From: an uncultured bacterium
GTDB lineage: Bacteria; Patescibacteriota; Minisyncoccia; Phycocordibacterales; Phycocordibacteraceae
Assembly (NCBI GenBank): GCA_937879955.1
Contig: CALFMK010000001.1
Coordinates: forward strand, 91,504-155,503
DNA length: 64,000 nucleotides
Direction of reading: 5' to 3'
Shown: positions 1 through 64,000 of the stretch, one piece after another
Numbering within the stretch: the stretch's first letter is position 1
Layout: every line of letters starts with the position of its first letter
Position numbers and translations under genes: made by a program
The notes under the pieces: generated by a model
Told to the model about the DNA's origin: nothing
Seen by the model: the letters and a program-made list of their open reading frames with translations, nothing else
Databases searched by the model: none

Positions 1-339
1 AGTACCAGGTGCCGCGCGCCTGCCCCGTGACCGTGAACGACTTGCCGGTAACGGCGCCCGGCGTCGGGTTCGAGACGGCGATCATATCCGCTGATGCATT
101 CAGGTAGGTCGGGGTAGGCAGAGGGAGCTCCTCGGCGTAGGTGCGCCCGTCCGGCGTCCTGCACTGGCGAGGATAGCTCTCCATCACCGGATAGAGCGCC
201 GCGCAGTCCTCGAAGGACAGTACCTCGGGCTCGACGGCCGTCTCCTCGTGCTTCCCGAGGATGCCGGTCCCGACCACGATGCCGACGATCGCGATGAGCG
301 CGACGACGATGAATACGAAGGTTCTGAAGTGGATCATGA
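1..339 (-). CDS. Hypothetical signal-anchored protein. The 5' part only is in the window; the gene continues past the left edge.
   Basis: A minus-strand ATG at 337-339 opens an ORF reading MIHFRTFVFIVVALIAIVGIVVGTGILGKHEETAVEPEVL..., which is an N-terminal TM anchor. It runs off the window edge. It lies 9 nt downstream of the msrA stop, so it is probably co-transcribed. Confidence 0.45.
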
Positions 340-347
340 TCCGCGAA

Positions 348-863
348 TTATTTCAGGTATGAGTCGAAGTATATGGCATGGCAGGTGTAGCCGCCCGGGT
401 TCTTCTGGAGATAGTCCTGGTGGTAGTCCTCTGCCGGATAGAACGCCGTGAAGGGCTCGAGCGTCGTCACGACCGGGTCCTTCCAGCGCTTCGAGTCGTT
501 CACGATGCGGATCATGTCCTCGGCGTCCTGCTTCTCGTCCGCGTCCTGGTAGAAGATGGCGGAACGGTACGACGTGCCGACATCGTTCCCTTGCCGGTTC
601 AGGGTCGTCGGGTTGTGGATCTGGAAGAAGAAGTCGAGGAGCTGCAGGTACGAGATGACGGTCGGGTCGTACTCCACCTCGAGCGCCTCGGCGTGTCCGG
701 GATGGTTCTCGTACGTCGGGTCCGCGTTCTCCCCTCCGGTATACCCCGCTTCCGTCTTTATGATTCCTGGCTGCTGCCGCACGAGCTCCTCGAGTCCCCA
801 GAAGCACCCTCCCGCGATGTAGGCTTTCTTGGTCGTCATACTCATGAAGACGGCGTTAGGCAC
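348..863 (-). CDS. msrA: Peptide methionine sulfoxide reductase MsrA
   Basis: 171-aa ORF. It carries the GCFWG active-site motif ([13 protein letters not shown]) and is MsrA-like over its full length. Confidence 0.9.
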
Positions 864-872
864 CTAGTATTA

Positions 873-2099
873 CTACCCGGCCTGATACGCGCGGCGACGC
901 GCGTTCCAGAGGATGGTCCAGGCGATCATGATGATGAGGCCGCCTGCGATGAACGGCGACGTGAGGCCGATCACGCCGGTGCCGATGCCGGCGATGAGCG
1001 GCACGATACCCTGCGCGAGCGCCATCAAGGACCCGTTGATGCCGAGCGCTGCGCCCTGCTTGTCAGGCGACACGCTCTTGCTCACGAGCGAGCTGATGTT
1101 CGCGAACGCGAGGCCCTGCGGCACGGCCATGATCGGCACGAGGAGGAACAGGAGCAGGTTGCTGCCGACGAACGGGTACGCCACGATGGTCGCGGCCACG
1201 ATCGGGAATCCGACGAGGAGGATGCGGCGCTCCTTGAAGCGCTTGGCTACCTGCGGCAGGATCACGAGCTGCGTCACGGCGATTGACGCGCCCACCACCG
1301 CGAAGAAGGTGCCGATGCCGGCCTCAGAGTAGCCGTAGCGCACCGCGAGCAGCACGCCGATGAAGCTCGTGAAGAACGCGAAGCCGCTCATGTAGAGGAA
1401 GCTCGTGAGGTAGACCGGGAGCGCGTCCTTGTCCTGGAACGCCTGCTTGATGTTCTGGAGGCCCTTGAAGATATGGAAGTTCGCGCGGGATGCCGCGGTC
1501 GTCTTCCTGGTCTCAGGCAGGAAGAGCGCGATGAAGACGAGGTTCAGGATGCCGAGCGCGCCGGCGAATACGAACGGCATGGCTGCGTGGCTGAAAGTCG
1601 CGGCGATGATGCCGCCGAGCAAGGGGCCGAGGATGAAGCCGATGCCGAACGCCGCGCCGATGAGGCCGAAGTTTTTCGCGCGGTCCTCAGGCGCGCTCAC
1701 GTCCGCGATCGAGGCCTGGGCGATGCTCAGGTTCGCTGCCGCGAGGCCCGCGAGGATTCTCGCCACGAAGAGCACCGCGAGGGACGCCATCTCGATGCCG
1801 AACCCGAAGAGCAGGTTCGAGAACGCGAGCACGCCCACGCCTATCGTGAGGAGGCGCTTGCGGCCGTACACGTCGGAGAGCTCGCCCAGGAGCGGCGCGG
1901 CGAGGAACTGCATGAGGCCGAACACGGCCGTGATGGCGCCCGCGAGGAAGTACTGGGCCGAGACCGAGTATCCGTAGAGCATGAACGTCGGCGACGTCGG
2001 GTCGGTGAAGATCGCCGGCAGGACCGGGATCAGGATGCCCACGCTGATCGTATCGAGGAGGAGCGTGAGGAAGAGCACCAATAATGGCTTATTTTTCAT
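873..2099 (-). CDS. MFS transporter, a drug:H+ antiporter or TetA-like efflux pump
   Basis: 408 aa with about 12 TM segments. It has MFS signature motifs ([19 protein letters not shown]) and a typical DHA1 architecture. Confidence 0.8.
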
Positions 2100-2122
2100 A
2101 GGATTATGCGTTAGGCGGGCTG

Positions 2123-2449
2123 CTAGGAATTGCGGATATCGAGCACAGGAGCAATAGGCTCTTCGACGATGTTCACGACCGTCGAGTCAGGAGGCGTGGC
2201 GAGCTGCTCGGCCAGGCGGCGGTTCTCCTTCTTGAGTCCCATGATCTTGAGGCTGTCCCCGATCGCGGACGGGATGGAGACGAGGAGGCTCACGATGACG
2301 CCGAGCGCGAACGCGATGAGGATGAGGAGCGCGAGCGAGCTCTCGAACTGCCAGCCGAGGAACGACAGCGCCACCACGGCGGTGTTCTGGAGGGCGAATA
2401 ACAGGGCTGCGGCGCCGAGCAGGAAGCCGAGGATAAGTGAAAGTATCAT
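2123..2449 (-). CDS. LapA-domain (DUF1049) small inner-membrane protein
   Basis: The tracked ORF is 2123..2518. The internal Met (MILSLILGFLLGAAALL...) gives a roughly 108-aa protein with two TM helices and a charged tail, which is typical of the LapA family. The shorter start also avoids overlap with the neighbouring gene. Confidence 0.55.
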   Translation of the reverse strand: MILSLILGFLLGAAALLFALQNTAVVALSFLGWQFESSLALLILIAFALGVIVSLLVSIPSAIGDSLKIMGLKKENRRLAEQLATPPDSTVVNIVEEPIAPVLDIRNS

Positions 2450-2501
2450 GCCTCCAGTATACAGGAAGGGTTCATGAAGGATGCGTGGAGGGTGCGTACG
2501 G

Positions 2502-2930
2502 CTACTTCCAGAGGCCAAACGGCTTCGTGAGAGCCTTTATCTGCTCGTTCTCTCCGAAGACGCCGAGCCCGAGGAGCTCTATCTCGCCCGACGGCTTCGC
2601 CCTAAGGCTCTCCTCGAGCTCCCGGTCGTCGCTGTGGTCTATCATATTGCGGGCGAATGCCAGGTACAGCACGCCCTCCTTTCGTGCCTCGCTCAAAGCC
2701 TCATGGAGCGCCTCGGACGAATCCGCGCTCTTGAGGATGATCGGATACTGCGAATTCCTCGGGAACGCCACCCCGTCTGCAGCGATGAAGGCGTCACCGG
2801 TATCGAAATCCTCCCCAAGCCTGTTCCCGAGGTAGGCCGCGATGTGGGCTATAGCGTTCGCTGCCTGCCATCCCTCGATATCCTTCCGTACTACGATCGT
2901 CAGCCTCTTGGTGAAATCTTGCTCGGACAT
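2502..2930 (-). CDS. DUF2000-family protein
   Basis: 142-aa ORF reading MSEQDFTKRLTIVVRKDIEGWQAANAIAHIAAYLG.... This matches the conserved pattern of the DUF2000 family. Confidence 0.55.
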   Translation of the reverse strand: MSEQDFTKRLTIVVRKDIEGWQAANAIAHIAAYLGNRLGEDFDTGDAFIAADGVAFPRNSQYPIILKSADSSEALHEALSEARKEGVLYLAFARNMIDHSDDRELEESLRAKPSGEIELLGLGVFGENEQIKALTKPFGLWK

Positions 2931-2939
2931 ACCTGAAGG

Positions 2940-3803
2940 TTAGCACTCCCTCGAGCAGAACACGCTCCTGTCGCTCGAGCACCCTTCGCAGACGATGAAG
3001 TGCTCGTGACAGAAGTCGTTCGCGCAGTTCACGTACTTCTCTGCTTTCGTACCGCACAGGTGGCAGACGCCGATGATCTCCCTATCGCCGCCGAAGTGCA
3101 TGGTCTTGCGTTTGTCGAAGGTGTAGAGCGAGCCGAGGAAGTCCTCTCCCGGGTACTTCTCCATGTAGCCGTGCATGCCGTTCTCGAGCTGGTACACGTC
3201 GCTGAACCCGTTCTCGAGAAGGAACGCGGACATCTTCTCGCAGCGTACGCCGCCGGTGCAGACCGTGAGCACGGTCTTGTCCTTCAGGCTCTCGAGCTTC
3301 GGGAGCGCCTTCGGGAGATCGCGCGAGTTCTCGAGCCCCGGGTTCACCGAGCCCTTGAAATGCCCGGAACGGAACTCGTAGTCGTTGCGCATGTCGACGA
3401 TCACGAAGTCCTTCTCCTCCTCGAACCAGCGCTTCAATTCCTCGGCCGGAAGATGGGTGCCGGTGCGCTTGGTCGGATCGATGGACGCCGGGAACTGCGT
3501 GCCCACGATCTCGTTGCGCACCTTCACGGAGAGCTTCGGGAACGCGTCTCCGGTCCCCTCGCTCCTCTTCACGTTCATGTCGCTGAATCGCGCATCCTCA
3601 AGGAGTTCCTCGGCGAACGCCTCGGTGTCCTCGTAGGAGCCCTCGACGGTCCCGTTCAGGCCTTCCTTCGCCACGAGGATGCGTCCGAGAAGGCCGTGCG
3701 CTGCTGCCCGCTCCCGGATCCACGCGGAAAACGCCTCCGGGTCCTCGACCGTGACGTACTTATAGAACAAGAGGATCTGCGTCTGTGCGGTAGCTGCCTG
3801 CAT
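2940..3803 (-). CDS. trhO: tRNA uridine(34) hydroxylase TrhO, a rhodanese-domain protein of the YceA/UPF0176 family
   Basis: 287 aa. It has a rhodanese fold with the diagnostic CTGGVRCEK active-site loop and a C-terminal Cys-rich tail (CHLCG...CEGC). Confidence 0.85.
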   Translation of the reverse strand: MQAATAQTQILLFYKYVTVEDPEAFSAWIRERAAAHGLLGRILVAKEGLNGTVEGSYEDTEAFAEELLEDARFSDMNVKRSEGTGDAFPKLSVKVRNEIVGTQFPASIDPTKRTGTHLPAEELKRWFEEEKDFVIVDMRNDYEFRSGHFKGSVNPGLENSRDLPKALPKLESLKDKTVLTVCTGGVRCEKMSAFLLENGFSDVYQLENGMHGYMEKYPGEDFLGSLYTFDKRKTMHFGGDREIIGVCHLCGTKAEKYVNCANDFCHEHFIVCEGCSSDRSVFCSREC

Positions 3804-3846
3804 GGCGTATAGACGGGATTCTACCCTAAAATCCCGGACCTGGGGA

Positions 3847-6153
3847 CTAGAGCGCGTTCAGGGCGGCTCGGGTCGCAGGGCCCACGGAACCCACGGCCTC
3901 GAGACCGAGGGACGCCTGGAAGCCCGCTACCGCCTGGAGCGTGACCTGGCCGAAGTAGCCGGTTATCTCCGGGAATACATAGAAGCCCTTCGCTTTCAGG
4001 ATCTCCTGGAGCGCGGATACGTCAGGGCCGGTGCTACCGAGCCCGAGCGAACGCGTGAACGTGACGCCTGACGGGATGCCGAGAACCTCGAGCACGAAGG
4101 CCGGGAGAACGATTCCCTTTTCCTGTGCCGAGAGGAAGAGCGTGCGGTTGTCGAGTATGAGCTGCGTGAGAGCGGTCGTCTGAGACTGCGCTGCGTTCAC
4201 TACGGAATCCGCGAGCGGAGAGACGATCCGGACGACGCTCTGGCCGGAACGATGGCTCGACGAGCTTTCCTCCTCGGGTTCCGGAGCAGGGTCAGGGTCC
4301 GCCTGATACTCGTATGCGCCCATGTCGCGCATAGAGCCGAACTGCCCGTTGCCAAGGATGTCGGTCGTGAACGGAGTGCTCGTCCCTGCATTTATGGCGG
4401 GAGAGGATCCGAGAAGGCGGAAGTTCTCGTCACCCGCATCGACGAACTTAGGGTCTGCAGACAGCGAGTGGGCGCCCTGCGTGAAGCCCGCGCCGCTCCA
4501 GTTCGCAGTGCCTGCATCGTACGCCAGGTTGTAGTCTTCGGTAAGCGAGGCGGAGGAAAGCTTGCTGATGCCGATGTCGAAGCCGGAGATGATGTTATTC
4601 ATCGCGATGTTGCTTGCCGGGCTCGCCATCTCTATCGCGATGCCCATGTGCGAAGGATTGTAGAACGTGTTGTTGTAGACGCGCGAGCTCGCGTTCTGGC
4701 TCATCGTGACTGAGCCTACCGTCCCGGTGGTGTCATGGACGAACACGTTGTTGTAGACGTCGACCGTCGTCGTGCTCACGTTCGTCACGCCTCCCTTCTT
4801 GTTGTTCTTTATGAATGAATTGCTCACGCTGCCCGTCGAGAAGTCGTGCCACGAGAGGCCGTCGCCGTCGCTCCCGAGGCCGTTGATGCCGTTCTCTTCC
4901 GTAGTGACCCTGTCGAATACCGTATGGACCGAATCCCTGATGTTGAGGCCGTCGTTCGTGTTCAGGTTCGCGGTCGTGTTCGTGGTCGTCGCGTACCCCG
5001 CTCCTATGTACATGATGCCGTTCGATGACGTGGCAACCGTGCCGTTCGAGTTGAACGTCGAATCCTCGATGAGGATGGTCGAGCTGCTGTCGAGGCCCTG
5101 GTACAGGAGGCCGTGATCGACGTTGTCCGACGAGCGCACGTTCGAGAGGTGTATGTTCGGGCCCGCTGCCGCCACGAACTGGATCCCTACGGACCCGCTC
5201 CCGGTCACGGTGGTGTCCGCTATGGTTACGCCCTCGGTGAAGCCGTCGAAGCGCAGTCCCCTGGCTGCGCTGTTCGTTATGGTCGCATCCGTGAGGCTCA
5301 CGTTCTTGAGGCGATTTGCGAAGTAGATGCCGTTGATGCCACTCCCGCTGACCGTGATGTCGCTCAGGGTCGCATTCTCAAGCCGTAGCAGGTTCATGCC
5401 CTGGAGCGAAGGGGCGTTCACCGTGATCCCGTCCATAACCATCCCGGAGGAAGTGGCCGCGGATGTGAACCGGATGCCGTATTGGAAATTGCTCACCGTG
5501 ATGTCCTCGAAGCGATCGTTCGTGGACGTGCCCTGGTGCGTGAAGGCGGCGGTGGAGCCGGGTCCTCCGGTGAAGGTAAGGTCATCGAAGACGTTCCCGA
5601 CCGTAGTCCCTCCTTGGATGTTTATGCCCCTTGTGCTCGACGCGAAGTTTATCCGCTGGAACGTGTTCCCCGTGTAGGTGCCCGTGAAGAGGAAGATGTC
5701 CTCGGTCGAGGCTCCCCGGAGCTCGAGATCCTGGATGGTTATGTAGGAGGCGCTGTTCCGGAGGTCGAACGACCGGCTCTGGCCCGTGGACAGGATGACG
5801 GGAGCCGTGCCTGTCCCGTATGCGCCGACGATGATCGGATTCCCGTTCGTGCCGCTCTCGTCCAGAAGCGATATGGTGCCGGCATGCGTCTGTCCGCGGT
5901 TGAAGAGGATCTGGTCGCCGGCCGCGAAGGTCGTCGAGTTAATCTTCGTCGCATTGAGCCATGGCGTGCTCGTGGAGGTGCCGTCGTTCGTGTTGTTCCC
6001 GATGGCGGAATCCACGTAATAGGTCGCCGCAGAAGCGGCTGACGGCAGCAGGAGCGCGCATGAGAGCGCCATGACGGCGATCTTCCGTATCATCCCTTTC
6101 ATAGCTTCAAGTATAGCAGCAGGGCGCCCGCGGCGGCCCTGCTTTGTGGACAC
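3847..6153 (-). CDS. Secreted right-handed parallel beta-helix repeat protein with a C-terminal peptidoglycan-binding domain
   Basis: 768 aa. The N-terminus has a signal peptide (MALSCALLLPSAASA). The middle holds many beta-helix repeats that are N/T/G/S-rich, such as IQDLELRG... and NFAS.... The C-terminus has a PG_binding_1-like segment (GPDVSALQEILKAKGFY...VGPATRAALNAL). Confidence 0.7.
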   Translation of the reverse strand: MSTKQGRRGRPAAILEAMKGMIRKIAVMALSCALLLPSAASAATYYVDSAIGNNTNDGTSTSTPWLNATKINSTTFAAGDQILFNRGQTHAGTISLLDESGTNGNPIIVGAYGTGTAPVILSTGQSRSFDLRNSASYITIQDLELRGASTEDIFLFTGTYTGNTFQRINFASSTRGINIQGGTTVGNVFDDLTFTGGPGSTAAFTHQGTSTNDRFEDITVSNFQYGIRFTSAATSSGMVMDGITVNAPSLQGMNLLRLENATLSDITVSGSGINGIYFANRLKNVSLTDATITNSAARGLRFDGFTEGVTIADTTVTGSGSVGIQFVAAAGPNIHLSNVRSSDNVDHGLLYQGLDSSSTILIEDSTFNSNGTVATSSNGIMYIGAGYATTTNTTANLNTNDGLNIRDSVHTVFDRVTTEENGINGLGSDGDGLSWHDFSTGSVSNSFIKNNKKGGVTNVSTTTVDVYNNVFVHDTTGTVGSVTMSQNASSRVYNNTFYNPSHMGIAIEMASPASNIAMNNIISGFDIGISKLSSASLTEDYNLAYDAGTANWSGAGFTQGAHSLSADPKFVDAGDENFRLLGSSPAINAGTSTPFTTDILGNGQFGSMRDMGAYEYQADPDPAPEPEEESSSSHRSGQSVVRIVSPLADSVVNAAQSQTTALTQLILDNRTLFLSAQEKGIVLPAFVLEVLGIPSGVTFTRSLGLGSTGPDVSALQEILKAKGFYVFPEITGYFGQVTLQAVAGFQASLGLEAVGSVGPATRAALNAL

Positions 6154-6160
6154 GATTCCC

Positions 6161-7018
6161 TTAGCGGATGAGCGTCCATGCGACGCCGCGGATAGGATTC
6201 GGCGCCTTCACGGATCCATTGCTCGTCACGCCCGTGACGTCGAGGAAGAGCTGCTTCCCGAGGTCCGTGGTGGCGGTCTTGCTCAGGATCGCCTTGATCG
6301 TGAAGATGCGGACCGTCCCGCTCTCGATGGTGGCCGCAAGCGGCACGAACGCGAGACCGGCCTTGAACTGCTTCGCGCCCTCGGTGCCGCCGATGGTCGC
6401 GCGGGAGCCGCCCTTGTCGTCGCTCGTCGAGAACCCGATGACGCTGTCGCCGGACGCCGAGCCGTTCTGCTTGAGCGTGAAGCCTTCGAGGTTCACGGGG
6501 CTGCCGCTCACGTTCTGCACCTTCAGGTACGCGACCGGGACGGATGCGCCCATATTCGCTGCACCTCCGGAGAGGAGCGGGAGCGCGTCGACGCTGATGA
6601 GGCCGCTGCTGCGCGTGGCGCTCGAAGACGTCCCGCCTCTAACGCCAATCGTGAGCGTGCCTTGCGCGAGTGTCGTCTGCTTCCTGTCCTTGGCGTCATA
6701 CACGGTGACAGCGTAGGTGCCGTCCGCGAGCTTCTTCGAGGACGTCACCTTCCAATGGTCGTTCCTAACCTTAAGAACCTTGCTCTTGAAGAGACGCTTG
6801 CCTGATGCGTCCCTGATCTCGACGCGCACGGTCTTCACGTTCGTCGCGTCGCCGGTAAGGGAAGGCCTGGTCTTCGCGGTCGTGAGCGATGCCGCGTCTA
6901 TGGTCGCCGCCGCCTTGGTCGCGGTAACGGTCATTGCTGCGGATGCGCCGAACGGAAGGATGCCCGTGCCGAGTAGCGCGAGCGAGAGGACGAGCGCACG
7001 GAGATGGTTCGTAGTCAT
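6161..7018 (-). CDS. Secreted hypothetical protein, probably an Ig-like surface protein
   Basis: 285 aa with a signal peptide (LVLSLALLGTGILPFGASAA). The body is Thr/Ser/Lys-rich and beta-rich. It sits 8 nt upstream of the beta-helix gene, so the two probably form an operon. Confidence 0.6.
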   Translation of the reverse strand: MTTNHLRALVLSLALLGTGILPFGASAAMTVTATKAAATIDAASLTTAKTRPSLTGDATNVKTVRVEIRDASGKRLFKSKVLKVRNDHWKVTSSKKLADGTYAVTVYDAKDRKQTTLAQGTLTIGVRGGTSSSATRSSGLISVDALPLLSGGAANMGASVPVAYLKVQNVSGSPVNLEGFTLKQNGSASGDSVIGFSTSDDKGGSRATIGGTEGAKQFKAGLAFVPLAATIESGTVRIFTIKAILSKTATTDLGKQLFLDVTGVTSNGSVKAPNPIRGVAWTLIR

Positions 7019-7095
7019 GCGAGGAGTATAGCACGGTTCCCTGGACTTATGTGCATAAGTATCGCGTAATCTTCATGAACATGAGGCCTTCACGA

Positions 7096-7130
7096 GAAAC
7101 GCCCCTGACGAATGCCAGGGGCGTTTCGTA
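7096..7130. terminator. Intrinsic terminator hairpin, bidirectional
   Basis: A 10-bp stem (AACGCCCCTG / CAGGGGCGTT) with an A-tract on the 5' side and a T-tract on the 3' side. It lies downstream of the minus-strand gene that ends at 7147. Confidence 0.5.
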
Positions 7131-7146
7131 TCGAACGATCTCCGGA

Positions 7147-7380
7147 TTAGACGCCGCCGACCGAGTCGCCGATCACCGGGTCGGAGGTGACCTCGATGAG
7201 CATCACGCCGCTGTGCGTGCTTATGCCAGGAGCGGTCGCGAGCGCGGTGTTCGCGGTCGCGGCCTCGGTCGTCATGACCTCGCCTGCATTGTTAACGTAT
7301 GCGTAGGTCGCTGCGAGCGATACGCCCGGGACGGCGACGACCGCCGCGAGAGCGAACGCACCGAGAAGTAGTTTCTTCAT
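7147..7380 (-). CDS. Small secreted hypothetical protein
   Basis: 77 aa with a signal peptide (MKKLLLGAFALAAVVAVPGVSLA). It is followed by the terminator at 7096-7130. Confidence 0.45.
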   Translation of the reverse strand: MKKLLLGAFALAAVVAVPGVSLAATYAYVNNAGEVMTTEAATANTALATAPGISTHSGVMLIEVTSDPVIGDSVGGV

Positions 7381-7481
7381 AGCAATCTAGTGGGTTACTT
7401 AATCGTTAGTATTGCTACTAACCATGCGCGCAATAGTACGCGGACCCTCATGAAGCGAGAATGAACGCTTCATGTTCGATG

Positions 7482-7730
7482 CTAGTCCCCTTCCGTGCCG
7501 AGATGTCGGGTGAAATGCTGCTTTATCGTCGTGTCGAGCGCCTTGCTGAACTCGATAGCGTGCTTCGGAGACAGGACGATCTCGGAGACGAGCTGTCCGG
7601 TGGTCGTGTTCGGGCGGACGTAGGCGAACTGGATGATGACGGAATCGTCGGATACGGTCACCTGCGTCGCGTTCACGAAGCTCGCGAGGGTGCTGGTAGG
7701 GGCGGTGATGGCTATCTGCTTCTGTTCCAT
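7482..7730 (-). CDS. DUF3467-family small protein
   Basis: 82 aa reading ...SFVNATQVTVSDDSVIIQFAYVRP...VLSPKHAIEFSKAL.... This resembles DUF3467. It is on the same strand as, and tightly spaced with, the neighbouring small genes. Confidence 0.5.
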   Translation of the reverse strand: MEQKQIAITAPTSTLASFVNATQVTVSDDSVIIQFAYVRPNTTTGQLVSEIVLSPKHAIEFSKALDTTIKQHFTRHLGTEGD

Positions 7731-7742
7731 AGTAGTGAAAGG

Positions 7743-7940
7743 TTATCCGGCAACGGCGCGCGTGCTCTCGATGAGATGTGCGACGAACGCGCTCGCGATC
7801 TCCCAGCCCTCCTTCACGTACGACCAGACGAAGGTGAAGTTGTCCTGCCCTGCCGGGGACGTGGCGACGTCCCGGATCGAGATGCCGAAGTACGAGAGCG
7901 CGAGTATCAGGATTATCACGAGGATGATGAATCGGACCAT
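7743..7940 (-). CDS. Small membrane protein, hypothetical
   Basis: 65 aa with one N-terminal TM helix (FIILVIILILALSYFG). It lies 12 nt upstream of the DUF3467 gene. Confidence 0.4.
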   Translation of the reverse strand: MVRFIILVIILILALSYFGISIRDVATSPAGQDNFTFVWSYVKEGWEIASAFVAHLIESTRAVAG

Positions 7941-8028
7941 ATGCTCCCAGTATACCCGTCCCGGGTCGTAAAGCGCACGTCCTGAAGTTGTGTAACGGTA
8001 TGATCGGAACGCGGGTATACTGGCGGCT

Positions 8029-8679
8029 ATGCCTACGAAGAAGACCGTCCTCGACGAGCGCGTGAGCGCCGCCCTGCTCCACCTGAAGAAGGCGGACCCG
8101 GTCCTCTATAAGGCCGCGCTCGCCCACAAGGCCGACCTTTCTGCCCGCTACGCGAAGAAGAAACGACATACCAGGGAGAGGCTCTTCGCCGCGCTCGCGA
8201 GCTCCGTGGCGAGCCAGCAGCTCTCCACGAAGGCGGCGGACACCATCTGGGCGAGGCTCGAGGCCGCCTGCGGAGGAGCGGTGACGCCAGAAGCCATACA
8301 GAAGCTCCGCCTCCCTTCCATGCGGAAGGCCGGGCTCTCAGGCGCGAAGGCGAAGACCCTGAAGGAGCTCTCGAACGCCGTGCTCGCAGGAGACCTCGAC
8401 CTGCTCGCGCTCCGGCGCCTTCCGGAAGAAGAAGCCGTCACGAAGCTCTCCAGCGTCTGGGGCATCGGCCGCTGGACCGCCGAGATGTTCCTCATGTTCG
8501 CGCTCGAGCGCGAGGACGTGTTCTCGCCCGGAGACCTGGGACTCCGGCGGTCCATGGAATCGATCTACGGACTCCCGAAGGACGTGCATGTCCGCGAACT
8601 CGAAGCCATAGCGCTCAGGTGGTCTCCGCACCGGACCTTCGCGTCGAGGGCGCTCTGGCGCATCCGCGACTCGGCATAG
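8029..8679 (+). CDS. alkA: DNA-3-methyladenine glycosylase II, HhH-GPD superfamily (AlkA-like)
   Basis: 216 aa. It has the helix-hairpin-helix motif and the catalytic Asp (WGIGRWTAEMFLMFAL...DVFSPGDLGLRR), which aligns with the AlkA catalytic domain. Confidence 0.85.
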   Translation: MPTKKTVLDERVSAALLHLKKADPVLYKAALAHKADLSARYAKKKRHTRERLFAALASSVASQQLSTKAADTIWARLEAACGGAVTPEAIQKLRLPSMRKAGLSGAKAKTLKELSNAVLAGDLDLLALRRLPEEEAVTKLSSVWGIGRWTAEMFLMFALEREDVFSPGDLGLRRSMESIYGLPKDVHVRELEAIALRWSPHRTFASRALWRIRDSA

Positions 8680-8726
8680 AGAAAGCCCCGCGAATGATTG
8701 CGGGGCTTTCCTGCTCTCGACCCTGT

Positions 8727-9848
8727 CTAGTTGCCGAGCACCTTCACGTAGAACGCGGCGTTCCCGTAGAGGGTGTAATCGTTCCCGCCTTCGGTCGTCT
8801 GTGCGGCGTATACCTCGGCCTCGGAGCCGATCTCCTTCTCGAGGTCGCCGACCGAATCGACGCCCTTGAGCGAGCCCAGAGGAGGAGCGGTATCGAGGCG
8901 GTATCCCGCGAGCACGATCACCTTCTTGCCGTCGACCGTGACGCTGCAGATGCCGTCCGCGAAGCAGGCCGTATCAACCGCGGAGATGGTGCCGGTGAAC
9001 GTCGCGGTCGGCGCAGGGCGCGTCATCTCGCTGATGAGCGCGCGGGTCTTCGCGCCGAAGTAGCCGGAGGCAGGCAGGATGCTGTGCGCGCCCTGGAACT
9101 CGGCGAGCGCGGCGGTCGTCAGCGTGCCGAAGTAGCCGGTCGCTCCGACGTTCGCGAGCGCCTGTGCCGCGGTACCCGTCACCTTCTTGATGAGGAACTC
9201 CTGGAGCCAAGTGACGCCGTCGCCGCGCATGCCGGTCCAGAGGTCGGAAGCCGGCATGGGCGCGTCAGCTGCGCACTCGCCCTCGTGCACGAAGGTCGCT
9301 TTCTCCGCGCCGAGGACGCAGGCGTTGCCGTAGGTCTTCTCGGTGCCGTTCGCGTCCTTTCCGCAGACGGGTGCGTACTGCATGGTGCAGGCGATCGGCA
9401 TGTTCTCGTCGACAGGCGTGAGGCCGAGCTTCTCGAGCGCGTCCTTCGCGGCCGATACGCTCTTGTAGCTCGTGTTCAGCGAGAGGCTGTCGGTGGTGTA
9501 GCCGTCGTCAGCGTTCCCGTTCGCGTAGATCGCCCAGACGGTGCCCTTCGCGAAGGTCTCGTAGCCGTCGTCATAGCCGCAGGCTGCCGAGCTGAAGCGC
9601 GTCTCCACCATCACGGTCTCCTCAAGCGAGCCCTTGTAGGTCTCCTCGACCTCGAACGTGACGCGGTACGGCGCGTTCGCGCTCTTGTCCTGCACGACGG
9701 ACTTCACGGTGCCTATGAACGCCACGTCCTTGCGGGCGAGGTTCTCGGTTGCGGATGGCGGCCAGTCGCTAGCCGGGCTGCACGCGAACGCCGTAGGCGC
9801 CACCGAGAGCATCGCTGCCAGCCCGAGCACGAGTAAGGTCTTCTTCAT
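8727..9848 (-). CDS. Secreted protein with a Kazal-like domain and a peptidoglycan-binding domain
   Basis: 373 aa. It has a signal peptide (LLVLGLAAMLSVAPTAFA). The Kazal signature reads C-x-YAPVCG-x-TYGNAC-x-HEGEC. A PG_binding_1-like segment follows (GDGVTWLQEFL...GYFGTLTTAALAEFQ...GYFGAKTRALI). Confidence 0.7.
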   Translation of the reverse strand: MKKTLLVLGLAAMLSVAPTAFACSPASDWPPSATENLARKDVAFIGTVKSVVQDKSANAPYRVTFEVEETYKGSLEETVMVETRFSSAACGYDDGYETFAKGTVWAIYANGNADDGYTTDSLSLNTSYKSVSAAKDALEKLGLTPVDENMPIACTMQYAPVCGKDANGTEKTYGNACVLGAEKATFVHEGECAADAPMPASDLWTGMRGDGVTWLQEFLIKKVTGTAAQALANVGATGYFGTLTTAALAEFQGAHSILPASGYFGAKTRALISEMTRPAPTATFTGTISAVDTACFADGICSVTVDGKKVIVLAGYRLDTAPPLGSLKGVDSVGDLEKEIGSEAEVYAAQTTEGGNDYTLYGNAAFYVKVLGN

Positions 9849-10126
9849 ACGTATGAGCTATGGGTAAGGCTTCTACAGAGATTCTATACCCACTATGACG
9901 GCGGTATGGTCCGTTACTTACACCCATGCTAGCCTGCATCCGGATGCTCGGGCGATGCCAGAGGCTACGTAAGGCTGGATCAGCATGCCAGCCTGAATAC
10001 CTCTGACGGACCGCAGGCTTATGGCCGGCCTCAGCGTACGTGCACGGGGCGAGAAAAGCTCCCTTCACGGCACCTGTAAGGAACGCCGTCCGTTCCGGAC
10101 ACCTGCGGGTGCCCGGGCATCCACCC

Positions 10127-10162
10127 AAAAGGCCGCATCCTAGGATGCGGCCTTTCTCTATT
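10127..10162. terminator. Bidirectional intrinsic terminator marking the end of the long scpB-to-M23 operon
   Basis: A perfect palindrome, GGCCGCATCC-TAG-GATGCGGCC, with AAAA on one side and TTTCTCTATT on the other. It lies 30 nt downstream of the M23 gene stop. Confidence 0.6.
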
Positions 10163-10184
10163 CACATATCGAAAGAGAGCTCTT

Positions 10185-11531
10185 CTAGAGATACGACATC
10201 GGGTTCAGATACGCGTCCTTCGGCGCCACCGGCATGGTGGCGTTCGCGCATGGGGTAGTAGCGCCGCGGTACTGGCCGAGCGTCATGATCTGGATACCGG
10301 CGGACGCGTACACGCCGAAGTGAAGATGCGGACCGGTGGCGTAGCCGGTCATGCCGGAGAGGCCGAGCTGCTGGCCGGTGGTCACGGACTGCCCTGCTGA
10401 CACGCCGATCGAGGAGAGGTGCGCGTAGAGTGTCGCGAGCCCGTTCGGGTGCTTCACCACAACCCACTTGCCGAAGGAGTAGCAGCCGTTCACGGCGTCC
10501 GTGTTCCCGGTACCCATCACGGTCCCTGAGAGCGCCGAGAGGACCGGCGTGCCGCTCGGCATGCCGATGTCGATGGCGTTGTGGCCGGAGCCGTTGTAGA
10601 TCTGGGCGTTCGCGGTGGCGAAGGCGGTGTTGCCGAAGTACTGCGTGATGCAGCGGGTGTTGCCGAGCGCGCTCGCCTTCCCGACGCAGGAGTCCGCGAA
10701 GGACTGCGAGTACGGCCATGCGAGCACGCCGGTCTGCGAGACCGGGGCCGCTCCCTGGCCCACGGATGCGAGGCTGTTCTCGAGCGCGGACAGCGCCTGC
10801 TCGAACAGCGCGCGCTCTGCCTTCTTGCGGGCGATGAGGTCCTGATACACGCTCTCCTGGTTCTTGGTCTGGGCGAGCAGCTTGTCCTTCTCGCTCTTCT
10901 GGACGTCGAGCGACGTCTTCTGCGACGTGAGGTCCGTCTTCAGCGTCGTGAGGTCCTTCTTCTTCGCGTCCACCTCCTGCACCTGCCCCGTGAGGACCTG
11001 CTTCGCCTGCGTGAGGCTCGCGACGTTGGCGCGCAGCGCGGTGTTTAAGGACGCGGCGTCATCAATCGCGGTCCAGGCCTCCGTGAGGTCGCCCGCGGCG
11101 AAGACCTGCTCCACGAGCGACACCTCGCCCGCCTCCGCCATGTTCCGGATCGACTTCTCGAGCGTGCGCTGGTCGAGCGCGATGAGCTGCTCGGTGTCGG
11201 CGATGTCGTACGAGAGCTCCTCGAGCTTCAGGTTCGTGGAGGAGATCTTGTTCTCGGTGAGATTGATTTGCGAGGCCGTCTGCTGGCGCGTTATGTCGAG
11301 CGTCTTGATGGCGGACTGGAGGGTCTGCTTCTGTCCGGAGACCACGTTCAGCTGCTGCTGGTACTGGTTGATCTCCTTCTCGAGGTCCTGGATGCGCTGG
11401 CTATGCTCCTCGATCTGGCTCTTGATGTCCGCCTCGGACTGCGCGTACACCGATTCGGGAATCATCCCGCCGATGAGCGAGAACGTCACGAGCACGATGA
11501 GCGCGAGGGATAAGGAACGGAGGGTCTGCAT
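10185..11531 (-). CDS. M23-family peptidoglycan DD-metalloendopeptidase with an N-terminal coiled-coil, EnvC or LytM-like
   Basis: 448 aa. It has a signal anchor. A long Q/E/K-rich coiled-coil follows. The C-terminal M23 domain carries HxxxD and HLHFGV motifs. Confidence 0.9.
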   Translation of the reverse strand: MQTLRSLSLALIVLVTFSLIGGMIPESVYAQSEADIKSQIEEHSQRIQDLEKEINQYQQQLNVVSGQKQTLQSAIKTLDITRQQTASQINLTENKISSTNLKLEELSYDIADTEQLIALDQRTLEKSIRNMAEAGEVSLVEQVFAAGDLTEAWTAIDDAASLNTALRANVASLTQAKQVLTGQVQEVDAKKKDLTTLKTDLTSQKTSLDVQKSEKDKLLAQTKNQESVYQDLIARKKAERALFEQALSALENSLASVGQGAAPVSQTGVLAWPYSQSFADSCVGKASALGNTRCITQYFGNTAFATANAQIYNGSGHNAIDIGMPSGTPVLSALSGTVMGTGNTDAVNGCYSFGKWVVVKHPNGLATLYAHLSSIGVSAGQSVTTGQQLGLSGMTGYATGPHLHFGVYASAGIQIMTLGQYRGATTPCANATMPVAPKDAYLNPMSYL

Positions 11532-11534
11532 CCC

Positions 11535-12971
11535 CTAGAGTATAGCAAGCGCGGCGCGGATGCGTGAAGCGGCTTCCTCGGTGCCGAGTATGGAAACGAG
11601 CGTGAACGGGTCCGGAGAGCGCTCGAGGCCCGAGAGCGCGTAGCGCAGCGGCCAGAGCACGCCGCCGCGGCCGCCCTTCCCTTCGGCCTCCTTCGCGTCC
11701 GCGAACGGCATGAGCGCCATCTTCACGGCTTCACTCGGCAGCATGGCCGGAAGGCCTTCGAGGATGCCGAGCGCGCCTTCGAGCGCGTCCTTGGTGAGGC
11801 CGGCGCGGTCGCTAGGCTCCTTCGCCACGAGCATATCGCGGTAGACGGACGGCGTCTCGAAGAGGCACGAGAGCTCGCCTTCGAGCATCTCGCGCGCCTC
11901 CCCGAACGTGTACGCGCGCTCCTTGAGGAGCGGCACCGCCTTTCGCAGGCGCTCGGGATCGGTGGCCGTGAGCTCGCCGAGGCGGATGTACGCATTGTCC
12001 TCGAGCTCGCGCATATGCTCGCGGTTCAGGTGCTTCAACTTCTCCTCGTCGAACTGCGCGCCCGAACGCTGGATGCGCGGCAGGTCGAACGCGTCGATGA
12101 GCTCGTGCGCGCTGAGGAAGAGCTCGCGGTCCCCGCCCGGGTTCCATCCGAGGAGCGCGAGGAAGTTGATCATGGCCGAAGGCAGGTAGCCCTCGCGGCG
12201 GTAGTCGAGGATGTCCTTCGCGCCGTCGCGCTTGCCGAGCTTCTTCGTCCCCGTGTCGCCGAGGATAGGCGGCAGCGTCGCGAAGACGGGCGGGAGCTCG
12301 CCGAGCGCCTCGTACAGCGATAGGAACTTCGGCGTGGACGCCATGAACTCCTGGCCGCGCATCACGTGCGTTATCTGCATCTCTATATCGTCGATGACGT
12401 GCGCGAAGTTGTAGGTCGGGTACCCGTCGCTCTTGATGAGTATGAAATCGTCGAGCGCCTCCTCGCCTGCAGACAAGGTTCCCATGACCACGTCCTCCCA
12501 CTCGTACCGCTTTATCACGGGTACCTTGAAGCGGAGCGGCTTCGTGCCGTCCCATTCTTCTGTGGTGTCGGGACGATGGTCGCGGAAGAGGAACGGGCGC
12601 TTCTCGAGCTCCGCGGTCTTACGGAGTCCGTCGAGCTCCTCCTCGGTGTACGGGTCCGGGTACGCGTAGCCGGCGTCGATGAGGCGGCGCGCGTAGTCTC
12701 TATACGAAGCGAGGCGGGCGGACTGGAGGTACGGCTCGAACGGGCCGCCCACGTCGATGCTCTCGTCCCAGGTGATGCCGAGCCACTTCAAGGACTCCAT
12801 GATGTGGCCGATGGAGCCCTCTACCTCCCTGCCCTTGTCGGTGTCCTCGATGCGGAGGATGAACTGGCCGCCATGCTTCCTGGCATAGAGCCAGGCGTAG
12901 AGCGCCGTGCGGATGCCGCCCACGTGCATGAAGCCGGTGGGGCTCGGGGCGAATCGGGTACGGACGGTCAT
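11535..12971 (-). CDS. gltX: Glutamate--tRNA ligase
   Basis: 478 aa. The class I HIGH motif reads FAPSPTGFMHVGG and the KMSKS region reads KLGKR. It is GluRS-like over its full length. Confidence 0.95.
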   Translation of the reverse strand: MTVRTRFAPSPTGFMHVGGIRTALYAWLYARKHGGQFILRIEDTDKGREVEGSIGHIMESLKWLGITWDESIDVGGPFEPYLQSARLASYRDYARRLIDAGYAYPDPYTEEELDGLRKTAELEKRPFLFRDHRPDTTEEWDGTKPLRFKVPVIKRYEWEDVVMGTLSAGEEALDDFILIKSDGYPTYNFAHVIDDIEMQITHVMRGQEFMASTPKFLSLYEALGELPPVFATLPPILGDTGTKKLGKRDGAKDILDYRREGYLPSAMINFLALLGWNPGGDRELFLSAHELIDAFDLPRIQRSGAQFDEEKLKHLNREHMRELEDNAYIRLGELTATDPERLRKAVPLLKERAYTFGEAREMLEGELSCLFETPSVYRDMLVAKEPSDRAGLTKDALEGALGILEGLPAMLPSEAVKMALMPFADAKEAEGKGGRGGVLWPLRYALSGLERSPDPFTLVSILGTEEAASRIRAALAIL

Positions 12972-12983
12972 ATACCGCCTAGC

Positions 12984-14135
12984 TTACCCGTTCTTGGCCT
13001 CGTGGGAAAGCGCGATGCGGAAGGCCTCCTCGGCGATCACCGTCGCGGCGTCAGGGTTCGCGAAGCCTGCGGCAGCAGCCTTCATGCGGCTGGCTGCGGC
13101 CTGATCGGTCGCGATGCGCTTCGCCTCGGACGCGAGGACGTTCGGGGTGAGGTTCGCCTCCTCGAGGACCTCGGCCGCGCCCGTGCGCGCGTAAGCGTAC
13201 GCGTTGGTGCGCTGGTCGTGGCTGATCGATTCCGGGATCGGGATGAGTATCGCCGGCACGCCCCAGAGCGATATCTCGATGATGGAGCCCGCGCCCGCCC
13301 GCGCGATGATGACGTCGGCGGATGCGGCCGCGTTGCGCATACTCTCGGCGTTCAGGTACGGATACGCGTGGTAGCGCTCCTTATGGCCGTCCCTCCCGAT
13401 GATGACGCTCGCGGTCTTGCGCACGCTCTCGAAATGCTCCTTGCCGGTCTGATGGACCACGTTCGCGAACGAGACGAGGCTCGGGAGCGCGTCGAGCACG
13501 GTCTCGTTGATGCGCAGCGATCCGGACGAGCCGCCCACGATGAGGATGGTCGGGAGCGATGGATCGAGGCCGAGCGCGGCGAGCGCAGACGTGCGCTCCG
13601 GGAGCCGGATGAGCTCCTTTCTGACCGGGATGCCTACCCGTGCGATCTTGCCGCGGGTCTTCAATGGGAATCCGTCGATCGCGCTCTCGAACGCCACCGC
13701 GATGCGCGTCGCCTTCTTCGCCGCGAGGATGTTCGCGCGCCCCGGCTTCGCGTCCGACTCGTGGATGATGATCGGGATGCGGAGAAGCGACGCCGCGATC
13801 ACGGTCGGGACGCTCGCGTACCCGCCCTTCGAGATCACGACGTCCGGATAGAGCTTGAGGAGGATGAAGAAGCACGAGACCACGCCCCAGGCGGTCTTGA
13901 AGAGGTCGGTGACGTTCTGCAGGCTGAAATAGCGGCGCACCTTCCCGGCAGGTGCCTTGAGGAAGACGATGTCGTTGGCGAAAAGCGCCTCGGCGTCATA
14001 CGGCTTGTCCGCGAGGTAGTAGAGGCGCGGCGGGATGATCTGCGTCTCGAGCGCGAGGTCGCGCATCGCTTCGGCCACCGCGATGAGCGGGTAGAAATGC
14101 CCACCGGTTCCCCCGCCCGTGAATACGATCTTCAT
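12984..14135 (-). CDS. murG: UDP-N-acetylglucosamine--N-acetylmuramyl-(pentapeptide) pyrophosphoryl-undecaprenol N-acetylglucosamine transferase MurG
   Basis: 383 aa. It has the glycosyltransferase-28 N-terminal motif (KIVFTGGGTGGHFYPLIA), a GT-B fold, and sits in a dcw cluster. Confidence 0.9.
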   Translation of the reverse strand: MKIVFTGGGTGGHFYPLIAVAEAMRDLALETQIIPPRLYYLADKPYDAEALFANDIVFLKAPAGKVRRYFSLQNVTDLFKTAWGVVSCFFILLKLYPDVVISKGGYASVPTVIAASLLRIPIIIHESDAKPGRANILAAKKATRIAVAFESAIDGFPLKTRGKIARVGIPVRKELIRLPERTSALAALGLDPSLPTILIVGGSSGSLRINETVLDALPSLVSFANVVHQTGKEHFESVRKTASVIIGRDGHKERYHAYPYLNAESMRNAAASADVIIARAGAGSIIEISLWGVPAILIPIPESISHDQRTNAYAYARTGAAEVLEEANLTPNVLASEAKRIATDQAAASRMKAAAAGFANPDAATVIAEEAFRIALSHEAKNG

Positions 14136-14155
14136 AGTAGTCCGAGTATAGCAGG

Positions 14156-14650
14156 CTACGGATTGCTGCTGCAGCCCGGATATGAGAGGCCTGGCCCTGT
14201 GTACGGCACCTGGTCTGAGGTCCTACCGGTCGAACTGAGACAGTACATGAGTCCGCTCGGATAGCGCATCATTATCGTGAAGCTCGTCGTTCCGGTCACC
14301 GAAAACGCTTGCGTAAAGCTTGTACCGAGGGTGTTCTGGACCTCGTTGCATATGGCAAGCGCCTGGCTGGCATAGCTTCCAGCAAAGCCCCGGCTTGCAC
14401 AGGGTGTCTCGCCGTTGGCTGTCCCTCCACCGATCCATCCGCGGGCCAGGTTTGCATAGCTTCCAGTCTCTAAATACTCGAGCTCAAGGAGCTTGCGGTA
14501 TTCAAGCGCATGAGACTTGAGCGACGCCTCCTTCGCCTTCGCACGCGCGGCGCTGAGTGACGCGAGCACGACCGCGGACAGGATGCCGATGATCGCGATG
14601 ACGACCAGGAGCTCGATGAGCGTGAATCCTTTCGGGCGTGCAGGGGTCAT
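14156..14650 (-). CDS. Type IV pilin-like protein carrying a prepilin N-terminal cleavage and methylation domain
   Basis: 164 aa. The N-terminus reads KGFTLIELLVVIAIIGILSAVVLASL, which places the cleavage site at G|F and the conserved Glu at position +5. This is the same module seen in the six other paralogs. Confidence 0.85.
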   Translation of the reverse strand: MTPARPKGFTLIELLVVIAIIGILSAVVLASLSAARAKAKEASLKSHALEYRKLLELEYLETGSYANLARGWIGGGTANGETPCASRGFAGSYASQALAICNEVQNTLGTSFTQAFSVTGTTSFTIMMRYPSGLMYCLSSTGRTSDQVPYTGPGLSYPGCSSNP

Positions 14651-14654
14651 AGCA

Positions 14655-15140
14655 TTACGGGCACTCGAGGACGCCTGCTGCCGGCGTCGACGTGCCGATA
14701 TCCTTTGCCTTGCCGGTATGGTCGATGCACCAGTACGTGTTCGTGCTCTTCAGTCCTATGGCGATCAGGTACTGGCTCCGTGGGCCGTCTATCCTGCACT
14801 CCTTCGTGCCGTTCCCGTCGGCATACGCTTTCGCGATGGCATTCGTGATCGAGTCGGCGGCGGCGCGCGCCTCTCCCGTGATGCTCGTCTCGCGGAACAT
14901 GGTCCCGCTCGTCATGCAGTCGCCTACGTAGTAGGTCCCGGTGATGCTGCCGTAGCGGCCTTGCAGGTCGTAGTACAGGGATGCCTGGGTGCGCACCGTG
15001 GCGAGGTTCGCCTTCACGGACGCATCGGCTGCGCGGGAGCGCGCGGCGCTGAGGCTTGCCAGCACGACGCTCGAGAGGATGCCGATGATAGCAATCACCA
15101 CCAGCAGCTCGATGAGCGTGAATCCTCTGCGCGGCGTCAT
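14655..15140 (-). CDS. Type IV pilin-like protein
   Basis: The tracked ORF is 14655..15173. The internal start (MTPRRGFTLIELLVVIAIIGILSSVVLASLSAAR) matches its neighbour. It lies 4 nt upstream of the pilin at 14156..14650. Confidence 0.8.
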   Translation of the reverse strand: MTPRRGFTLIELLVVIAIIGILSSVVLASLSAARSRAADASVKANLATVRTQASLYYDLQGRYGSITGTYYVGDCMTSGTMFRETSITGEARAAADSITNAIAKAYADGNGTKECRIDGPRSQYLIAIGLKSTNTYWCIDHTGKAKDIGTSTPAAGVLECP

Positions 15141-15178
15141 GTCTAGAGTATATAGCAGCGCGTGAGAGCGCATCGGCG

Positions 15179-16288
15179 TTATGCGAGCGTCTTGCGCTTG
15201 CTCCTGTTCGCCGCGACGTTCAGGATCACGCCCACCGACGCGAGCGCCGCGAGGAGCGCGGTGCCGCCGTGCGACACGAACGGCAGCGGGAGTCCCGTGA
15301 GCGGCACGATGCCGAGCATGGCGCCGATGTTCATGAACGCGGATATGGTTATGAGGAGCGTGAGGCCCGTGGCGGCAAACGAGCCGAACGCGGTGGCGGA
15401 TTCCGCGGCTATGGCGAAGCCGCGTGTGGCGAAGGCCGTGAACAGGAGGACGAGCAGGATGGTGCCGATGAAGCCGAACTCCTCGCCGTACACCGCGAAG
15501 ACCGAGTCGCCCACGGGTTCCGGCAGGTAGTTGTACTTCTGGGCGCTCTGGCCGAACCCGCGCCCGAGCATGCCGCCCGACCCTATGGCGATGAGGGACT
15601 GCTGTATCTGGTAGCCGCTGCCGAGCCCGTCCGCCTCGGGGCTTATGAAGGTCTTCACGCGCTCGAGCGCGTACGGGCGAAACACGAGCGCGATGCCGAT
15701 GAAGGCGACGCCTGCGAGGACGATGAGGCCGATGTCGCGCCAGCGGGCGCCGGCGATGAAGTAGAGTGCCATGGCGGTCGCGCCGATTACGAGGATCGTA
15801 CTGTTGTTCGGCTGGAGCGCGAGGATCACCACCGGCAATCCCACGATCATCCCGAACGGGATGAGGCCCGTCTTGAAGTCCTTGATCTTCTCTTTCGTGC
15901 GCGCGAGGAACAGGGCGAGCATGAGGATGACGGCAGGCTTCAGGAACTCAGCCGGCTGCACCGTGACAGGACCGATATCAATCCAGCGGGTCGCGCCCCC
16001 GGCGTGCACGCCGAGGCCCGGGATGAACACGAGCGTCGTGAGGACGATGGCGAAGGCATAGAACGGGATCACGGCCTTCATGAGGAACGCAGGCGGCGTG
16101 AAGCGTATGGCGAGGAGCGCGATCACGCCAGGGATGAGGCCGAGCGCGAGCTGCGTGAGCGCGAGGCGCCCGATGCTCGCCCCCTCGCGCGCGAGCAGGC
16201 CGAGCGCCGCTGAGAGGAAGATGGCCGCGCCCCCGACGACGAGTATTGCGACGATAAGGGCAAAGACCCGGTCTCCGGAAAGGCGCAT
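15179..16288 (-). CDS. ftsW: Cell-division lipid II flippase/polymerase FtsW, SEDS family
   Basis: 369 aa with 10 TM segments. It shows SEDS motifs (AEFLKP, GFGQS, PLPFVSHGG) and dcw context. Confidence 0.9.
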   Translation of the reverse strand: MRLSGDRVFALIVAILVVGGAAIFLSAALGLLAREGASIGRLALTQLALGLIPGVIALLAIRFTPPAFLMKAVIPFYAFAIVLTTLVFIPGLGVHAGGATRWIDIGPVTVQPAEFLKPAVILMLALFLARTKEKIKDFKTGLIPFGMIVGLPVVILALQPNNSTILVIGATAMALYFIAGARWRDIGLIVLAGVAFIGIALVFRPYALERVKTFISPEADGLGSGYQIQQSLIAIGSGGMLGRGFGQSAQKYNYLPEPVGDSVFAVYGEEFGFIGTILLVLLFTAFATRGFAIAAESATAFGSFAATGLTLLITISAFMNIGAMLGIVPLTGLPLPFVSHGGTALLAALASVGVILNVAANRSKRKTLA

Positions 16289-16334
16289 AGTCTCCCTATT
16301 CTAACGCATCGTCACGTGCGTATGGCGTGGATTA

Positions 16335-16838
16335 TCAAAGGTTCGAGAATCCGGGCGTGTAGAACGCGAAGCTCGCCTGGCTCGGAGAGCTCGGACGCGG
16401 CCAGCGGTTCGTCGCTGGCGTATAGGTCTCGACGGTGAGGTAGGCGAGCAGTATGTAATCGGTGCCGTTCGACTGGTATACGTAGCATCCGCTCGTGCCC
16501 GTCGGCTTCGGGTCGACCGGGAGCGTCGGCATGTAGGTCGGCGCGAGGTTCGGCACCCAGCCGTTCGCGCCGGTGACACCATGGCTTCCGAAGTTCGAGC
16601 AGGTCCCCCACCACGTATTGGCACCGGTAACCGGATAGTTCCCGCTATTATCGAGCGCGTAGAGCGCGAGCGCCTTCTGTACCTGCTGGAGGTCCGTGAT
16701 GCGCTGGGTATCCCGGGCCTTCGCCCGCGCGGTGTTCAGCGACGCGAGCACCACCGACGACAGGATGCCGATGATGGCGATGACGACCAGGAGCTCGATG
16801 AGGGTGAAGCCGCGTTTCATCATCGCTAATGATAGCAA
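16335..16838 (-). CDS. Type IV pilin-like protein
   Basis: 167 aa with MMKRGFTLIELLVVIAIIGILSSVVLASLNTAR at the N-terminus. The true start may be the second Met, near 16820. It lies between mraY and ftsW. Confidence 0.85.
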   Translation of the reverse strand: MLSLAMMKRGFTLIELLVVIAIIGILSSVVLASLNTARAKARDTQRITDLQQVQKALALYALDNSGNYPVTGANTWWGTCSNFGSHGVTGANGWVPNLAPTYMPTLPVDPKPTGTSGCYVYQSNGTDYILLAYLTVETYTPATNRWPRPSSPSQASFAFYTPGFSNL

Positions 16839-16854
16839 AGAAAACGCGATGGAC

Positions 16855-17916
16855 TTACTTGAGGAGCGCGAGCGCGAGTCCGAAGATGCCGGCGATGATC
16901 GTGATGACCCAGTACCGCATCGTCACCTTGTACGCAGGCCAGCCGATGGCCTCGAAGTGGTGGTGGATCGGCGCGATGCGGAAGAGCTTCCGCTTCAGGA
17001 CCTTCTTCGAGAAGACCTGGAGCGCGCTCGTGAACACGGTCACGGTGAGCGGGAGCGCGATGATCGGAAGGACCGCGACGCCCACCCCGTCGCCGAGCAC
17101 GTCGGTCGAGAACGCCGTTATAGCGAGAGACACCGTGAGCGCCATGGTGCCGGTCTCCGACAGGTAGAAGCGGGCCGGTGGGATGTTGAACCAGAGGAAC
17201 GCGAAGAGTGCGCCCGAGACGCAGGCCGCGAACGCCGCGAGCGAGGTCTGCCCCTGCGCGAACGCGATCCCTGCGTACGTCATGAAGATGATCGCGAAGA
17301 CGCCGCCTGCGAGCCCGTCGATGCCGTCGATGACGCCGCCTGCGTAGAGCGCGAGCGTCACGACCATGAAGAACAGTATGAAAAGCGGCCCGAGCTCGAT
17401 CGGCCCTACGAATGGGATGCCGACGGCCGAGACGTCGAGCTTGTCGTAGAACCACCAGCCCGCAAAAAGCCCGATCGCCGCTACCACGAGGAGCCGCCAG
17501 CGAAGCCGGAGGCCCCCTGCGGAGCGTGTCACCTCGAAGACGTCGTCGACGAGCCCAACGAGCGCCCCTGCCGCGAGCGCGAACAGCGGGAGCCAGGTCT
17601 GGCTCCGGCTCACGAAGTCGAACGAGGAGAACGGCTCGCCGAAGAGAATCGCGAAGAGCCAGAGTCCGAGCGCGGTGGCGAGGGTGGATCCCCAGACCAC
17701 GATGCCGCCCATGCGCGGCGTCGACACCTCGCGCTCCTTGTGGAGCTCGTCGAAGAGCGGCGTGCCATTATCGTCGCCCATGCTGTTGCCCTTCCCGGCC
17801 TTCTTCTTCCAGGCGCGGTACTTGAAGAGGTAGTGCGTGACGATCGGCGACAGCGCGATGCCGATGACGAAGGAGATGATCGACGGGATGAGCACGCGTG
17901 CGGCGTCGATGATCAT
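16855..17916 (-). CDS. mraY: Phospho-N-acetylmuramoyl-pentapeptide transferase MraY
   Basis: 353 aa, polytopic. It carries MraY motifs (GLVDD, PIHHHFE and a DGxDGL-like segment). Confidence 0.9.
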   Translation of the reverse strand: MIIDAARVLIPSIISFVIGIALSPIVTHYLFKYRAWKKKAGKGNSMGDDNGTPLFDELHKEREVSTPRMGGIVVWGSTLATALGLWLFAILFGEPFSSFDFVSRSQTWLPLFALAAGALVGLVDDVFEVTRSAGGLRLRWRLLVVAAIGLFAGWWFYDKLDVSAVGIPFVGPIELGPLFILFFMVVTLALYAGGVIDGIDGLAGGVFAIIFMTYAGIAFAQGQTSLAAFAACVSGALFAFLWFNIPPARFYLSETGTMALTVSLAITAFSTDVLGDGVGVAVLPIIALPLTVTVFTSALQVFSKKVLKRKLFRIAPIHHHFEAIGWPAYKVTMRYWVITIIAGIFGLALALLK

Positions 17917-17919
17917 AGG

Positions 17920-18897
17920 CTAGCGGATAGTAGCGCCCGCGAAGTACTCGTTCGCGCGGCTCATGAGCGCGTTCACGTCGGCATACCTGCCGTCGTAGGA
18001 CGAGCCGAGCACGACGATCGCGACCGGATGCCCGATGCCCGCGTCATAGACCACGGCGAGATTGCCGCCGGCGAGATCGGTGAAGCCGGTCTTCGAGAGG
18101 AGCGCGTTCGGGACGCGGACGATCCCTGGGTTCGTGCTCGGCAGGGTGTGCACGGCACCGTCCATCGAGCGGACCGTGATGGACGGCTCGATGGTGGCGC
18201 GCGCGATCTCAGGAGCCTCGGTGAGGAGCGCGCCCGCGAGGATCGCGATGTCGCGCGCCGAGCCGTAGCCGCCTGCCACCGACGTGCTCTCGTCGAGGCC
18301 AGTACCGTTAAGCGCGTAAGTCTGCGAGAGGCCCGCGGCCGCTGCTGCGCCGGCGAGCAGATTCTTGCCGGTAGTCGCGCGGGCGATCGCGGCGGCCTCT
18401 GCGATCGCGGCGGCGCCGTCGTTCGAGGATGCCACGAGCACGAGGCGCGCGAGGTCGCCGAACGCGAAGCGCTCTCCGGCAGAGAGCCCGCTCTCGCCTT
18501 CCTGCGCGAGCGCGCTCTGGCTCACCGTTACGGTCGAGTCCTCGTTAAGGACCTGTGCGGCCGCATAGACGGTGAGGAGCTTCGTGAGCGACGCGAGCGG
18601 GAGCTGCGAGCGGCTGTTCTTCTCGTAGAGCGTCTCGCCGGTCACGAGGTCGTAGACGATCGCCGCCTTGCCTTCGACGTGCACGCTCTTGAACGCGTCG
18701 GATGCCGCGGTCGGGACGATCGCCGGAGCCTCGGTGAGCACTGTCGGAGCGTCCTTCTGCGCGAACAGGGGCGCGACGAGCACGGTGAGCGAGAGCACGG
18801 CGGTCCCGGCGATAAGCGCGGTCGCCGCCTGCTTCTTCTGGTGCCGCCTCTCGAGGCGCCTGATGAGCGTCTTCAGGTCTGGGGTCGGTGCGGTCAT
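17920..18897 (-). CDS. D-alanyl-D-alanine carboxypeptidase, an S11 serine peptidase of the PBP5/DacA type
   Basis: 325 aa. It has a signal/TM segment. The SxxK active site reads ASLTKLL, and SxN and KTG-like (KTGFTD) motifs are present. Confidence 0.8.
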   Translation of the reverse strand: MTAPTPDLKTLIRRLERRHQKKQAATALIAGTAVLSLTVLVAPLFAQKDAPTVLTEAPAIVPTAASDAFKSVHVEGKAAIVYDLVTGETLYEKNSRSQLPLASLTKLLTVYAAAQVLNEDSTVTVSQSALAQEGESGLSAGERFAFGDLARLVLVASSNDGAAAIAEAAAIARATTGKNLLAGAAAAAGLSQTYALNGTGLDESTSVAGGYGSARDIAILAGALLTEAPEIARATIEPSITVRSMDGAVHTLPSTNPGIVRVPNALLSKTGFTDLAGGNLAVVYDAGIGHPVAIVVLGSSYDGRYADVNALMSRANEYFAGATIR

Positions 18898-19454
18898 GCG
18901 TCGGTTGCGGTTAAGGCTTGCTCCTGCTTCGCATCTTCTGCAGCGAGCATCTGCGAGAGCTCATTGAAGCGCGGGAGCTCGCTGAGTGACGTGACGCCGA
19001 GGTGCGCGAGCGCGTCTACGGTCGGGCGGTAGAGCGCGCGGCGCTTGTCCGCTGCGTCCTCGACGCGCTCGATGAGTCCGCGCAGCAGGAGCGCGCGGAT
19101 GGCGGTCCCCGAGTTCACGCCGCGGACCCAGTCGATATCGCCGCGCGTGGCGCTGCCCTTGTAGAGGATGAGCGCGAGCGTCTCGAGGCTCGCCTTCCCT
19201 AGGTCGCGGGAGAGCTCGCTCTCGCGGAGCGCCTGGATGTCCGCTGCCGCCTCAGGGCTCGTGCGCAGCTCTACCATGTCCGCGACCGTGACGACCGAGA
19301 GACCGCTGCCGTCGAGGGCCGCATGCAGCTCCTCGATCGCTGCGTCGAGCTCTTCCGAGGAGACCGCGAGGAGCGTCATGAGGCGCTTCTTGGCGAACGC
19401 CTCGCCGCCAGCGAACAGGACGGCTTCGAGCCGGGACGGGAGCGGGAATGCCAT
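18894..19454 (-). CDS. scpB: Segregation and condensation protein B
   Basis: 186 aa with ScpB winged-helix repeats (LEAVLFAGGEA...SSEEL...LILYKGSATRGDI). It overlaps the downstream gene by 4 nt. Confidence 0.85.
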   Translation of the reverse strand: MAFPLPSRLEAVLFAGGEAFAKKRLMTLLAVSSEELDAAIEELHAALDGSGLSVVTVADMVELRTSPEAAADIQALRESELSRDLGKASLETLALILYKGSATRGDIDWVRGVNSGTAIRALLLRGLIERVEDAADKRRALYRPTVDALAHLGVTSLSELPRFNELSQMLAAEDAKQEQALTATDA

Positions 19455-19539
19455 AGTCCCTCAAGAATACCGTCAAAACCGGCCAGAGCAACCCTTCTTC
19501 GCTGGGGACGAGGCGGTTCCTCGTAGTATACTCGTGGCC

Positions 19540-20310
19540 ATGACCTGGCTCGACAGCATCATCCTCGGCGTCCTCGAGGGCGTCACGGAATTCCTCCCCG
19601 TCTCCTCTACCGGGCACCTCGTGCTCGCGAGCCAGTTGCTCGGCCTCACGCCTGGCACGTTCCTCTCCTCCTTCCAGATAGCGATCCAGCTCGGCGCCAT
19701 CGCGGCCGTGGTGTTCCTGTACTGGAAGTCCTTCCTCGATTTCCGCTTCCTCACGAAGCTCTTCGTGGCGTTCATCCCGACCGGGCTCGTCGGATTCCTC
19801 GTCTATCCGTACGTGAAGGGCTTCCTGCTCGGGAACTCGATGGTCGTGGTAGCGTCGCTCTTTCTCGGCGGCATCGTGCTCATCCTCTTCGAGCTCTTCT
19901 ACAAGGAGACGTCCGAATCGGCCGAGAGCGCCAGGCAGATAACGTACGGGCAGGCGCTCCTCGTGGGCTGCTTCCAGTCCATCGCCATCATTCCGGGCGT
20001 CTCGCGCTCCGCAGCCACGATCATCGGCGGTCTCCTGGTCGGCATGCGCCGCGTCGCCATCGTCGAGTTCTCGTTCCTGCTTGCCGTGCCGACCATGATG
20101 GCCGCCACCGGCTACGACCTCCTCAAGTCGCATGACACCTTCGCGTTCGATCAGGTGGGTCTCCTCGCGCTCGGGTTCCTCACGGCGTTCGTCGTGGCGC
20201 TCCTGTCCATGCGCTTCCTTCTCGCGCTCGTGCGACGTCATACGTTCATCCCGTTCGGCATCTACCGCATCGTGCTCGCCGTAGCGTTCTTCCTCATCGT
20301 GCTCAGGTAA
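19540..20310 (+). CDS. uppP: Undecaprenyl-diphosphatase UppP/BacA
   Basis: The tracked ORF is 19168..20310. The in-frame ATG at 19540 gives a 256-aa protein that begins MTWLDSIILGVLEGVTEFLPVSSTGHL, the classic BacA N-terminus, with eight TM segments. The upstream extension is antisense to scpB. Confidence 0.9.
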   Translation: MTWLDSIILGVLEGVTEFLPVSSTGHLVLASQLLGLTPGTFLSSFQIAIQLGAIAAVVFLYWKSFLDFRFLTKLFVAFIPTGLVGFLVYPYVKGFLLGNSMVVVASLFLGGIVLILFELFYKETSESAESARQITYGQALLVGCFQSIAIIPGVSRSAATIIGGLLVGMRRVAIVEFSFLLAVPTMMAATGYDLLKSHDTFAFDQVGLLALGFLTAFVVALLSMRFLLALVRRHTFIPFGIYRIVLAVAFFLIVLR

Positions 20311-20317
20311 GGAAAAT

Positions 20318-20352
20318 GCCCCGTCGCGTACGCGACGGGGCACCGTTGTTCG
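20318..20352. terminator. Bidirectional intrinsic terminator
   Basis: A perfect 11-bp palindromic stem, GCCCCGTCGCG-TA-CGCGACGGGGC, with AAAAT on the 5' side and a T-rich run on the 3' side. It serves uppP on the plus strand and the small basic ORF on the minus strand. Confidence 0.55.
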
Positions 20353-20369
20353 CACGAAGGACCGTGCCG

Positions 20370-20474
20370 CTAGCCTGAGGCGCCGGGACCGGGGCTCGCC
20401 CGCTTACCCTGCTTCTTGGGGTAACGTCCCTTGGGCGTCTTCGCGCCATTGGCTTTCTTGGTCTTGTTCGGCAT
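20370..20474 (-). CDS. Candidate small basic protein of 34 aa. It is not in the ORF track.
   Basis: The Shine-Dalgarno sequence GAGGGAG lies 6 nt upstream of the ATG. The peptide reads MPNKTKKANGAKTPKGRYPKKQGKRASPGPGASG. It is followed 29 nt later by the bidirectional terminator, so it looks like a gene. I do not recognise a family. Confidence 0.35.
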   Translation of the reverse strand: MPNKTKKANGAKTPKGRYPKKQGKRASPGPGASG

Positions 20475-20553
20475 CGCCGACTCCCTCGTTTCGGACACCA
20501 TTCGGTCCGGATGAAACCATACTCTATTTCCGGTATTAGTCCAGAGTATCTAT

Positions 20554-20583
20554 TGACTTTATGTATAAATCGTGCTAATTTGG
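20554..20583 (+). promoter_or_regulatory. Sigma70-like promoter of the XRE regulator gene
   Basis: TTGACT, a 17-nt spacer, then TAATTT. The spacing upstream of the RBS (AAGGAG) and the ATG at 20629 is appropriate. The intergenic region is AT-rich. Confidence 0.4.
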
Positions 20584-20628
20584 TACCAGACAGCGATGCA
20601 TCCGCATCAGCAGATAAGGAGCGAGTAC

Positions 20629-21003
20629 ATGGCGCAAGCCAGCGAGGAAAGCGACGTTCGCCATCCGGTGGACGTGCAGGTCGGCACGAACATCCGGAAG
20701 TTCCGGAAGCTCATGGGCAAGAGCCAGCAGGATCTTGCGGACGCGACCGGCCTCACCTTCCAGCAGATCCAGAAGTACGAGGGCGGCGCCAATCGCGTGA
20801 GCGCGAGCAAGCTGCACGAGATCTCGGTCGGGCTGAAGGTGCCGATCCAGCGGTTCTTCGACGGCGTCGAGGACCTCGTGGTCGACGACTCGGTCATCGA
20901 GAACGAGCGCAAGCGCGCGCTCGAGGAGCAGAAGGGCCGGATCGGTTCGGCCGCCGCCAAGCTGCAGAAGATGGTCGACGAGCTGAAGGAGATCGATATC
21001 TGA
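20629..21003 (+). CDS. XRE-family helix-turn-helix transcriptional regulator
   Basis: The tracked ORF starts at 20572. The ATG at 20629 is preceded by AAGGAG. The HTH_3 motif reads SQQDLADATGLTFQQIQKYEGGANRVSASKLHEI. Confidence 0.8.
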   Translation: MAQASEESDVRHPVDVQVGTNIRKFRKLMGKSQQDLADATGLTFQQIQKYEGGANRVSASKLHEISVGLKVPIQRFFDGVEDLVVDDSVIENERKRALEEQKGRIGSAAAKLQKMVDELKEIDI

Positions 21004-21047
21004 CCTGACGGTCACAAGGAGCGGCATCGATGCCGCTCCTTTTCTAT

Positions 21048-21806
21048 CTAGTACCGCGGAACGCCCGCAGAGGTGTTCTCGATGCGGATGTCGCCGAATG
21101 CGTCGTGCTGCGCCGCGTCTACCGCCCCTTGCTTCACGAGCTCGAGGAGCGCGAGGAACGAAACGATCACCTCCACTTTCTCCGTGCTCCCGGCCGAAAA
21201 CTCCCTGAACGAGAGCGTCATGGCGCGCTGCACGCGCACGAGGAGCGTGTCCATCATCTCCTCGATGGTCACGAGCGGACGCACCCTCGCCTCCGGCAGC
21301 TTCTCTTCCGCCTTCTCGAGGTTCTTGAGGGCCGTCTCGAGGGCGGACGTGAGGTTCGGGAGCGTGAGGTCGCGGGCGGGCGCGAACATGACCTCGGGCG
21401 CCTTCTCGCCTGCGGACACCATCACGCTCCGTCCGAAGATGCGGGCGAGCTCCTGACGCGCCTCACGCACCGCCTCGTACTGCTTGAGGCGGCGCTTGAG
21501 GTCGTCGACATCCTCCTCCTCTTCCATCGAGAGCTCGAGCTCGGGAATCAGGGACTTCGACTTTATGAGCAGCAGGGTCGCGGCCACGCCGATGAACTGC
21601 GCGGCCTCCTCCATCGGGAACGCTTCGTGCCCGCGCACGAAGGCGATGTAGTCATCGGTCACCTGCGACAGCGACAGCTCGTTCACGGAGAGCTTCCGCT
21701 TGTCGATGAGGTCGAGGATGAGGTCGTAGGGACCCTCGAACGAGCCCGCGCGGATGGTGAATCCTGAGTACTGTGAGGTCGGCGTCTCGTCCATGGATAC
21801 ATGCAT
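21048..21806 (-). CDS. scpA: Segregation and condensation protein A
   Basis: 252 aa. The N-terminal ScpA motif reads FEGPYDLILDLIDKRKL. The C-terminal winged helix is present. Confidence 0.85.
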   Translation of the reverse strand: MHVSMDETPTSQYSGFTIRAGSFEGPYDLILDLIDKRKLSVNELSLSQVTDDYIAFVRGHEAFPMEEAAQFIGVAATLLLIKSKSLIPELELSMEEEEDVDDLKRRLKQYEAVREARQELARIFGRSVMVSAGEKAPEVMFAPARDLTLPNLTSALETALKNLEKAEEKLPEARVRPLVTIEEMMDTLLVRVQRAMTLSFREFSAGSTEKVEVIVSFLALLELVKQGAVDAAQHDAFGDIRIENTSAGVPRY

Positions 21807-21815
21807 GATACCAGC

Positions 21816-21848
21816 AAAAGGACCGGAGTGACCCGGTCCTTTTGCTTA
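21816..21848. terminator. Intrinsic terminator downstream of aspS
   Basis: AAAAGGACCGG-AGTGAC-CCGGTCCTTTTGCTT, a stem-loop with A and T tracts. It sits between the aspS stop and the scpA start. Confidence 0.55.
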
Positions 21849-21857
21849 TTCGTTTCT

Positions 21858-23207
21858 TTACGCTTCGGTCTGCGCTTCTGAGAGGCGCGTATCGATGCGG
21901 TTGATGTCGCGCGGGAACAGTGTCGCTTCCTTGAGGTTCGGGAGATTGAGGAACTTCGCGGTAAGGCGCTCGAGTCCCATGCCCCATCCCCCGTGCGGCG
22001 GCATGCCGTACTTGAAGGCCTGGAGGTAGTACGAGAACTTCTCCGGATCAAGACCCTTCATCTTTATGCCGTCGACGAGGTTCTGGTAGTCGTGCCTACG
22101 CTGTCCGCCGGTCGTTATCTCGACGCCGCGGAAGAGGAGGTCGAAGCCGTTCGTGTAACCGATATCGTTCGGGTCCTCGAAGGTGTACATCGGGCGCTTC
22201 GACACCGGATAGTGCGTAACGAATATGAAGTCGGAACCGTGCTCCTTCTTTGACCACTCGCACAGCCAGCGCTCGTCTTCGGGCTCGAGGTCAGGCTCCT
22301 GGCGCTTGTCCTTCCCGGTCTCCTTGAAGATGAGCTCCTGCGCCTCGCGGAGCTTCATGCGAGGAATCTCCGTGGGGACGTCAGGGATCTCTGCGTTAAG
22401 GAGCGCGAATTCCGCTGCGCAGGTCTCCGTAAGATGCTGCGCGATATGCGCGAGGAGCTTGGTCTCCACTGCCATGACGTCGGTATGATCCTTAATAAAG
22501 CCCATCTCGACATCCATCGAGGTGTATTCGTTCAGGTGACGCGTGGTGCTGTGCTTCTCCGCGCGGAACACGATGCCGATCGCGAATACGCGCTCGAGCG
22601 CGCCCACCATGATCTGCTTGTAGAGCTGTGGGGACGTCGCGAGGTGCGCGGTCTTCCCGTAGAAGTACGGGACCTCGAATACCTCGCCGCTACCTTCTGC
22701 GTCGTCGCCGATGAGCTTCGGTGCCTGGAACTCGGTGAAGCCCTGGCTATTGAGGTACGCACGGTACGCGCGGACGATCTCTGACTGGACCTTAAAGATG
22801 GCGCGAGCGCGCTTGCTCCGGAGCGTGAACGGAAGATAGTCGAGGTACGTGTCGAGATTGAGCTCCGCATCCGGCTCGAACGGGAGGTCCTGTGCCGCGG
22901 CGAGAACCGTGATGCCCTTGATCTCGAGCTCGATGTCGCCGTTCACCTTGTCCGCCTGCACATTCTTCTCAGGACGCTTGTTCACGATGCCCTCGACCGA
23001 GACCACGAACTCGTTGCGGACCGACTTGGCGGTCTCCATGAGCGCCTCGTCTCCCGGGAGGACGACGCCCTGGACGGTGCCGGTCATGTCGCGGAAATCG
23101 AAGAAGACGAGCTTCCCCTGGTCGCGGCGGACATCCACCCAGCCCTTTATGGTAACGGTCTCTCCTGCCTTTCCGGCGAGGTCTCCAATCATCGTGCGGT
23201 CCTGCAT
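21858..23207 (-). CDS. aspS: Aspartate--tRNA ligase, type 2 and archaeal-like, probably non-discriminating. An AsnRS cannot be fully excluded.
   Basis: 449 aa. It has an N-terminal OB anticodon-binding domain and class II motifs 1-3 (FRAE, GGWGMGLERL). Its length and architecture match archaeal-type AspRS. A separate LysRS is present elsewhere in the window. Confidence 0.75.
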   Translation of the reverse strand: MQDRTMIGDLAGKAGETVTIKGWVDVRRDQGKLVFFDFRDMTGTVQGVVLPGDEALMETAKSVRNEFVVSVEGIVNKRPEKNVQADKVNGDIELEIKGITVLAAAQDLPFEPDAELNLDTYLDYLPFTLRSKRARAIFKVQSEIVRAYRAYLNSQGFTEFQAPKLIGDDAEGSGEVFEVPYFYGKTAHLATSPQLYKQIMVGALERVFAIGIVFRAEKHSTTRHLNEYTSMDVEMGFIKDHTDVMAVETKLLAHIAQHLTETCAAEFALLNAEIPDVPTEIPRMKLREAQELIFKETGKDKRQEPDLEPEDERWLCEWSKKEHGSDFIFVTHYPVSKRPMYTFEDPNDIGYTNGFDLLFRGVEITTGGQRRHDYQNLVDGIKMKGLDPEKFSYYLQAFKYGMPPHGGWGMGLERLTAKFLNLPNLKEATLFPRDINRIDTRLSEAQTEA

Positions 23208-23265
23208 ATAGGCCTAAAATAGCACGCCCGGGCAAGATTGGTATCTTGTCCGGGCTGTAGTTGCT

Positions 23266-23466
23266 TCACTTCCGATATTCGTAAACGACCGTGATGGTGA
23301 CCTGCGCGCCCGCGGCATGGCTCTGGCACATGCCGAGGATCTTCGGGCTTCCGCGCGGACCGCCGTCTTCGGCAGTCTCGAGCGCCCGCTCCATGAGCGC
23401 CAGCGCCATCTTTTCCTGTAGCGATGGCAGGTTCTCGAGTGAGCCTGTAAAGATTTTGACTTCCAC
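23266..23466 (-). CDS. Small hypothetical protein of 66 aa, possibly a dodecin-like beta-alpha-beta-beta fold
   Basis: MEVKIFTGSLENL...AQVTITVVYEYRK. The short size and secondary-structure pattern resemble dodecin. This is a weak call. Confidence 0.35.
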   Translation of the reverse strand: MEVKIFTGSLENLPSLQEKMALALMERALETAEDGGPRGSPKILGMCQSHAAGAQVTITVVYEYRK

Positions 23467-23523
23467 GACGCGTCTCCCTTGCTGTCTGCGCGCATCCTAC
23501 CGGACAGAGCGCTTCGTGCAAGC

Positions 23524-24480
23524 CTACGCGACGCCCACGGCCCTCCGTACTGCCTCGATCTTCACGTTCGCGCGCTCGCGGGCCATCTGTCCGCCCTTCT
23601 CGAGTGCGTCCGTGACCGCGCGCGGGTCGGACGCGAGCGCATGGTACCGCTCGCGCATCGGCGCGATGAAGGCGTCGAGATCCTCCACGAGCGCCTCCTT
23701 GAGGGCCTTGTACTTGCCCTTGTGCTCCTCGTAGAGCGCCTCGAGCTCCCGCTCGCTCTTGATGAGCTTGTGGATCGCGTAGACGTTCTCCGGACGGTCG
23801 CCGGAAGAATCCGTGACGATGCCCATCACGAGGTCCTGGATCTCGGCGCGGGACGAGAAGAGCGGGATGGTGTTCCCGTAGCTCTTGCTCATCTTCTGGC
23901 CGTCGGTGCCTGGCACCACCGCCACCTCAGGGACGATGAACTCCTCCGGGAGCATGAAGGTCTCGCCGTAGATGCGGTTGAACTTCTCCGCGGTGTCGCG
24001 CGCGTACTCGATGTGCTGCTTCTGGTCGTGTCCCACGGGGACCTTCGCCGCGTCGTAGAGGAGGATGTCCGCGGCCATGAGCATCGGGTAGTTGAACGTG
24101 CCCACGCTTATCTCCTTGCTCTTCGCCTCGGCGTCCTTGAACGCGTGCGCGCGCATGAGGTACGGCATGGTCGTGATGGTGTCGAAGATCCAGGCGAGCT
24201 CGGTGTGCGCCGGGACGTCGGACTGCTTGAAGAGCACCACCTTCTCCGGATTGATCCCTGCCGCCATGTAGGTGAGAACGAGCTCGCGGGTCAGCTCGCG
24301 CATGTCGCCCGCGTTCTGGACCGAGTTCAGGGCATGGTAGTCCGCGATCATGAAGTAGCACTGGTGGCTGCCTACGGTCTGGAATTCCACCCACTGCTTG
24401 ATGGCGCCGAAGTAGTTCCCGATATGCGCGATGCCCGTAGGCTTGATCCCCGAGAGGAGTATTGGCTTGTCCGTTTCCAT
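23524..24480 (-). CDS. trpS: Tryptophan--tRNA ligase
   Basis: The tracked ORF extends to 24651, but the N-terminal 57 aa are an Arg/His-rich artefact. From the internal Met the protein reads METDKPILLSGIKPTGIAHIGNYFGAI, which is the HIGH motif region, and KMSKS is present. Confidence 0.9.
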   Translation of the reverse strand: METDKPILLSGIKPTGIAHIGNYFGAIKQWVEFQTVGSHQCYFMIADYHALNSVQNAGDMRELTRELVLTYMAAGINPEKVVLFKQSDVPAHTELAWIFDTITTMPYLMRAHAFKDAEAKSKEISVGTFNYPMLMAADILLYDAAKVPVGHDQKQHIEYARDTAEKFNRIYGETFMLPEEFIVPEVAVVPGTDGQKMSKSYGNTIPLFSSRAEIQDLVMGIVTDSSGDRPENVYAIHKLIKSERELEALYEEHKGKYKALKEALVEDLDAFIAPMRERYHALASDPRAVTDALEKGGQMARERANVKIEAVRRAVGVA

Positions 24481-24545
24481 GGGGACCACGATACCACGCC
24501 CGGGGTAAAGGAAAACCGCGGACCCGAGGGTCCGCGGCAGGCGCG

Positions 24546-24812
24546 TCACGCGAAGACGATGTCGATGATCGTGCCGATCGCGATGTTCTCTTCCGGAGCA
24601 GGAAGCTCGATCTCCATCCCTAAGGACTTCCCGATCAGGCGAGAGCCCCACTCGGAACCCTTGCTGAGCTTCCCTTCGCTTGGAAGGTGCGTCTCGTCGG
24701 TGATCTCGTAGCTCTCTTGCCGGGTCGCGCCGTCACAGCCCTCAAAATGGAGCGTGACGGTGGCGCCGACGTCAGCGATAGTGCGCTCCAGGGGAGCGAT
24801 GGCTCGGGACAT
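24546..24812 (-). CDS. GreA/GreB C-terminal-domain-only protein, Rnk-like
   Basis: 88 aa reading ...VGATVTLHFEG...YEITD...GKLSKGSEWGSRLIGKSLGMEIEL.... This aligns with the FKBP-like C-domain of GreA. No N-terminal coiled-coil is present. Confidence 0.6.
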   Translation of the reverse strand: MSRAIAPLERTIADVGATVTLHFEGCDGATRQESYEITDETHLPSEGKLSKGSEWGSRLIGKSLGMEIELPAPEENIAIGTIIDIVFA

Positions 24813-24889
24813 GACTCCCTCCTTGAAAGGCCGTCCGGAACGATTCCGGTCTGTTCACTAGAACCGATGGTACGGGCGCGAGGTTTCCT

Positions 24890-26869
24890 CTAGAGGCCCT
24901 GGGCCCTGAGCGCGGCCAGCTGCGCCTGGAGCTTCTGAAGAAGCGTCAGGAGGACCTGGAGGAGCTGTGCACGCGCCTCAGGCGTCATGCTCGCGTACGG
25001 GGACGTCGCCGTGAAGAGCTCGCGGGATGGGTTGGCCACGGTATCGGTCCCGGTGCTGCGGGACTTGCCGCCTCCGCCTCCCCCGCCGCCGTGCCTGCGC
25101 GACGAGCTCTGCGTAGGCGCCGCGGACACGGTCACGGTGCGGACGACCTGTACGGCATGGTTGCCGGCCACATCCGTCGCGTCGTACGTGATGGTGTAGG
25201 TGCCAGGGGTGGAGGTATCTACCGTGCCTACGCCCGCGACCGCGAAGGTCCCGTCGATGTTGTCGGTCGCGGTAGCGCCTTGGTCCGTGTAGGAATCACC
25301 AACCGTGAGCGAGATGGATGCGCTCCCGATGAGCGTGATGACCGGGGCGGTGACGTCGGACGCGAGGTACTGGAGCGCGCCGAGCGCGTTCAGGCGCTTG
25401 CCGCTCACGGTCACGCCGGCGAGCGAAGAGATCGCATCGCCGCCATCGAGGAGCGCGTTCTTCATGGCATGCACGGACGAGGTTGCCGTGGATGTCGCGT
25501 AGTAGAGGGAGCGCAGGAGCGCGGCGACGCCTGCCACGTGCGGCGCCGCCATCGAGGTGCCGCTCAGGGTGCCGTAGTCGGCGGTGACGCCGTCGGTCGC
25601 GATCGTGCTCAGGATGCGGCGGCCCGGAGCGCCGAGGTCCACCGTGACGTCGCCGAAGTTTGAGAACGTGGCGAGTTCGTCGACCTGGCCGGTCGCCGCG
25701 ACGGAGACGATGTTCGCGAGATCGTAGCTCGCCGGGAACTCGGGCGCCGTATCGTTATCGTCGCCGATTTGGTCGGTACCGCCGTTACCCGCCGCCGCGA
25801 TGAAGATGCCGCCCGCGTCCCTGAAGCGCGCGATCGCATCGTACTCAGCCTGGGAGAACTGGGAGCCGCCGTAGCTCGCGTTGATGATCTTCGCGCCGTT
25901 CTGGATGGCGAAGTCGATCGCCTTCACCTCGCTCGCGACGTCGAGCCCGAAGCGGAGCGCCATGATCTTCGCCTTCGGCGCGACGCCGATGGTGCCGGTC
26001 GCGTTGTTCATCTCGGCGGCGATGATGCCGGCGACATGCGTGCCGTGATAGGTGTCGGTCGTGCTCGTGGCCTCTGGCAGAGGCGAGAGGTCGTTGTCCG
26101 CGAAGTCGTAGCCGTGGAGGCACGAGCCGAGCGCTGCGCCCGTCTCGGATACGCAGCCGGTACCGTCCCACATCTGGTTTTCGAGGTCCGGGTGCGTGTA
26201 CAGGACGCCGTTGTCGATGACGGCGACGGTGGTCGAGGTACCGAGCGAGAGCTGCCATGCCGGGATCGCGTCGATGTCGGCGCCCGGGGTACCCGCTCCG
26301 CCGCCGAGGTTCTGGCCGGTATTCTCGAGCGCCCACTGGCTCGCGCGGAGCGTGTCGTTGGTCGCGATCGCACCGAAGGTGCGCGCGTAGTTCGGCTCGG
26401 CGTATTCGACCGACGGGTCGCTCTCGAGCTGCTCGATGACCTCTTGTACATCCTGATTCCCCGCGATGCTCACCACGACGGTGTTGGCGCCCGTAAGCCG
26501 CTCCTCGAGCACGACATCAGCCTCTGCTATAGCTTCGGTCGCGATGCGGCGTCCGCTCGAGAGGTCGAGGTCGGCCTTCTTCTCCTTGAACTTCACGATG
26601 AGCTCCTCGGAAGGCTCCTCCGAGACGATGGTCGCCTCCTCGGTCGAGGTCGAGACGGCTTCTTCTACTACCTGGATACTCGAGGTAGCGATCTCAAGCG
26701 AGGTTTCCTCGGTGGTCGTGGCAAGGACCTCTGGGTTCGTGAGCTCCGTGGTTATCGAGATTTCCTCGGTCTCAACAGGTACAGTTTCGGTGGTCTCCTG
26801 CGCGAGTACGGGGGCATACATGCCTAAAACGAGCACGCCCATAAGGGTTGCGGAAAGTAGCCTTTTCAT
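24890..26869 (-). CDS. Secreted subtilisin-like serine protease (S8) with a C-terminal Ig-like domain and a Gly-rich tail
   Basis: The internal start (MKRLLSATLMGVLVLGMYAPVLA) is a signal peptide. An E/T-rich linker follows. The catalytic Asp, His and Ser motifs are VAVIDNG, HGTHVAG and GTSMAAPHVAG. A DUF5011-like Ig domain and the sequence RRHGGGGGGGGKSR follow. The tracked 706-aa ORF would overrun the tRNA. Confidence 0.85.
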   Translation of the reverse strand: MKRLLSATLMGVLVLGMYAPVLAQETTETVPVETEEISITTELTNPEVLATTTEETSLEIATSSIQVVEEAVSTSTEEATIVSEEPSEELIVKFKEKKADLDLSSGRRIATEAIAEADVVLEERLTGANTVVVSIAGNQDVQEVIEQLESDPSVEYAEPNYARTFGAIATNDTLRASQWALENTGQNLGGGAGTPGADIDAIPAWQLSLGTSTTVAVIDNGVLYTHPDLENQMWDGTGCVSETGAALGSCLHGYDFADNDLSPLPEATSTTDTYHGTHVAGIIAAEMNNATGTIGVAPKAKIMALRFGLDVASEVKAIDFAIQNGAKIINASYGGSQFSQAEYDAIARFRDAGGIFIAAAGNGGTDQIGDDNDTAPEFPASYDLANIVSVAATGQVDELATFSNFGDVTVDLGAPGRRILSTIATDGVTADYGTLSGTSMAAPHVAGVAALLRSLYYATSTATSSVHAMKNALLDGGDAISSLAGVTVSGKRLNALGALQYLASDVTAPVITLIGSASISLTVGDSYTDQGATATDNIDGTFAVAGVGTVDTSTPGTYTITYDATDVAGNHAVQVVRTVTVSAAPTQSSSRRHGGGGGGGGKSRSTGTDTVANPSRELFTATSPYASMTPEARAQLLQVLLTLLQKLQAQLAALRAQGL

Positions 26870-26933
26870 GCGGAAACTATACACCCTGGAGATAGTGAAA
26901 AGATAAAGCCCCCTTTCGGGGGCGTTCTCTTTG

Positions 26934-27016
26934 TGCGCCGGGTTGGATTCGAACCAACGAAGGCCGAAGCCGACAGGTTTACAGCCTGTTGTAATTGACC
27001 ACTCTACCACCGACGC
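26934..27016 (-). tRNA. tRNA-Tyr, anticodon GUA, class II with a long variable arm. CCA is not encoded.
   Basis: I folded this by hand. The 7-bp acceptor stem is GCGTCGG/CCGGCGC with one G-U pair. The anticodon loop is CTGTAAA. The T-arm reads GGTTCGAATCC. The length of 83 nt includes the extra arm. It lies 30 nt downstream of tyrS. Confidence 0.8.
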
Positions 27017-27045
27017 AATACGGCGAGTATACGATATCTGGGTCC

Positions 27046-28293
27046 TTATTTCAAAACCAGGACTAGGACATCCCGCTTCCCCTTCCTGAGGAGCCCCAGA
27101 CCCTCCTTGAAATCACTTTCATTGAGCTTCTGGTCTACGGATACCTTCTCGCCGTTCAGGCTGATGCCGTTCCCTTCGATGAGGCGGCGGGCGTCGCTCT
27201 TGGATGAGGCGAGGCTCGACGTGGCGAGGACGTCTACCACGGGAAGCCCCTTCGCGAGGTCCTTCCTGAGGACCGGAAGCGACGGCGCCTCCTTGAGTAC
27301 GACGGCGCGTGCTTCTTTGCCAAGCTCTGAGAGGCTCGTATCGCCGAAGAGCGCGCCGGACGCGGCCGCCGCTGCCTCAGCGAGCGCCTTCCCGTGCACG
27401 AGCTCCGTCATGGCGAGGGCGAGGGTCTTCTGCGCACTACGCGCGCCGGGGTTCTTCGCGTGTTCCCTGATGATGCGCTCGATCTCGTCGAGCGGGATGA
27501 AGCTGTAGATCTTGAAGTATGTCTCGAGTCCCTCGTCCGGGAGTTGGAGCCAGAACTGGTAGAAGGCGTACGGGGACGTCTTCTCCGCGTCGAGCCAGAC
27601 GGCGTTCCCTTCGGACTTGCCGAACTTCTTCCCGTTCGTGTCCGTGACGATAGGGCCCGTGAAGGCGAAGGATTCCTTCTGAAGCTTGCGGCGGATGAGC
27701 TCGACGCCCGAGAGGATGTTCGTCCATTGGTCCGAGCCCCCTACCTGCAAGTCGGCGCCCTTCTTCTGGTTGAGCATCAGGTAGTCGTAGCCCTGGAGGA
27801 GCGAGTACGCGAACTCGGTGTACGAGATGCTGTCGTCCGGGTCCTCGAGGCGGCGCTTGATGAGGTCGCGCTTCACGAGCTCGTTTATGGTGAAGTGCTT
27901 GCCGATGTCCCGAAGGAACTCGATGAGGCCGACCTTGAGGAGCCAGTCCGCGTTGTCTACCATCTCCACCTTCACGCCGATGATGCGCTGCATCTGTGCC
28001 TTGAGCGCCTTCTTGTTGGCTTCCACGAGCTTCGTGTCAATGAGAGGACGCTCGCCCTTCTCCTTCGGGTCGCCGATCATGCCGGTCCCGCCGCCCACCA
28101 GCAGGATGATGCGATGTCCGTCCTCGGAAAGCCGCTTCATGATGAGGAGCGGCACGAGGTGCCCCACATGGAGCGAGTTCGCGGACGGGTCCGCCCCGAA
28201 GTACACGGTGCGCTTCTTCTCGAGGATCTTCTCTATGGGTGCCGAGACGTGCTCGACGAGCCCGCGTGCCTTGAGTTCTTCAGCCAGGTTCAT
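27046..28293 (-). CDS. tyrS: Tyrosine--tRNA ligase with a C-terminal S4 domain
   Basis: The internal start is MNLAEELKARGLV. The HIGH motif reads GADPSANSLHVGH and KMSKS reads KFGKS. The C-terminal S4-like domain is present. The tracked ORF has a 40-aa artefactual extension. Confidence 0.9.
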   Translation of the reverse strand: MNLAEELKARGLVEHVSAPIEKILEKKRTVYFGADPSANSLHVGHLVPLLIMKRLSEDGHRIILLVGGGTGMIGDPKEKGERPLIDTKLVEANKKALKAQMQRIIGVKVEMVDNADWLLKVGLIEFLRDIGKHFTINELVKRDLIKRRLEDPDDSISYTEFAYSLLQGYDYLMLNQKKGADLQVGGSDQWTNILSGVELIRRKLQKESFAFTGPIVTDTNGKKFGKSEGNAVWLDAEKTSPYAFYQFWLQLPDEGLETYFKIYSFIPLDEIERIIREHAKNPGARSAQKTLALAMTELVHGKALAEAAAAASGALFGDTSLSELGKEARAVVLKEAPSLPVLRKDLAKGLPVVDVLATSSLASSKSDARRLIEGNGISLNGEKVSVDQKLNESDFKEGLGLLRKGKRDVLVLVLK

Positions 28294-28313
28294 GTGTAGG
28301 ACTATACCAGAGC

Positions 28314-28341
28314 TTGACAAATTACTACTTATCGCTATTGT
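28314..28341 (+). promoter_or_regulatory. Sigma70-like promoter driving the GNAT leader transcript
   Basis: TTGACA, a 16-nt spacer, then TATTGT. It lies about 35 nt upstream of the leader ORF's RBS. Confidence 0.4.
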
Positions 28342-28377
28342 GGATTCATGACGCACAACCGCGGCAATGTAAAGGAG

Positions 28378-28428
28378 ATGAAGACCGGGTCTATCTATGA
28401 CCTTGCTATTCATCTTGCTTACGCATAG
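28378..28428 (+). CDS. Candidate 16-aa leader peptide reading MKTGSIYDLAIHLAYA
   Basis: The RBS AAAGGAG sits directly upstream of the ATG. A terminator hairpin follows 35 nt after the stop, and the GNAT gene follows 100 nt after the stop. Confidence 0.35.
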   Translation: MKTGSIYDLAIHLAYA

Positions 28429-28463
28429 CCGCGATTTTTCTTCCTCACGTTTCTAAAGAAGGA

Positions 28464-28500
28464 CCTCGGCTCTGCGGAAGCCGAGGTTTTCTCGTCTTTT
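28464..28500 (+). terminator. Intrinsic terminator or attenuator in the leader of the GNAT gene
   Basis: CCTCGGCT-ctgcggaa-GCCGAGG followed by TTTTCTCGTCTTTT. It ends 30 nt before the GNAT ATG, and there is no upstream plus-strand gene for it to terminate. Confidence 0.5.
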
Positions 28501-28530
28501 AGCAGAGCATGTTCTTTGAAAGGAACGGCA

Positions 28531-29184
28531 ATGACCGACCATTTCATCATCTATGAAGGAATCCGCATCTCCTTGGCGCTGATCCAGAAAACATACGGGT
28601 CCGAATACATCCTGTGGCCGAATCGACGCATCGATATAAGCGGCACGCTCCAACGCGGCCCCTATTGGCCCGAGGACTTCGACGAATGGGTCGATAGGCT
28701 CCGGAAAGATAAGGGCAAGAACGAGGCATTCGCGGTCCTCGTGCACGGAGGAGAGTTATCAACGCGCACGTATCGGTATATCGGGCATATGGGTATCCAC
28801 AGCATCTCGTGGCCGAGCGGATACGCCACGACCGGCTCCGTTCTCGGAGGCGACGATGCCCGTGGCAAAGGATACGGGACCGAGGCGAAGCTCTGGACGC
28901 AGTACCACGCGTTCATGGTCCTCGGCCTCCGGAAGCTTTCTTCCGAGGTGAAGGCGTTTAACGCCGGAAGCCTCGGACATCTGCTTAAGTGCGGATACCG
29001 CATCATCGGCCGCCGGAAGGCTCACGACTTCCATGAAGGAAGCTTCGTGGACACTATTATCCTCGAATGCTTCCGCGAGGACTGGGAATCCATCTGGAAC
29101 GAGTACCGTTCCTCGGAGAAGCTCCCGAAGCTTTCAGAAGCGCAGCGGAGGCTCGTGCGAAGAGAGACTAATCAAAAAGACTGA
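28531..29184 (+). CDS. GNAT-family N-acetyltransferase, Acetyltransf_3 or RimJ/RimL-like
   Basis: The ATG at 28531 is preceded by AAAGGAA. The acetyl-CoA-binding motif region reads GGDDARGKGYGTEA. The GC content of about 56% is intermediate. Confidence 0.75.
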   Translation: MTDHFIIYEGIRISLALIQKTYGSEYILWPNRRIDISGTLQRGPYWPEDFDEWVDRLRKDKGKNEAFAVLVHGGELSTRTYRYIGHMGIHSISWPSGYATTGSVLGGDDARGKGYGTEAKLWTQYHAFMVLGLRKLSSEVKAFNAGSLGHLLKCGYRIIGRRKAHDFHEGSFVDTIILECFREDWESIWNEYRSSEKLPKLSEAQRRLVRRETNQKD

Positions 29185-29226
29185 TAACACCAACCTAAAG
29201 CCGCTCCGGAAGGAGCGGCTTGTTCC

Positions 29227-31011
29227 TCACCGCAATGCCGTATCCAGAAACTCGACGATCTTAGGATAGGCATCGAGGCGATTTTTGAGCTTCGCTATCC
29301 CATGTCCTTCGTCGGAATATACAAGCAGTTGAACCTGCCTGCCGAGCATGCGTAGTTTCTCAACCACCTGCTCTGCCTCTGAAAGTGGTACGCGCGGGTC
29401 GTTCGTTCCGTGGATGACCAGTAGCGGTGCGCGCACCTTCTCGATAGCGTGTATCGGGGAGATCCTTTCCAAGAGCTCCTTGTCATGCTCAAGCGAGCCG
29501 TATTCCGCTTCACGAACTGCTCGGCGATACGGAGCGGTGTTCTCGAGGAACGTGACGAAGTTCGCGATTCCTAGCGTGTCGATTCCGGCGGCCCAGTACT
29601 CGGGATGGAACGCCAGGCAGGCAAGCACCATGAATCCTCCGTAACTAGCCCCAGAGAGAGCTATTCGACCGGCGTCTATGTCGGGTCTGTCTGCAAGATA
29701 GTCGCGCAACGCTACGATATCCTTTACTGAATCCAGTCGCTTTTCTACATCATCGAGCGCTTGATATGTCTTTCCATATCCCGTGCTACCTCGTACGTTC
29801 GGTGCGACCACAGCATACCCGTGATGTACCAAGTACTGCGTGAACGGCTGATATACCGACAGGTACTGCGATTCTGGACCGCCGTGTATATCAATCACAA
29901 CCGGCAGCCTTGCTCCTGGTTCGACTCCATCCGGAAGGTACATGAACGCAGGTATGGAAAGACCGTCAAACGAGTCATAACGGATGAGTTCAGGCTCTAC
30001 CATCGCTTCCGGTGGGACACCCTGGGTACTATAGGTGAGCTGTCGCGATACTCCCGTCTCGAGATCGAGCACCCATACGTCCATGGTGCGCCGTGAGTCT
30101 CCTAGAACGAATGTCACGAGAGAACCGCTCTCTGAGAAGCGCACTCGATAGATATTCCCGGCCGGAAATCGATATGTCCGAGTCTCGAACGTATGTGCAT
30201 CATGGAGGGAGACGTGCTTGTATCCTTCCTCGTTCACGATAACGGCAATGTTCGTGCCGTTGCGGTCTATGGTGAAGTCCTCTATGTCCCAGTCCGGCGT
30301 ATATACGTACTCGATGCTTCTTTTTGCAAGTGAATATCGTGCAAGGCCATTGAATTCGCGTCCCGCGTCTTGAATCAAGAAGAATGCTGATTCATCCGGA
30401 AGCCAGGATGCGCCCATGTAAAATACACTCCCTTCATGTGGAGTAAGGTGTTCGATACTACCCGTACCGAGATGTATGAGCACCAGATCAGTGTTCGCAC
30501 TCGAATCCTTTCTTCGTGCTGTCACATACGTTCCTTTCGGTGAGAATCCCTCCGCTGCGTTCCAGCCTCCGGTATCAAGGATGCATCGTCTCTCCTTTGT
30601 GTGCACGTCGAGTGTATATACATCAAAATCCTTTCCGTTCCTCTCGTTCGAGGAGAAACAAATATAATTTCCGTCCGAAGACCAGGCACCAAAGTCGTGA
30701 CGTGCGGCGGGCTGTGCGGTGAGATCTGTAACTATCCGTGTGTCTAAATTAAGTAGATAGAGCTGTGTCTGCTCGTTCCCGTCCTCTGCCTTACCAAATA
30801 TGAGAGTCTCTTCAACGGGAGAGAATCGTACGAAAGAGATAGAATCGTCGAAGTTTGTAAGCTGCTCTGGCTCGCCGCCCTCAACCGCGACGAGAAAAAC
30901 CTGGGACGTGCCAGTGCTGTTGCTCAAATAGGCGACATGAGATCCGTCAGGACTGAAACTTGGGTCTCCGCTCGCCCTGGTTTCGAGGAAATCTTTAATA
31001 CTGTATGCCAT
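29227..31011 (-). CDS. S9-family serine peptidase with an N-terminal beta-propeller, a prolyl oligopeptidase or acylaminoacyl-peptidase-like enzyme
   Basis: 594 aa. The N-terminus has TolB-like WD/propeller repeats. The C-terminal alpha/beta hydrolase carries GASYGG (the nucleophile Ser), plus Asp and His. The gene is about 52% GC against about 65% in the surrounding DNA. Confidence 0.85.
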   Translation of the reverse strand: MAYSIKDFLETRASGDPSFSPDGSHVAYLSNSTGTSQVFLVAVEGGEPEQLTNFDDSISFVRFSPVEETLIFGKAEDGNEQTQLYLLNLDTRIVTDLTAQPAARHDFGAWSSDGNYICFSSNERNGKDFDVYTLDVHTKERRCILDTGGWNAAEGFSPKGTYVTARRKDSSANTDLVLIHLGTGSIEHLTPHEGSVFYMGASWLPDESAFFLIQDAGREFNGLARYSLAKRSIEYVYTPDWDIEDFTIDRNGTNIAVIVNEEGYKHVSLHDAHTFETRTYRFPAGNIYRVRFSESGSLVTFVLGDSRRTMDVWVLDLETGVSRQLTYSTQGVPPEAMVEPELIRYDSFDGLSIPAFMYLPDGVEPGARLPVVIDIHGGPESQYLSVYQPFTQYLVHHGYAVVAPNVRGSTGYGKTYQALDDVEKRLDSVKDIVALRDYLADRPDIDAGRIALSGASYGGFMVLACLAFHPEYWAAGIDTLGIANFVTFLENTAPYRRAVREAEYGSLEHDKELLERISPIHAIEKVRAPLLVIHGTNDPRVPLSEAEQVVEKLRMLGRQVQLLVYSDEGHGIAKLKNRLDAYPKIVEFLDTALR

Positions 31012-31101
31012 AGCTACTTTAGATTATATGTGAACAAGGTCTGAGATTAAGAGGATATGAAATTTAAGAACAGAAGAAGAATAGAACTCTGGAAATGAAT
31101 A

Positions 31102-31131
31102 GGGACCGTCATCCCGAAGGATGACGGTCCC
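31102..31131 (-). terminator. Stem-loop, probably a terminator, immediately downstream of the small peptide ORF
   Basis: A perfect 13-bp stem, GGGACCGTCATCC-CGAA-GGATGACGGTCCC. On the minus strand it is followed by a T-rich tract (ATTCATTTCC...TTCTTCTTCTGTTCTT). Confidence 0.5.
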
Positions 31132-31141
31132 ATGATTGCAG

Positions 31142-31240
31142 CTAGTGGCCGCAACCGACGCCGTCGCCGCCGTTGCCGCAGCCGCCGTCCCCGTCGCAGC
31201 CGCCATTGCCGCCGCGGAAGCTCATCTTACCGTAGGACAT
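31142..31240 (-). CDS. Candidate 32-aa Gly/Cys/Asp-rich peptide reading MSYGKMSFRGGNGGCDGDGGCGNGGDGVGCGH. It is not in the ORF track.
   Basis: A perfect Shine-Dalgarno sequence, AAGGAGG, lies 5 nt upstream of the ATG. A TAG stop is followed 10 nt later by the 13-bp hairpin. It sits in an AT-rich island between the HK and the S9 peptidase. The GC-rich repeat codons in the other frames give the tracked 60-aa artefact ORFs. Confidence 0.4.
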   Translation of the reverse strand: MSYGKMSFRGGNGGCDGDGGCGNGGDGVGCGH

Positions 31241-31617
31241 TTCTGCCTCCTTAGTTTACTGTCATCGCCAATCGACAACAGCAGGTACAACCGCAGAAGG
31301 TCTGCGGCTGTTGATTAGAACCTGTCGGGCTCGCAGGGCAAGTCGTTGACCGGTTCGATGGGTCGATACCCATTCTCTTCAGGATGGTCCATTGGAGAAA
31401 TGGGTCGTTGGTGCTTATCAAAGATCATTTATAGCTCCTTTTGGCACGGTTTGGACTCAAAATGAGTGCCAAATTTGACCTATAAATTAGAATCCTTGCT
31501 AAAGGGGAGAAGAAAGGATTCTTGTCTGCGAGGACAATACACCACCTATATGATGAAAAGATGAGATAAAGATAAAATTTTCCTGGATTTCTTAGACTAG
31601 ACCTAACCTCCCATCTT

Positions 31618-33261
31618 CTAGATTGGAAGCTCGACGGTGAACTTGGAACCCTTGTCAGCGCCTGCGGACTCCGCGCGGACCGTGCCGCCATGGGCCTCGA
31701 TGATGTTCTTCACGATGTAGAGCCCGAAGCCGGTGGACTCGACGTTGATCTTCGTGGAATTCGCGCCGTGCCCGCCCTCGGTGAAGAGATGTTCCATATC
31801 TTCCTTCGTGATGCCGACGCCCGTGTCCTCGACGACGAAACGGACCGTCTTGCCGTCCTGCGCGAGCGAGACCTTCACCTGCCCTTTCGGCGTGTACTTG
31901 ATGGAGTTGTCGATGATGTTCTTGAGCGCGTTCATGAGCTGGCCCTTGTCGCCCGGATACATGACCGGCGCGGCGCCGAGATCAAGGATCAGGGCGAGAC
32001 CCTTCGCGTCCGCCGCTGCCTTGAGGTCAAGGATGATCTCCTCGATGAGCTGCTTCAGGTCGAACGGCTCCTTCCGGTATTCCACCTTGCCGCTCTTGAT
32101 GTTCGCGGCGTTCAGGATCTCCTGAATGGTGGCGATGCCCTTCGTGTCGGACCGGAAGCCTTCCTCGACCATAGGCTTCATGGGCTCGGGAATCGGGCCG
32201 AAATCACCCTCCTTTATGAGCGAGAATATGTTGCGCGATTTCGTCACGAAGCCCTTGATCTGGTGCGTGATGAAGTGGATGAGCGTCACCTGCTGGCGGT
32301 TCGAGACCTGGAGCTGCGCGGCGAGCTGCTCGATCTCCGTGCGCTGCTGCACCTCGTGCTTGAAGGTCCGTATGAGGGTGTAGCCGAGTATGGCGAGGAA
32401 GACGAGCGTCACGACGACGATCCAGCGGACAATGGAGATGTTCTGGATGAAGAGGATGCTGAACACGGCGAGCCAGAGGCCGATGACGAGCACCTGGGCG
32501 GCCATGGTCTGGCTCCTGCCGACGAACTTCGCCTGGATCACGAAGTACGAGAGTGCGCCGATCGTGACCGGAATCACGAACAGGCCGTACTGGCCGATCG
32601 CCCAGTCCTCGGAGAAGCTGCCGATGATGTTCCCGGACGAAAAGCCGAGCAGGAGGACGAGCGAGGTCCCTGCGACGAGGAGAATCGGCGCCTTCTGCAT
32701 GGCGGCCTTCCTCCCGAGCCATGAGCTGAAGGCTATGCCGATGATCCAGAGCACATAGAGGATCTCGATAAGGTAGTTGTAATACGCGAGCGGACCCTCG
32801 ATCACCTCGCGATCACAGTCGGTCAGGTTGAACCCGATGATGTTCCAGTGCGTTGCCGTGAGCGCGATGGTCGGCAGGAGCGGGAGCACGATAAGGAGCT
32901 TCGTCTTCCAGGACACGTCGTTCCCGGTCATGAACACGAGCACGAAGTACACGAATCCGGCGTAGATGATCGGCTCGATCATGTTCACGAGGGACCAGGC
33001 GAACACCACGGTGCGGAGGCTATCGGTCGCCCAGAGGATGAGGTCGAGGAGGAGCCAGGTGCTGAGGGTAAGCGCGATGAAGAGCAGCACCTTGTTCAGG
33101 AGCGACCTCCGGTTCGCGAAGTATATGAAGAACCCGAAGATGAGCGAGACCAGCACCGGCGTGAGATGCGAGTAATAGATGAGCGGCGAGAAGACGTTCT
33201 CCGAGAAGAAGACGAGCGGGCTCGTGCCCCATTCGCATGCGGCTATCATTCCTTCGATCAT
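31618..33261 (-). CDS. Sensor histidine kinase with a multi-TM N-terminal sensor domain (8-9 TM). No cognate response regulator is nearby.
   Basis: 547 aa. The N-terminal 320 aa are polytopic. A HisKA-like H-box (FITHQIKGF) is present. The HATPase_c N, G1 and G2 boxes read NALKNIIDNSIKYT, EDTGVGI and GFGLYIVKNIIEAHGG. Confidence 0.85.
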   Translation of the reverse strand: MIEGMIAACEWGTSPLVFFSENVFSPLIYYSHLTPVLVSLIFGFFIYFANRRSLLNKVLLFIALTLSTWLLLDLILWATDSLRTVVFAWSLVNMIEPIIYAGFVYFVLVFMTGNDVSWKTKLLIVLPLLPTIALTATHWNIIGFNLTDCDREVIEGPLAYYNYLIEILYVLWIIGIAFSSWLGRKAAMQKAPILLVAGTSLVLLLGFSSGNIIGSFSEDWAIGQYGLFVIPVTIGALSYFVIQAKFVGRSQTMAAQVLVIGLWLAVFSILFIQNISIVRWIVVVTLVFLAILGYTLIRTFKHEVQQRTEIEQLAAQLQVSNRQQVTLIHFITHQIKGFVTKSRNIFSLIKEGDFGPIPEPMKPMVEEGFRSDTKGIATIQEILNAANIKSGKVEYRKEPFDLKQLIEEIILDLKAAADAKGLALILDLGAAPVMYPGDKGQLMNALKNIIDNSIKYTPKGQVKVSLAQDGKTVRFVVEDTGVGITKEDMEHLFTEGGHGANSTKINVESTGFGLYIVKNIIEAHGGTVRAESAGADKGSKFTVELPI

Positions 33262-33458
33262 AGGTAGTCGACGAATAGCGGGAACTCGCTCTGGATGACC
33301 TCCCCTATCTGCTCCTCATCGGTGAAGACCAGGAAGTCGCGGTTCAGGTACGCGTTGTAATAGGTGTACGCCGCCGCGAGGATCACGAGTATCCCGGTCA
33401 CGGCGAACGGATCGATATGGATGCCCCTAGCCTTTTCCATGCTTGGATAATACCTCAC
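33258..33458 (-). CDS. Small membrane protein translationally coupled to the histidine kinase
   Basis: 66 aa, with a probable start at MEKARG and one TM helix (FAVTGILVILAAAYTYY). Its TGA stop overlaps the HK ATG, giving an ATGA overlap. Confidence 0.45.
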   Translation of the reverse strand: MRYYPSMEKARGIHIDPFAVTGILVILAAAYTYYNAYLNRDFLVFTDEEQIGEVIQSEFPLFVDYL

Positions 33459-33933
33459 GCTCGTACGCTTTCTGGAAATGCTTCGGGATAAAGGGCAGGT
33501 AGGATTTATATACCTCTACCGGGAGCGTCTGTACGGGGCCGACGAACCGGCGGACGCCCGGTCCGTCCGGCTCGAACGTCTCGAAGCAGTAGTCAGGATC
33601 CTCCTCGGTCGTGGAGTAGTCGAACGTAATCTCCTCACCTGCTTTTAGGTCGCGGAGCGCGTGAAGCGTGAGCTTCCGGCTCCCCTTCAGGCCTGCGGTT
33701 GGGTTGCAGGAGTGGTTCAGGTACTGGAATTCGTCGATTGGATCGATCCAGGTATCCTTCCCGATCCCGATCCAGTCACCATAGCGGTTGCTCTGGCCGA
33801 AGATGGTCGGCTCGTAGCGCACCTTCGAGCCGCGGAGCTCCGCGATGAACTGCCCTTTCTTGAGCGGCTGTCGCGTAAAGACGCCGTAGCCGTGTATCGG
33901 GCTCTTAAGGACTGCGAGTGATGCCTTTTTCAT
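33427..33933 (-). CDS. SET-domain protein, a putative protein-lysine methyltransferase
   Basis: The internal start is MKKASLAVLKSPIHGYGVF and is preceded by AGGAGA. SET motifs GxG, YLNHSCNPT (NHSC) and ITFDY are present. The tracked ORF carries 23 extra N-terminal residues. Confidence 0.7.
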   Translation of the reverse strand: MKKASLAVLKSPIHGYGVFTRQPLKKGQFIAELRGSKVRYEPTIFGQSNRYGDWIGIGKDTWIDPIDEFQYLNHSCNPTAGLKGSRKLTLHALRDLKAGEEITFDYSTTEEDPDYCFETFEPDGPGVRRFVGPVQTLPVEVYKSYLPFIPKHFQKAYEREVLSKHGKG

Positions 33934-34045
33934 GTAGGTCTCCTGACGAATGAGAATGCCGAGAGTTATGGCAATTGTGGCACATCTGCACAGGTGTGAC
34001 AAAAGGTGCTATGGGAAAAGAAAACGCCCCTGGTCCATTGCTGGA

Positions 34046-34711
34046 TCAGGGGCGCGCGAGGGAGGCCTTGCCTGGCGGGGTGCGCCAGGCAAGGAAGCCC
34101 ATGAGGCCGTGAAGGATCGCGTTGCTCACGGGGTAGACCATGAGCACCGTCGCGAACCCGTGCTCGGCGAACGTGACGCAGCCGAGCAGGCAGTAGGCGG
34201 TACACCAGACCGACCACGGAAGCGGGTGCTCCCCTTCGGGATTCTTCCAGGTCTCGGCGACCATCGGAACGAAGGAGACCACCGTGCTCACGTTGGTGAG
34301 GATCAGGAACGCCAGGGTCAGGACGTCGCGGGTCTCTTGCGAGATGCGCTCGTCGTTGCTGGCGTACCATACGATCGCATACGCGACCGTCAGGCTCAGG
34401 TCGATGGATATCGCAATCCGCGACAGCAGCTCTTTCGGCCACTTGAACTGCCCTTTCGAGCAGCAGATCGCGGCGACGCGAAGGCTCAGGATCGCGCAGG
34501 TGATCGGCAGGATGAAGATCTTGAAGTTCCCTTCGAGATCCCAACCGACCGTGGCGAGCTCGAGCACGGTGAGCGTCGCGGTGCCGTACGCGAACATGAA
34601 CCAGGTCGTCGGATTCGGATTCACTTCGTTGCGAAGCGACTTCCGGATGTAGATCAGATATCCCAGGGCCTGCAGCAGGCCCGAGAACATCGCCAGATAG
34701 ACAACGCCCAT
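34046..34711 (-). CDS. Polytopic membrane protein with 6-7 TM segments, hypothetical
   Basis: 221 aa. It has a strong AAGGAGG Shine-Dalgarno sequence and an upstream TTGCAT-17-TATGGT promoter. It lies 113 nt upstream of the SET-domain gene. Confidence 0.65.
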   Translation of the reverse strand: MGVVYLAMFSGLLQALGYLIYIRKSLRNEVNPNPTTWFMFAYGTATLTVLELATVGWDLEGNFKIFILPITCAILSLRVAAICCSKGQFKWPKELLSRIAISIDLSLTVAYAIVWYASNDERISQETRDVLTLAFLILTNVSTVVSFVPMVAETWKNPEGEHPLPWSVWCTAYCLLGCVTFAEHGFATVLMVYPVSNAILHGLMGFLAWRTPPGKASLARP

Positions 34712-34782
34712 AGCGGACCTCCTTCAATTCCTTGAAAAGACCGGGGAGCAATCGACGGGACTAGCCCGTTTGCTCTCTAGAT

Positions 34783-34811
34783 ACCATACCACACCTATTT
34801 AAAATATGCAA
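34783..34811 (-). promoter_or_regulatory. Sigma70-like promoter for the membrane-protein and SET genes
   Basis: On the minus strand the sequence reads TTGCAT, a 17-nt spacer, then TATGGT. It is followed about 60 nt later by the AAGGAGG Shine-Dalgarno sequence and the ATG. Confidence 0.4.
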
Positions 34812-34884
34812 CCCCCGCGATACCTGTTCAAGGCTGCGGGGGTTATGTGAAAGCGAGCGCGTTCTGCGCTCGCCATAAAAGAGC

Positions 34885-35094
34885 CTATTTTAAGGGTATT
34901 CTCGCCTCAGATATGAGCAGGATAACCACTATGAAAGACGCTAATCCTTGAAAGAATGAACGGTCGAGCGCACGATTCCAGTTCCTCTGAGTGAACCACT
35001 GGTGCGCGAAGTGGCCGATGCCGATGACCGTCCATGGAAAAAACACGATAACCAATAGCATGCACATCTCCCTCGTACGCATCCAGTAAAGCAT
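34885..35094 (-). CDS. Small membrane protein, hypothetical. This is a weak call.
   Basis: 69 aa with two hydrophobic segments and lower GC content. It lies 52 nt downstream of lysS. Confidence 0.3.
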   Translation of the reverse strand: MLYWMRTREMCMLLVIVFFPWTVIGIGHFAHQWFTQRNWNRALDRSFFQGLASFIVVILLISEARIPLK

Positions 35095-35146
35095 GCCGCT
35101 CAGGAAAGCGAACGTCAGATATCGTTTCGGGGTGGGGAAACGCGCT

Positions 35147-36610
35147 CTAGTCGCGAGGGCGCATCAAGGGGAACAGCTGAGCCTCCCGCACGTCCTTGTT
35201 CATGAGGAAGCTGAAGAGGCGCTCAGAGAGACCGAAGCCGAAGGCTGGCGGCATGCCGTACTCGAGCGCTTCCACGAAGTCCATGTCCGCCATCTGCGCC
35301 TCGTCGTCGCCGGCATCCCGGAGCGCCTGCTGCTTCATGAACCGCTCCTTCTGGTCCACAGGATCGTTGAGCTCGGAGAAGCCCTTCCCCATCTCGCTGC
35401 CTGCGAGGATGACCTGGAAGCGCTCCACGACCCTCGGGTCCTTCTCGCTCTTCTTCGCGAGCGGCTCGAGGTATACCGGCACGCCGATGAGGAAGCCGGG
35501 GCCCGAGACGGTCTTGCGGACCTTCTTCCAGAGGAGGTCCACGCCGCGCTCGACGCTCATGGTGTCCATGTCCTTCTCGATGCCTGCCTTCGCGAGCGCC
35601 GCCTTCACCTCGTCGAGAGTGGCCGTGAGCGGATCGAGGCCGTACTCCTTCCTGATGACCTCGCAGAAGTCGTAGGTCTCCCAGTCTTTCCCAAGGTCCA
35701 CCGTATGCTCGCCGATGATGAACTCGAGCGTGCCGAAGGTCTCGTACGCAACGGTCCGGTACAAGTCCGTGATCATGCGCATGCCCTCCTCGTAGTCCGA
35801 GTAGGCCTGATAGAACTCGAGCTGGGTGTAGTCCTGGAGATGCTCGCGGGACATGCCCTCATTACGGAAGATGCGGCCGATCTCGAAGGTCTTCGGGAGT
35901 CCGCCCACGAGGAGCATCTTCTGCCAGAGCTCGCCGGCAGAGATGCGCAGGTACACGTCGATATCGAGCGCGTTGTGATGCGTCACGAACGGGCGCGCAT
36001 CGGCGCCTCCCGTGGTGTTCTCGAGGACCGGCGTCTCTACCTCCACGAACTCGCGCGCGAGGAGGTACGTACGGATGCTATTCCAGAACACGGAGCGCTT
36101 CTTCGCGTTCTCGAGCACGTCCTTGTTGAGGAGCATGTCGAGGTACCGGCGGCGGAACCGCTCGTCCTCGTCAGCGAGGCCGTACCACTCGTCCGGGATC
36201 GGACGGAGCGTCTTCGAGAGGATCTGCCATACGGAGACCATGAGGCTCTCCTGGCCGCTCTTGGTGCGCATCGGCGTACCTGTCACCTCGATGAAGTCGC
36301 CGGTGTCCACCGTGTCCTGGAAGAGCGCAAAGGGCTCGGCGCCGATCTCGTCCTTCTTAAGGAAGAGCTGGATGCGGCCGGTCCCGTCCTCGATGTCAAC
36401 GAACGAGGAGCCGCCGTGCGTGCGAATGGCACGGACGCGTCCGGCAACCATGAGATTGCCGCCCTCGGTCTCGAGCACGTTGAACCCGCCAAGGACCTGG
36501 CCGATCTCGTGGGTGCGCTTGGTGCGATTCGGGTACGGCGTGATGCCTTTCTCCTCAAGGAGCTTCAGCTTTCTCAGACGCTCTGCGCGGATCTCATCAA
36601 GTGCTGACAT
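35147..36610 (-). CDS. lysS: Lysine--tRNA ligase, class II
   Basis: 487 aa. It has an N-terminal OB fold and class II motifs (FRNEG, GGLPKT..., GFGLSERL). It is LysRS-like over its full length. Confidence 0.95.
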   Translation of the reverse strand: MSALDEIRAERLRKLKLLEEKGITPYPNRTKRTHEIGQVLGGFNVLETEGGNLMVAGRVRAIRTHGGSSFVDIEDGTGRIQLFLKKDEIGAEPFALFQDTVDTGDFIEVTGTPMRTKSGQESLMVSVWQILSKTLRPIPDEWYGLADEDERFRRRYLDMLLNKDVLENAKKRSVFWNSIRTYLLAREFVEVETPVLENTTGGADARPFVTHHNALDIDVYLRISAGELWQKMLLVGGLPKTFEIGRIFRNEGMSREHLQDYTQLEFYQAYSDYEEGMRMITDLYRTVAYETFGTLEFIIGEHTVDLGKDWETYDFCEVIRKEYGLDPLTATLDEVKAALAKAGIEKDMDTMSVERGVDLLWKKVRKTVSGPGFLIGVPVYLEPLAKKSEKDPRVVERFQVILAGSEMGKGFSELNDPVDQKERFMKQQALRDAGDDEAQMADMDFVEALEYGMPPAFGFGLSERLFSFLMNKDVREAQLFPLMRPRD

Positions 36611-36638
36611 GGTGGAAATATCGTATCACGCCCGAGCG

Positions 36639-38441
<1,803 letters not shown>

Positions 38442-38484
38442 GAAGCGTTCATTATACCACAGAACGCTTTATTTCTGCCGTTTC

Positions 38485-38991
38485 TTATCGCGTCGTGAGG
38501 TAGGTTCCCGCGAGCGGCGCGAGGAACCACCAGAAGAAGTACTGGTCCGGTGCGAACAAGGCGTCCAAGGATGGCGAGAGCGGGATCACGGCCGCGATGT
38601 TGAGGACGTGGTACCCGAGCGCGAGCACGAACCCGCCTGTCACGAGCGCGAGGATGGCAAGAGCCAGCGGATGGATGCGCATCGTGCCTGCGGACGCCAC
38701 GCGACGGAGCAGGACATACGGGAAGAATGTGAATGCCGCGAAGAGCGCGATGCCGCAGACCGCGCGCACGAGCGGCGTATCCCCTACGATAACCATCTCC
38801 TTGTACGGGAAGACCGTGAAGATGGCGAAGCCCACATAGAGCGAGAGGATGAGCGATATGAGGAGCGAGCGCCCTGCCCGGAGTGCGAAGAAGAACAAGA
38901 GCGCAGCGAGCACGAGCAGCACGAGGAAGTTCCCGACGAAGCCGACGATGTCGCCAAGGCCACCGGTTGTGAACGAATTGAGTGCATCCAT
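38485..38991 (-). CDS. Membrane protein, hypothetical
   Basis: 168 aa with 5 TM segments. A TATACT -10 element sits 8 nt upstream of the ATG with no Shine-Dalgarno sequence, so the transcript is probably leaderless. It lies upstream of the ABC exporter. Confidence 0.55.
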   Translation of the reverse strand: MDALNSFTTGGLGDIVGFVGNFLVLLVLAALLFFFALRAGRSLLISLILSLYVGFAIFTVFPYKEMVIVGDTPLVRAVCGIALFAAFTFFPYVLLRRVASAGTMRIHPLALAILALVTGGFVLALGYHVLNIAAVIPLSPSLDALFAPDQYFFWWFLAPLAGTYLTTR

Positions 38992-39036
38992 ATCTGACAG
39001 TATACCCCTCGTACCGTATCAATTCATAAAAATGTT

Positions 39037-39056
39037 CCCCGCCATCTCTGGCGGGG
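39037..39056. repeat. GC-rich hairpin (TTCCCCGCC...GGCGGGG), the left flank of the mazF-like gene
   Basis: CCCCGCCA-TCTC-TGGCGGGG. It is similar to the hairpin on the other side of the gene. Confidence 0.45.
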
Positions 39057-39171
39057 CCGCGGCGAGTGCCGAAAGGCAGGGCTTGGTACACACGTGCCCT
39101 GCACATAAATACTATCATTCCTTTAGGGAAATTTCAGGATATGCCTACGTTGCAAACGCTACTATCGCCTC

Positions 39172-39579
39172 ATGCAGCAGAAGGATTATGCGCTCTGGCA
39201 TCCCATAAAAGTACGACTGAACGCGATCCCGGGATCAGTATTCTTCCATGAGCGAGAGGTCTGGTGGTGTGCAATCGGAGAGAACGTGGGATTTGAACAG
39301 GACGGTACGAGTCCATTATTTACCCGACCAGTTCTTATCTTGAAGAAGTTCAGCGCTGACACCTGTCTCATCGTGCCTCTCACGACGAAAGCCAAGAAGG
39401 GAAAACACTACTTCCCTCTCGGAGTGGTCGCTCGATCAGAGGCGGTAGCTCTCTTATCTCAGATACGTTCAATCGATAGGAGGCGCCTTACGAGCAAGCT
39501 CGCTACGGTCGATAAGGATACTTTCCAGATGCTTGTGAAGGCGATAATTGCGACATGTCTGCCATCACTGGATACATAA
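39172..39579 (+). CDS. MazF/PemK/EndoA-family endoribonuclease toxin-like protein, solitary
   Basis: 135 aa. The sequence G.EQDG..RPVLIL...T.IVPLTT.AKK...FPL....S.ALLSQIRSIDRRRLTSKLATVDKDTF aligns with B. subtilis EndoA (YdcE). It is about 48% GC against about 65% for the neighbours. No antitoxin ORF is apparent. Confidence 0.6.
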   Translation: MQQKDYALWHPIKVRLNAIPGSVFFHEREVWWCAIGENVGFEQDGTSPLFTRPVLILKKFSADTCLIVPLTTKAKKGKHYFPLGVVARSEAVALLSQIRSIDRRRLTSKLATVDKDTFQMLVKAIIATCLPSLDT

Positions 39580-39586
39580 ACGTTTT

Positions 39587-39609
39587 CCCCCGCCCTTTCG
39601 GGGCGGGGG
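39587..39609. repeat. GC-rich hairpin (TTTTCCCCCGCCC...GGGCGGGGG), the right flank of the mazF-like gene
   Basis: CCCCCGCCC-TTTCG-GGGCGGGGG. This is the same core as the left-flank hairpin. Confidence 0.45.
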
Positions 39610-39682
39610 CAGGCCGAAGCCATTACACGTACTCTAGCAAGACCAAGGCGCTAGTCAACCAAAGGTTTGTGGAAAGCGTTAT

Positions 39683-40756
39683 CTAAAGTCCTTCTGCCTT
39701 CAGCTCCTCGATCGCCTTCTTCGCCTTCCCTGAGATCTTCTTCGGGAGCGTCGCGACGAGACGGATGAGGAGGTCGCCTTCGTTCCCGTCGACGGAGACG
39801 CCCTTGTTCTTCAGGCGGAGCGTCTGCTGCGCCTCGTTCATGGCCGGGATCTTAACCTCGAGCTTCTTGCCGTCCACGGTCTCGATGGTGGCGGTGGTAC
39901 CAAGGAGCGCATCTGTGAGCTTCATTGGCATCGTCATGACGAGGTTCATGCCCTCCTTCTTGAAGACCGGATGCGGCTTCACATGGACCTTGATGTAGAG
40001 GTCGCCGGACGCGCCTCCCTTCACGGCTTCGCCACGGCCCGTCATGCGCATCATTACGCCGTCGTCGATTCCCTTCGGGATCGTAATCTTGATCTCCTCC
40101 TCCTTGCGGAGCACGCCGTGCCCGGAGCAGGTCGGGCACTTCTCCTTTGGGATCTTGCCGGACCCTTCGCAGGTCTGGCAGGTGCGGACGCTCGTGAAGC
40201 TTCCGAGCGGCGAGTTGCGCGTCTCGTGCAGCTTGCCCTGGCCGTTGCAGGTCTTGCAGGTTTCCATCGCGGTGCCCGGCTTCGCGCCCGAGCCTTCGCA
40301 GGTGTCGCAGGTTCCGGTCTTCGTTATGAGGACGGAACGGTCGCCGCCGAGGATGGATTCCTTGAAGGAGACCTCGATGTCGATGGAGATGTCGCGGCCG
40401 CGCTTCGCCTGCTGGCGGCGTCCGCCTCCGAATATGTCCCCGAAGCCCTCGAAGAGGTCGTTCAGGTCGAACTCCACGCCGCCGTTGCCGAATCCGCCGT
40501 ACTGCGACGGGTCGAACCCGCCGAAGCCGCCCGCGCCTGGACCGCCGCCGTTGAAGGTCTGTCCGTACGAGTCGTACTCGCGGCGCTTCTTCTCGTCCGA
40601 GAGCGTGCTGTATGCCTCCGTTATCTCCTTGAACTTCGCCTCGTCGCCGCCCTTGTCGGGGTGGTGCTTCTGCGCGAGCTTGCGGAACGCCTTCTTCACG
40701 TCGTCCTGCGTCGCCTTCTTGTCTACACCCAGGATGTCGTAATAGTTCTTCGCCAT
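39683..40756 (-). CDS. dnaJ: Chaperone DnaJ
   Basis: The internal start is MAKNYYDILGV. It has a J-domain with HPD, a G/F region, four CxxCxGxG zinc-finger repeats and a C-terminal domain. The tracked 503-aa ORF has a 146-aa artefactual extension. Confidence 0.95.
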   Translation of the reverse strand: MAKNYYDILGVDKKATQDDVKKAFRKLAQKHHPDKGGDEAKFKEITEAYSTLSDEKKRREYDSYGQTFNGGGPGAGGFGGFDPSQYGGFGNGGVEFDLNDLFEGFGDIFGGGRRQQAKRGRDISIDIEVSFKESILGGDRSVLITKTGTCDTCEGSGAKPGTAMETCKTCNGQGKLHETRNSPLGSFTSVRTCQTCEGSGKIPKEKCPTCSGHGVLRKEEEIKITIPKGIDDGVMMRMTGRGEAVKGGASGDLYIKVHVKPHPVFKKEGMNLVMTMPMKLTDALLGTTATIETVDGKKLEVKIPAMNEAQQTLRLKNKGVSVDGNEGDLLIRLVATLPKKISGKAKKAIEELKAEGL

Positions 40757-40857
40757 GCATGCACTATACACCGCGTGATTTTCCGTCGCAAAAACCGTAC
40801 GAAATGAGAAAGGGCGACCGACATGATGTCGATCGCCCTTGGTGTGCCGTGACGCCT

Positions 40858-41385
40858 CTAGCAGGCGCCGCGACGGTCCATGGTGTATTGCGCGTTGAAG
40901 CATCGGCCGAACAGGTCCCAGTACTCGCCTGCCGGACGTGCGATCCAGAGGTAGCGGCCGAGCCTGCTGATGTAGCCCACGTTCACCTCGCTCCGCTCCC
41001 GGTACCCGTAGGTCGGCGCGATGCGGTAGTACCGGCACTGGCCGGGAGTCTGCGGGCAGTTGACCCGGTCGTTCGGCGCGACAGCCACGAAGCCGCCGAT
41101 GCAGGACGATTCCCCTCTGGTGTTGATGGGACAGTGCCTGAAGACGATGCTTTCCCAGACGGTCTGCGGGCTGGCGATCGTGTTCGCCGGGCACTCGGGC
41201 CTGCCGGTGTATTTGTTGACAAGGACTGAATTGCAGCCGCCCGGACCTGACATGTTCTGCGTGGTCTGGATGGTCGTGCCGTTGAGCTTGAACTCATAGC
41301 CGCGCGCCTGGGCGCTTGTGACGGCCGGCGCAAGCATAGCGCAGGCGACAGCGAGGCCAAGCAGAGCCTTGACGGTGTTGCGCAT
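40858..41385 (-). CDS. Secreted cysteine-rich hypothetical protein inserted between dnaK and dnaJ
   Basis: The internal start MRNTVKALLGLAVACAMLAPAVTSAQA is a signal peptide. The mature protein of about 150 aa has 10 Cys. The GC content is native. Confidence 0.55.
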   Translation of the reverse strand: MRNTVKALLGLAVACAMLAPAVTSAQARGYEFKLNGTTIQTTQNMSGPGGCNSVLVNKYTGRPECPANTIASPQTVWESIVFRHCPINTRGESSCIGGFVAVAPNDRVNCPQTPGQCRYYRIAPTYGYRERSEVNVGYISRLGRYLWIARPAGEYWDLFGRCFNAQYTMDRRGAC

Positions 41386-41512
41386 GGAAAGATCTCCGAA
41401 TTCCGGTGTCCCGAAGGACGCGAATTGACGTTGGAGATATAATATACCATAACTATGCAAAAGTCAATGGCCGGAGCGGGTGCTCCGGCCATTAATCTAT
41501 ATTCAAGAAACC

Positions 41513-43405
41513 TTATTCCTTCGGCTTTTCCTCGCTGAACTCGGCGTCGGTGGCGGCCTCAGGAGGCGTGTCGGTGCCCTGAGCCTCTCCCCCCGCCGGC
41601 TGCTCCTTCATCATGGCCTCGCCGATCTTCGAGAGCGAGGTGGAAAGCGCCTCGGACGCGGTCTTGATAGCATCCAGATCCTCTCCTTCGCGCGCGGTGC
41701 GCAGCAGGGCGATCTTCTCGTTCACTTCCGTGACGACGTCTGCCGGCGCCTTCTCGCCCGCATCCTTGATGGACTTCTCCGCGGTATAGATGAGCTGCTC
41801 CGCGAGGTTCTTCGCCTCAACGAGCTCCTTGCGCTTCGCGTCCTCGCCGGCATGCGCCTCGGCGTCCGCCTTCATCTTCTCGATGTCGGCCTCTGAGAGT
41901 CCGGTAGAGCCCTCGATGCGGATGGACTGCTCCTTGCCGGTGGTCTTCTCCACCGCCTTCACGGTGAGGATGCCGTTCGTGTCGAGATCGAAGGAGACCT
42001 CGACCTGCGGGAGTCCGCGAGGCGCCGGCGGAATGCCGTCGAGGTTGAAGCGGCCGAGCGACTTGTTGTCCGCAGCCATGGCGCGCTCGCCCTGCACTAC
42101 GTGGATCTCTACCGAGGTCTGGTTGTCGGATGCGGTCGAGAACACCTGGGAGCGCGAGGTAGGCACCGCGGTGTTGCGCTCGATGAGCTTGGTCGCCACG
42201 CCGCCCATGGTCTCGATGGAGAGCGAGAGCGGGATGACGTCGACGAGGAGGATGTCCTTCACGTCGCCCTGGAGGATGCCGGCCTGGATGGCAGCGCCGA
42301 TGGCGACCACCTCGTCCGGATTCACGTCGCGGTGCGGCTTCTTGCCGAAGAGCTTCTCCACCTCGTCCTGGATCTTCGGCATGCGGGTCTGTCCGCCCAC
42401 GAGGATGACCTCGCTCACCTCGCCGGCCTTGATGCCGGACGCCTCGAGCGCGCGCTTGGTGATGTCGATGGAGCGGGTGATGTACTCGTCCGCGAGCGAC
42501 TCGAGCGTCGCGCGGGAGAGCTTCACGAGGAGGTGCTGCGGGTTGCCGTCAGCGCCCACGGTGATGAACGGGATGTTCACCTCGGTCTCGGCTGCTGTCG
42601 AGAGCTCGTGCTTCGCCTTCTCGGCGCCCTCGTCGAGACGCTGGAGCGCGAGCGGGTCCTTCGTGACGTCGATGCCGGACTCCTTCTTGAACTCCTCCGC
42701 GAGGTAGCGGACGATCTTCTGGTCAATATCGCGTCCGCCCATGTGGCTGTCGCCGTCCGTGGACTTCACCTCGATCACGTCGTCACCCACCTCGAGCACG
42801 GACACGTCGAAGGTTCCTCCGCCGAAGTCATACACGACGATCTTCTCCTCCTTCTTCTTATTGAAGCCGTACGCGAGCGCCGCCGCCGTCGGCTCGTTGA
42901 TGATGCGGAGCACCTCGAGGCCCGCGACCTGGCCGGCCGCCTTCGTGGCTGCGCGCTGCGCATCGTCGAAGTACGCCGGTACCGTGATCACGGCCTGCGT
43001 GATGGTCTCGCCGAGCTTCTTCTCGGCGTCAGCCTTCAGCTTCGAGAGGATCATCGCGGAGACCTCCTCAGGACGGAAGTCCTTGTCGCCGAGATGCACC
43101 TCCACGCCGCCGCTCTGCCCTGCCTTGATCTCGTACGGGACGACATCCTTGTCCTTCTGCACCACCTCGTCCTTGAACGAGTGGCCCATGAAGCGCTTGA
43201 TGCCGTAGATGGTGTTCTTCGGGTTCGTCACCGCCTGGCGCTTCGCGAGCGTGCCGACGAGGCGCTCGCCGTTCTTCGCGATCGCTACCACCGACGGGGT
43301 CGTGCGCGTGCCTTCCGCGTTCTCGAGGACGCGCGGCTCGCCGCCCTCCATGATGGCCATGGCCGAGTTCGTGGTTCCGAGGTCGATACCGAGGATCTTT
43401 CCCAT
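41513..43405 (-). CDS. dnaK: Chaperone DnaK (Hsp70)
   Basis: 630 aa. Hsp70 signatures are present ([16 protein letters not shown], the VxxGGxxRxPxV region). Confidence 0.97.
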
Positions 43406-43492
43406 AGTGTGAATATGCTAGTTGGATAACGGCTCCCTATAAAATCGCCCTAGTACCCTATATTTTACGCTTCCCGCGCCCGGGTTCAAGCC

Positions 43493-44047
43493 CTATGCGC
43501 CGAAGCTCCCGACGCGCACCTTGGCCGGACGGACCACGAGGTCTCCGGCCTTCCATCCCGCCTCGAGGACGGCCGTGACCGTCTCGTCCTTCTCGGGCGC
43601 GTCCACCGGATCCTGTCCGAGGGCCTCATGGAGCGCAGGATCGAACGCTTCGCCTACGGCACCGAACTGCGCCAGGCCCAGGCTCCCGGCCGCGTCATGG
43701 AGCTGCTTCGCGATCGCCTGGAACGAGGCAGGGATCTCGCCTGCCTGCTCCGCGCGCGCGAGCGAGTCCATTGCGGTGATGAACGCGCGGGATGCCTTCA
43801 GGGTCCCGAGCTTCATGGCGTCCGCACGCTCCTCCTCGAAGCGCTTGAGCGCGTTCACGTAGTCAGCCTTCGCGCGCTGCCAGCCGTCGAGATTATCCTT
43901 GCTCTCCTGCTTAGCGCTCGCCAATTCTGCGCGCATCTTCGCGAGCTTAGTATCCGTGCGGGACTCCTGCTCCTCGAGCTCCGTCTCGCTCATCCCGTCC
44001 TCTTCGGCGCCGTCGCGCTCTACGATAAGGTCTTCATCCATATACAT
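43493..44047 (-). CDS. grpE: Nucleotide exchange factor GrpE
   Basis: 184 aa. An acidic N-terminus and coiled-coil are followed by the GrpE core (GWQRAKADYVNALKR...). Confidence 0.85.
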   Translation of the reverse strand: MYMDEDLIVERDGAEEDGMSETELEEQESRTDTKLAKMRAELASAKQESKDNLDGWQRAKADYVNALKRFEEERADAMKLGTLKASRAFITAMDSLARAEQAGEIPASFQAIAKQLHDAAGSLGLAQFGAVGEAFDPALHEALGQDPVDAPEKDETVTAVLEAGWKAGDLVVRPAKVRVGSFGA

Positions 44048-44092
44048 AGACTATGCCTGAAGCGGAGTTGCCAGTCAAAAGCTCTGGCTCCG

Positions 44093-44596
44093 CTACGGGG
44101 TGATATTGCACCTCGTGACCTTCGCGGTCACATACTGCGACCCTGCATTCTTGGTACCAATCGGGCACGTAGTATCCCCTTCGAGTATCATGATGATCTC
44201 GTATCCGCTCGCGCTCGTGTGATACATGGGGCCGTAGGTCCTGTCGGACGGCCCGGGTATCCTCGTGACGTCAATGAATGGGGCGAGCGCATTCCGGAGC
44301 GTGATAGAAGCGGAAGTTGACTCCGTGTAGGTCGCATCCCAGCAGAGACCGCCTGGAAAGCCGGTTCCTATACAGGCCCATGCTGCGTTACCTGGATAGT
44401 TCCCGGTGTCGGAATGATAGATCGCGAGCGCCTTCTGGTACTCCCGGATCTGCGCGACGTAGCTCGTGTTGCGACTGCGCTCGCGTGCCGTATTCAAGGA
44501 TGCGAGCACGACGGCGGAGAGTATGCCGATGATCGCGATTACCACCAGTAGCTCGATCAAGGTGAAGCCGGCGGGATTCTTGGCGCGGTATCGCAT
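44093..44596 (-). CDS. Type IV pilin-like protein, paralog A
   Basis: 167 aa reading AGFTLIELLVVIAIIGILSAVVLASLNTARERSRNTSYVAQIREYQKAL.... It is about 70% identical to the paralogs at 44654 and 45702. Confidence 0.85.
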   Translation of the reverse strand: MRYRAKNPAGFTLIELLVVIAIIGILSAVVLASLNTARERSRNTSYVAQIREYQKALAIYHSDTGNYPGNAAWACIGTGFPGGLCWDATYTESTSASITLRNALAPFIDVTRIPGPSDRTYGPMYHTSASGYEIIMILEGDTTCPIGTKNAGSQYVTAKVTRCNITP

Positions 44597-44653
44597 GTCA
44601 ATAGAGATTATGTATCGAAATGCTTGCTAAGGATACCTGCCGGACTGGGCTGA

Positions 44654-45163
44654 TCAGAGTCCCTGGTTGTATACGCTGCAGCGGGTAATGTTCCGTTCCG
44701 AATACTGGCTTGCTGTTACTTTCGTACCGATGGGACATGGTACCTCGCCTTCGAGTATGAGTATCATGTCGTACCCGCTCCCATTCGTATGGTACATGGA
44801 GCCATAGTAGCGGTCCGTCGGACCAGCGACTCTCGTGGCATCCATGTACGGAGAGACGGCGTTCCGAAACGCTATGGCCGTTCCGTTCGTCTCGTTGTAT
44901 GACGCATTATCCCAGCACATGCCCCCAGGGTGTCCGATGCCGAGGCATGCCCACGTGGCATTCCCTGGATAGCTTCCTTGTGCACTGAAATGCAATGCAA
45001 GCGCTTTCTGATATTCCTTCATCTGTGCGACGTAGCTCGCATTACGAGCCTTCTCGCGGGCGGTATTGAGCGACGCGAGCACCACAACACTGAGGATGCC
45101 GATGATGGCGATCACGACGAGGAGCTCGATGAGCGTGAAGCCGCGGGTTTCCTTCATGCGCAT
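44654..45163 (-). CDS. Type IV pilin-like protein, paralog B
   Basis: 169 aa reading RGFTLIELLVVIAIIGILSVVVLASLNTAREKARNASYVAQMKEYQKAL.... The ...CPIGTK... C-terminal segment is conserved. Confidence 0.85.
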   Translation of the reverse strand: MRMKETRGFTLIELLVVIAIIGILSVVVLASLNTAREKARNASYVAQMKEYQKALALHFSAQGSYPGNATWACLGIGHPGGMCWDNASYNETNGTAIAFRNAVSPYMDATRVAGPTDRYYGSMYHTNGSGYDMILILEGEVPCPIGTKVTASQYSERNITRCSVYNQGL

Positions 45164-45165
45164 AT

Positions 45166-45636
45166 CTAGCAGTTTATCGCGGTGTCGCCGTTCTTAAGAC
45201 GATACAAGCCTCCTCGTTCGAGATTGACCCGGAGACAGTAGTCGGCCCCTGACACCTGCGGCTCGTACGTGTAGTAATACGTCGTGTTGTTGACCGGGTC
45301 GACCGGAAGGTCCGGAATATACGTAGGCACGAGCGCCGCATGGATAAAAGATGCCGGGTCCCAGTCGGTTCCGGTGAGGGCAGTGCACGCGCCACCTGAG
45401 CTCCCGAGACTGGAATCGCAAGAGGTCTCGCCAGGATACTGCCCGGTGGCGAGATAGTAGACTTCGAGCGCCTTCGATATCTGCAGCAGGTCAGACTTCC
45501 GCTTCGCGTCGCGCGCGCCCATCCTCGCCGTATTCAAGGACGCGAGCACCACCGCGGACAGGATACCGATGATCGCAATCACGACGAGGAGCTCGATGAG
45601 GGTGAAGCCGCTGCGCGCACGAGGACGGTACTGCAT
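45166..45636 (-). CDS. Type IV pilin-like protein with a divergent C-terminal domain
   Basis: 156 aa reading SGFTLIELLVVIAIIGILSAVVLASLNTARMGARDAKRKSDLLQISKALEVYY.... It lies 2 nt from the neighbouring pilin gene. Confidence 0.85.
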   Translation of the reverse strand: MQYRPRARSGFTLIELLVVIAIIGILSAVVLASLNTARMGARDAKRKSDLLQISKALEVYYLATGQYPGETSCDSSLGSSGGACTALTGTDWDPASFIHAALVPTYIPDLPVDPVNNTTYYYTYEPQVSGADYCLRVNLERGGLYRLKNGDTAINC

Positions 45637-45701
45637 TCATTAAGAATATTAAGAAATGTCGCTATCTCCAAATAACAACTTCCCTTAGGACAGGCTTCGG
45701 C

Positions 45702-46223
45702 CTAGAGTCCCTGAGAGGTTATGTTGCAGCGAGTGAGGTTCTGCGAAGCGGCGCCGGCATCCACGATCTTCGTTCCGATCGGGCACGTAACGTCACCCTC
45801 GAGCATGAGTATGAACTCGTACCCGCTGCCGGCTGGCCGGTACATGGGTCCGTATACCCGGTCCGTAGGACCCGGCACCTTGCTCGCGTCTATGTAGGGC
45901 GAGACCGCTGCGCGGAACGCAACGGCTGTCGTGTTCGACTCGTTGTATCCGGCGCTGTTCCAGCATACGCCTCCCGGATAGCCGGTGCCGACGCAGCCCC
46001 AGGTGCTGTTGCCCGGGTAGCTGCCCTGGGCGCTGTAATGGAGCGCGAGCGCCTTCTGGTACTCCCTGATCTGCGCGACGTAGCTCGTGTTGCGGCTGCG
46101 CTCGCGCGCGGTATTCAACGACGCGAGCACCACCGCGGACAGGATGCCGATGATGGCGATCACGACGAGGAGCTCGATGAGCGTGAAGCCGCGTGGCGTT
46201 TCGGAGTTCAGGTTCCTTAGCAT
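45702..46223 (-). CDS. Type IV pilin-like protein, paralog C
   Basis: 173 aa reading RGFTLIELLVVIAIIGILSAVVLASLNTARERSRNTSYVAQIREYQKALALHY.... The N-terminal half is near-identical to paralog A. Confidence 0.85.
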   Translation of the reverse strand: MLRNLNSETPRGFTLIELLVVIAIIGILSAVVLASLNTARERSRNTSYVAQIREYQKALALHYSAQGSYPGNSTWGCVGTGYPGGVCWNSAGYNESNTTAVAFRAAVSPYIDASKVPGPTDRVYGPMYRPAGSGYEFILMLEGDVTCPIGTKIVDAGAASQNLTRCNITSQGL

Positions 46224-46239
46224 CGCCTAATGATAGCAG

Positions 46240-46761
46240 CTAGAGACCCTGTCCCTTCGATGCCTGGCTCGCGCGCTGGATAAGCTCGTCACGGAGCGCT
46301 TCGGCATCCGCTTTCGCGAGTCCTGGAAGCCTGCCTTCGGCGCCAGCGCCTGCCATGCCATAGCGGGAGAACGACGCGCTCGTGCCCGCGGTCTGGATCA
46401 TGAGGTCAGAGAGTCCGAGGAGCCGCGCGAGGATGCCGCGGTCTATGTCGACGTTCTGGATGCGGGTGTACGGTATCGTGACGTACTTCTTGTAGATCAC
46501 GCCGGACTCCTTCCGGAAGCCGAGCTCCGTGAGCTCGTACTTGAAGAACCGGTACGAGAGTACGGACCAGCCGTACGAGAGGAATGCGAACGCGATGAGC
46601 GCGACGACGCACCAGCCGATTACCTCTCCGAGATCGAGGAATCCTGTCTCGTCTACCGCTATTGAGATAACGGCAAGTGCGATCACGAACGAGAGCCACA
46701 GCACGTGCACGAGCGAGCCCGCGAAGAACAGCCAGACTGCCTTTGGATCGAGGTTTTTCAT
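46240..46761 (-). CDS. Bacterial PH-domain (bPH_2, YdbS/YdbT-like) membrane protein
   Basis: 173 aa. Two TM helices are followed by a bPH_2-like region (YRFFKYELTELGFRKESGVIYKKYVTIPYTRIQNVDIDRGILARLLGLSDL). Confidence 0.65.
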   Translation of the reverse strand: MKNLDPKAVWLFFAGSLVHVLWLSFVIALAVISIAVDETGFLDLGEVIGWCVVALIAFAFLSYGWSVLSYRFFKYELTELGFRKESGVIYKKYVTIPYTRIQNVDIDRGILARLLGLSDLMIQTAGTSASFSRYGMAGAGAEGRLPGLAKADAEALRDELIQRASQASKGQGL

Positions 46762-46779
46762 AGCATCCGTCCTAATAGC

Positions 46780-47172
46780 TTATTCCGTGGTATCGCCGAC
46801 GAACTCCTCATCGTCCTTCTCTGCGTCCGCCTTCGTGGCATGCACGACGCCGTCCTCGTGATGCGGAGTGGCGTAGATCGTATAAAGCTTCAACGGCTCG
46901 GAGCCGGTGTTCACGATATTGTGCTCGGTACCTGCCGGGATCACGGTAGCCGAGTCGGTCGCAAGGGCATGCTCCTCTCCGTCGAGGATCGCCTTTCCGC
47001 TCCCTGCTTCCACACGGATGAACTGGTCCTGTCCGTGGATCTCCTTTCCGATGTCGTCGCCGGGCTCGATGCTCATGACGACGAGCTGCATGTACGACGC
47101 CGTGTAGAGGACCTTGCGGAAGTTCTCGTTGTCCAGGGTCTCCTTCTCGATGTCTGTGACGAATCCTTTCAT
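46780..47172 (-). CDS. Cupin-domain protein
   Basis: 130 aa with a cupin_2 beta-barrel motif pattern (G.EIHGQDQFIRVEAGSGKAILDGEEH...IPAGTEHNIVNTG). Confidence 0.7.
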   Translation of the reverse strand: MKGFVTDIEKETLDNENFRKVLYTASYMQLVVMSIEPGDDIGKEIHGQDQFIRVEAGSGKAILDGEEHALATDSATVIPAGTEHNIVNTGSEPLKLYTIYATPHHEDGVVHATKADAEKDDEEFVGDTTE

Positions 47173-47239
47173 AGGCAGGTGGTTAGCTGATGATCACATG
47201 ATACCCCATGCCCGGTACGGGAAGGATGAAGCAAAGACA

Positions 47240-47266
47240 AAACCCGGCTTCCGCCGGGTTTTGTCG
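47240..47266. terminator. Bidirectional intrinsic terminator at the end of the ribosomal/rpoA operon
   Basis: AAAACCCGGC-TTCC-GCCGGGTTTTGTC. It lies 9 nt downstream of the rpsI stop. Confidence 0.6.
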
Positions 47267-47274
47267 TATCGAAT

Positions 47275-47679
47275 CTAGCGCTTGGACCACTGCGGGCTCT
47301 TGCGGGCCTTGCGGAGTCCTGGCTTCTTGCGCTCCACCGCGCGAGGATCGCGCTTGAGGAAGCCTGCAGCCTTGAGGGCTGGGCGGCTGCCCTCCTCGAT
47401 GAGCGTAAGGGCGCGCGCCATCGCGTGACGGACGGCCTCAGCCTGGGCTGCGACGCCGCCTCCCTTCACCATAGCCTTCACCTCGTACTCCCGCTTCCAC
47501 TCGCCTGCGCGGAAGACGTCGCCGGTGATGGACTCGCGCTCGGCGGTCTTGAAGTACTCGCGGGCGGTCTGGCCGTTCACGGTGACAGAGCTCTCCTTCG
47601 CAGGAGTCATCTTCACGCGAGCGCTGGCGGTCTTGCGACGGCCGACGGCGGTGACGTAGGACTGAGTGTTCTCGGGCAT
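47275..47679 (-). CDS. rpsI: 30S ribosomal protein S9
   Basis: 134 aa. The C-terminal signature reads ...RKARKSPQWSKR. Confidence 0.95.
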   Translation of the reverse strand: MPENTQSYVTAVGRRKTASARVKMTPAKESSVTVNGQTAREYFKTAERESITGDVFRAGEWKREYEVKAMVKGGGVAAQAEAVRHAMARALTLIEEGSRPALKAAGFLKRDPRAVERKKPGLRKARKSPQWSKR

Positions 47680-47687
47680 AGTAAAGA

Positions 47688-48065
47688 TTAATCGGTGATA
47701 GTAAGGCGCTTCATGCGTTCCTTGCGGAGCTTGTTGCGCGGGATCATGCCGTCCACGGCCTTGCGGATAGCCTCGCTGACGCCCTTCTTCATGAGGAGGT
47801 TCGAGAGCGACGTGACGCGGAGTCCTCCTGGGAAGCCGGTGTAGCGGGTGTACTCCTTGCCCTTGATGCGCTTCTCGGTCATCACGAGCTTGGACGCGTT
47901 CACGATCTCAACCTCGACCGGCATGACCTCGTTCTGGAGGTACTGCGCGGACTTCTTGCCGAGGAGCACGGAGGCGGCCTCAGACGCGACGCGTCCGAGC
48001 GAGCCGCCTGCGGCGTCGATCGTGTAGAGCGTGCGCTCTCCCTTCTGTGTCTTGGTGGTAGTCAT
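47688..48065 (-). CDS. rplM: 50S ribosomal protein L13
   Basis: 125 aa. It is L13-like over its full length (GRVASEAASVLLGK...). Confidence 0.9.
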   Translation of the reverse strand: MTTTKTQKGERTLYTIDAAGGSLGRVASEAASVLLGKKSAQYLQNEVMPVEVEIVNASKLVMTEKRIKGKEYTRYTGFPGGLRVTSLSNLLMKKGVSEAIRKAVDGMIPRNKLRKERMKRLTITD

Positions 48066-48066
48066 G

Positions 48067-48420
48067 TTATACGAATGCGATATACGCCTGCTTGCGGCCG
48101 TCGGTCGCGGTAGCCGCGCGCTTCACGATGCGGGTGTAGCCGCCTGCGCGCTCGACGTAGCGAGGAGCGATCGTCGCGAAGAGCTTCGCGGTCGATTCGT
48201 CGTCGTTGCCGAGCTTCGCGTTCACGAGGCGGCGGTTCGCGACGGAATCGACGCGAGCGTGAGACACGAGCTTCTCGATCATTGGACGGAGCTCCTTGGC
48301 CTTGGCCTCGGTCGTCGAGATGCGCTCGTGGATTATGAGGGAACGCATGAGGGAACGCATGAGCGCTACGCGCTGGTCATGCGGTCGTCCGAACGTCCTT
48401 CCTTTGTGGTGATGGCGCAT
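48067..48420 (-). CDS. rplQ: 50S ribosomal protein L17
   Basis: 117 aa. The N-terminus (MRHHHKGRTFGRPHDQR...HERI.TT) is the L17 N-terminus. Confidence 0.9.
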   Translation of the reverse strand: MRHHHKGRTFGRPHDQRVALMRSLMRSLIIHERISTTEAKAKELRPMIEKLVSHARVDSVANRRLVNAKLGNDDESTAKLFATIAPRYVERAGGYTRIVKRAATATDGRKQAYIAFV

Positions 48421-48468
48421 ATGCTTGTTTTAACACGATTTCCGACCGGAGTCCAAATCTTCCTTATA

Positions 48469-49431
48469 TTACTCGCCCTTGAGCTCGAGGCCCAGCTTGT
48501 CGAGGGCTTCGACGATCTCAGCGACGGCCTTGTCGCCGACGCCGTCGAGGTCCTTGAGCGCCGACGGGGTCTTCTTCACGAGGCCTGCGACGGACTTGAT
48601 GCCCGCCTCGTCGAGCGCGGTCTCGATGCGCGAGCCGAGCCCGAGCTCCTCGATCTTCACCTTCGCAGGGTCCTTGCCCGGAGCCTTCTCCGAGACGGTC
48701 GCGGCCTTCGGCGCGAACTCAGCCTCGTCAGCGGAGGCTGATGCCTCCTGGAAGCCGATCACTGCCGAGAGCTGCTGGATCATGGTCTCGATCGAGCGCT
48801 CGAGCGCCTCGCGCGGGGTGATGGTGCCGTTGGTCTCGATGAGGATGCGGAGGCGGTTGAAGTCCGTGCGGTCTCCGACGCGCATGTTCTCAACCTCGTA
48901 GTTCACGCGGCGGATCGGGGTGAACGTCGCGTCGAGCGCGATGGTGCCGATGTCCACCTTCTCCTTCGTGAGAACCTCGCGAGCGACGTAGCCGAGGCCG
49001 CGCTCGATGGTCGCCTCGAGCTCGAACGACACCTTGCCCGAGACGTCAGCAATGTGCGTGTCCGGGTTCGCGATCTCGACCTGAGAAGGAAGCTTGAAGT
49101 CCGCTGCGGTGACCTGCTTAGGGCCCTTCACGGAAAGCGAGATGGTCTGCGGCTCGTCGCCGTGGAGCATGAAGTGCACGCGCTTGAGGTTGAGGAGCAC
49201 CTCCATGACGGACTCGCGAACGCCCTCCATGGTAGCGAACTCGTGCGAGACGCCCTCGATCTTCACCGAGGTGACGGCTGCGCCCGGAAGGGACGCGTGG
49301 ATGATGCGGCGGAGCGAGTTGCCGAGGGTGTGGCCGTAGCCCGGATAGAGCGAATCTATCTCGTAGATTCCCTGGACGCCTTCCTCGGAGACGACGCGGG
49401 GCTTAGACGGGAGCGTGATGTTGTTTTCCAT
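48469..49431 (-). CDS. rpoA: DNA-directed RNA polymerase subunit alpha
   Basis: 320 aa. The N-terminal domain (GYGHTLGNSLRR) and the alpha-CTD HhH region are both present. Confidence 0.9.
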   Translation of the reverse strand: MENNITLPSKPRVVSEEGVQGIYEIDSLYPGYGHTLGNSLRRIIHASLPGAAVTSVKIEGVSHEFATMEGVRESVMEVLLNLKRVHFMLHGDEPQTISLSVKGPKQVTAADFKLPSQVEIANPDTHIADVSGKVSFELEATIERGLGYVAREVLTKEKVDIGTIALDATFTPIRRVNYEVENMRVGDRTDFNRLRILIETNGTITPREALERSIETMIQQLSAVIGFQEASASADEAEFAPKAATVSEKAPGKDPAKVKIEELGLGSRIETALDEAGIKSVAGLVKKTPSALKDLDGVGDKAVAEIVEALDKLGLELKGE

Positions 49432-49475
49432 GACTCAATCAGATTAGACCAACAATGGTGCTGAACGTATAAAGA

Positions 49476-50090
49476 CTAGCGGCTGTAGAACGAGAGCACG
49501 GCGATGAGGTCGCCCGCAGGAGACGCTGCCTCCTCGGTCGGTACTTCCTGCATGCCGCCCTCCATCTTCTTGGCATCCCATGAGAGCCACGAAGAGAGCG
49601 TCGGGCGCTCGTTGAACTTCTCAGCGAAGTTCTCGAAGAGCACGGCGCCCTTGGAGCCGTCGCGGACGGCGATCTTCTCGCCGACGCGCATGGCGCGGGA
49701 CGGGATCGTCGTCTTGACGCCGTTCACGGTGATGTGGCCGTGGGAGACCATCTGGCGAGCAGCACGGCGCGTCGGCGCGAGGCCGAGGCGGTAGACGATG
49801 TTGTCGAGACGCATCTCGAGGAGGCGGTGGAGGGTCTGCGCAGGCGGCTGTCCGTGCGTCGAGGTAGCGGTAGCGACGTAGTTGCTGAACTGCTTCTCGG
49901 AGAGGCCGTAGGTCATGCGGACCTTCTGCTTCTCGAGGAGCTGCTTGCCGAACTCGGTCTGGTTCTGGCGGCGTCCCTTCTTGTTGCGCGCTGCGCGCTC
50001 CTCCGCGATCGCGAACTTCTGGGTCTGGGTCTTCTCGAAGACGGATGCGCCGAGGCGCTTCGCGATCTTGTACTTAGGTCCGATTTTCAT
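49476..50090 (-). CDS. rpsD: 30S ribosomal protein S4
   Basis: 204 aa. The S4 N-terminal region and the S4 RNA-binding domain (RLDNIVYRLGLA.TRR.ARQ.V.HGH..VNG) are present. Confidence 0.9.
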   Translation of the reverse strand: MKIGPKYKIAKRLGASVFEKTQTQKFAIAEERAARNKKGRRQNQTEFGKQLLEKQKVRMTYGLSEKQFSNYVATATSTHGQPPAQTLHRLLEMRLDNIVYRLGLAPTRRAARQMVSHGHITVNGVKTTIPSRAMRVGEKIAVRDGSKGAVLFENFAEKFNERPTLSSWLSWDAKKMEGGMQEVPTEEAASPAGDLIAVLSFYSR

Positions 50091-50111
50091 AGGTAAAGAG
50101 GGGTTCTAGGG

Positions 50112-50546
50112 CTATACGCGACGAGCCTTCTTAGGGCGAGGGCCGTTGTGCGGGACCGGGGTCGCATCCTTGATGGCGCGGATAGCGATGCCCTTTCCAG
50201 CGAACGCGCGGAGCGCGGACTCGCGGCCGGCGCCGATGCCGCGGATGACGACGGAAGCCTCCTTGACGCCAATGAGGAGGGCCTTGTCGCCGAGGAGCTC
50301 GCCGACCTTAGCGGCAGCGTAGGGAGTGGACTTGCGCGCACCGGAGAAGCCGAGAGCACCTGCCGAAGAGGACATGATCGCATTGCCCTTCTCGTCGGTG
50401 AGGACGGCCTTCGTGTTGTTGAAGGTAGCCTCGACATGGAGGACGCCGCGCTCGAGGCGCTTCTTGACGGCCTTGGACATCGCGCGGTCCTTGCGACCCT
50501 GGTCCATGCCCTTCCCGGACTTCTTGATGATGCGTTTCTTTCCCAT
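50112..50546 (-). CDS. rpsK: 30S ribosomal protein S11
   Basis: 144 aa with the S11 core (HVEATFNNT...GARKSTPYAA...). Confidence 0.95.
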   Translation of the reverse strand: MGKKRIIKKSGKGMDQGRKDRAMSKAVKKRLERGVLHVEATFNNTKAVLTDEKGNAIMSSSAGALGFSGARKSTPYAAAKVGELLGDKALLIGVKEASVVIRGIGAGRESALRAFAGKGIAIRAIKDATPVPHNGPRPKKARRV

Positions 50547-50582
50547 AGTAATTTAGTCGTTGGATAAAAAGTGAGCTCAGGA

Positions 50583-50963
50583 TTATGTCTTCTCGAGCGT
50601 ACGGCGGCCGCTGCCCATCGTCTTGCGGGTGTTTCCGCGGACGGTGCGGGAGTTCGTCTTGGTGCGCTGCGCGCGGACCGGGAGGCGGCGCTCATGGCGG
50701 ATGCCGCGTGCGGAACGGATGTCCTTGAGGCGCTTGATGTTCTGGCTCTCCTCGCGGCGGAGCTCGCCCTCGATGGTGTAGGCCTCGGAAAGGGTGCGGA
50801 TCTTCTGCTCCTCGTCAGCGGAGAGATCGCTTCCCTTGCGGGTCGCCTCGACGCCGGCCTCCTTGAGGATGTCGAGCGCGCGCTTCGGGCCGATGCCGAA
50901 GATAAGAGGCAGCGCGTATGCGAGCTGCTTGTCGTCAGGGAGTGTCACGCCGGCGATACGCAT
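50583..50963 (-). CDS. rpsM: 30S ribosomal protein S13
   Basis: 126 aa. The S13 N-terminus reads MRIAGVTLP. Confidence 0.95.
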   Translation of the reverse strand: MRIAGVTLPDDKQLAYALPLIFGIGPKRALDILKEAGVEATRKGSDLSADEEQKIRTLSEAYTIEGELRREESQNIKRLKDIRSARGIRHERRLPVRAQRTKTNSRTVRGNTRKTMGSGRRTLEKT

Positions 50964-51014
50964 GGGATACGAGGGTTAGAAGAAGAAAAGGATAAGAAGA
51001 AACGGAAGCGGCTG

Positions 51015-51131
51015 ATTAGCCCTGGCGCGCCTTGCGGCGTGGGTTACGCTTGTTGATACGGTACAAGCGTCCGCGACGGCGGACGATGATATCGCCTGGC
51101 TGCTGAACTTTAACGGATGCGCGTACCTTCA
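51015..51131 (-). CDS. rpmJ: 50S ribosomal protein L36, the cysteine-less (non-zinc) type. It is not in the ORF track.
   Basis: 38 aa reading [38 protein letters not shown]. It is L36-like, lies between infA and rpsM, and has none of the usual Cys-Cys-Cys-His ligands. Confidence 0.75.
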
Positions 51132-51141
51132 TCGTGGGATA

Positions 51142-51357
51142 TTAGCTTAGCCGCCTCACGATGCGCGCGCGGCCCCCGTACGGGTCGACGACCAGTTCTA
51201 CCTGGTCGCCTACCAGCACACGGATCCTGTGCAGACGCATCTTTCCTGCGAGGTAAGCAAGCTGGAGCTCTCCCGATGGCATCCGTACCCTGAAAAGGGA
51301 ATTAGGAAGCACCTCCTCTACGGAGCCGGTTGCTGCGCCTTCTTTACTTACCTCCAT
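51142..51357 (-). CDS. infA: Translation initiation factor IF-1
   Basis: A start at MEVSKEGAATGSVEEVLPNSLFRVR gives 71 aa, which aligns residue-for-residue with E. coli IF-1. The tracked ORF begins at an upstream TTG. Confidence 0.9.
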   Translation of the reverse strand: MEVSKEGAATGSVEEVLPNSLFRVRMPSGELQLAYLAGKMRLHRIRVLVGDQVELVVDPYGGRARIVRRLS

Positions 51358-51411
51358 GTGAAGCTTCATCATCCTACCAAGGATGAGAATGAGCGTCAAC
51401 CGGTTATCCCA

Positions 51412-52677
51412 CTATTTGCTTGGTTCTTCGCCGTTCGTGACCGATACCTTGATCTTCGCCGGGTCCGACGGGAACGAGGTGCTCCAGAACGGGCGCAGGA
51501 CGAGGGACGCCCGCTCCACCTCCGGGAAGCCCGAGAGCACGGTTTCCGCGCTCGAACGGCTCTTTCCGGCCACGGCGGCCGCTATCTTGCTCTCGTCCAC
51601 GGTCCAGAGGACGGTAGCGGTGCCTGAGAGCGAGAACGCGAACTCGGTAGCGCCGACGCCCGGAAGGTCCCCTACCGGAACGAGCGTGAGACCGCTCTCC
51701 TTCTCGAGGGTGACCGGCTGGCCGCTATAGGAGCCCACGACCTGGTACGCGAGCGCCTTCGCGAGGGCTCCTGACGGGAATACCACGGCGGTAGCGGTCG
51801 CCTTCTGGGAGATCTCCACCTTGCCGCCTGCGGCTGCACTGTCCGGCTGCGGCTCGTAGGTCATGCGGCTCGCGCCCGGGATGAGGACGTAGCCCTCAGG
51901 AATCGCGGCCTTGAGCGCCGCATCGATTGCGGGCGTGAGCTCGGCACGGAGCTCGTCACCCTTCTTCTCGCGGGTCGCAGTAGCGACGCTCGGGCGCGGG
52001 CCGGCGAATCCGCCCTTCATGGCCTCCTTCGAGCTTGCGGTGACCTGGGTGAAGGTGCTGCCTCCCTTGAGGCCTGGGAGCGTGAAGGTGGTCGGACCGA
52101 CGTTGTAGCTCTCGCCGGTGGCATCCGCGTAGACGGTGGTCTCGAGCGTGCCCGGAGTGCCGTTCGCGGCCTTCGGCACGGTCACGGAGTCGCGGATGCG
52201 GAAGATCTTCCCGTCCGGCGTCTCGAAGCGAGTGTTCTTGATGAGCTGCTGCGGGACGTCCTGCTTGTTCTCGATGACGATGGTCCCCTGCGCCGACTGG
52301 TTCACCGTCTCGGTTCCTTCGGATTCGACGCTCACGCTCGCCACCTTCTCGACGGTGATTACCTCGAACGGCAGGTCGCCGCCGGACGCGGTCGCGATAA
52401 ACTCGCCTGCGACCGACGTCGGATTCTCGGTCGCCGTGACCGTGACCTCGGCGCCGGAGAACGCGAAGAGCGCGCCTGCGGACAGGAGGATGACGATGAG
52501 CCCGATGATCGCGGTCCCAACCGGGAACTTCTTGGACGGCTTCTTCGCGCGCGGCCCTACGGGGCGCTCGTACGCGGGGCGCTCGACAGGTGCCGAAGGG
52601 GTATACGAAGGGACGTCTCCCCCTTCCATGGCACGGCGGCGGGACGGCGGGATGATGTCATTCAGGTTCTTTTGCAT
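51412..52677 (-). CDS. Membrane-anchored hypothetical protein
   Basis: 421 aa. A cytoplasmic basic N-terminus is followed by one TM helix (FPVGTAIIGLIVILLSAGALFAF). The large extracytoplasmic portion is T/S/V-rich and beta-rich. It sits upstream of infA. Confidence 0.6.
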   Translation of the reverse strand: MQKNLNDIIPPSRRRAMEGGDVPSYTPSAPVERPAYERPVGPRAKKPSKKFPVGTAIIGLIVILLSAGALFAFSGAEVTVTATENPTSVAGEFIATASGGDLPFEVITVEKVASVSVESEGTETVNQSAQGTIVIENKQDVPQQLIKNTRFETPDGKIFRIRDSVTVPKAANGTPGTLETTVYADATGESYNVGPTTFTLPGLKGGSTFTQVTASSKEAMKGGFAGPRPSVATATREKKGDELRAELTPAIDAALKAAIPEGYVLIPGASRMTYEPQPDSAAAGGKVEISQKATATAVVFPSGALAKALAYQVVGSYSGQPVTLEKESGLTLVPVGDLPGVGATEFAFSLSGTATVLWTVDESKIAAAVAGKSRSSAETVLSGFPEVERASLVLRPFWSTSFPSDPAKIKVSVTNGEEPSK

Positions 52678-52838
52678 AGAAAACGTGGAAAAGCCTCGCT
52701 ATGGATAGTACGGGGGTAAGTATACACCCGGGAAGTTGTGTCTCCTTCACGCCGGGGAAAAGCTCCATTTGCCCGATATGCCGATCTGTGACATACCTGA
52801 GACAGTGATCGCTGGACCTTTTGCCGAAGGAGAGACCG

Positions 52839-53093
52839 ATGTCCGAGTCCCCTCTCAGTATCCCGTTCCCGACATTCGCTGACGCCAAGAGGGCGCTCTA
52901 CCTGTGCACCGTCGGAGGCGAGGACCGGGCCTTCCGCATCGCGCTCGCCCGCGCGAACACGGAAGAGAACCTGCGAGACCTCTTCGACTATCTTGACCAG
53001 GGTGACGGAGTATTCGAGAAATATCACCTCGCCCTCCAGCTCTTGGCCAAGCTCGAGAAGCTCAGGCTGGAGCGTGGGCCGGTGGCCGCGTGA
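52839..53093 (+). CDS. Small hypothetical protein of 84 aa
   Basis: AGGAGA lies 6 nt upstream of the ATG (MSESPLSIPFPTF...). A bidirectional terminator follows it. The overlapping 159-aa minus-strand ORF is judged to be an artefact. Confidence 0.45.
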   Translation: MSESPLSIPFPTFADAKRALYLCTVGGEDRAFRIALARANTEENLRDLFDYLDQGDGVFEKYHLALQLLAKLEKLRLERGPVAA

Positions 53094-53104
53094 CGAAAAC
53101 CAAG

Positions 53105-53138
53105 AAGCCTCGCGCATCGCGCGAGGCTTCTCTGCTAT
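53105..53138. terminator. Bidirectional intrinsic terminator between the small plus-strand gene and alaS
   Basis: AAGCCTCGCGC-ATC-GCGCGAGGCTT with flanking T-rich runs on both strands. Confidence 0.55.
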
Positions 53139-53148
53139 CAAACGATAC

Positions 53149-55065
53149 CTAATCGAGCACTGCCTTGATGCGTCGGACGCCGGATGCTACCGCCTCTTCC
53201 TTCACGATGCGGAACGTCTTATCGCCGTCATGGATCTCCTTGGTGTTCGTGACGTGCGGGCCGCCGCAGAACTCGAGCGAGAACGCGTTCGGAATGTCAG
53301 GGTTCTCCTCGGTAGCATGGACCGGGCCCACGGAGTACACGGACACCATGTCCGGGTACTTCACGCCGAACTCCATCTGCGCGCCGAGCTTCTCGGCCTC
53401 CTCGCGCGGCATCACGGTCCGGGTGACCGGAAGGTCCTGATAGATGGTCTCGTTCACGATCTTCTCCACTTCCGACTTCTGCTCGTCCGTCATCTTGCCA
53501 GGGGAGCTGAAGTCGATGCGCAGGCGCTCGGAGGTGATGTTGCTGCCCCGCTGTTTCACCTCGGGACCGAGCACGGCCTGGAGCGCCGCGAGCAGGATGT
53601 GGTGCGTGGTGTGATACCGGACCGTCTGCTCGGCATGGTCGGCGAGGCCGCCCGCGAAGCGCTGCGCGCCGCCTGCCCTCGAGGTGTCCTGGTGCTTCTT
53701 CATGAGCTCCATCACGGCTACGAGGTCTATCTCTATCTCGCGCTCGTTCGCGATCTCTTCCGTGAGCTCGATAGGGAAGCCGTAGGTCGTGAAGAGGGTG
53801 AACACGTCCTCAGGGGTGATGGTTCCCTTGGATACGAGCTTCTCGAGCTCGCGAAGGCCCGTCGTGAGGGTCTTGCGGAACTTCTCCTCTTCCTTCTCGA
53901 TCTCCTCGCGAATCTTCTCCGTGTTCGCGAGCACGTGCGGGTAATGGTCCGCATAGACCTCTCCGTACCCCTTAGCGACGTCCGCTAAGACCGCGTCATG
54001 GATGCCGAGGCGGTCCGATTCGCGGATCGCACGGCGGAGCAGGCGGCGGAGCACGTAGCCGGCCTCGGAATTGGACGGCGTCACGCCCTCGGCGAGCATG
54101 AACGAGGACGCGCGCATGTGGTCGAGGATGATGCGGAACGCTTTCTTCGTGGCCTCGTCCTCGTCATAGGACTTCCCGGAGCGCTCCTCGATGATGGCGC
54201 GCGGCTTCTCGAACACGTCGAGCGCGAACACGTCAGGGATGCCGAGCGTGGCGATAGCGAGGCGCTCGAGGCCGCCGCCGAAGTCCACGTTCTGCTTCGG
54301 GAGGTTCGCGAAGGAGCCGTCCTCCTGCTTCACGAACTGCATGAACACGGAGTTCCCGATCTCGATGAAGCGGCCGCAGTCGCAGTTCGGATGGCACTCG
54401 GGGCCCCAGGCGGTGTCATGCGGGAGCCCGAAGTCGTAGAAGACCTCGGAATCAGGGCCTCCCGGCTCGCCTGCCGGCATGTTCGCCGGGACACCCGCGC
54501 GGCTCCACCAGTTCTTCTTGGCGTCATACGCGAAGATGCGCGCGCCCTGCATGCCCTTCACGTAGCCGTCCGCTTCGGAGCCGATGTTGAGGAATCCGGC
54601 GTCGATGCCCTTCTCCTTATAGAGCTTCTGCCAGAGCTCTACCGCCTCCATGTCGACCGGCATGCCCGTGGACTCGTCTCCGGCGAAGACCGTGACGTAG
54701 AGCTTCTCTGGGTCGAGCCCGAGGCCCTCTTCTTTCGAGGTGAGGTACTCGAACACCCACGGGAGCTGTTCCTGCTTGAAATAGTCGCCGAGCGACCAGT
54801 TGCCGAGCATCTCGAAGAACGTCGTATGGCGGTTGTCACCCACCTCCTCGATGTCGCCTGCCCGGAAGCTCATCTGCGAGTTCACGATGCGGTTGCCGGC
54901 CGGATGCGCCTCGCCGAGGAGGTACGGGACCAGGGGCTGCATGCCGGAGGACGTGAAGAGGGTCGTCGGATCGTTCCCTGGGACGATCGGCGCGGAAGGG
55001 ACCTGCGCATGGCCGCGCTTCTCGTAGAATGCCAGGAACCTGCTGCGTACGTTGGATACGTTCAT
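53149..55065 (-). CDS. alaS: Alanine--tRNA ligase, a short form lacking the C-terminal C-Ala (DHHA1-like) domain
   Basis: 638 aa. It has the class II catalytic core (FTSSGMQP, GNWSLGDYFK), a tRNA-recognition domain, and the editing domain HxxxH...CGGPHV. It then ends, whereas typical AlaRS proteins are about 870 aa. A clean terminator follows. Confidence 0.9.
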   Translation of the reverse strand: MNVSNVRSRFLAFYEKRGHAQVPSAPIVPGNDPTTLFTSSGMQPLVPYLLGEAHPAGNRIVNSQMSFRAGDIEEVGDNRHTTFFEMLGNWSLGDYFKQEQLPWVFEYLTSKEEGLGLDPEKLYVTVFAGDESTGMPVDMEAVELWQKLYKEKGIDAGFLNIGSEADGYVKGMQGARIFAYDAKKNWWSRAGVPANMPAGEPGGPDSEVFYDFGLPHDTAWGPECHPNCDCGRFIEIGNSVFMQFVKQEDGSFANLPKQNVDFGGGLERLAIATLGIPDVFALDVFEKPRAIIEERSGKSYDEDEATKKAFRIILDHMRASSFMLAEGVTPSNSEAGYVLRRLLRRAIRESDRLGIHDAVLADVAKGYGEVYADHYPHVLANTEKIREEIEKEEEKFRKTLTTGLRELEKLVSKGTITPEDVFTLFTTYGFPIELTEEIANEREIEIDLVAVMELMKKHQDTSRAGGAQRFAGGLADHAEQTVRYHTTHHILLAALQAVLGPEVKQRGSNITSERLRIDFSSPGKMTDEQKSEVEKIVNETIYQDLPVTRTVMPREEAEKLGAQMEFGVKYPDMVSVYSVGPVHATEENPDIPNAFSLEFCGGPHVTNTKEIHDGDKTFRIVKEEAVASGVRRIKAVLD

Positions 55066-55118
55066 ATATAAGGGTGCCTTAGTAGGATGACGATACCATA
55101 GCGGCTATACTGGACGCC

Positions 55119-57092
55119 ATGGCTAAGAAACACGCTTCCTGGGGCTTCGACGTGACCGAACTCACCCTTTCAATCCGTCCGCAGGACGACTTCTATCATC
55201 ACGCGCACAAGAAATGGATGGACAAGAATCCCATCCCGAAGGAGGAGTCGCGCTGGGGCACGTTCATGATCGTACGGTACGAGACCGAGAAGCAGGTCCG
55301 CGCCATCGTCGAGGAAGTGGCCGAGAGGAAGGGGCTTCCTGCCGGAAGCAGCGAGCAGATGGTCCGCGACCTGTACCGCTCCGGCATGGATATGGAGCGC
55401 CGCAATGCGCTCGGCCTCGCGCCGCTGTCCCCGCTCCTTGAGAAGATCGACGCGATCGAGGACCAGGAGGACCTGCAGCGCGTCATCGCGGAACTCCATC
55501 GCGCGGACGTCGGCGTCATCTGGGGCGCGGGCGTCGACCAGGACATGAAGGATAGCGAATCCTATGCGCTCTACCTCGGCCAGGACGGCCTCGGCATGCC
55601 GGACCGCGACTATTATCTCAAGGACGACGCCGAATCGAAGCGCGTGCGCGAGGCATACCGCGGCCATGTCGAGAAGCTGTTCATGCTCATGGGAGTCCCG
55701 AAGAAGGGATCCGCATCCTCGCGCGATACCGTGCTTCGCATCGAGACCGCGCTCGCGAAGGTATCGATGAGCAAGGAGGTGATGCGCGATCCGGACGCGA
55801 TCTATCACAAGTTCACGCTCGCGAAGCTGAAGAAGCTCGCGCCTGCGATCGACTGGAACCTCTATCTGAAGCGCATCGGCGGACAGAAGGCCGGCTACTA
55901 CCTCGTGATGCAGCCCGCGTTCTTCGAGCGCGCGAGCGCGATGCTCGAGGAGGTCTCGATCGCGGACTGGAAGACCTACCTCTCCTTCCACCTCGTGAAC
56001 GACTATGCCGGGGCGCTCTCGGAGCCGTTCGTGAAGCAGAGCTTCTCCTTCTACGGGACCGTGCTCACGGGCGTGAAGGCCATGAAGCCGCTCTGGCGCC
56101 GCGTCCTCTCGACCGTGAACGGCAGCCTCGGCGAGGTGCTCGGGAAGCTCTACGTCGAGCGGCACTTCCCGCCCGAGGCGAAGAAGAAGATGAACCTCCT
56201 CGTCGACGACCTCTTCACGGCGTACGAGGCCCGTATCCGATCGCTCGACTGGATGAGCCCCGCGACCAAGCGGAAGGCGCTCCTGAAGCTCGCCTCCTTC
56301 AACCGGAAGATCGGCTACCCGGACCGCTGGCGCTCGTACAAGGGCCTCGAGATACGGGCCGACGACTACGTCGGCAACATCCTGCGCGCGAGCGAGTACG
56401 AGCATAAGCGCCACTTGCGCCGTCTCGGGAAGCCGATGGACCGCAAGGAGTGGCTCATGTACCCGCAGACCGTGAACGCGTACTACCAGCCCACGATGAA
56501 CGACATCGCGTTCCCGGCCGCCATACTCCAGCCGCCGTTCTTCGGCTTCGATTTCGACGATGCGGTCAACTACGGCTCCATCGGCGCCGTGATCGGGCAC
56601 GAGATAACGCACGGCTTCGACGACGAGGGCTCCAAGTTCGATGCCAAGGGCAACCTCAAGAGCTGGTGGACCGCGGAGGACCGTAAGCGCTTCATGGCGA
56701 AGGCCAGGAAGGTCGAGAAGCAGTTCGACTCGTACACGGTCGCGGATGGCGTGAAGGTGAACGGCAAGCTCACGCTCGGCGAGAACATCGCGGACCTCGG
56801 CGGCCTCTCCATCGCCTTCGACGCGTACAAGCTCCAGCTCGCGCGCGCGGGACGCCACGACATCGACGGCCTCACGCCCGAGCAGCGGTTCTTCTTCGGG
56901 TTCGCCATGTTCGAGCGCGAGAACGCCCGCCCCGAGTTCACGAAGACCCAGGTCCTCACGGACCCGCATGCGCCGGGCGTGTTCCGCATCAACGGCCCGG
57001 TCTCGAACTTCGAGCCGTTCTACGACTCGTTCGGCGTGAAGAAGGGCGACGGGCATTTCCGTGCCCCGAAGGACCGCGAGATGGTCTGGTAG
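55119..57092 (+). CDS. pepO: M13-family zinc metallo-endopeptidase, PepO or neprilysin-like
   Basis: 657 aa. The HEITHGFDDEG (HExxH) motif, ENIADLGG, and the C-terminal ...GDGHFRAPKDRE.VW are present. Confidence 0.9.
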   Translation: MAKKHASWGFDVTELTLSIRPQDDFYHHAHKKWMDKNPIPKEESRWGTFMIVRYETEKQVRAIVEEVAERKGLPAGSSEQMVRDLYRSGMDMERRNALGLAPLSPLLEKIDAIEDQEDLQRVIAELHRADVGVIWGAGVDQDMKDSESYALYLGQDGLGMPDRDYYLKDDAESKRVREAYRGHVEKLFMLMGVPKKGSASSRDTVLRIETALAKVSMSKEVMRDPDAIYHKFTLAKLKKLAPAIDWNLYLKRIGGQKAGYYLVMQPAFFERASAMLEEVSIADWKTYLSFHLVNDYAGALSEPFVKQSFSFYGTVLTGVKAMKPLWRRVLSTVNGSLGEVLGKLYVERHFPPEAKKKMNLLVDDLFTAYEARIRSLDWMSPATKRKALLKLASFNRKIGYPDRWRSYKGLEIRADDYVGNILRASEYEHKRHLRRLGKPMDRKEWLMYPQTVNAYYQPTMNDIAFPAAILQPPFFGFDFDDAVNYGSIGAVIGHEITHGFDDEGSKFDAKGNLKSWWTAEDRKRFMAKARKVEKQFDSYTVADGVKVNGKLTLGENIADLGGLSIAFDAYKLQLARAGRHDIDGLTPEQRFFFGFAMFERENARPEFTKTQVLTDPHAPGVFRINGPVSNFEPFYDSFGVKKGDGHFRAPKDREMVW

Positions 57093-57304
57093 GTATCAGA
57101 TAATGAGGAAGCACCGTGACCCTAAGAGAGCCACGGTGCCTTTGGGATGGGTCCGGAACGTTCCGGCCCAGGGAGAGGTCGCCACTGCCAATGGAACTAT
57201 ACGCGAGGACATGCGACTGCCGTTGTGTGCATCCCGAGCACGCGCGAGCAGTAGGCCAACAGCCTATCGACATCTGCAGATACTATATATCCGTTTCGGA
57301 TTTC

Positions 57305-57970
57305 CTACCAGTCGATCGGCCTCTCCCCGTTCTCCTCGAGATACGCGTTCGCCCTGCTAAACGGCCTGCTCCCGAAGAACCCGTTCGCGGCCGAGAACGG
57401 CGACGGATGCGCGGACTCGATGACGAGATGCTTCGTGCGGTCGATATGCGCGCCCTTGGTGCGGGCATAGTTGCCCCACAGTATGAATACGAGATGCTCG
57501 CGCTCCTCGGAAAGGACCCTTATGACGGCATCCGTGAACACTTCCCAGCCCTTGCCTTGATGCGAGCCTGCGGACGAGGCACGGACCGTGAGCGTCGCGT
57601 TCAGGAGCAGGACGCCCTGCTTCGCCCATCGCGACAGGTCGCCGCTCGCGTTCGATACCGGCTTCCCGAGGTCGCTCTCGAGCTCCTTGTAGATATTGCG
57701 AAGGGAAGGCGGCAGCGTAACGCCGTCCTCGACCGCGAACGAGAGGCCGATCGCCTGACCCGCGCCATGATACGGATCCTGTCCGAGGATAACCACCTTC
57801 ACGTCGTCGAAGGGCGTGAGGTCGAACGCGCGGAAGATGTTCTTCGGCTGCGGGTATACCTTTCCTTTCGCGTACTCCTCCTTCACGAAGTCCGTGAGCT
57901 GCTCGAAGTACGGCTTCCCGAACTCCTCGGAGAGCCTCGCCTTCCATGACGGTTCCATCTTCACTTCCAT
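57305..57970 (-). CDS. ung: Uracil-DNA glycosylase, family 1
   Basis: Motifs GQDPYH, the Leu-loop region HPSPFS, and ...LLLNATLTVR... are present. The ATG at 57970 gives MEVKMEPSW..., whereas the tracked ORF starts at a GTG 6 nt upstream. Confidence 0.9.
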   Translation of the reverse strand: MEVKMEPSWKARLSEEFGKPYFEQLTDFVKEEYAKGKVYPQPKNIFRAFDLTPFDDVKVVILGQDPYHGAGQAIGLSFAVEDGVTLPPSLRNIYKELESDLGKPVSNASGDLSRWAKQGVLLLNATLTVRASSAGSHQGKGWEVFTDAVIRVLSEEREHLVFILWGNYARTKGAHIDRTKHLVIESAHPSPFSAANGFFGSRPFSRANAYLEENGERPIDW

Positions 57971-57993
57971 GAGCACAGCATACCAAAGACGAA

Positions 57994-58014
57994 CGCGGCG
58001 TCAGGGACGCCGCG
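57994..58014 (-). terminator. Stem-loop downstream of the Cas4-like nuclease gene and a small TM ORF
   Basis: CGCGGCGTC-AGG-GACGCCGCG. On the minus strand it is followed by TTCGTCTTTGG. Confidence 0.4.
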
Positions 58015-58161
58015 TATCTTAGATGTATCTGAGGGCAGCGAGGCCTGCTCCGCTCGCCAGGCACGCAACGGCGACAGCAAGCGCGAGGCCGTTCTCGCGA
58101 AACCATGTCGACATTCCTATGATCCTTTCCTTCTGATCCAGAAGGAATCTAGCACATGCCG

Positions 58162-58944
58162 CTACTTCTTCGAAGCCTTATGGAGCGCGAGCAGCTTCTT
58201 GCCTGCCGCCTCGCGGTACGGGCAGTACTCGCAGAGGTCGCCCGATGGCGGGATGCTGTCAGACTCCAGGGTCTCCTTGATGCGCGGAAGCACCTCGTCT
58301 ATCCACTCGGTCTGCCCTTCGCACTCGACGACCGTCACCTCGAACTCGAGCTTCCCATCGAAGGCTTCCTTGTCGTCATGCGCGTTCGCGTAGACCAGAT
58401 AGCCCATCGGCGAGACCTCGAAGCCGTTGTTGCGGAGCAACCACTGATACACGCCCATCTGGCGCTTGTACTGCTCGTTCCAGCTGGAATCGCCGAGCAC
58501 CTCGATGGTGCCGGGCTTCGACGTGGACTTGTAGTCGACGACGATGAGCTCGCCGGACGGCGCTACCCAGATGTCGTCCACGGCGCCCGAGATCGTGAGC
58601 CCGGTCTCCTTGTGCGTGAACTCGACGCCCTCGAAGTTCTCGCGCCATGTATCGATGCTCTTGTGCTGGAACGGCACGGCATCGATGCCGTACTGGGTCA
58701 TGAGCGGGTGCGCGGTCGCAGCCTTCCGATGCGCGTCGAACTCCTTCTTGAAGAGCGTATCGACGGCCTTGTTGAGGGTGAACTCAGGGTATCCGGGGCG
58801 CTTGGTGCCGAGCTTGTTGTCTATGTAGAAGCAGCGCGGGCACTCTACGAAGAACTCGATCTTCGAGCGCGAGAGGCGCCACTTCTTGCCTCCGTAGTTC
58901 CAGTCCGGGCTGCGGTTCGGGTTGTAGCGCTTGAAATCGGCCAT
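58162..58944 (-). CDS. PD-(D/E)XK-superfamily nuclease with N- and C-terminal CxxC pairs, Cas4 or RecB-nuclease-like
   Basis: The internal start is MADFKRYNPN. The motifs read ...VDDIWVAPSGELIVVDYKS... (D, then E/D-x-K), CPRC near the N-terminus and CEYC near the C-terminus, which would be ligands for an Fe-S cluster. There is no CRISPR array or cas gene nearby. Confidence 0.65.
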   Translation of the reverse strand: MADFKRYNPNRSPDWNYGGKKWRLSRSKIEFFVECPRCFYIDNKLGTKRPGYPEFTLNKAVDTLFKKEFDAHRKAATAHPLMTQYGIDAVPFQHKSIDTWRENFEGVEFTHKETGLTISGAVDDIWVAPSGELIVVDYKSTSKPGTIEVLGDSSWNEQYKRQMGVYQWLLRNNGFEVSPMGYLVYANAHDDKEAFDGKLEFEVTVVECEGQTEWIDEVLPRIKETLESDSIPPSGDLCEYCPYREAAGKKLLALHKASKK

Positions 58945-59060
58945 ATGCGAGGAGTATAGCATTCGCCCGTGCACCGCTGCGCGAGGTCATTGACGCGAAT
59001 TCGGCAGTATCGTTCAATGCATGCAGATGCTGGCATGCTGCCACGATAGGGAGAACGACT

Positions 59061-59516
59061 ATGTCCAGTCTCAAGCGCACGTCTATGACCGTGAACGTAC
59101 TGCTTCTGTCGTCCTTCCTTGTGGGTGGCGCCTTCCTGCTCTTCGTCTGGTTGCTCGCTGGCGGCTCCACGTTCGGCCTTTTGCCCGAAATCGCGGAGCG
59201 CGGCGTCACGACCGACCTCGGATGCTTCATCGCGTTCATGGCGCTGGTCACCCTCGAAGGGCTACTGATCCGGACCCAGGCCGAGGGCAGAAAGCTGAAG
59301 TATCTGCTCTCGTATCTGGCCATGGCGGCGATTCTCGCTCTCTCTGGCTTCTTCGAGGGGTTCGGCACGGCTTCCGATGCAGACAAGGCTGCCCGGATCG
59401 TTAGCTGGCTGTTCTTCATCGTCGCAGGCGCACCGGGCGTGAAGCTCGTCGCCTGGTCGATCGTCCAATTGTTCCTGCAGGCCCGTTTCGCGTTCCTCGC
59501 GGAGCAGCCGACCTGA
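59061..59516 (+). CDS. Membrane protein with 4 TM segments, hypothetical
   Basis: 151 aa with four hydrophobic helices. It lies between the two nuclease genes. Confidence 0.55.
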   Translation: MSSLKRTSMTVNVLLLSSFLVGGAFLLFVWLLAGGSTFGLLPEIAERGVTTDLGCFIAFMALVTLEGLLIRTQAEGRKLKYLLSYLAMAAILALSGFFEGFGTASDADKAARIVSWLFFIVAGAPGVKLVAWSIVQLFLQARFAFLAEQPT

Positions 59517-59569
59517 CGGGACGATCAAAGCCGCGCTCTAAGGAGCGCGGCTTTTCCTATATATGCACG

Positions 59570-60403
59570 CTAGTTCTTCTGGCAGAGCGTATTCACTTCC
59601 GCAACCACCGTACCGATGCGCTCAGGACTGAGTCCCACCGCGCGCAGCACGTCCCGGTGCTCGCGGACCTGGTCGCAGGTGACGATACCCTTGTCGATGA
59701 GGAGGCGCTTCTCCGACTTCTTGAGCGTGGTGAGCGCCGTCACCGGGAAGAGCGCGTTCGCCACGATGCGGTCGTAGAGGTTCCCTTCGTGCGGATAGCT
59801 CCAGCCGAGGAGACCCATGCCGGAGCAGGTCGCGTAGTCGATGGCCTGCTTCGTGAACTTGGTGTTCGTGATGAGGAAGCCGAGGTCGACAGGACATGTC
59901 TTCTTCTCGTCCTCCCTGCACTGCCAGATGTCGTCGAAGCGCGCCTTCACGTAGAGCGCTACCTTTACATCGGTCTTGTAGCCCGGGCTGTTGTGGTACT
60001 TGAGCTCGGCGGCGAGGTGCTCGTTACCTCTCGAGGCGTACACGTCCACCTCGTGCGGCACGCACTTGCCCGGGATCATGCGGCGGCCTTCGACGGTCCA
60101 GCCCTCCTTCTTGAAGAGCTCGGCGACGAAGTCCTCGAACGGGTGCCCCGAGGGGCCCAGGTCGAAGAGCGCGCGACGGAGACTGTAGCGGGCAGCGGCC
60201 GGACGCGCGTCCTGGCGGAGCATCTGGAACGCGCGGCGATAGATGTCGGAGCTCTCCGCGCGAGGACCCATGGAGGCTTCGATGGTATGCCGGATGCGTT
60301 CCGCGGTCTGGTCGGTGGCGCCTGCCTTCCTGAGCGAGCTCTCGAGCTTCAGTCCGTCGAACACCTCTACCGTCCCGTCCGCCTTGATGATCTCAGGTTT
60401 CAT
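59570..60403 (-). CDS. ATP-cone domain protein fused to a restriction-endonuclease (Mrr_cat-like) domain
   Basis: 277 aa. The N-terminus reads MKPEIIKADGTVEVFDGLKLESSLRKAG, which is an ATP-cone. The C-terminal half has a PD-(D/E)XK-like core (...EVDVYASRGNEHLAAELKYH...). Confidence 0.6.
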   Translation of the reverse strand: MKPEIIKADGTVEVFDGLKLESSLRKAGATDQTAERIRHTIEASMGPRAESSDIYRRAFQMLRQDARPAAARYSLRRALFDLGPSGHPFEDFVAELFKKEGWTVEGRRMIPGKCVPHEVDVYASRGNEHLAAELKYHNSPGYKTDVKVALYVKARFDDIWQCREDEKKTCPVDLGFLITNTKFTKQAIDYATCSGMGLLGWSYPHEGNLYDRIVANALFPVTALTTLKKSEKRLLIDKGIVTCDQVREHRDVLRAVGLSPERIGTVVAEVNTLCQKN

Positions 60404-60428
60404 TTCCCGCTATCATAGCATCCCGGGA

Positions 60429-61451
60429 TCACGCGATGATCCCGCCGCCGATGACGACGCTATCCTTATAGAGCACGAGCGACTGCCCTGGCGCGAGCGG
60501 CTCCGGCAAAGGCTCTGATGGCATGAATGCACCATTCCAGGTACCGCGTATGAGCGGGCCGTGATAGCGGAACTGCGCATCGATAGTTCCCGCTGGCACA
60601 TCACTGAACCAATTCGCCTGAATAAGACTGATGCCCTCAGATACGCTCTCTGCAGTGCGCTCCTTCGACACCACGAGCAGGTTCTTCTTGATATCCTTCC
60701 GTACCACGTACCAAGGACCCGCAGGAGCGTCCGTAAGCGCGATACGCGCCCCGAGCGTATGCAGGATCGCGCCGTCATGTCGACCGATCACCTTCCCATC
60801 CATGTCTACGGCGTCGCCCGGTTCAGGATTGAACTCCATCTTCAGGAACTCGTCCACGGAGATGCTTCCGAGGAAGCAGATGCCCTGACTGTCCTTCTTC
60901 GCGGCATTCGGAAGCCCGTACTTCTTCGCGAGCCGGCGCGTCTCGTCCTTCTTCATGGCGCCGAGCGGGAACAGCGTCATAGCCATCGCTTCCTTCGGGA
61001 CGGCCCAAAGGAAGTAGCTCTGATCCTTGCCTGCATCTACGCCGCGGGACAGGATTCCGTCTTTTGCCTGCGCGTAGTGCCCGGTGGCGATGTAGTCGGC
61101 GCCATGCTCCTTCGCGAAGCGATAGAACGCGCCGAACTTAACTTCCCGGTTGCACATCACGTCAGGGTTCGGCGTGCGGCCGGCCTCGTACTCGGCGAGC
61201 AGGTAGTCAATCACGCCTTGCTTGTATTCAGTACTCGCATCGAGCGTATGGAAGGGAATCTGGAGCCTCGCCGCTACCCGCATGGCGTCCTTGCGGTCGT
61301 CAGACCAGGTGCAGGGCATCCCGGGCGGGTACCAGCCCTTGATGAAGATGCCTGTGACGAGCGCGCCCTGCTCCTTCAAGAGCGCGGCTGTGACGGCAGA
61401 GTCCACGCCGCCGGAGAGACCTACGAATACGCGCTTCCCCTTCAGGTTCAT
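60429..61451 (-). CDS. mnmA: tRNA-specific 2-thiouridylase MnmA
   Basis: The internal start is MNLKGKRVFVGLSGGVDSAV, which is the PP-loop. The catalytic Cys residues are present. The tracked ORF has a 19-aa extension. Confidence 0.9.
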   Translation of the reverse strand: MNLKGKRVFVGLSGGVDSAVTAALLKEQGALVTGIFIKGWYPPGMPCTWSDDRKDAMRVAARLQIPFHTLDASTEYKQGVIDYLLAEYEAGRTPNPDVMCNREVKFGAFYRFAKEHGADYIATGHYAQAKDGILSRGVDAGKDQSYFLWAVPKEAMAMTLFPLGAMKKDETRRLAKKYGLPNAAKKDSQGICFLGSISVDEFLKMEFNPEPGDAVDMDGKVIGRHDGAILHTLGARIALTDAPAGPWYVVRKDIKKNLLVVSKERTAESVSEGISLIQANWFSDVPAGTIDAQFRYHGPLIRGTWNGAFMPSEPLPEPLAPGQSLVLYKDSVVIGGGIIA

Positions 61452-61547
61452 GCGTACAGGTATAGCACGCCATGGGCAGTCTGAGACTATGCTGGAACCC
61501 TTCTGCAACCTATGCTAGGTTCTGCCTAGATCAGGCAGGAGGCCTCC

Positions 61548-61796
61548 ATGGCTTATGGGCAAATCCTAGTTCTTATTCAAAGAGACAAGGAGATAAAACT
61601 TCATTGGTGCAAGAAAGTCTCTGCACCAACCATGAATATCGGCGACTTCCTTGATAAAGATGAATGGAATCTTCAAGAGAGCGACTGGCGGGTTATAAAA
61701 ATATTCCGTGATGAAGAATGGGAAACCCTGCATGAGATCATCGGGAAATTTAGCCCCAAGGCAGTACAGCCGCTCTTCAGGGTTAGTCTTCCCTGA
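61548..61796 (+). CDS. Small hypothetical protein of 82 aa in an AT-rich patch
   Basis: A GGAGG Shine-Dalgarno sequence lies 5 nt upstream of the ATG. The GC content is about 40%. A strong intrinsic terminator follows it. Confidence 0.5.
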   Translation: MAYGQILVLIQRDKEIKLHWCKKVSAPTMNIGDFLDKDEWNLQESDWRVIKIFRDEEWETLHEIIGKFSPKAVQPLFRVSLP

Positions 61797-61810
61797 TCAA
61801 GAACGATTTT

Positions 61811-61848
61811 CCGCGTAGCGACTAGTCTCGCTACGCGGTTTTGTTTTG
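61811..61848 (+). terminator. Intrinsic terminator
   Basis: CCGCGTAGCGA-CTAGTC-TCGCTACGCGG followed by TTTTGTTTTG. Confidence 0.65.
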
Positions 61849-61875
61849 CAGCTACGAACGGAACGCGTATCGAAC

Positions 61876-63264
61876 CTACGTCGGCAGGTTCACCGGCGCC
61901 TCGCTCGTCGTGGACTGGATGCGCGGCAGGGACGGCGTCGTGACGGAGCTCGACGGGATATGGAAGATGGTCGCGAGCTCCTCGACGCTCATGACGCTGT
62001 AGTCGCCGATGTACGGCGGATGGAAGAACGCGCGACGCCTGTAGAACTCGGTCACCATGTGGTTCGCATGCGCGGTATGGTGTCCGTGCTTGTCCTCCCA
62101 TGGGTAGTCATTGAAATGGTTCGACCAGCGGCCGTCGGTCGGCATGAGCGAGTTGTGCTGCTCGGAGTTGAACGGCTTGAAGATGTTCACGAGCACGCCG
62201 CCCATGGTCCCCTGCGCCGCGCTCTCAGGCGCGAGATAGATGCCGCGGATGCCGATGTCGTACGCCTGCTTGCCGGTGTTGCGCTCGATCGCCTCGATCC
62301 GGCTCGCCATGGCGCGCGTCGGGTTCGGGTAGCTCGTCGTGGTGCGCTTGTTCCCGTCCGCGTCCACGTACTCGTTCACCACGGCGTCCTCCTCGCGCAG
62401 CTCGGCGATCGCCGCCTTCGCCGCCTCTTTCCAGTTCCCCGGCTTCGAGTCGAAGGGCTTGCCCTGGTGCACGCGCACGATGAGCTGCAGCCAGAGCTGC
62501 TCCTGAGAATTCAGGGAGCCCATGATCTCGAGCACCTGCGCGAGCGGATCCACCTGCTCCTCCGGCTTCTGCACCTTGTCGAGGCCGTATTCCTCGTACG
62601 TCTTCACCGGATACGGGTCCGGCTTCGTCTTCTTGAACTCGAAGGCGGTCATCGTATACGGGTGATGGGACGGGTCCGTGAGGCGGCTGTAGTCCATCGC
62701 CTCGATCACCTCCACGCCCGGGTACTGGGCGTAGATGTAGCTCTCGAACGCGCGGCGCCATCCCTCGCGCATCCATGCATACAGGTGCACCTGCCCGCCG
62801 AGCGAGACGATCTCGTACGAGTACCACGGGCGGGCACGGCCCTGGATCCAGCGCTTGTACCACGTGTTCTCGCCTCCCGCGATATGCATGCTCGAGAGGA
62901 CGGTCTCCATGGCGAGCGGCGTACGGCGCGTGTCGCGCGGAAGCCGGATCTCGAGGAGCACGTGCTTCTGGCCGCTCAGCCACGCCACCTTGTTCGCGTC
63001 CACGAAGCGCATGAACCCGAAGTGGAAGAGCAGGACCGGGAGCCAGACCGGGGACGTGAAGAGTAGGAACTCGAAGTTTATGAGCGACTGCGCGGGCGCC
63101 ACGAGGAAGAACGCGACGATCTCGGCCACGAACGCGAAGACCACCGGCCTGAACTCGATGGCGGTGCCGCCGCCCTCATGGGCGCCATGCATCCAGTGCT
63201 GGATAGCGGCGAGGCCCGGGAGCCCGCCTCCGCCGTGTCCTCCGCCGTGTCCGCCTGCTGACAT
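61876..63264 (-). CDS. Membrane protein with a His/Gly-rich N-terminus, hypothetical
   Basis: The internal start is MSAGGHGGGHGGGGLPGLAAIQHWMHGAHEGGG. Three TM helices and a soluble domain of about 330 aa follow. There is no P-loop. A TATACT -10 element 6 nt upstream of the ATG and the lack of a Shine-Dalgarno sequence suggest a leaderless transcript. The tracked 637-aa ORF has an artefactual Arg-rich extension. Confidence 0.55.
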   Translation of the reverse strand: MSAGGHGGGHGGGGLPGLAAIQHWMHGAHEGGGTAIEFRPVVFAFVAEIVAFFLVAPAQSLINFEFLLFTSPVWLPVLLFHFGFMRFVDANKVAWLSGQKHVLLEIRLPRDTRRTPLAMETVLSSMHIAGGENTWYKRWIQGRARPWYSYEIVSLGGQVHLYAWMREGWRRAFESYIYAQYPGVEVIEAMDYSRLTDPSHHPYTMTAFEFKKTKPDPYPVKTYEEYGLDKVQKPEEQVDPLAQVLEIMGSLNSQEQLWLQLIVRVHQGKPFDSKPGNWKEAAKAAIAELREEDAVVNEYVDADGNKRTTTSYPNPTRAMASRIEAIERNTGKQAYDIGIRGIYLAPESAAQGTMGGVLVNIFKPFNSEQHNSLMPTDGRWSNHFNDYPWEDKHGHHTAHANHMVTEFYRRRAFFHPPYIGDYSVMSVEELATIFHIPSSSVTTPSLPRIQSTTSEAPVNLPT

Positions 63265-63275
63265 ACGCGAAGTAT

Positions 63276-63309
63276 AGCAACAAAAGAAGAATGCTCCGGA
63301 GAACCGGAG
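63276..63309 (-). terminator. Intrinsic terminator of the HARE-HTH gene
   Basis: CTCCGG-TTCT-CCGGAG. On the minus strand it is followed by CATTCTTCTTTTGTTG. Confidence 0.5.
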
Positions 63310-63332
63310 CGTTCTTGTGTGTATGAGATCCG

Positions 63333-63950
63333 TTAGGCGACCTGGTAGGTGCCGTCCTTCTGGCGCTTGAAGTAGCGGGTGTCGCCGAGGTTCACGAGGA
63401 TGGTGTTGTCCTTCACGTAGCGAACCTTCTTCACCTCCTCGATGATCTGGTCGCGCGTGAGAGGACCCTTCTTCTCGAGCACCTCGCGCACGACGTCGCG
63501 CACGACGCCCGGCTGGAAGCCCCACTCGGCGAGCGCGTAGAGGCCGCGGCCGACCAGTACGAAGCGGGAATCCTTGATGAGCTCGTTGTGCGTGGTGGCG
63601 ACATGCGCCTTCTTGTTGAAGACCTCGACGATGGACGTCGCGACGTCGGCGAAGTGCATCGGCTCGCCCTTCTGCTTGATCACGAGGTACGCGTAGTCGC
63701 GGATGCCCTTCGTGCGGATCGCCGGCGCGTGCGCCTTGCCCCACTCGGAAAGCGGGTTCTTCGCGATGGTCTTCGAGATCGTGAGCCAACGCTTGAGGAT
63801 CTCCTCGTTGCGGTATGCAGCGTTCACCTCCTTGAGCTCCTCGAGGAAGCGGTTGATGATATCGCCCTCGGCCATGACCTCAGCATCGTCGAGCGTCTCG
63901 TAGAGGCGCGAGAGGGCGCCATGGACGGCGTCAGCGGTCTTCTGGTCCAC
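63333..63950 (-). CDS. HARE-HTH (winged-helix) domain protein, hypothetical. The 5' end may extend past the window edge.
   Basis: 205 aa. The segment PMHFADVATSIVEVF...DSRFVLVGRGLYALAEWG matches the HARE-HTH pattern. The reading frame stays open to position 64000. Confidence 0.5.
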   Translation of the reverse strand: MDQKTADAVHGALSRLYETLDDAEVMAEGDIINRFLEELKEVNAAYRNEEILKRWLTISKTIAKNPLSEWGKAHAPAIRTKGIRDYAYLVIKQKGEPMHFADVATSIVEVFNKKAHVATTHNELIKDSRFVLVGRGLYALAEWGFQPGVVRDVVREVLEKKGPLTRDQIIEEVKKVRYVKDNTILVNLGDTRYFKRQKDGTYQVA

Positions 63951-64000
63951 ATGCCAGCGCGCATAGAAATCGTCGGTCTCGCGCTCACGGAAGAAGGAGC

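Follow-up and report, generated by a model that had tools for sequence, protein, structure and literature searches.

Seven pilin genes with a common N-terminus, seated between housekeeping genes in DNA assigned by sequence to the Paceibacteria

Described pilin systems and the studied locus

CPR bacteria are thought to make contact with their hosts mainly through type IV pili; therefore, the make-up and evolution of their pilin repertoires bear on host specificity. Pilins and type IV pili are enriched in the CPR (PMC6744442), and Nanosynbacter lyticus TM7x carries 12 pilins in four loci that have only the N-terminus in common (PMC11623550). The window studied here, i.e., the whole stretch of DNA that was analysed (64 kb), resembles the repertoires known from CPR/Patescibacteria (TM7x; fam000005, Meheust et al., 2019) in that many pilin genes are distributed over several loci of a small genome. 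As in those repertoires, conservation is limited to the PilD signal and N-terminal helix, and the C-terminal domains diverge (PMC11623550, PMC6744442), and the conserved Cys pairs fit the idea of a CPR-enriched thiol-disulfide oxidoreductase. The RpoA protein of the window was 83–92% identical to proteins from Candidatus Paceibacterota, Parcubacteria, and Patescibacteria MAGs; judged from sequence, the window is Paceibacteria (Parcubacteria, CPR) DNA. Its class, unlike that of TM7x, is Paceibacteria and not Saccharimonadia. Two further differences from TM7x are that the seven genes of the window lie apart from machinery genes and that their 25-aa N-terminus is 96–100% identical in all of them.

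Outside the CPR, one comparison is with Streptococcus sanguinis, in which PilE1 and PilE2 are 78% identical and are co-assembled at ~4:3 (PMC6497953, PMC10628169). Three of the pilins described below, A, B, and C, are likewise adjacent full-length major-type paralogues with the same alpha1N in a cell without an outer membrane. In contrast to the S. sanguinis pair, however, they are three, are 63–68% identical, are interrupted by an unrelated pilin gene, and lie outside any pil operon; their co-assembly is putative. The pilE/pilS system of Neisseria, in which the pilS copies have no promoter, RBS, or 5' coding region (PMC4534519), shares with the window tandem related pilins, short conserved segments bounding the exchanged tracts, and mosaic copies. 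It differs in that the window holds neither truncated silent copies nor a G4 element, paralogue identity is low, and two short-read strain contigs showed no hypervariation at the strain level. Exchange at this locus appears to be rare and evolutionary, not programmed. A further comparison is with GspG/PulG, the major pseudopilin of type II secretion: scores were 41–52, far below the model cut-off of 88.85, the genes have no T2SS context, and the outer membrane is expected to be absent.

Taken against these systems, the seven genes probably encode the major-pilin-like subunit repertoire of a type IV pilus (type IV filament) of Paceibacteria/Parcubacteria. The repertoire is an ordinary, lineage-specific one that evolves via duplication, loss, and occasional conversion. 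The pilin array reveals no new mechanism; it adds a well-defined subfamily of four-cysteine pilins of ~170 aa, grading into a far larger pilin family, and illustrates how a conserved chromosomal slot changes through duplication, loss, and short-tract conversion.

The seven genes and their products

Exactly seven open reading frames with the pilin N-terminus were found in the 64-kb window, all of them on the minus strand; a six-frame motif scan of the window recovered the same seven and no eighth copy. Their positions had been given correctly in an earlier sequence-only reading of this DNA. Four genes form a head-to-tail array with intergenic gaps of 65, 2, and 57 nt. Pilin C (45702–46223; 173 aa), pilin B (44654–45163; 169 aa), and pilin A (44093–44596; 167 aa) belong to one type of prepilin, designated A/B/C, and grpE lies 45 nt downstream of pilin A. 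Pilin X (45166–45636; 156 aa), which is interleaved in the array, is of a different, weakly GspG-like type, and pilin B starts 2 nt past its stop codon. The remaining three genes are located in the dcw cluster: a weakly GspG-like pilin between MraY and FtsW (16335–16838), and two pilins with unique globular domains, one between FtsW and MurG (14655–15173) and the other directly upstream of MurG (14156–14650). The 16335 frame opens with TTG; the real start is probably one of the two ATGs at codons 6 and 7, from which the leader would read MMKRG or MKRG. An alternative start at codon 12 of the 14655 pilin would yield the leader MTPRRG. All seven genes are thus seated between housekeeping genes, either in the dcw cluster or at bPH_2/grpE.

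The N-terminus GFTLIELLVVIAIIGILS(A/S/V)VVLASL is encoded by all seven genes, with the consensus xGFTLIELLVVIAIIGILSxVVLASL. The 25 N-terminal residues are 96–100% identical throughout the set, despite four unrelated globular types, and those of A, B, and C are the same save one residue in B. The sequence-only reading had described this shared motif with Arg, Lys, or Ser before the glycine; the motif was indeed present in every gene, but the residues at that position are K, R, R, A, R, S, and R, so that Ala had been left out. The segment CPIGTK, also reported there for A, B, and C, was recovered in 44093, 44654, and 45702. In pilin C, four Cys residues are conserved and the C-terminal loop reads CPIGTK...TRCN.

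Pairwise identity among A, B, and C was 63–68% at the protein level and 63–69% at the DNA level (codon alignment); pilin B shares 68% of its residues with C and 63% with A, and synonymous sites are near saturation outside the tracts described below. These three are close paralogues, at an identity slightly lower than the ~70% given in the sequence-only reading. The four genes do stand in tandem, as described there, but 45166 is not a close paralogue of the others: the globular part of pilin X is only 27–30% identical to those of A, B, and C. The nearest relative of pilin X in the window is 16335 (37% identity in the globular part, 50% overall). The globular part of 14655 is 19–28% identical to all other copies.

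Several criteria were applied to the identity of the products. All seven carry a class III signal, in which a leader of 8–17 residues (including Gly-1) with K or R is followed by G|FTLIE; the leader of pilin C, for example, is MLRNLNSETPRG, then FTLIE. Gly-1, Phe+1, and Glu+5 are present in 7/7. Scores against PF07963 (33.6–37.7 bits; cut-off 21.2) and TIGR02532 (33.9–38.2; cut-off 16.3) exceeded the cut-offs in every case, which supports the identity of the genes as pilins. In addition, pilin C has the lollipop fold, with a long N-terminal alpha-helix, hydrophobic in its first half, and a globular domain formed by an antiparallel beta-sheet.

Processing and assembly of the seven products can be outlined from what is established for type IV pilins. 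The product of each gene would be a prepilin whose short basic leader ends in Gly and is cut off before Phe1 by a PilD-type peptidase, which would also methylate Phe1. The invariant helix FTLIELLVVIAIIGILSxVVLASL would anchor the subunit in the membrane and next pack into the filament core, with Glu5 presumably required for assembly. Since one and the same peptidase, platform, and filament core must accept every subunit, purifying selection on the protein sequence of the N-terminus is expected to be very strong. The globular domains would be free to diverge; four unrelated types are present, and the A/B/C type has expanded by tandem duplication beside grpE. A working pilus machine is assumed here: among the 40 window proteins scanned, there was no prepilin peptidase, PilB/PilT ATPase, PilC, or PilMNO. 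One of the seven would presumably be the major subunit, and A, B, and C may be built into one filament or serve as alternatives.

In an alternative explanation, some or all of the seven would not be pilus subunits but would serve as pseudopilins, either in a Com-type filament for DNA uptake (competence) or in a secretion pseudopilus. The best partial matches in NCBIfam are indeed the N-termini of GspG, GspH, ComGC, and ComGE, and CPR bacteria are naturally competent and have ComEC (PMC6744442, PMC10187176). However, these matches are confined to the shared N-terminus, and the equivalog cut-off was reached by 0/7. For GspG (TIGR01710), none of the seven passed 88.85; the top score, 52.1, covered only model positions 1–71, and pilin X scored 52. 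The T2SSG family PF08334 matched only 45166, with 19.5 against a gathering cut-off of 21. A classical T2SS is unlikely, because the CPR lack an outer membrane and PilQ (PMC6744442). Moreover, the distinction between pseudopilin and type IV pilus is mostly semantic within type IV filaments. We consider this explanation unlikely and retain the seven genes as a pilus subunit repertoire.

The shared 5' block

The sequence-only reading had presented the 5' ends of the seven genes as a near-identical nucleotide module, about 85–95% identical, that might act in recombination or co-regulation. The measured pairwise DNA identity was lower, 71–92% over 87 nt and 78–93% over a 54-nt core. A 68-mer quoted as an example, searched with a tolerance of up to 3 mismatches, matched only positions 46123–46190 (0 mismatches) and 45542–45609 (2 mismatches) and had 0 matches in shuffled sequence. 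As a sequence feature, the 5' repeat is far beyond chance; it is not beyond the output of identical amino acids combined with the codon bias of the genome. With a genome GC3 of ~0.87, the codon-usage null gave an expected nucleotide identity of 0.822 against 0.844 observed, and 13.2 identical codons of 25 against 15.0 observed. Codon identity was slightly above the null (P ~0.03 for the mean, 0.018 for the best pair); therefore, constraint and bias are not the whole story. The DNA similarity of the block is nevertheless almost entirely accounted for by an identical protein sequence and GC3 ~0.87, and the claim of a module that is a feature in its own right was not sustained. In mechanistic terms, a GC3 this high would leave the codons nearly fixed as well, and ~82% nucleotide identity would follow from that alone.

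Loci from a metagenome scan were reused as outside controls, both of codon identity and of the frequency of tandem arrays. The unrelated loci L014 (GC 0.64) and L016 (GC 0.58), which encode the same peptide, showed identities of 0.87 and 0.83 with the window copies; among the window copies themselves, the value in this control was 0.86. The exact 18-aa string was found in 8/80 unrelated metagenome loci with GC of 0.33–0.64, and the N-terminus was invariant over 43 family members from many genomes. In other tandem arrays, by comparison, the 25-aa N-termini of co-located pilins are only 43–60% identical. The sameness seen here is stricter than usual and can be accounted for only if all seven are taken to be of the consensus, major-pilin-like class. 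Near-identical DNA modules of high-GC paralogues should be interpreted with caution, as protein constraint together with codon bias can produce them as a side effect.

The upstream regions and leader peptides of the seven genes showed no relatedness, which makes the proposed role as a co-regulation handle unlikely. A scan of the array for sigma-70 promoters and terminators was uninformative, with 2 promoter-like sites against 1.4 expected, none of them upstream of a pilin.

A rival explanation is selection of the block at the DNA level. The 5' module might serve as a recombination handle that diversifies the pilus surface for host attachment, with cassettes exchanged between copies and between the dcw-cluster and grpE slots. 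Put more broadly, the invariant module might be the homology arm for an exchange of globular cassettes, entire or in part, inside and across a few fixed slots of housekeeping operons in this lineage, namely MraY|FtsW|MurG of the dcw cluster and bPH_2|grpE. Consistent with a handle are the excess in particular pairs (22/25 identical codons in C–B and 21/26 in C–X), the exact B–C run of 53 nt, and mosaic switches near aligned nt 81–88 in the window trio and the trio of a related array (L002) alike. The MraY|FtsW slot, moreover, holds a GspG-like pilin here and two A/B/C-type pilins in L007 and L008, and a relative carries a solo copy of the pilin upstream region, leader, and G-F-T that ends at the module start. 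This solo stub, however, sits at contig ends, and its join is only putative. The total excess over the null is small (0.844 vs. 0.822), and unrelated high-GC genomes reach the same identity (83–87% vs. 86%). Exact shared runs are too short for a good substrate of homologous recombination, being ≤14 nt in 5/21 pairs and below 25 nt in most. The peptide is also kept in genomes where conversion is impossible, and crossover end-points gather passively in any conserved segment. Both the DNA-level handle and the wider homology-arm proposal are improbable. If the latter were true, an ultra-small episymbiont would have a cheap means of altering the surface by which it adheres, and perhaps the range of its hosts, with pilin expression still coupled to the cell-division and chaperone operons.

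Sequence exchange and related arrays

Exchange between paralogues is real but limited in extent. The repertoire interpretation of the locus includes occasional homologous recombination over short tracts, which may copy patches between neighbours, both among A, B, and C and in syntenic arrays of related genomes. No exact repeat within the seven genes is longer than a 53-nt run at 46141–46193 in pilin C and 45093–45145 in pilin B (both minus strand; P=0.0008, Sawyer-type permutation), which extends from codon -1 through codon +16 of the module and takes in 2 more nt; the longest run of the next pair is 27 nt. A second tract of 63 nt, codon-aligned at 46044–46106 in pilin C (RERSRNTSYVAQIREYQKALA) and 44423–44485 in pilin A (both minus strand), is 97% identical, whereas A and C are ~60% identical elsewhere. 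It is the core of an A–C similarity block of ~110 nt, in which informative sites were 26 for and 1 against over aligned nt 85–195 (P=0.005). In aa 38–65, A and C are mutual best matches among 20 family members, which is not so elsewhere. The tract in pilin A is probably the recipient of a C-to-A conversion. The ends of the tracts coincide with the conserved module or adjoin it. For the trio of the window, the P-values of the mosaic tests were moderate, at 0.003–0.005 before correction for six tests.

A chimeric copy was also found in the array of a related genome (L002), which is syntenic with the array of the window. Its first gene, L002_1, combines sequence of L002_3 (47:9 sites) with sequence of L002_2 (32:11 sites), at P=1e-4 for each. 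Unequal crossing-over was considered as the source; however, the gene order, with the chimera followed by both parents, does not fit a single such event, and we therefore infer that conversion is the favoured origin. Given these mosaic tracts and the chimeric copy in the related array, the earlier view of the array as a substrate of gene conversion stands on evolutionary time scales.

The slot from the cupin/bPH_2 genes to grpE contains four pilins in the window, three in L002, two in L004, and at least one in L006; across relatives, the slot varies in copy number and content through gain and loss. Positional orthology of the array members was rejected, as the grpE-adjacent L002_3 is B-like (69% identity to B vs. 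53% to A). Tandem pilin arrays are common elsewhere among the metagenome loci, with up to 10 genes in 7.5 kb. A profile search for the A/B/C subfamily gave 64 clusters with E≤1e-30 and 43,750 with E≤1e-10, the clusters being formed at 50% identity. Among GTDB species representatives, pilin C had one distant N-terminal match only, in a Kiritimatiellae MAG. The metagenome scan with the family alignment returned N-terminal matches only, dominated by the generic FTLIELLVV pattern, and was thereby of no use for detecting further A/B/C arrays.

Strain variants were represented by two short-read contigs from two other samples. Pilin A had 0 differences in 504 nt and pilin B had 2 in 468 nt (90% of B covered), against 21 in the neighbouring grpE and 0 to 36 per 500 nt in the flanks. 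The pilin A protein of the L009 variant was identical, as were the leader and module start of pilin C. A programmed system of antigenic or phase variation like pilE/pilS of Neisseria, with one expressed pilin gene that donor cassettes convert at high frequency, is very improbable and largely refuted: related copies do stand in tandem, with variable Cys-bounded C-terminal regions between conserved motifs and with mosaic tracts in the window trio and L002, but 7/7 copies are intact ORFs, each having its start codon, leader, and N-terminus, unlike the pilS copies, which are truncated at the 5' end (PMC4534519), the G4 motif (G3+N1-7)x4 is absent from both strands of the 64-kb window, the paralogues are just 63–68% identical with synonymous sites near saturated outside the tracts, and the strain variants share pilin A, the start of pilin C, and all but 2 positions of pilin B. 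The sequence-only reading had held that an invariant array free of chimeras, with a 5' similarity owed purely to selection on the protein, would tell against its proposals; the data largely came to this for the handle and for antigenic variation, but chimeras do occur.

Two minor observations concern base composition and assembly. GC3 of A, B, X, and 14156 was 0.68–0.76 against a median of 0.87, a comparison biased by the gene filter of GC3>0.7; low GC3 was considered as a sign of horizontal acquisition and, given this bias, was noted only. The near-identical modules break short-read assemblies: contigs L090 and L009, from two other samples, both end inside the 53-nt repeat.

Pilin genes and the four-gene array

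The pattern described in the sequence-only reading, a pilin family with a common 5' module and a tandem array, proved to be both real and overstated. All seven pilin open reading frames were confirmed on the minus strand, at 14156–14650, 14655–15173, 16335–16838, 44093–44596 (A), 44654–45163 (B), 45166–45636 (X), and 45702–46223 (C); a six-frame scan of the 64 kb, including a looser version of the motif, detected no eighth pilin N-terminal motif. In each protein, a short, basic leader with Gly as its last residue precedes FTLIELLVVIAIIGILS(A/S/V)VVLASL, and scores against Pfam N_methyl (PF07963) and TIGR02532 lie above the curated thresholds. Cut-offs of specific equivalogs, such as GspG, GspH, PilA, or ComG, were reached by none of them, and the partial equivalog matches were confined to the common N-terminus, behind which four unrelated globular types are found. 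The first 25 residues are 96–100% common to the seven window pilins, compared with only 43–60% for co-located pilins of other arrays. Thus, all seven are probably major-pilin-like proteins of the consensus class, and the divergent minor pilins expected alongside them would have their genes elsewhere. PilB, PilC, PilD, PilM, PilN, PilO, and PilT were absent from the 40 window proteins scanned.

The array (44093–46223) consists of four head-to-tail genes separated by gaps of 65, 2, and 57 nt, and is flanked by a bPH_2 gene (46240–46761) on one side and grpE-dnaK on the other. While this tandem arrangement was upheld, only A, B, and C are close paralogues, and their identity, given earlier as about 70% at the protein level, was 63–68% for protein and 63–69% for DNA. 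The X gene, placed between C and B, encodes a different, weakly GspG-like type, whose globular part is 27–30% identical to those of A, B, and C; its closest relative in the window is 16335. The GC3 of A, B, X, and 14156 was 0.68–0.76 against a median of 0.87 in other genes, a comparison biased by the gene filter (GC3 > 0.7 required); the lower values might come from weaker codon adaptation or from a foreign origin. The GC content of the 44–46 kb region was 0.577. In addition, a lone PemK/MazF-type toxin gene (39172–39579, plus strand) is located between dnaJ and the gene of a 168-aa membrane protein.

The remaining three pilin genes are embedded in the division and cell-wall (dcw) cluster at 12984–17916, in the order MraY, 16335, FtsW, 14655 and 14156, MurG. 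In a relative recovered from two samples (L007, 1–3773; L008), the order is MraY, two A/B/C-type pilins, FtsW, MurG; therefore, the same slot holds a different type and number of pilins. No dcw neighbours were observed at 80 other pilin loci, and our search found no published discussion of pilin genes embedded in this cluster.

Enrichment of type IV pili, and of one large family of pilins, is known in CPR bacteria (PMC6744442); in TM7x, a Saccharibacterium in cultivation, four loci encode 12 pilins that have only the N-terminal 10–25% in common (PMC11623550). The RpoA protein of the window has 83–92% identity to proteins annotated as Candidatus Paceibacterota, Parcubacteria, or Patescibacteria, and exact matches to the window's proteins were on one contig of 591,393 bp. 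Large secreted proteins are encoded at 3847–9848 and 24890–27010, namely a beta-helix protein with a PG_binding_1 domain, a Big_13 protein, a Kazal plus PG_binding_1 protein, and an S8 subtilase with an Ig-like domain; CPR genomes typically contain surface and host-interaction genes of this kind. The stretch 28000–32000, carrying GNAT acetyltransferase and S9 prolyl-oligopeptidase-type genes, has a GC content of 0.52–0.55 versus about 0.62 and is possibly a horizontally acquired island.

Origin of the conserved 5' block

The identity of the 5' block, previously put at 85–95%, was 71–92% pairwise over 87 nt; the 68-mer quoted as its example, searched with up to three mismatches allowed, occurred only in C, without a mismatch, and in X, with two. 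In a null model, independent codon choice was simulated for the 25 invariant residues using the codon usage of the window's non-pilin genes (GC3 about 0.87; Leu CTC 0.73, Ile ATC 0.84, Phe TTC 0.97). Under this null, 13.2 codons and 82.2 ± 1.5% of nucleotides would be identical; the genes showed 15.0 codons and 84.4% (P about 0.03), and 21 of 25 codons agreed in the most similar pair (P = 0.018, maximum over 21 pairs). The exact 18-residue string GFTLIELLVVIAIIGILS was also present in 8 of 80 unrelated metagenome loci, whose identity to the window copies over the 54 nt tracked GC content: 0.66–0.79 at GC 0.33–0.47, 0.83 at GC 0.58, and 0.87 at GC 0.64. Since the value within the window was 0.86, an unrelated high-GC genome is as similar as the window pilins are to one another. 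No common element was revealed in the upstream regions or leader peptides of the seven pilins. The module follows almost entirely from the invariant peptide together with codon bias, and its suggested role as a nucleotide-level handle for recombination or co-regulation is wrong or unsupported.

Paralogue exchange, and related loci

Beyond constraint and bias, a small but real residue of exchange among the paralogues is present, and this part of the earlier proposal was borne out. B and C share an exact run of 53 nt (C 46141–46193, B 45093–45145; codon -1 to +16; P = 0.0008, Sawyer-type permutation), while the longest run in any other pair was 27 nt. A 63-nt tract (RERSRNTSYVAQIREYQKALA) differs at two positions between A and C, genes that are otherwise about 60% identical. 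Over aligned nt 85–195, informative sites favored A+C by 26 to 1 (P = 0.005); A and C were mutual best matches at residues 38–65 among 20 family members, and outside these residues the best matches of A were in other genomes. Judging by the sequences, the conversion likely ran from C to A, because relatives of C have similar residues at 38–65.

The A/B/C type has about 45 homologues of full length. The syntenic loci comprise a cupin gene, a 170-aa gene, three pilins, GrpE, and DnaK (L002); a cupin gene, two pilins, GrpE, and DnaK (L004); and a pilin, GrpE, and DnaK (L006, 83.5% nucleotide identity to the window). Thus, the grpE-side slot is dynamic. Positional orthology of the copies was rejected, as the grpE-proximal copy of L002 is B-like, not A-like. 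The three L002 copies group together on the tree, and L002_1 is a clear chimera, closest to L002_3 at nt 88–313 (47 sites to 9, P = 1e-4) and to L002_2 at nt 321–501 (32 to 11, P = 1e-4). In both the window and L002 arrays, a switch point is at about nt 81–88, the end of the hydrophobic module, where the longest available identity lies.

The closest non-syntenic homologues of C (L003, 4894–5397; L005, 6105–6650; 67–70% identical) each occur as a solitary gene flanked by an EamA transporter and a cupin gene. An RND efflux pump, a two-component system, and a photolyase are encoded on the same contigs; the setting is quite different from that of the window, with a cupin gene again adjacent. In the relative JGI 3300044815 (RpoA 92% identical), contigs L091 (13920–14119) and L006 (1–150) appear to adjoin, overlapping by 12 nt with 1 mismatch. 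A Kazal-like 190-aa gene follows bPH_2 there in place of C, X, and B. About 115 nt upstream of the pilin proper, roughly 100 nt duplicate the pilin's upstream region, leader, and GGTTTTAC (G-F-T) before diverging. The arrangement may be a contig-end artefact, or the scar of a deletion that ended at the module start.

Strain variation and functional analogue

The evidence on strains is thin: two short-read (Logan) contigs from two other samples are strain variants and cover the array outside the bodies of C and X, namely L009 (98.9% identical over 42880–45121) and L090 (98.0% over 46164–57971). Pilin A showed no differences, and the covered 468 nt of pilin B showed two, one synonymous and V26A, which restores the consensus Ala; grpE had 21 differences. 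Divergence over 15 kb was patchy (0–36 differences per 500 nt), with pilins at the low end. Within 52 nt of grpE (43910–43961, codons 29–46) lie 15 of the 25 window–L009 differences, including a compensating 1-nt deletion and insertion, in a stretch otherwise 99% identical. L090 ends and L009 starts inside the 53-nt B/C repeat, indicating that the repeat is present in these strains and breaks k-mer assemblies.

The proposed antigenic variation was unsupported: all seven copies are complete genes, unlike the 5'-truncated pilS donors of Neisseria, which have no promoter, RBS, or 5' coding part (PMC4534519), and neither a G4 motif in the window nor inverted repeats in the array were detected. Promoter and terminator scans of the array were uninformative. 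By analogy, the closest functional counterpart of A/B/C would be PilE1/PilE2 of S. sanguinis, a tandem pair with 78% identity whose products co-assemble (PMC6497953, PMC10628169); A, B, and C might likewise co-assemble, or might serve as alternatives. In the profile search against clusters at 50% identity, the A/B/C family had no sharp boundary (361,398 clusters at E ≤ 0.001, 43,750 at 1e-10, and 64 at 1e-30). Pilin genes commonly occur in tandem arrays, which reach 10 N-terminal motifs within 7.5 kb in L026.

What the first reader, a model, noticed from the sequence alone, without database searches (positions are those of the whole stretch)
57305..60403. A cluster of two nucleases forms a candidate defense or DNA-surveillance module: ung, a Cas4-like Fe-S nuclease, a membrane protein and an ATP-cone-Mrr nuclease
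Within 3 kb lie uracil-DNA glycosylase and a 260-aa PD-(D/E)XK nuclease with CxxC pairs at both termini, which is the Cas4 or RecB-nuclease-domain arrangement for an Fe-S cluster. A possible 31-aa single-TM peptide ORF (58019..58114, minus strand, MSTWFRENGLALAVAVACLASGAGLAALRYI) follows, then a hairpin. A divergent 4-TM membrane protein comes next. Last is a protein that fuses an N-terminal ATP-cone, a nucleotide-sensing domain best known from NrdR, to an Mrr-like restriction-endonuclease catalytic domain. A nucleotide-sensing domain fused to a nuclease, placed next to a stand-alone Cas4-like nuclease with no CRISPR array or cas genes, is suggestive. It could be an uncharacterised defense island such as nucleotide-signal-gated restriction, or a DNA-repair module. 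This is inference only.
Basis: inference. Interest (0 to 1): 0.6.

Follow-up and report, generated by a model that had tools for sequence, protein, structure and literature searches.

The report
Conserved nuclease and DNA-repair gene block
The genes are real, but they lie in a core, vertically inherited block of a small-genome Patescibacteria (Paceibacteria) chromosome shared by dozens of related species, so this looks like housekeeping DNA maintenance rather than a phage-defence island; the ATP-cone nuclease fusion belongs to a widespread family I found no study of.

Summary
All the described features exist: family-1 ung, a 260-aa RecB/Cas4-family nuclease with invariant CX2C...CX2C, a terminator-like hairpin, a coding-like 4-TM ORF, and an ATP-cone + AF1548/Mrr-type PD-(D/E)XK nuclease.

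The defence-island reading is not supported. In 80 related Paceibacteria species, mnmA (79), the Cas4-like gene (74), ung (73) and alaS (63) flank the ATP-cone nuclease in the same order. Both nucleases are about as conserved as alaS (median 73-76% identity). Neither is found in phage collections, apart from one weak 27%-identity Cas4-like match. PADLOC hits only generic Cas4 profiles. In 30 of 82 relatives an MGMT/Ogt gene sits between the Cas4-like gene and ung, which gives the block a DNA-repair theme.

The membrane ORF has no detectable homologue in 82 relatives. The 31-aa ORF has a counterpart only in the nearest relative. Neither belongs to a conserved trio.

Outside this clade the two nucleases are unlinked. 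36 of 40 distant Cas4-like loci lack the ATP-cone gene and share no recurrent neighbour. In Bacteroidota, Chlamydiota and unassigned metagenome contigs the ATP-cone nuclease instead precedes a beta-CASP nuclease, a thymidine-phosphorylase-like gene and a PRPP-synthetase-like gene.

Still unexplained: what the ATP-cone nuclease does, and two deeply divergent Cas4-like types that occupy the same slot.

The parts
57305..57976 (-). ung, family-1 uracil-DNA glycosylase. The true start is probably the ATG at 57970 or 57958.
   Evidence: NCBIfam ung equivalogs at 324 bits against a cut-off of 162. Pfam UDG. Present after the nuclease genes in 73 of 80 relatives.
57993..58015 (-). Terminator-like hairpin between the Cas4-like gene (plus the 31-aa ORF) and ung.
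   Evidence: 10-bp stem with 8 GC pairs, followed by TCGTCTTTGG. MFE -23.7 kcal/mol, z = -4.5, with 0 of 200 shuffles as stable.
58019..58114 (-). 31-aa hydrophobic ORF. It is doubtful as a gene. It occupies the slot that holds an MGMT/Ogt gene in 30 of 82 relatives.
   Evidence: GGAAAGGA lies upstream. One hydrophobic segment. GC by codon position is not clearly coding. Only the nearest relative, L170, has a 31-aa counterpart, at 40% identity. No counterpart in the 80 GTDB loci.
58162..58944 (-). Stand-alone Cas4/RecB-family PD-(D/E)XK nuclease of 260 aa, 'type A'. It has a CX2C...CX2C metal site and the motifs D123/D124, D137-x-K139 and Q162...Y166.
   Evidence: PDDEXK_1 64.9 bits and Cas_Cas4 29.1 bits. 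TIGR00372 scores 39.4, below its cut-off of 65. Cysteines and catalytic residues are invariant. The model matches AdnAB/AddB nuclease domains, RecE, Cas4 Pcal_0546, Exo5 and ACE1.
59061..59516 (+). Orphan ORF for a 151-aa, roughly 4-TM protein. It is a lineage-specific insertion that splits the otherwise adjacent ATP-cone nuclease and Cas4-like genes.
   Evidence: GC3 0.82. Shine-Dalgarno-like GGGAGAA. Four hydrophobic segments. No Pfam, PADLOC or NCBIfam hit. No homologue in 82 relatives, plasmids or phages. Not on record as a called gene.
59527..59554 (.). Bidirectional terminator hairpin between the convergent membrane ORF and the ATP-cone nuclease gene.
   Evidence: 12-bp GC-rich stem flanked by A-run and T-run. 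MFE -26.2 (+ strand) and -25.2 (- strand) kcal/mol, z = -3.6 and -3.0.
59570..60403 (-). ATP-cone + AF1548/Mrr-type PD-(D/E)XK nuclease + AF1548-like C-terminal domain, 277 aa. ATP-cone is about residues 1-85 (60149-60403). The nuclease core is about residues 86-200, with D120, E133 and K135. The C-terminal domain is residues 219-272 (59588-59749).
   Evidence: Pfam. PDB 1Y88 at E = 5e-25. D/E/K align with the predicted AF1548 catalytic residues D38/E51/K53. Model pLDDT 90.8; matches 1Y88, MspJI nuclease domain and NrdR ATP-cone. At least 2370 close and 7271 distant homologues.
60429..61508 (-). mnmA (tRNA 2-thiouridylase), the upstream gene of the conserved block.
   Evidence: Pfam tRNA_Me_trans 230 bits. 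Immediately upstream of the ATP-cone nuclease in 79 of 80 relatives.

Best explanation
The segment is part of a vertically inherited, core-chromosome gene block of a Paceibacteria (Patescibacteria/CPR) bacterium. The order is mnmA -> ATP-cone/AF1548-type nuclease -> stand-alone Cas4-family nuclease -> (MGMT/Ogt in many relatives) -> ung -> peptidase(s) -> alaS. It is not a mobile or variable defence island.

Shown: the synteny, the degree of conservation and the domain content.

Inferred functions:
- ung removes uracil (base-excision repair).
- Where present, Ogt reverses O6-alkylguanine damage.
- The Cas4-like enzyme is a metal-cluster-stabilised RecB-family DNA exonuclease or end-processing enzyme that serves repair or recombination in a reduced genome.
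- The ATP-cone nuclease is a PD-(D/E)XK endonuclease. By analogy with NrdR and ribonucleotide reductase, ATP/dATP binding to its N-terminal cone probably switches its oligomeric state and hence its activity. Its C-terminal helical domain probably holds nucleic acid.

In this particular genome the block has been interrupted by an orphan membrane-protein gene with its own terminator, and by a short spacer (31-aa ORF plus hairpin) in the Ogt slot. The nucleases and ung are therefore probably transcribed separately here.
For: - Synteny: of 80 species-level relatives, mnmA is adjacent in 79, the Cas4-like gene in 74, ung in 73 and alaS in 63. The gap between the ATP-cone gene and the Cas4-like gene is 111 bp or less in 61 of 74.
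- Distribution: at least 543 GTDB species hold a close ATP-cone nuclease homologue.
- Conservation across 46 complete loci, median identity: ATP-cone nuclease 73%, Cas4-like 76%, alaS 76%, ung 74%, mnmA 65%.
- Window context is core chromosome: rpsM, rpsD, rpoA, dnaK, dnaJ and alaS.
- An MGMT gene (PF01035, 105 bits, PCHRV motif) sits between the Cas4-like gene and ung in 30 of 82 loci.
- No phage or IMG/VR homologues, apart from one weak 27%-identity Cas4-like match.
- PADLOC gives only generic Cas4 profiles.
- No CRISPR array in the window.
- Literature: solo-Cas4 is common in CPR including Parcubacteria, is inherited vertically and evolves like ordinary cellular genes (PMC5704561).
- Catalytic and cysteine residues are invariant.
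Against: - No function has been demonstrated for either nuclease family. I found no paper on an ATP-cone nuclease.
- The adjacency of the ATP-cone gene and the Cas4-like gene is tighter than mere synteny needs. It persists down to 41-49% ATP-cone identity (L119, L142, L150, L154).
- The Cas4-like slot carries two deeply divergent types that do not follow the flanking genes. That pattern is also seen for genes under diversifying selection.
- Small-genome bacteria could fix a defence gene in the core genome. Hudaiberdiev et al. left 'defence or repair' open.
- Nucleotide binding by this cone is untested. The canonical Arg of the K-R motif is replaced by Ala (K-A-x-G), and a profile of the N-terminal domain does not reach NrdR significantly by sequence (E = 1.4).
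Confidence: 0.72

Rival explanations
1. Two-nuclease degradation or salvage pair. The ATP-cone endonuclease senses the adenine-nucleotide pool and makes the first cuts in DNA or RNA. A co-transcribed 5'->3' exonuclease finishes the job: the Cas4-like enzyme in Paceibacteria and a beta-CASP enzyme elsewhere. The products feed nucleotide salvage, which CPR bacteria depend on.
For: - In 7 of 9 distinct non-CPR loci the ATP-cone nuclease gene is followed directly by a beta-CASP/RMMBL nuclease. In 5 of 9 a thymidine-phosphorylase-family gene and a PRPP-synthetase-like gene also follow.
- In Paceibacteria the downstream position is taken by the Cas4-like gene, 111 bp or less away in 61 of 74 loci.
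- That slot is kept even when the Cas4-like type is swapped. L056 and L047 are 81-85% identical in the flanking genes but 54% identical in the Cas4-like gene.
Against: - 36 of 40 distant Cas4-like loci have no ATP-cone nuclease and no recurrent neighbour.
- Three Paceibacteria loci keep the ATP-cone gene without an adjacent Cas4-like gene (L035, L044, L048).
- No salvage genes lie within 10 kb in Paceibacteria.
- In this window the two genes are separated by an opposite-strand gene and a terminator.
- The substrate, DNA or RNA, is unknown.
Confidence: 0.18
2. A chromosomally fixed anti-phage system. The ATP-cone nuclease acts as a nucleotide-signal-gated restriction enzyme, triggered by dNTP/ATP changes during infection. 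The Cas4-like nuclease helps degrade invader DNA, as the Argonaute-associated Cas4 enzyme ACE1 does.
For: - The nuclease core resembles Mrr_cat, MspJI, Can2 and Cdn1 effector nuclease domains.
- The Cas4-like fold also matches ACE1.
- Rare relatives of the Cas4-like protein are fused to TIR, HD or NUDIX domains.
- The Cas4-like slot shows two swapped divergent types.
- Some DPANN solo-Cas4 genes lie next to restriction-modification genes (PMC5704561).
Against: - The placement is core and syntenic, and conservation matches alaS.
- No PADLOC model hits the ATP-cone protein.
- It is absent from 50,697 phage records and 2.9 million viral contigs.
- There is no methyltransferase, no Mrr_N reader domain, no cas genes and no CRISPR array.
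- Neighbours are repair and translation genes, including Ogt.
- In other phyla the partners are metabolic.
Confidence: 0.07

Closest known systems
AF1548 of Archaeoglobus fulgidus (PDB 1Y88; Pfam AF1548-like_C plus a restriction-endonuclease-like core)
   Same: Residues 92-271 align at E = 5e-25 with 1Y88. The fold match has TM 0.77 on the target. D120/E133/K135 align with the predicted catalytic D38/E51/K53.
   Different: The solved AF1548 chain is 199 aa, and the match starts at its residue 23, so it has no ATP-cone. AF1548 has only a structural-genomics structure and a predicted function.
NrdR / ribonucleotide reductase ATP-cone (PF03477)
   Same: The N-terminal ~85 residues form the beta-hairpin plus helical-bundle fold. 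NrdR chains match with probability 1.0 and rmsd 1.8-2.7 A over 82 residues. 32 of 35 family members hit PF03477. K7, G10 and K19 are invariant across CPR and non-CPR members; D9 is Asp only in the Paceibacteria proteins.
   Different: The cone is fused to a nuclease, not to a Zn-ribbon DNA binder or a reductase. The window protein scores below Pfam's gathering cut-off (22.8 against 25.8). The Arg of the K-R motif is replaced by Ala. Sequence-profile similarity to NrdR is not significant. Nucleotide binding is untested.
Mrr / Type IV restriction endonuclease catalytic domain (PF04471)
   Same: The PD-(D/E)XK core passes the Mrr_cat gathering score (23.0 against 21). MspJI and AspBHI nuclease domains are structural neighbours.
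   Different: There is no Mrr_N or other modified-DNA reader domain. The gene is core and vertically inherited, not patchy. The sequence relation to Mrr is weak.
Solo-Cas4 / PDDEXK_1 RecB-family nucleases (Cas4 SSO0001 and Pcal_0546, AddB/AdnB nuclease domains, Exo5)
   Same: It has the RecB motifs (D, D-x-K, Q-x3-Y) plus four invariant cysteines that bracket the nuclease core. The structural neighbours are AdnAB, AddB, RecE, Cas4, Exo5 and ACE1. Solo-Cas4 genes were already noted as common in CPR/Parcubacteria.
   Different: The cysteines are arranged CX2C...CX2C (2+2) rather than C...CX2CX5C (1+3). It scores below the NCBIfam cas4 cut-off. There are no cas genes or CRISPR array. Whether the metal is Fe-S or Zn is unknown.
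E. coli-type Ung (family-1 UDG) and MGMT/Ogt
   Same: ung is an ordinary equivalog. In relatives an 80-87-aa MGMT domain protein with the PCHRV motif lies next to it.
   Different: The window itself lacks the MGMT gene.

Membership tests
Family-1 uracil-DNA glycosylase (Ung) | Score above the curated equivalog cut-off; GQDPYH and HPSP(L/F)S motifs | tested here: met
   NF003592 scores 324.5 bits against a cut-off of 162, and TIGR00628 scores 278 against 185.75. Both motifs are visible in the translation.
CRISPR-associated Cas4 (TIGR00372 / COG1468) | Score above the NCBIfam equivalog cut-off | tested here: not met
   39.4 bits against a cut-off of 65. Pfam Cas_Cas4 scores 29.1 against GA 22.7, but PDDEXK_1 is the better match at 64.9.
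CRISPR-associated Cas4 (TIGR00372 / COG1468) | One N-terminal and three C-terminal cysteines (C...CX2CX5C) that bind an Fe-S cluster | tested here: not met
   The family has CX2C...CX2C with no third C-terminal Cys. The canonical layout is taken from PMC3466216. The metal content cannot be tested here.
CRISPR-associated Cas4 (TIGR00372 / COG1468) | Encoded next to cas1/cas2 or a CRISPR array | tested here: not met
   The neighbours are ung, an orphan membrane ORF, the ATP-cone nuclease and mnmA. No array in the window.
RecB-family PD-(D/E)XK nuclease (PF12705, 'solo-Cas4-like') | Motifs D, (D/E)xK and QxxxY conserved; Pfam gathering score | tested here: met
   64.9 bits against GA 22. D123/D124, D137-x-K139 and Q162/Y166 are invariant. 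Fold neighbours are AdnAB, AddB, RecE, Cas4 and Exo5.
ATP-cone (PF03477) | Pfam gathering score; ATP-cone fold | tested here: inconclusive
   The window protein scores 22.8 bits, below GA 25.8. However, 32 of 35 homologues hit at E <= 1e-3, best 8.9e-9, and the model matches NrdR cones with probability 1.0. A sequence profile against PDB NrdR gives E = 1.4.
ATP-cone (PF03477) | Binds ATP/dATP and changes oligomeric state | not testable with these tools
   K7, G10 and K19 are conserved across the whole family, and D9 within Paceibacteria, but the K-R arginine is replaced by Ala. Biochemistry is needed.
AF1548-like nuclease | Sequence and fold match to 1Y88 over both the nuclease core and the C-terminal domain; D/E/K triad | tested here: met
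   E = 5e-25 over residues 92-271. Foldseek E = 3.5e-14, TM 0.77. D120/E133/K135 are invariant.
Mrr-type (Type IV) restriction endonuclease | Mrr_cat catalytic domain | tested here: met
   23.0 bits against GA 21. 34 of 35 homologues hit.
Mrr-type (Type IV) restriction endonuclease | N-terminal modified-DNA reader (Mrr_N winged helix) and a patchy, mobile distribution | tested here: not met
   No such domain is found; the N-terminus is an ATP-cone. The gene is core and syntenic in 80 species.
Anti-phage defence island / known defence system (PADLOC) | Match to defence-system models; variable presence; association with mobile elements or other defence genes | tested here: not met
   Only generic Cas4 profiles hit, and nothing hits the ATP-cone protein, the membrane ORF or the 31-aa ORF. 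Synteny is conserved alongside housekeeping genes. No phage or viral homologues apart from one weak Cas4-like match.

The most novel reading that the evidence does not exclude
The ATP-cone/AF1548 nuclease is the sensor-endonuclease of a previously undescribed, widespread module for nucleotide-pool-gated nucleic-acid degradation. It works with a co-transcribed 5'->3' exonuclease, which is the Cas4-like enzyme in Paceibacteria and a beta-CASP enzyme in Bacteroidota and Chlamydiota. It links nucleic-acid turnover to nucleotide salvage or energy stress. The Cas4-like partner gene has been exchanged in place between two ancient types.
Probability: 0.18. Interest if true: 0.65.

Novelty: new member of a known kind. 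Interest (0 to 1): 0.3.

Why it matters
As a defence candidate it does not hold up, which saves a phage-challenge campaign.

Three things remain of value.

1. The ATP-cone + AF1548-type nuclease is a large family with no experimental study that I could find. It has thousands of members across CPR, Bacteroidota, Chlamydiota and unassigned metagenome contigs; the archaeal protein AF1548 shares its nuclease core and C-terminal domain. Its gene neighbourhoods now give testable hypotheses: repair in CPR, and nucleic-acid breakdown or salvage elsewhere.

2. The CPR solo-Cas4-like nucleases use a CX2C...CX2C metal site rather than the textbook 1+3 cysteine layout.

3. A compact repair block (Cas4-like, Ogt, Ung) appears to be part of the conserved core of very reduced genomes. 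That bears on how CPR bacteria maintain DNA with few classical repair pathways.

Tried and rejected
- Defence-system membership: PADLOC gave only generic Cas4 profiles.
- Phage or plasmid origin: no phage hits for either nuclease or the membrane ORF. No IMG/VR hit for the ATP-cone nuclease and one weak (27%) hit for the Cas4-like protein. Only two plasmid hits, and those revealed a metabolic operon instead.
- Conserved trio of Cas4-like, membrane protein and ATP-cone nuclease: rejected. The membrane ORF has no homologue in 82 relatives, even with filters off. The opposite-strand hydrophobic ORF at the same place in the nearest relative is not detectably similar (blastp E = 1).
- The 31-aa ORF as a conserved micro-protein: only one 40%-identity counterpart, in the nearest relative. 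Left as doubtful.
- A recurrent partner for the Cas4-like gene in distant lineages: 132 neighbours from 36 loci were scanned, and no family recurred in more than 3.
- Beta-CASP, thymidine-phosphorylase-like and Prs genes near the Paceibacteria loci or in the window: none.
- Sequence-level proof that the N-terminal domain is an NrdR-like cone: a profile search of PDB was dominated by designed helical repeats, and NrdR came at E = 1.4.
- Direct PDB sequence match for the Cas4-like protein: none.
- Literature on ATP-cone nucleases or AF1548 function: only a 2007 prediction.
- An NJ tree with Biopython timed out. It was replaced by UPGMA on p-distances, which is crude.

Full report
**What is in the sequence**

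The region is transcribed mostly on the minus strand. Reading along that strand, it holds the following:
- mnmA, 60429-61508.
- A 277-aa ATP-cone/nuclease fusion, 59570-60403.
- A plus-strand 151-aa hydrophobic ORF, 59061-59516.
- A PD-(D/E)XK nuclease. The ORF runs to 58974, but homologues are 260-262 aa, so the start is most likely 58944.
- A 31-aa ORF, 58019-58114.
- A hairpin, 57993-58015.
- ung, 57305-57976.
- Then an M13 peptidase on the plus strand, and alaS.

The wider window is ordinary core chromosome: rpsM, rpsD, rpoA, dnaK, dnaJ and one tRNA-Tyr. No CRISPR-like array is present. The best database matches are all named Paceibacterota, Parcubacteria or Patescibacteria.

**Check of each observation**

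- ung is an ordinary family-1 UDG, 324 bits against a cut-off of 162.
- The 260-aa nuclease hits PDDEXK_1 (64.9 bits) and, more weakly, Cas_Cas4 (29.1 bits). It hits PADLOC's generic Cas4 profiles. It is below NCBIfam's cas4 cut-off, 39.4 against 65.
- Its RecB motifs and four cysteines are invariant. D123/D124, D137-x-K139, Q162...Y166, C35, C38, C238 and C241 are kept in every sequence of the 75 Paceibacteria that covers the column, and in about 130 of 150 representatives down to 34% identity.
- A fifth cysteine, C208, is not conserved, and there is no third C-terminal cysteine.
- The layout is therefore CX2C...CX2C. Canonical Cas4, AddB and Exo5 have one N-terminal and three C-terminal cysteines (PMC3466216).
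- The AlphaFold model (pLDDT 77) has AdnAB and AddB nuclease domains, RecE, Cas4 Pcal_0546, Exo5 and the Argonaute-associated ACE1 as nearest solved folds.
- The hairpin after the 31-aa ORF is real and terminator-like.
- The plus-strand ORF looks coding. It has GC3 of 0.82 like its neighbours, an upstream Shine-Dalgarno-like motif, four hydrophobic segments, and a 12-bp-stem bidirectional terminator shared with the convergent nuclease gene.
- The 31-aa ORF is not clearly coding by composition.

**The ATP-cone nuclease**

- In the window protein the Pfam matches are weak: Mrr_cat 23.0 bits against GA 21, ATP-cone 22.8 against 25.8, and AF1548-like_C 18.5 against 23.9.
- Across 35 homologues, 34 hit Mrr_cat, 32 hit ATP-cone and 18 hit AF1548-like_C.
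- Residues 92-271 match the structural-genomics protein AF1548 (PDB 1Y88) at E = 5e-25.
- D120, E133 and K135 align with the residues predicted to be catalytic in AF1548 (PMC1821046; alignment). They are invariant in all homologues aligned.
- A confident model (pLDDT 90.8) matches 1Y88 with TM 0.77, then the MspJI, AspBHI, Can2 and Cdn1 nuclease domains. Its N-terminal ~85 residues match NrdR and RNR ATP-cones with probability 1.0 and rmsd 1.8-2.7 A.
- Caveats: the cone's K-R motif reads K-A. A sequence profile of the N-terminal domain does not reach NrdR significantly. Nucleotide binding is inferred, not shown.
- I found no paper describing an ATP-cone nuclease.

**Is it a defence island?**

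- A scan of one genome per species found close relatives of the ATP-cone nuclease in at least 543 species. The best 80 loci were fetched.
- In those loci mnmA lies immediately upstream in 79. The Cas4-like gene lies downstream in 74, ung in 73, alaS in 63 and the M13 peptidase in 47.
- The ATP-cone gene and the Cas4-like gene are 111 bp or less apart in 61 of 74 loci.
- The whole neighbourhood, housekeeping genes included, is therefore inherited as a block.
- Over 46 complete loci the median identity to the window is 73% for the ATP-cone nuclease and 76% for the Cas4-like protein. The figures for alaS, ung and mnmA are 76%, 74% and 65%. That is the regime of core genes, not of arms-race genes.
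- Neither nuclease has a homologue in 50,697 phage records.
- In 2.9 million viral contigs the only match is one 27%-identity hit to the Cas4-like protein.
- In 33 of 82 relatives an 80-87-aa MGMT/Ogt gene (PF01035, 105 bits, PCHRV motif) lies in the block. In 30 of them it sits exactly between the Cas4-like gene and ung. The block's theme is DNA repair.
- This agrees with the published view that solo-Cas4 genes are common in CPR, inherited vertically and evolving like regular cellular genes (PMC5704561).

**The 'trio'**

- The membrane ORF has no homologue in any of the 82 related loci, in plasmids or in phages. It is not on record as a called gene.
- The nearest relative, L170 (ATP-cone protein 94% identical), has an opposite-strand 139-aa hydrophobic ORF at the same place, but it shows no significant similarity.
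- A few other loci carry unrelated small genes at the same site. The site tolerates insertions, and the membrane gene is not a conserved partner.
- The 31-aa ORF has a 31-aa counterpart at 40% identity only in L170, and none in the GTDB loci. In the window it fills the slot where many relatives have Ogt.
- In this genome the inserted gene and two terminators probably uncouple transcription of the ATP-cone nuclease, the Cas4-like gene and ung. This is an inference.

**Linkage beyond the clade**

- A metagenome scan with distant Cas4-like proteins gave 40 loci of at least 5 kb.
- Only 4 of those carry an ATP-cone nuclease. Those 4 also keep alaS and the DUF8128-like gene of the block, and three of them keep mnmA, so they are more distant members of the same syntenic lineage.
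- The other 36 have neither the ATP-cone nuclease nor ung. Their 132 flanking genes share no recurrent family; the maximum was 3.
- In the other direction, 8 of the 9 distinct loci examined for full-length ATP-cone nucleases at 36-44% identity (Bacteroidota, Chlamydiota and unassigned contigs) were screened for the Cas4-like gene and ung, and none has either; the gene tables of the two loci fetched afterwards list no PDDEXK_1 or UDG gene.
- Instead, 7 of 9 distinct loci have a beta-CASP/RMMBL metallo-beta-lactamase nuclease directly downstream. 5 of 9 have a thymidine-phosphorylase-family gene plus a PRPP-synthetase-like gene. These are often among P-type ATPases, PPK2, acetate kinase and glycolytic genes.
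- No such genes lie near the Paceibacteria loci.

The pairing of the two nucleases is therefore specific to one lineage in which everything around them is conserved too. On its own it is weak evidence for a joint function.

**What remains odd**

- The Cas4-like gene at this fixed slot comes in two types. Type A (42 loci, including the window) and type B (32 loci) are 52% identical to each other. That is as far apart as either is from Cas4-like genes of unrelated CPR contigs.
- The flanking genes barely separate by type.
- Types follow recent phylogeny: the nearest neighbour has the same type in 95% of cases. But they are interleaved at depth.
- L056 (type A) and L047 (type B) are 81-85% identical in the ATP-cone nuclease, ung and alaS, but 54% identical in the Cas4-like gene. 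This suggests replacement in place, or reciprocal sorting of ancient copies. My clustering was crude, so I leave it unresolved.
- In both CPR and non-CPR contexts the ATP-cone nuclease is followed by a second nuclease of a family known for 5'->3' exonuclease activity. That keeps a 'sensor endonuclease plus exonuclease' model alive as the most novel reading.

**Verdict**

- The defence interpretation is not supported.
- The DNA-repair alternative is the best fit.
- The proposed trio is refuted.
- Each gene belongs to a catalogued family. Public annotations already call these proteins 'ATP cone domain-containing protein / restriction endonuclease' and 'PD-(D/E)XK nuclease family protein'.
- The finding ranks as a new member of known kinds. 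Its residual interest lies in the uncharacterised ATP-cone nuclease family and the 2+2-cysteine Cas4-like variant.

Noticed in passing
L016 11614-11874 and 29 other loci; slot equivalent to window 57977-58161: An 80-87-aa MGMT/Ogt gene (PF01035, 105 bits, PCHRV motif) lies between the Cas4-like gene and ung in 30 of 82 Paceibacteria loci. In L044 and L048, which lack the Cas4-like gene, it lies between the ATP-cone nuclease and ung. The window has no MGMT homologue; its slot holds the 31-aa ORF and the hairpin.
   Followed up: yes
L001-L080, Cas4-like gene; window 58162-58944: Two deeply divergent Cas4-like types occupy the same position, 42 of type A and 32 of type B, with 52% identity between types. 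The flanking genes do not split by type. L056 and L047 are 81-85% identical in the flanks but 54% identical in this gene.
   Followed up: partly
L081 1972-6597; L082 7998-12605; L083 7001-11663; L172 6001-10612: In Bacteroidota, Chlamydiota and unassigned metagenome contigs the ATP-cone nuclease heads a conserved operon: a beta-CASP/RMMBL nuclease, a thymidine-phosphorylase-family gene and a PRPP-synthetase-like gene. It is often set among P-type ATPases, PPK2, acetate kinase, phosphofructokinase and 2-hydroxyacid dehydrogenase. I found no literature on it.
   Followed up: partly
between the ATP-cone nuclease and Cas4-like genes in L003, L009, L023, L042, L051, L069, L077-L080, L170: This intergenic site repeatedly holds different small inserted genes. 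Some are opposite-strand hydrophobic ORFs (L009, L023, L051, L170). Others are same-strand ORFs of about 170-250 aa with one N-terminal TM segment and a shared 'VHDQ.AG' motif (L042, L069, L080; the ORFs of L077-L079 have a similar layout). L003 has a 221-aa ORF.
   Followed up: partly
window 55119-57092; L170 8112-10689: The spacer between ung and alaS varies among close relatives. The window and 47 of 80 loci have an M13 peptidase on the opposite strand. L170 and L171 have two M16 peptidase genes instead.
   Followed up: no
window 28001-32000: GC content drops to 0.52-0.55, against about 0.62 elsewhere. A GNAT acetyltransferase ORF (28516-29184) lies in the low-GC stretch and a histidine-kinase-like ORF (31618-33261) at its edge. 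This may be foreign or non-coding-rich DNA.
   Followed up: no
window 61876-63270 and 63333-63950: Upstream of mnmA lies a conserved protein with a Gly/His-rich N-terminus; it has no Pfam hit here, and its counterpart in L170 is listed as DUF8128. Next to it is a highly conserved HARE-HTH protein (70-93% identity across relatives). In L170 and L171 the HARE-HTH protein is about 365 aa with a Sigma70_r4 domain, so here it probably runs off the end of the window.
   Followed up: partly
P0363, P0382, P0414, P0403 (relatives of the Cas4-like protein): Rare fusions of this Cas4-like nuclease to NUDIX, HD_4, TIR plus GYF, and DUF2779 domains occur among the 50%-identity representatives.
   Followed up: no
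window 59570-60403 (protein residues C114, H117, H137, C193): Besides the D/E/K triad, Cys114, His117, His137 and Cys193 are invariant across the CPR, Bacteroidota and Chlamydiota members of the ATP-cone nuclease family aligned here (AF1548 has Gln at the His117 position). They may form a structural metal site or line the active site.
   Followed up: no
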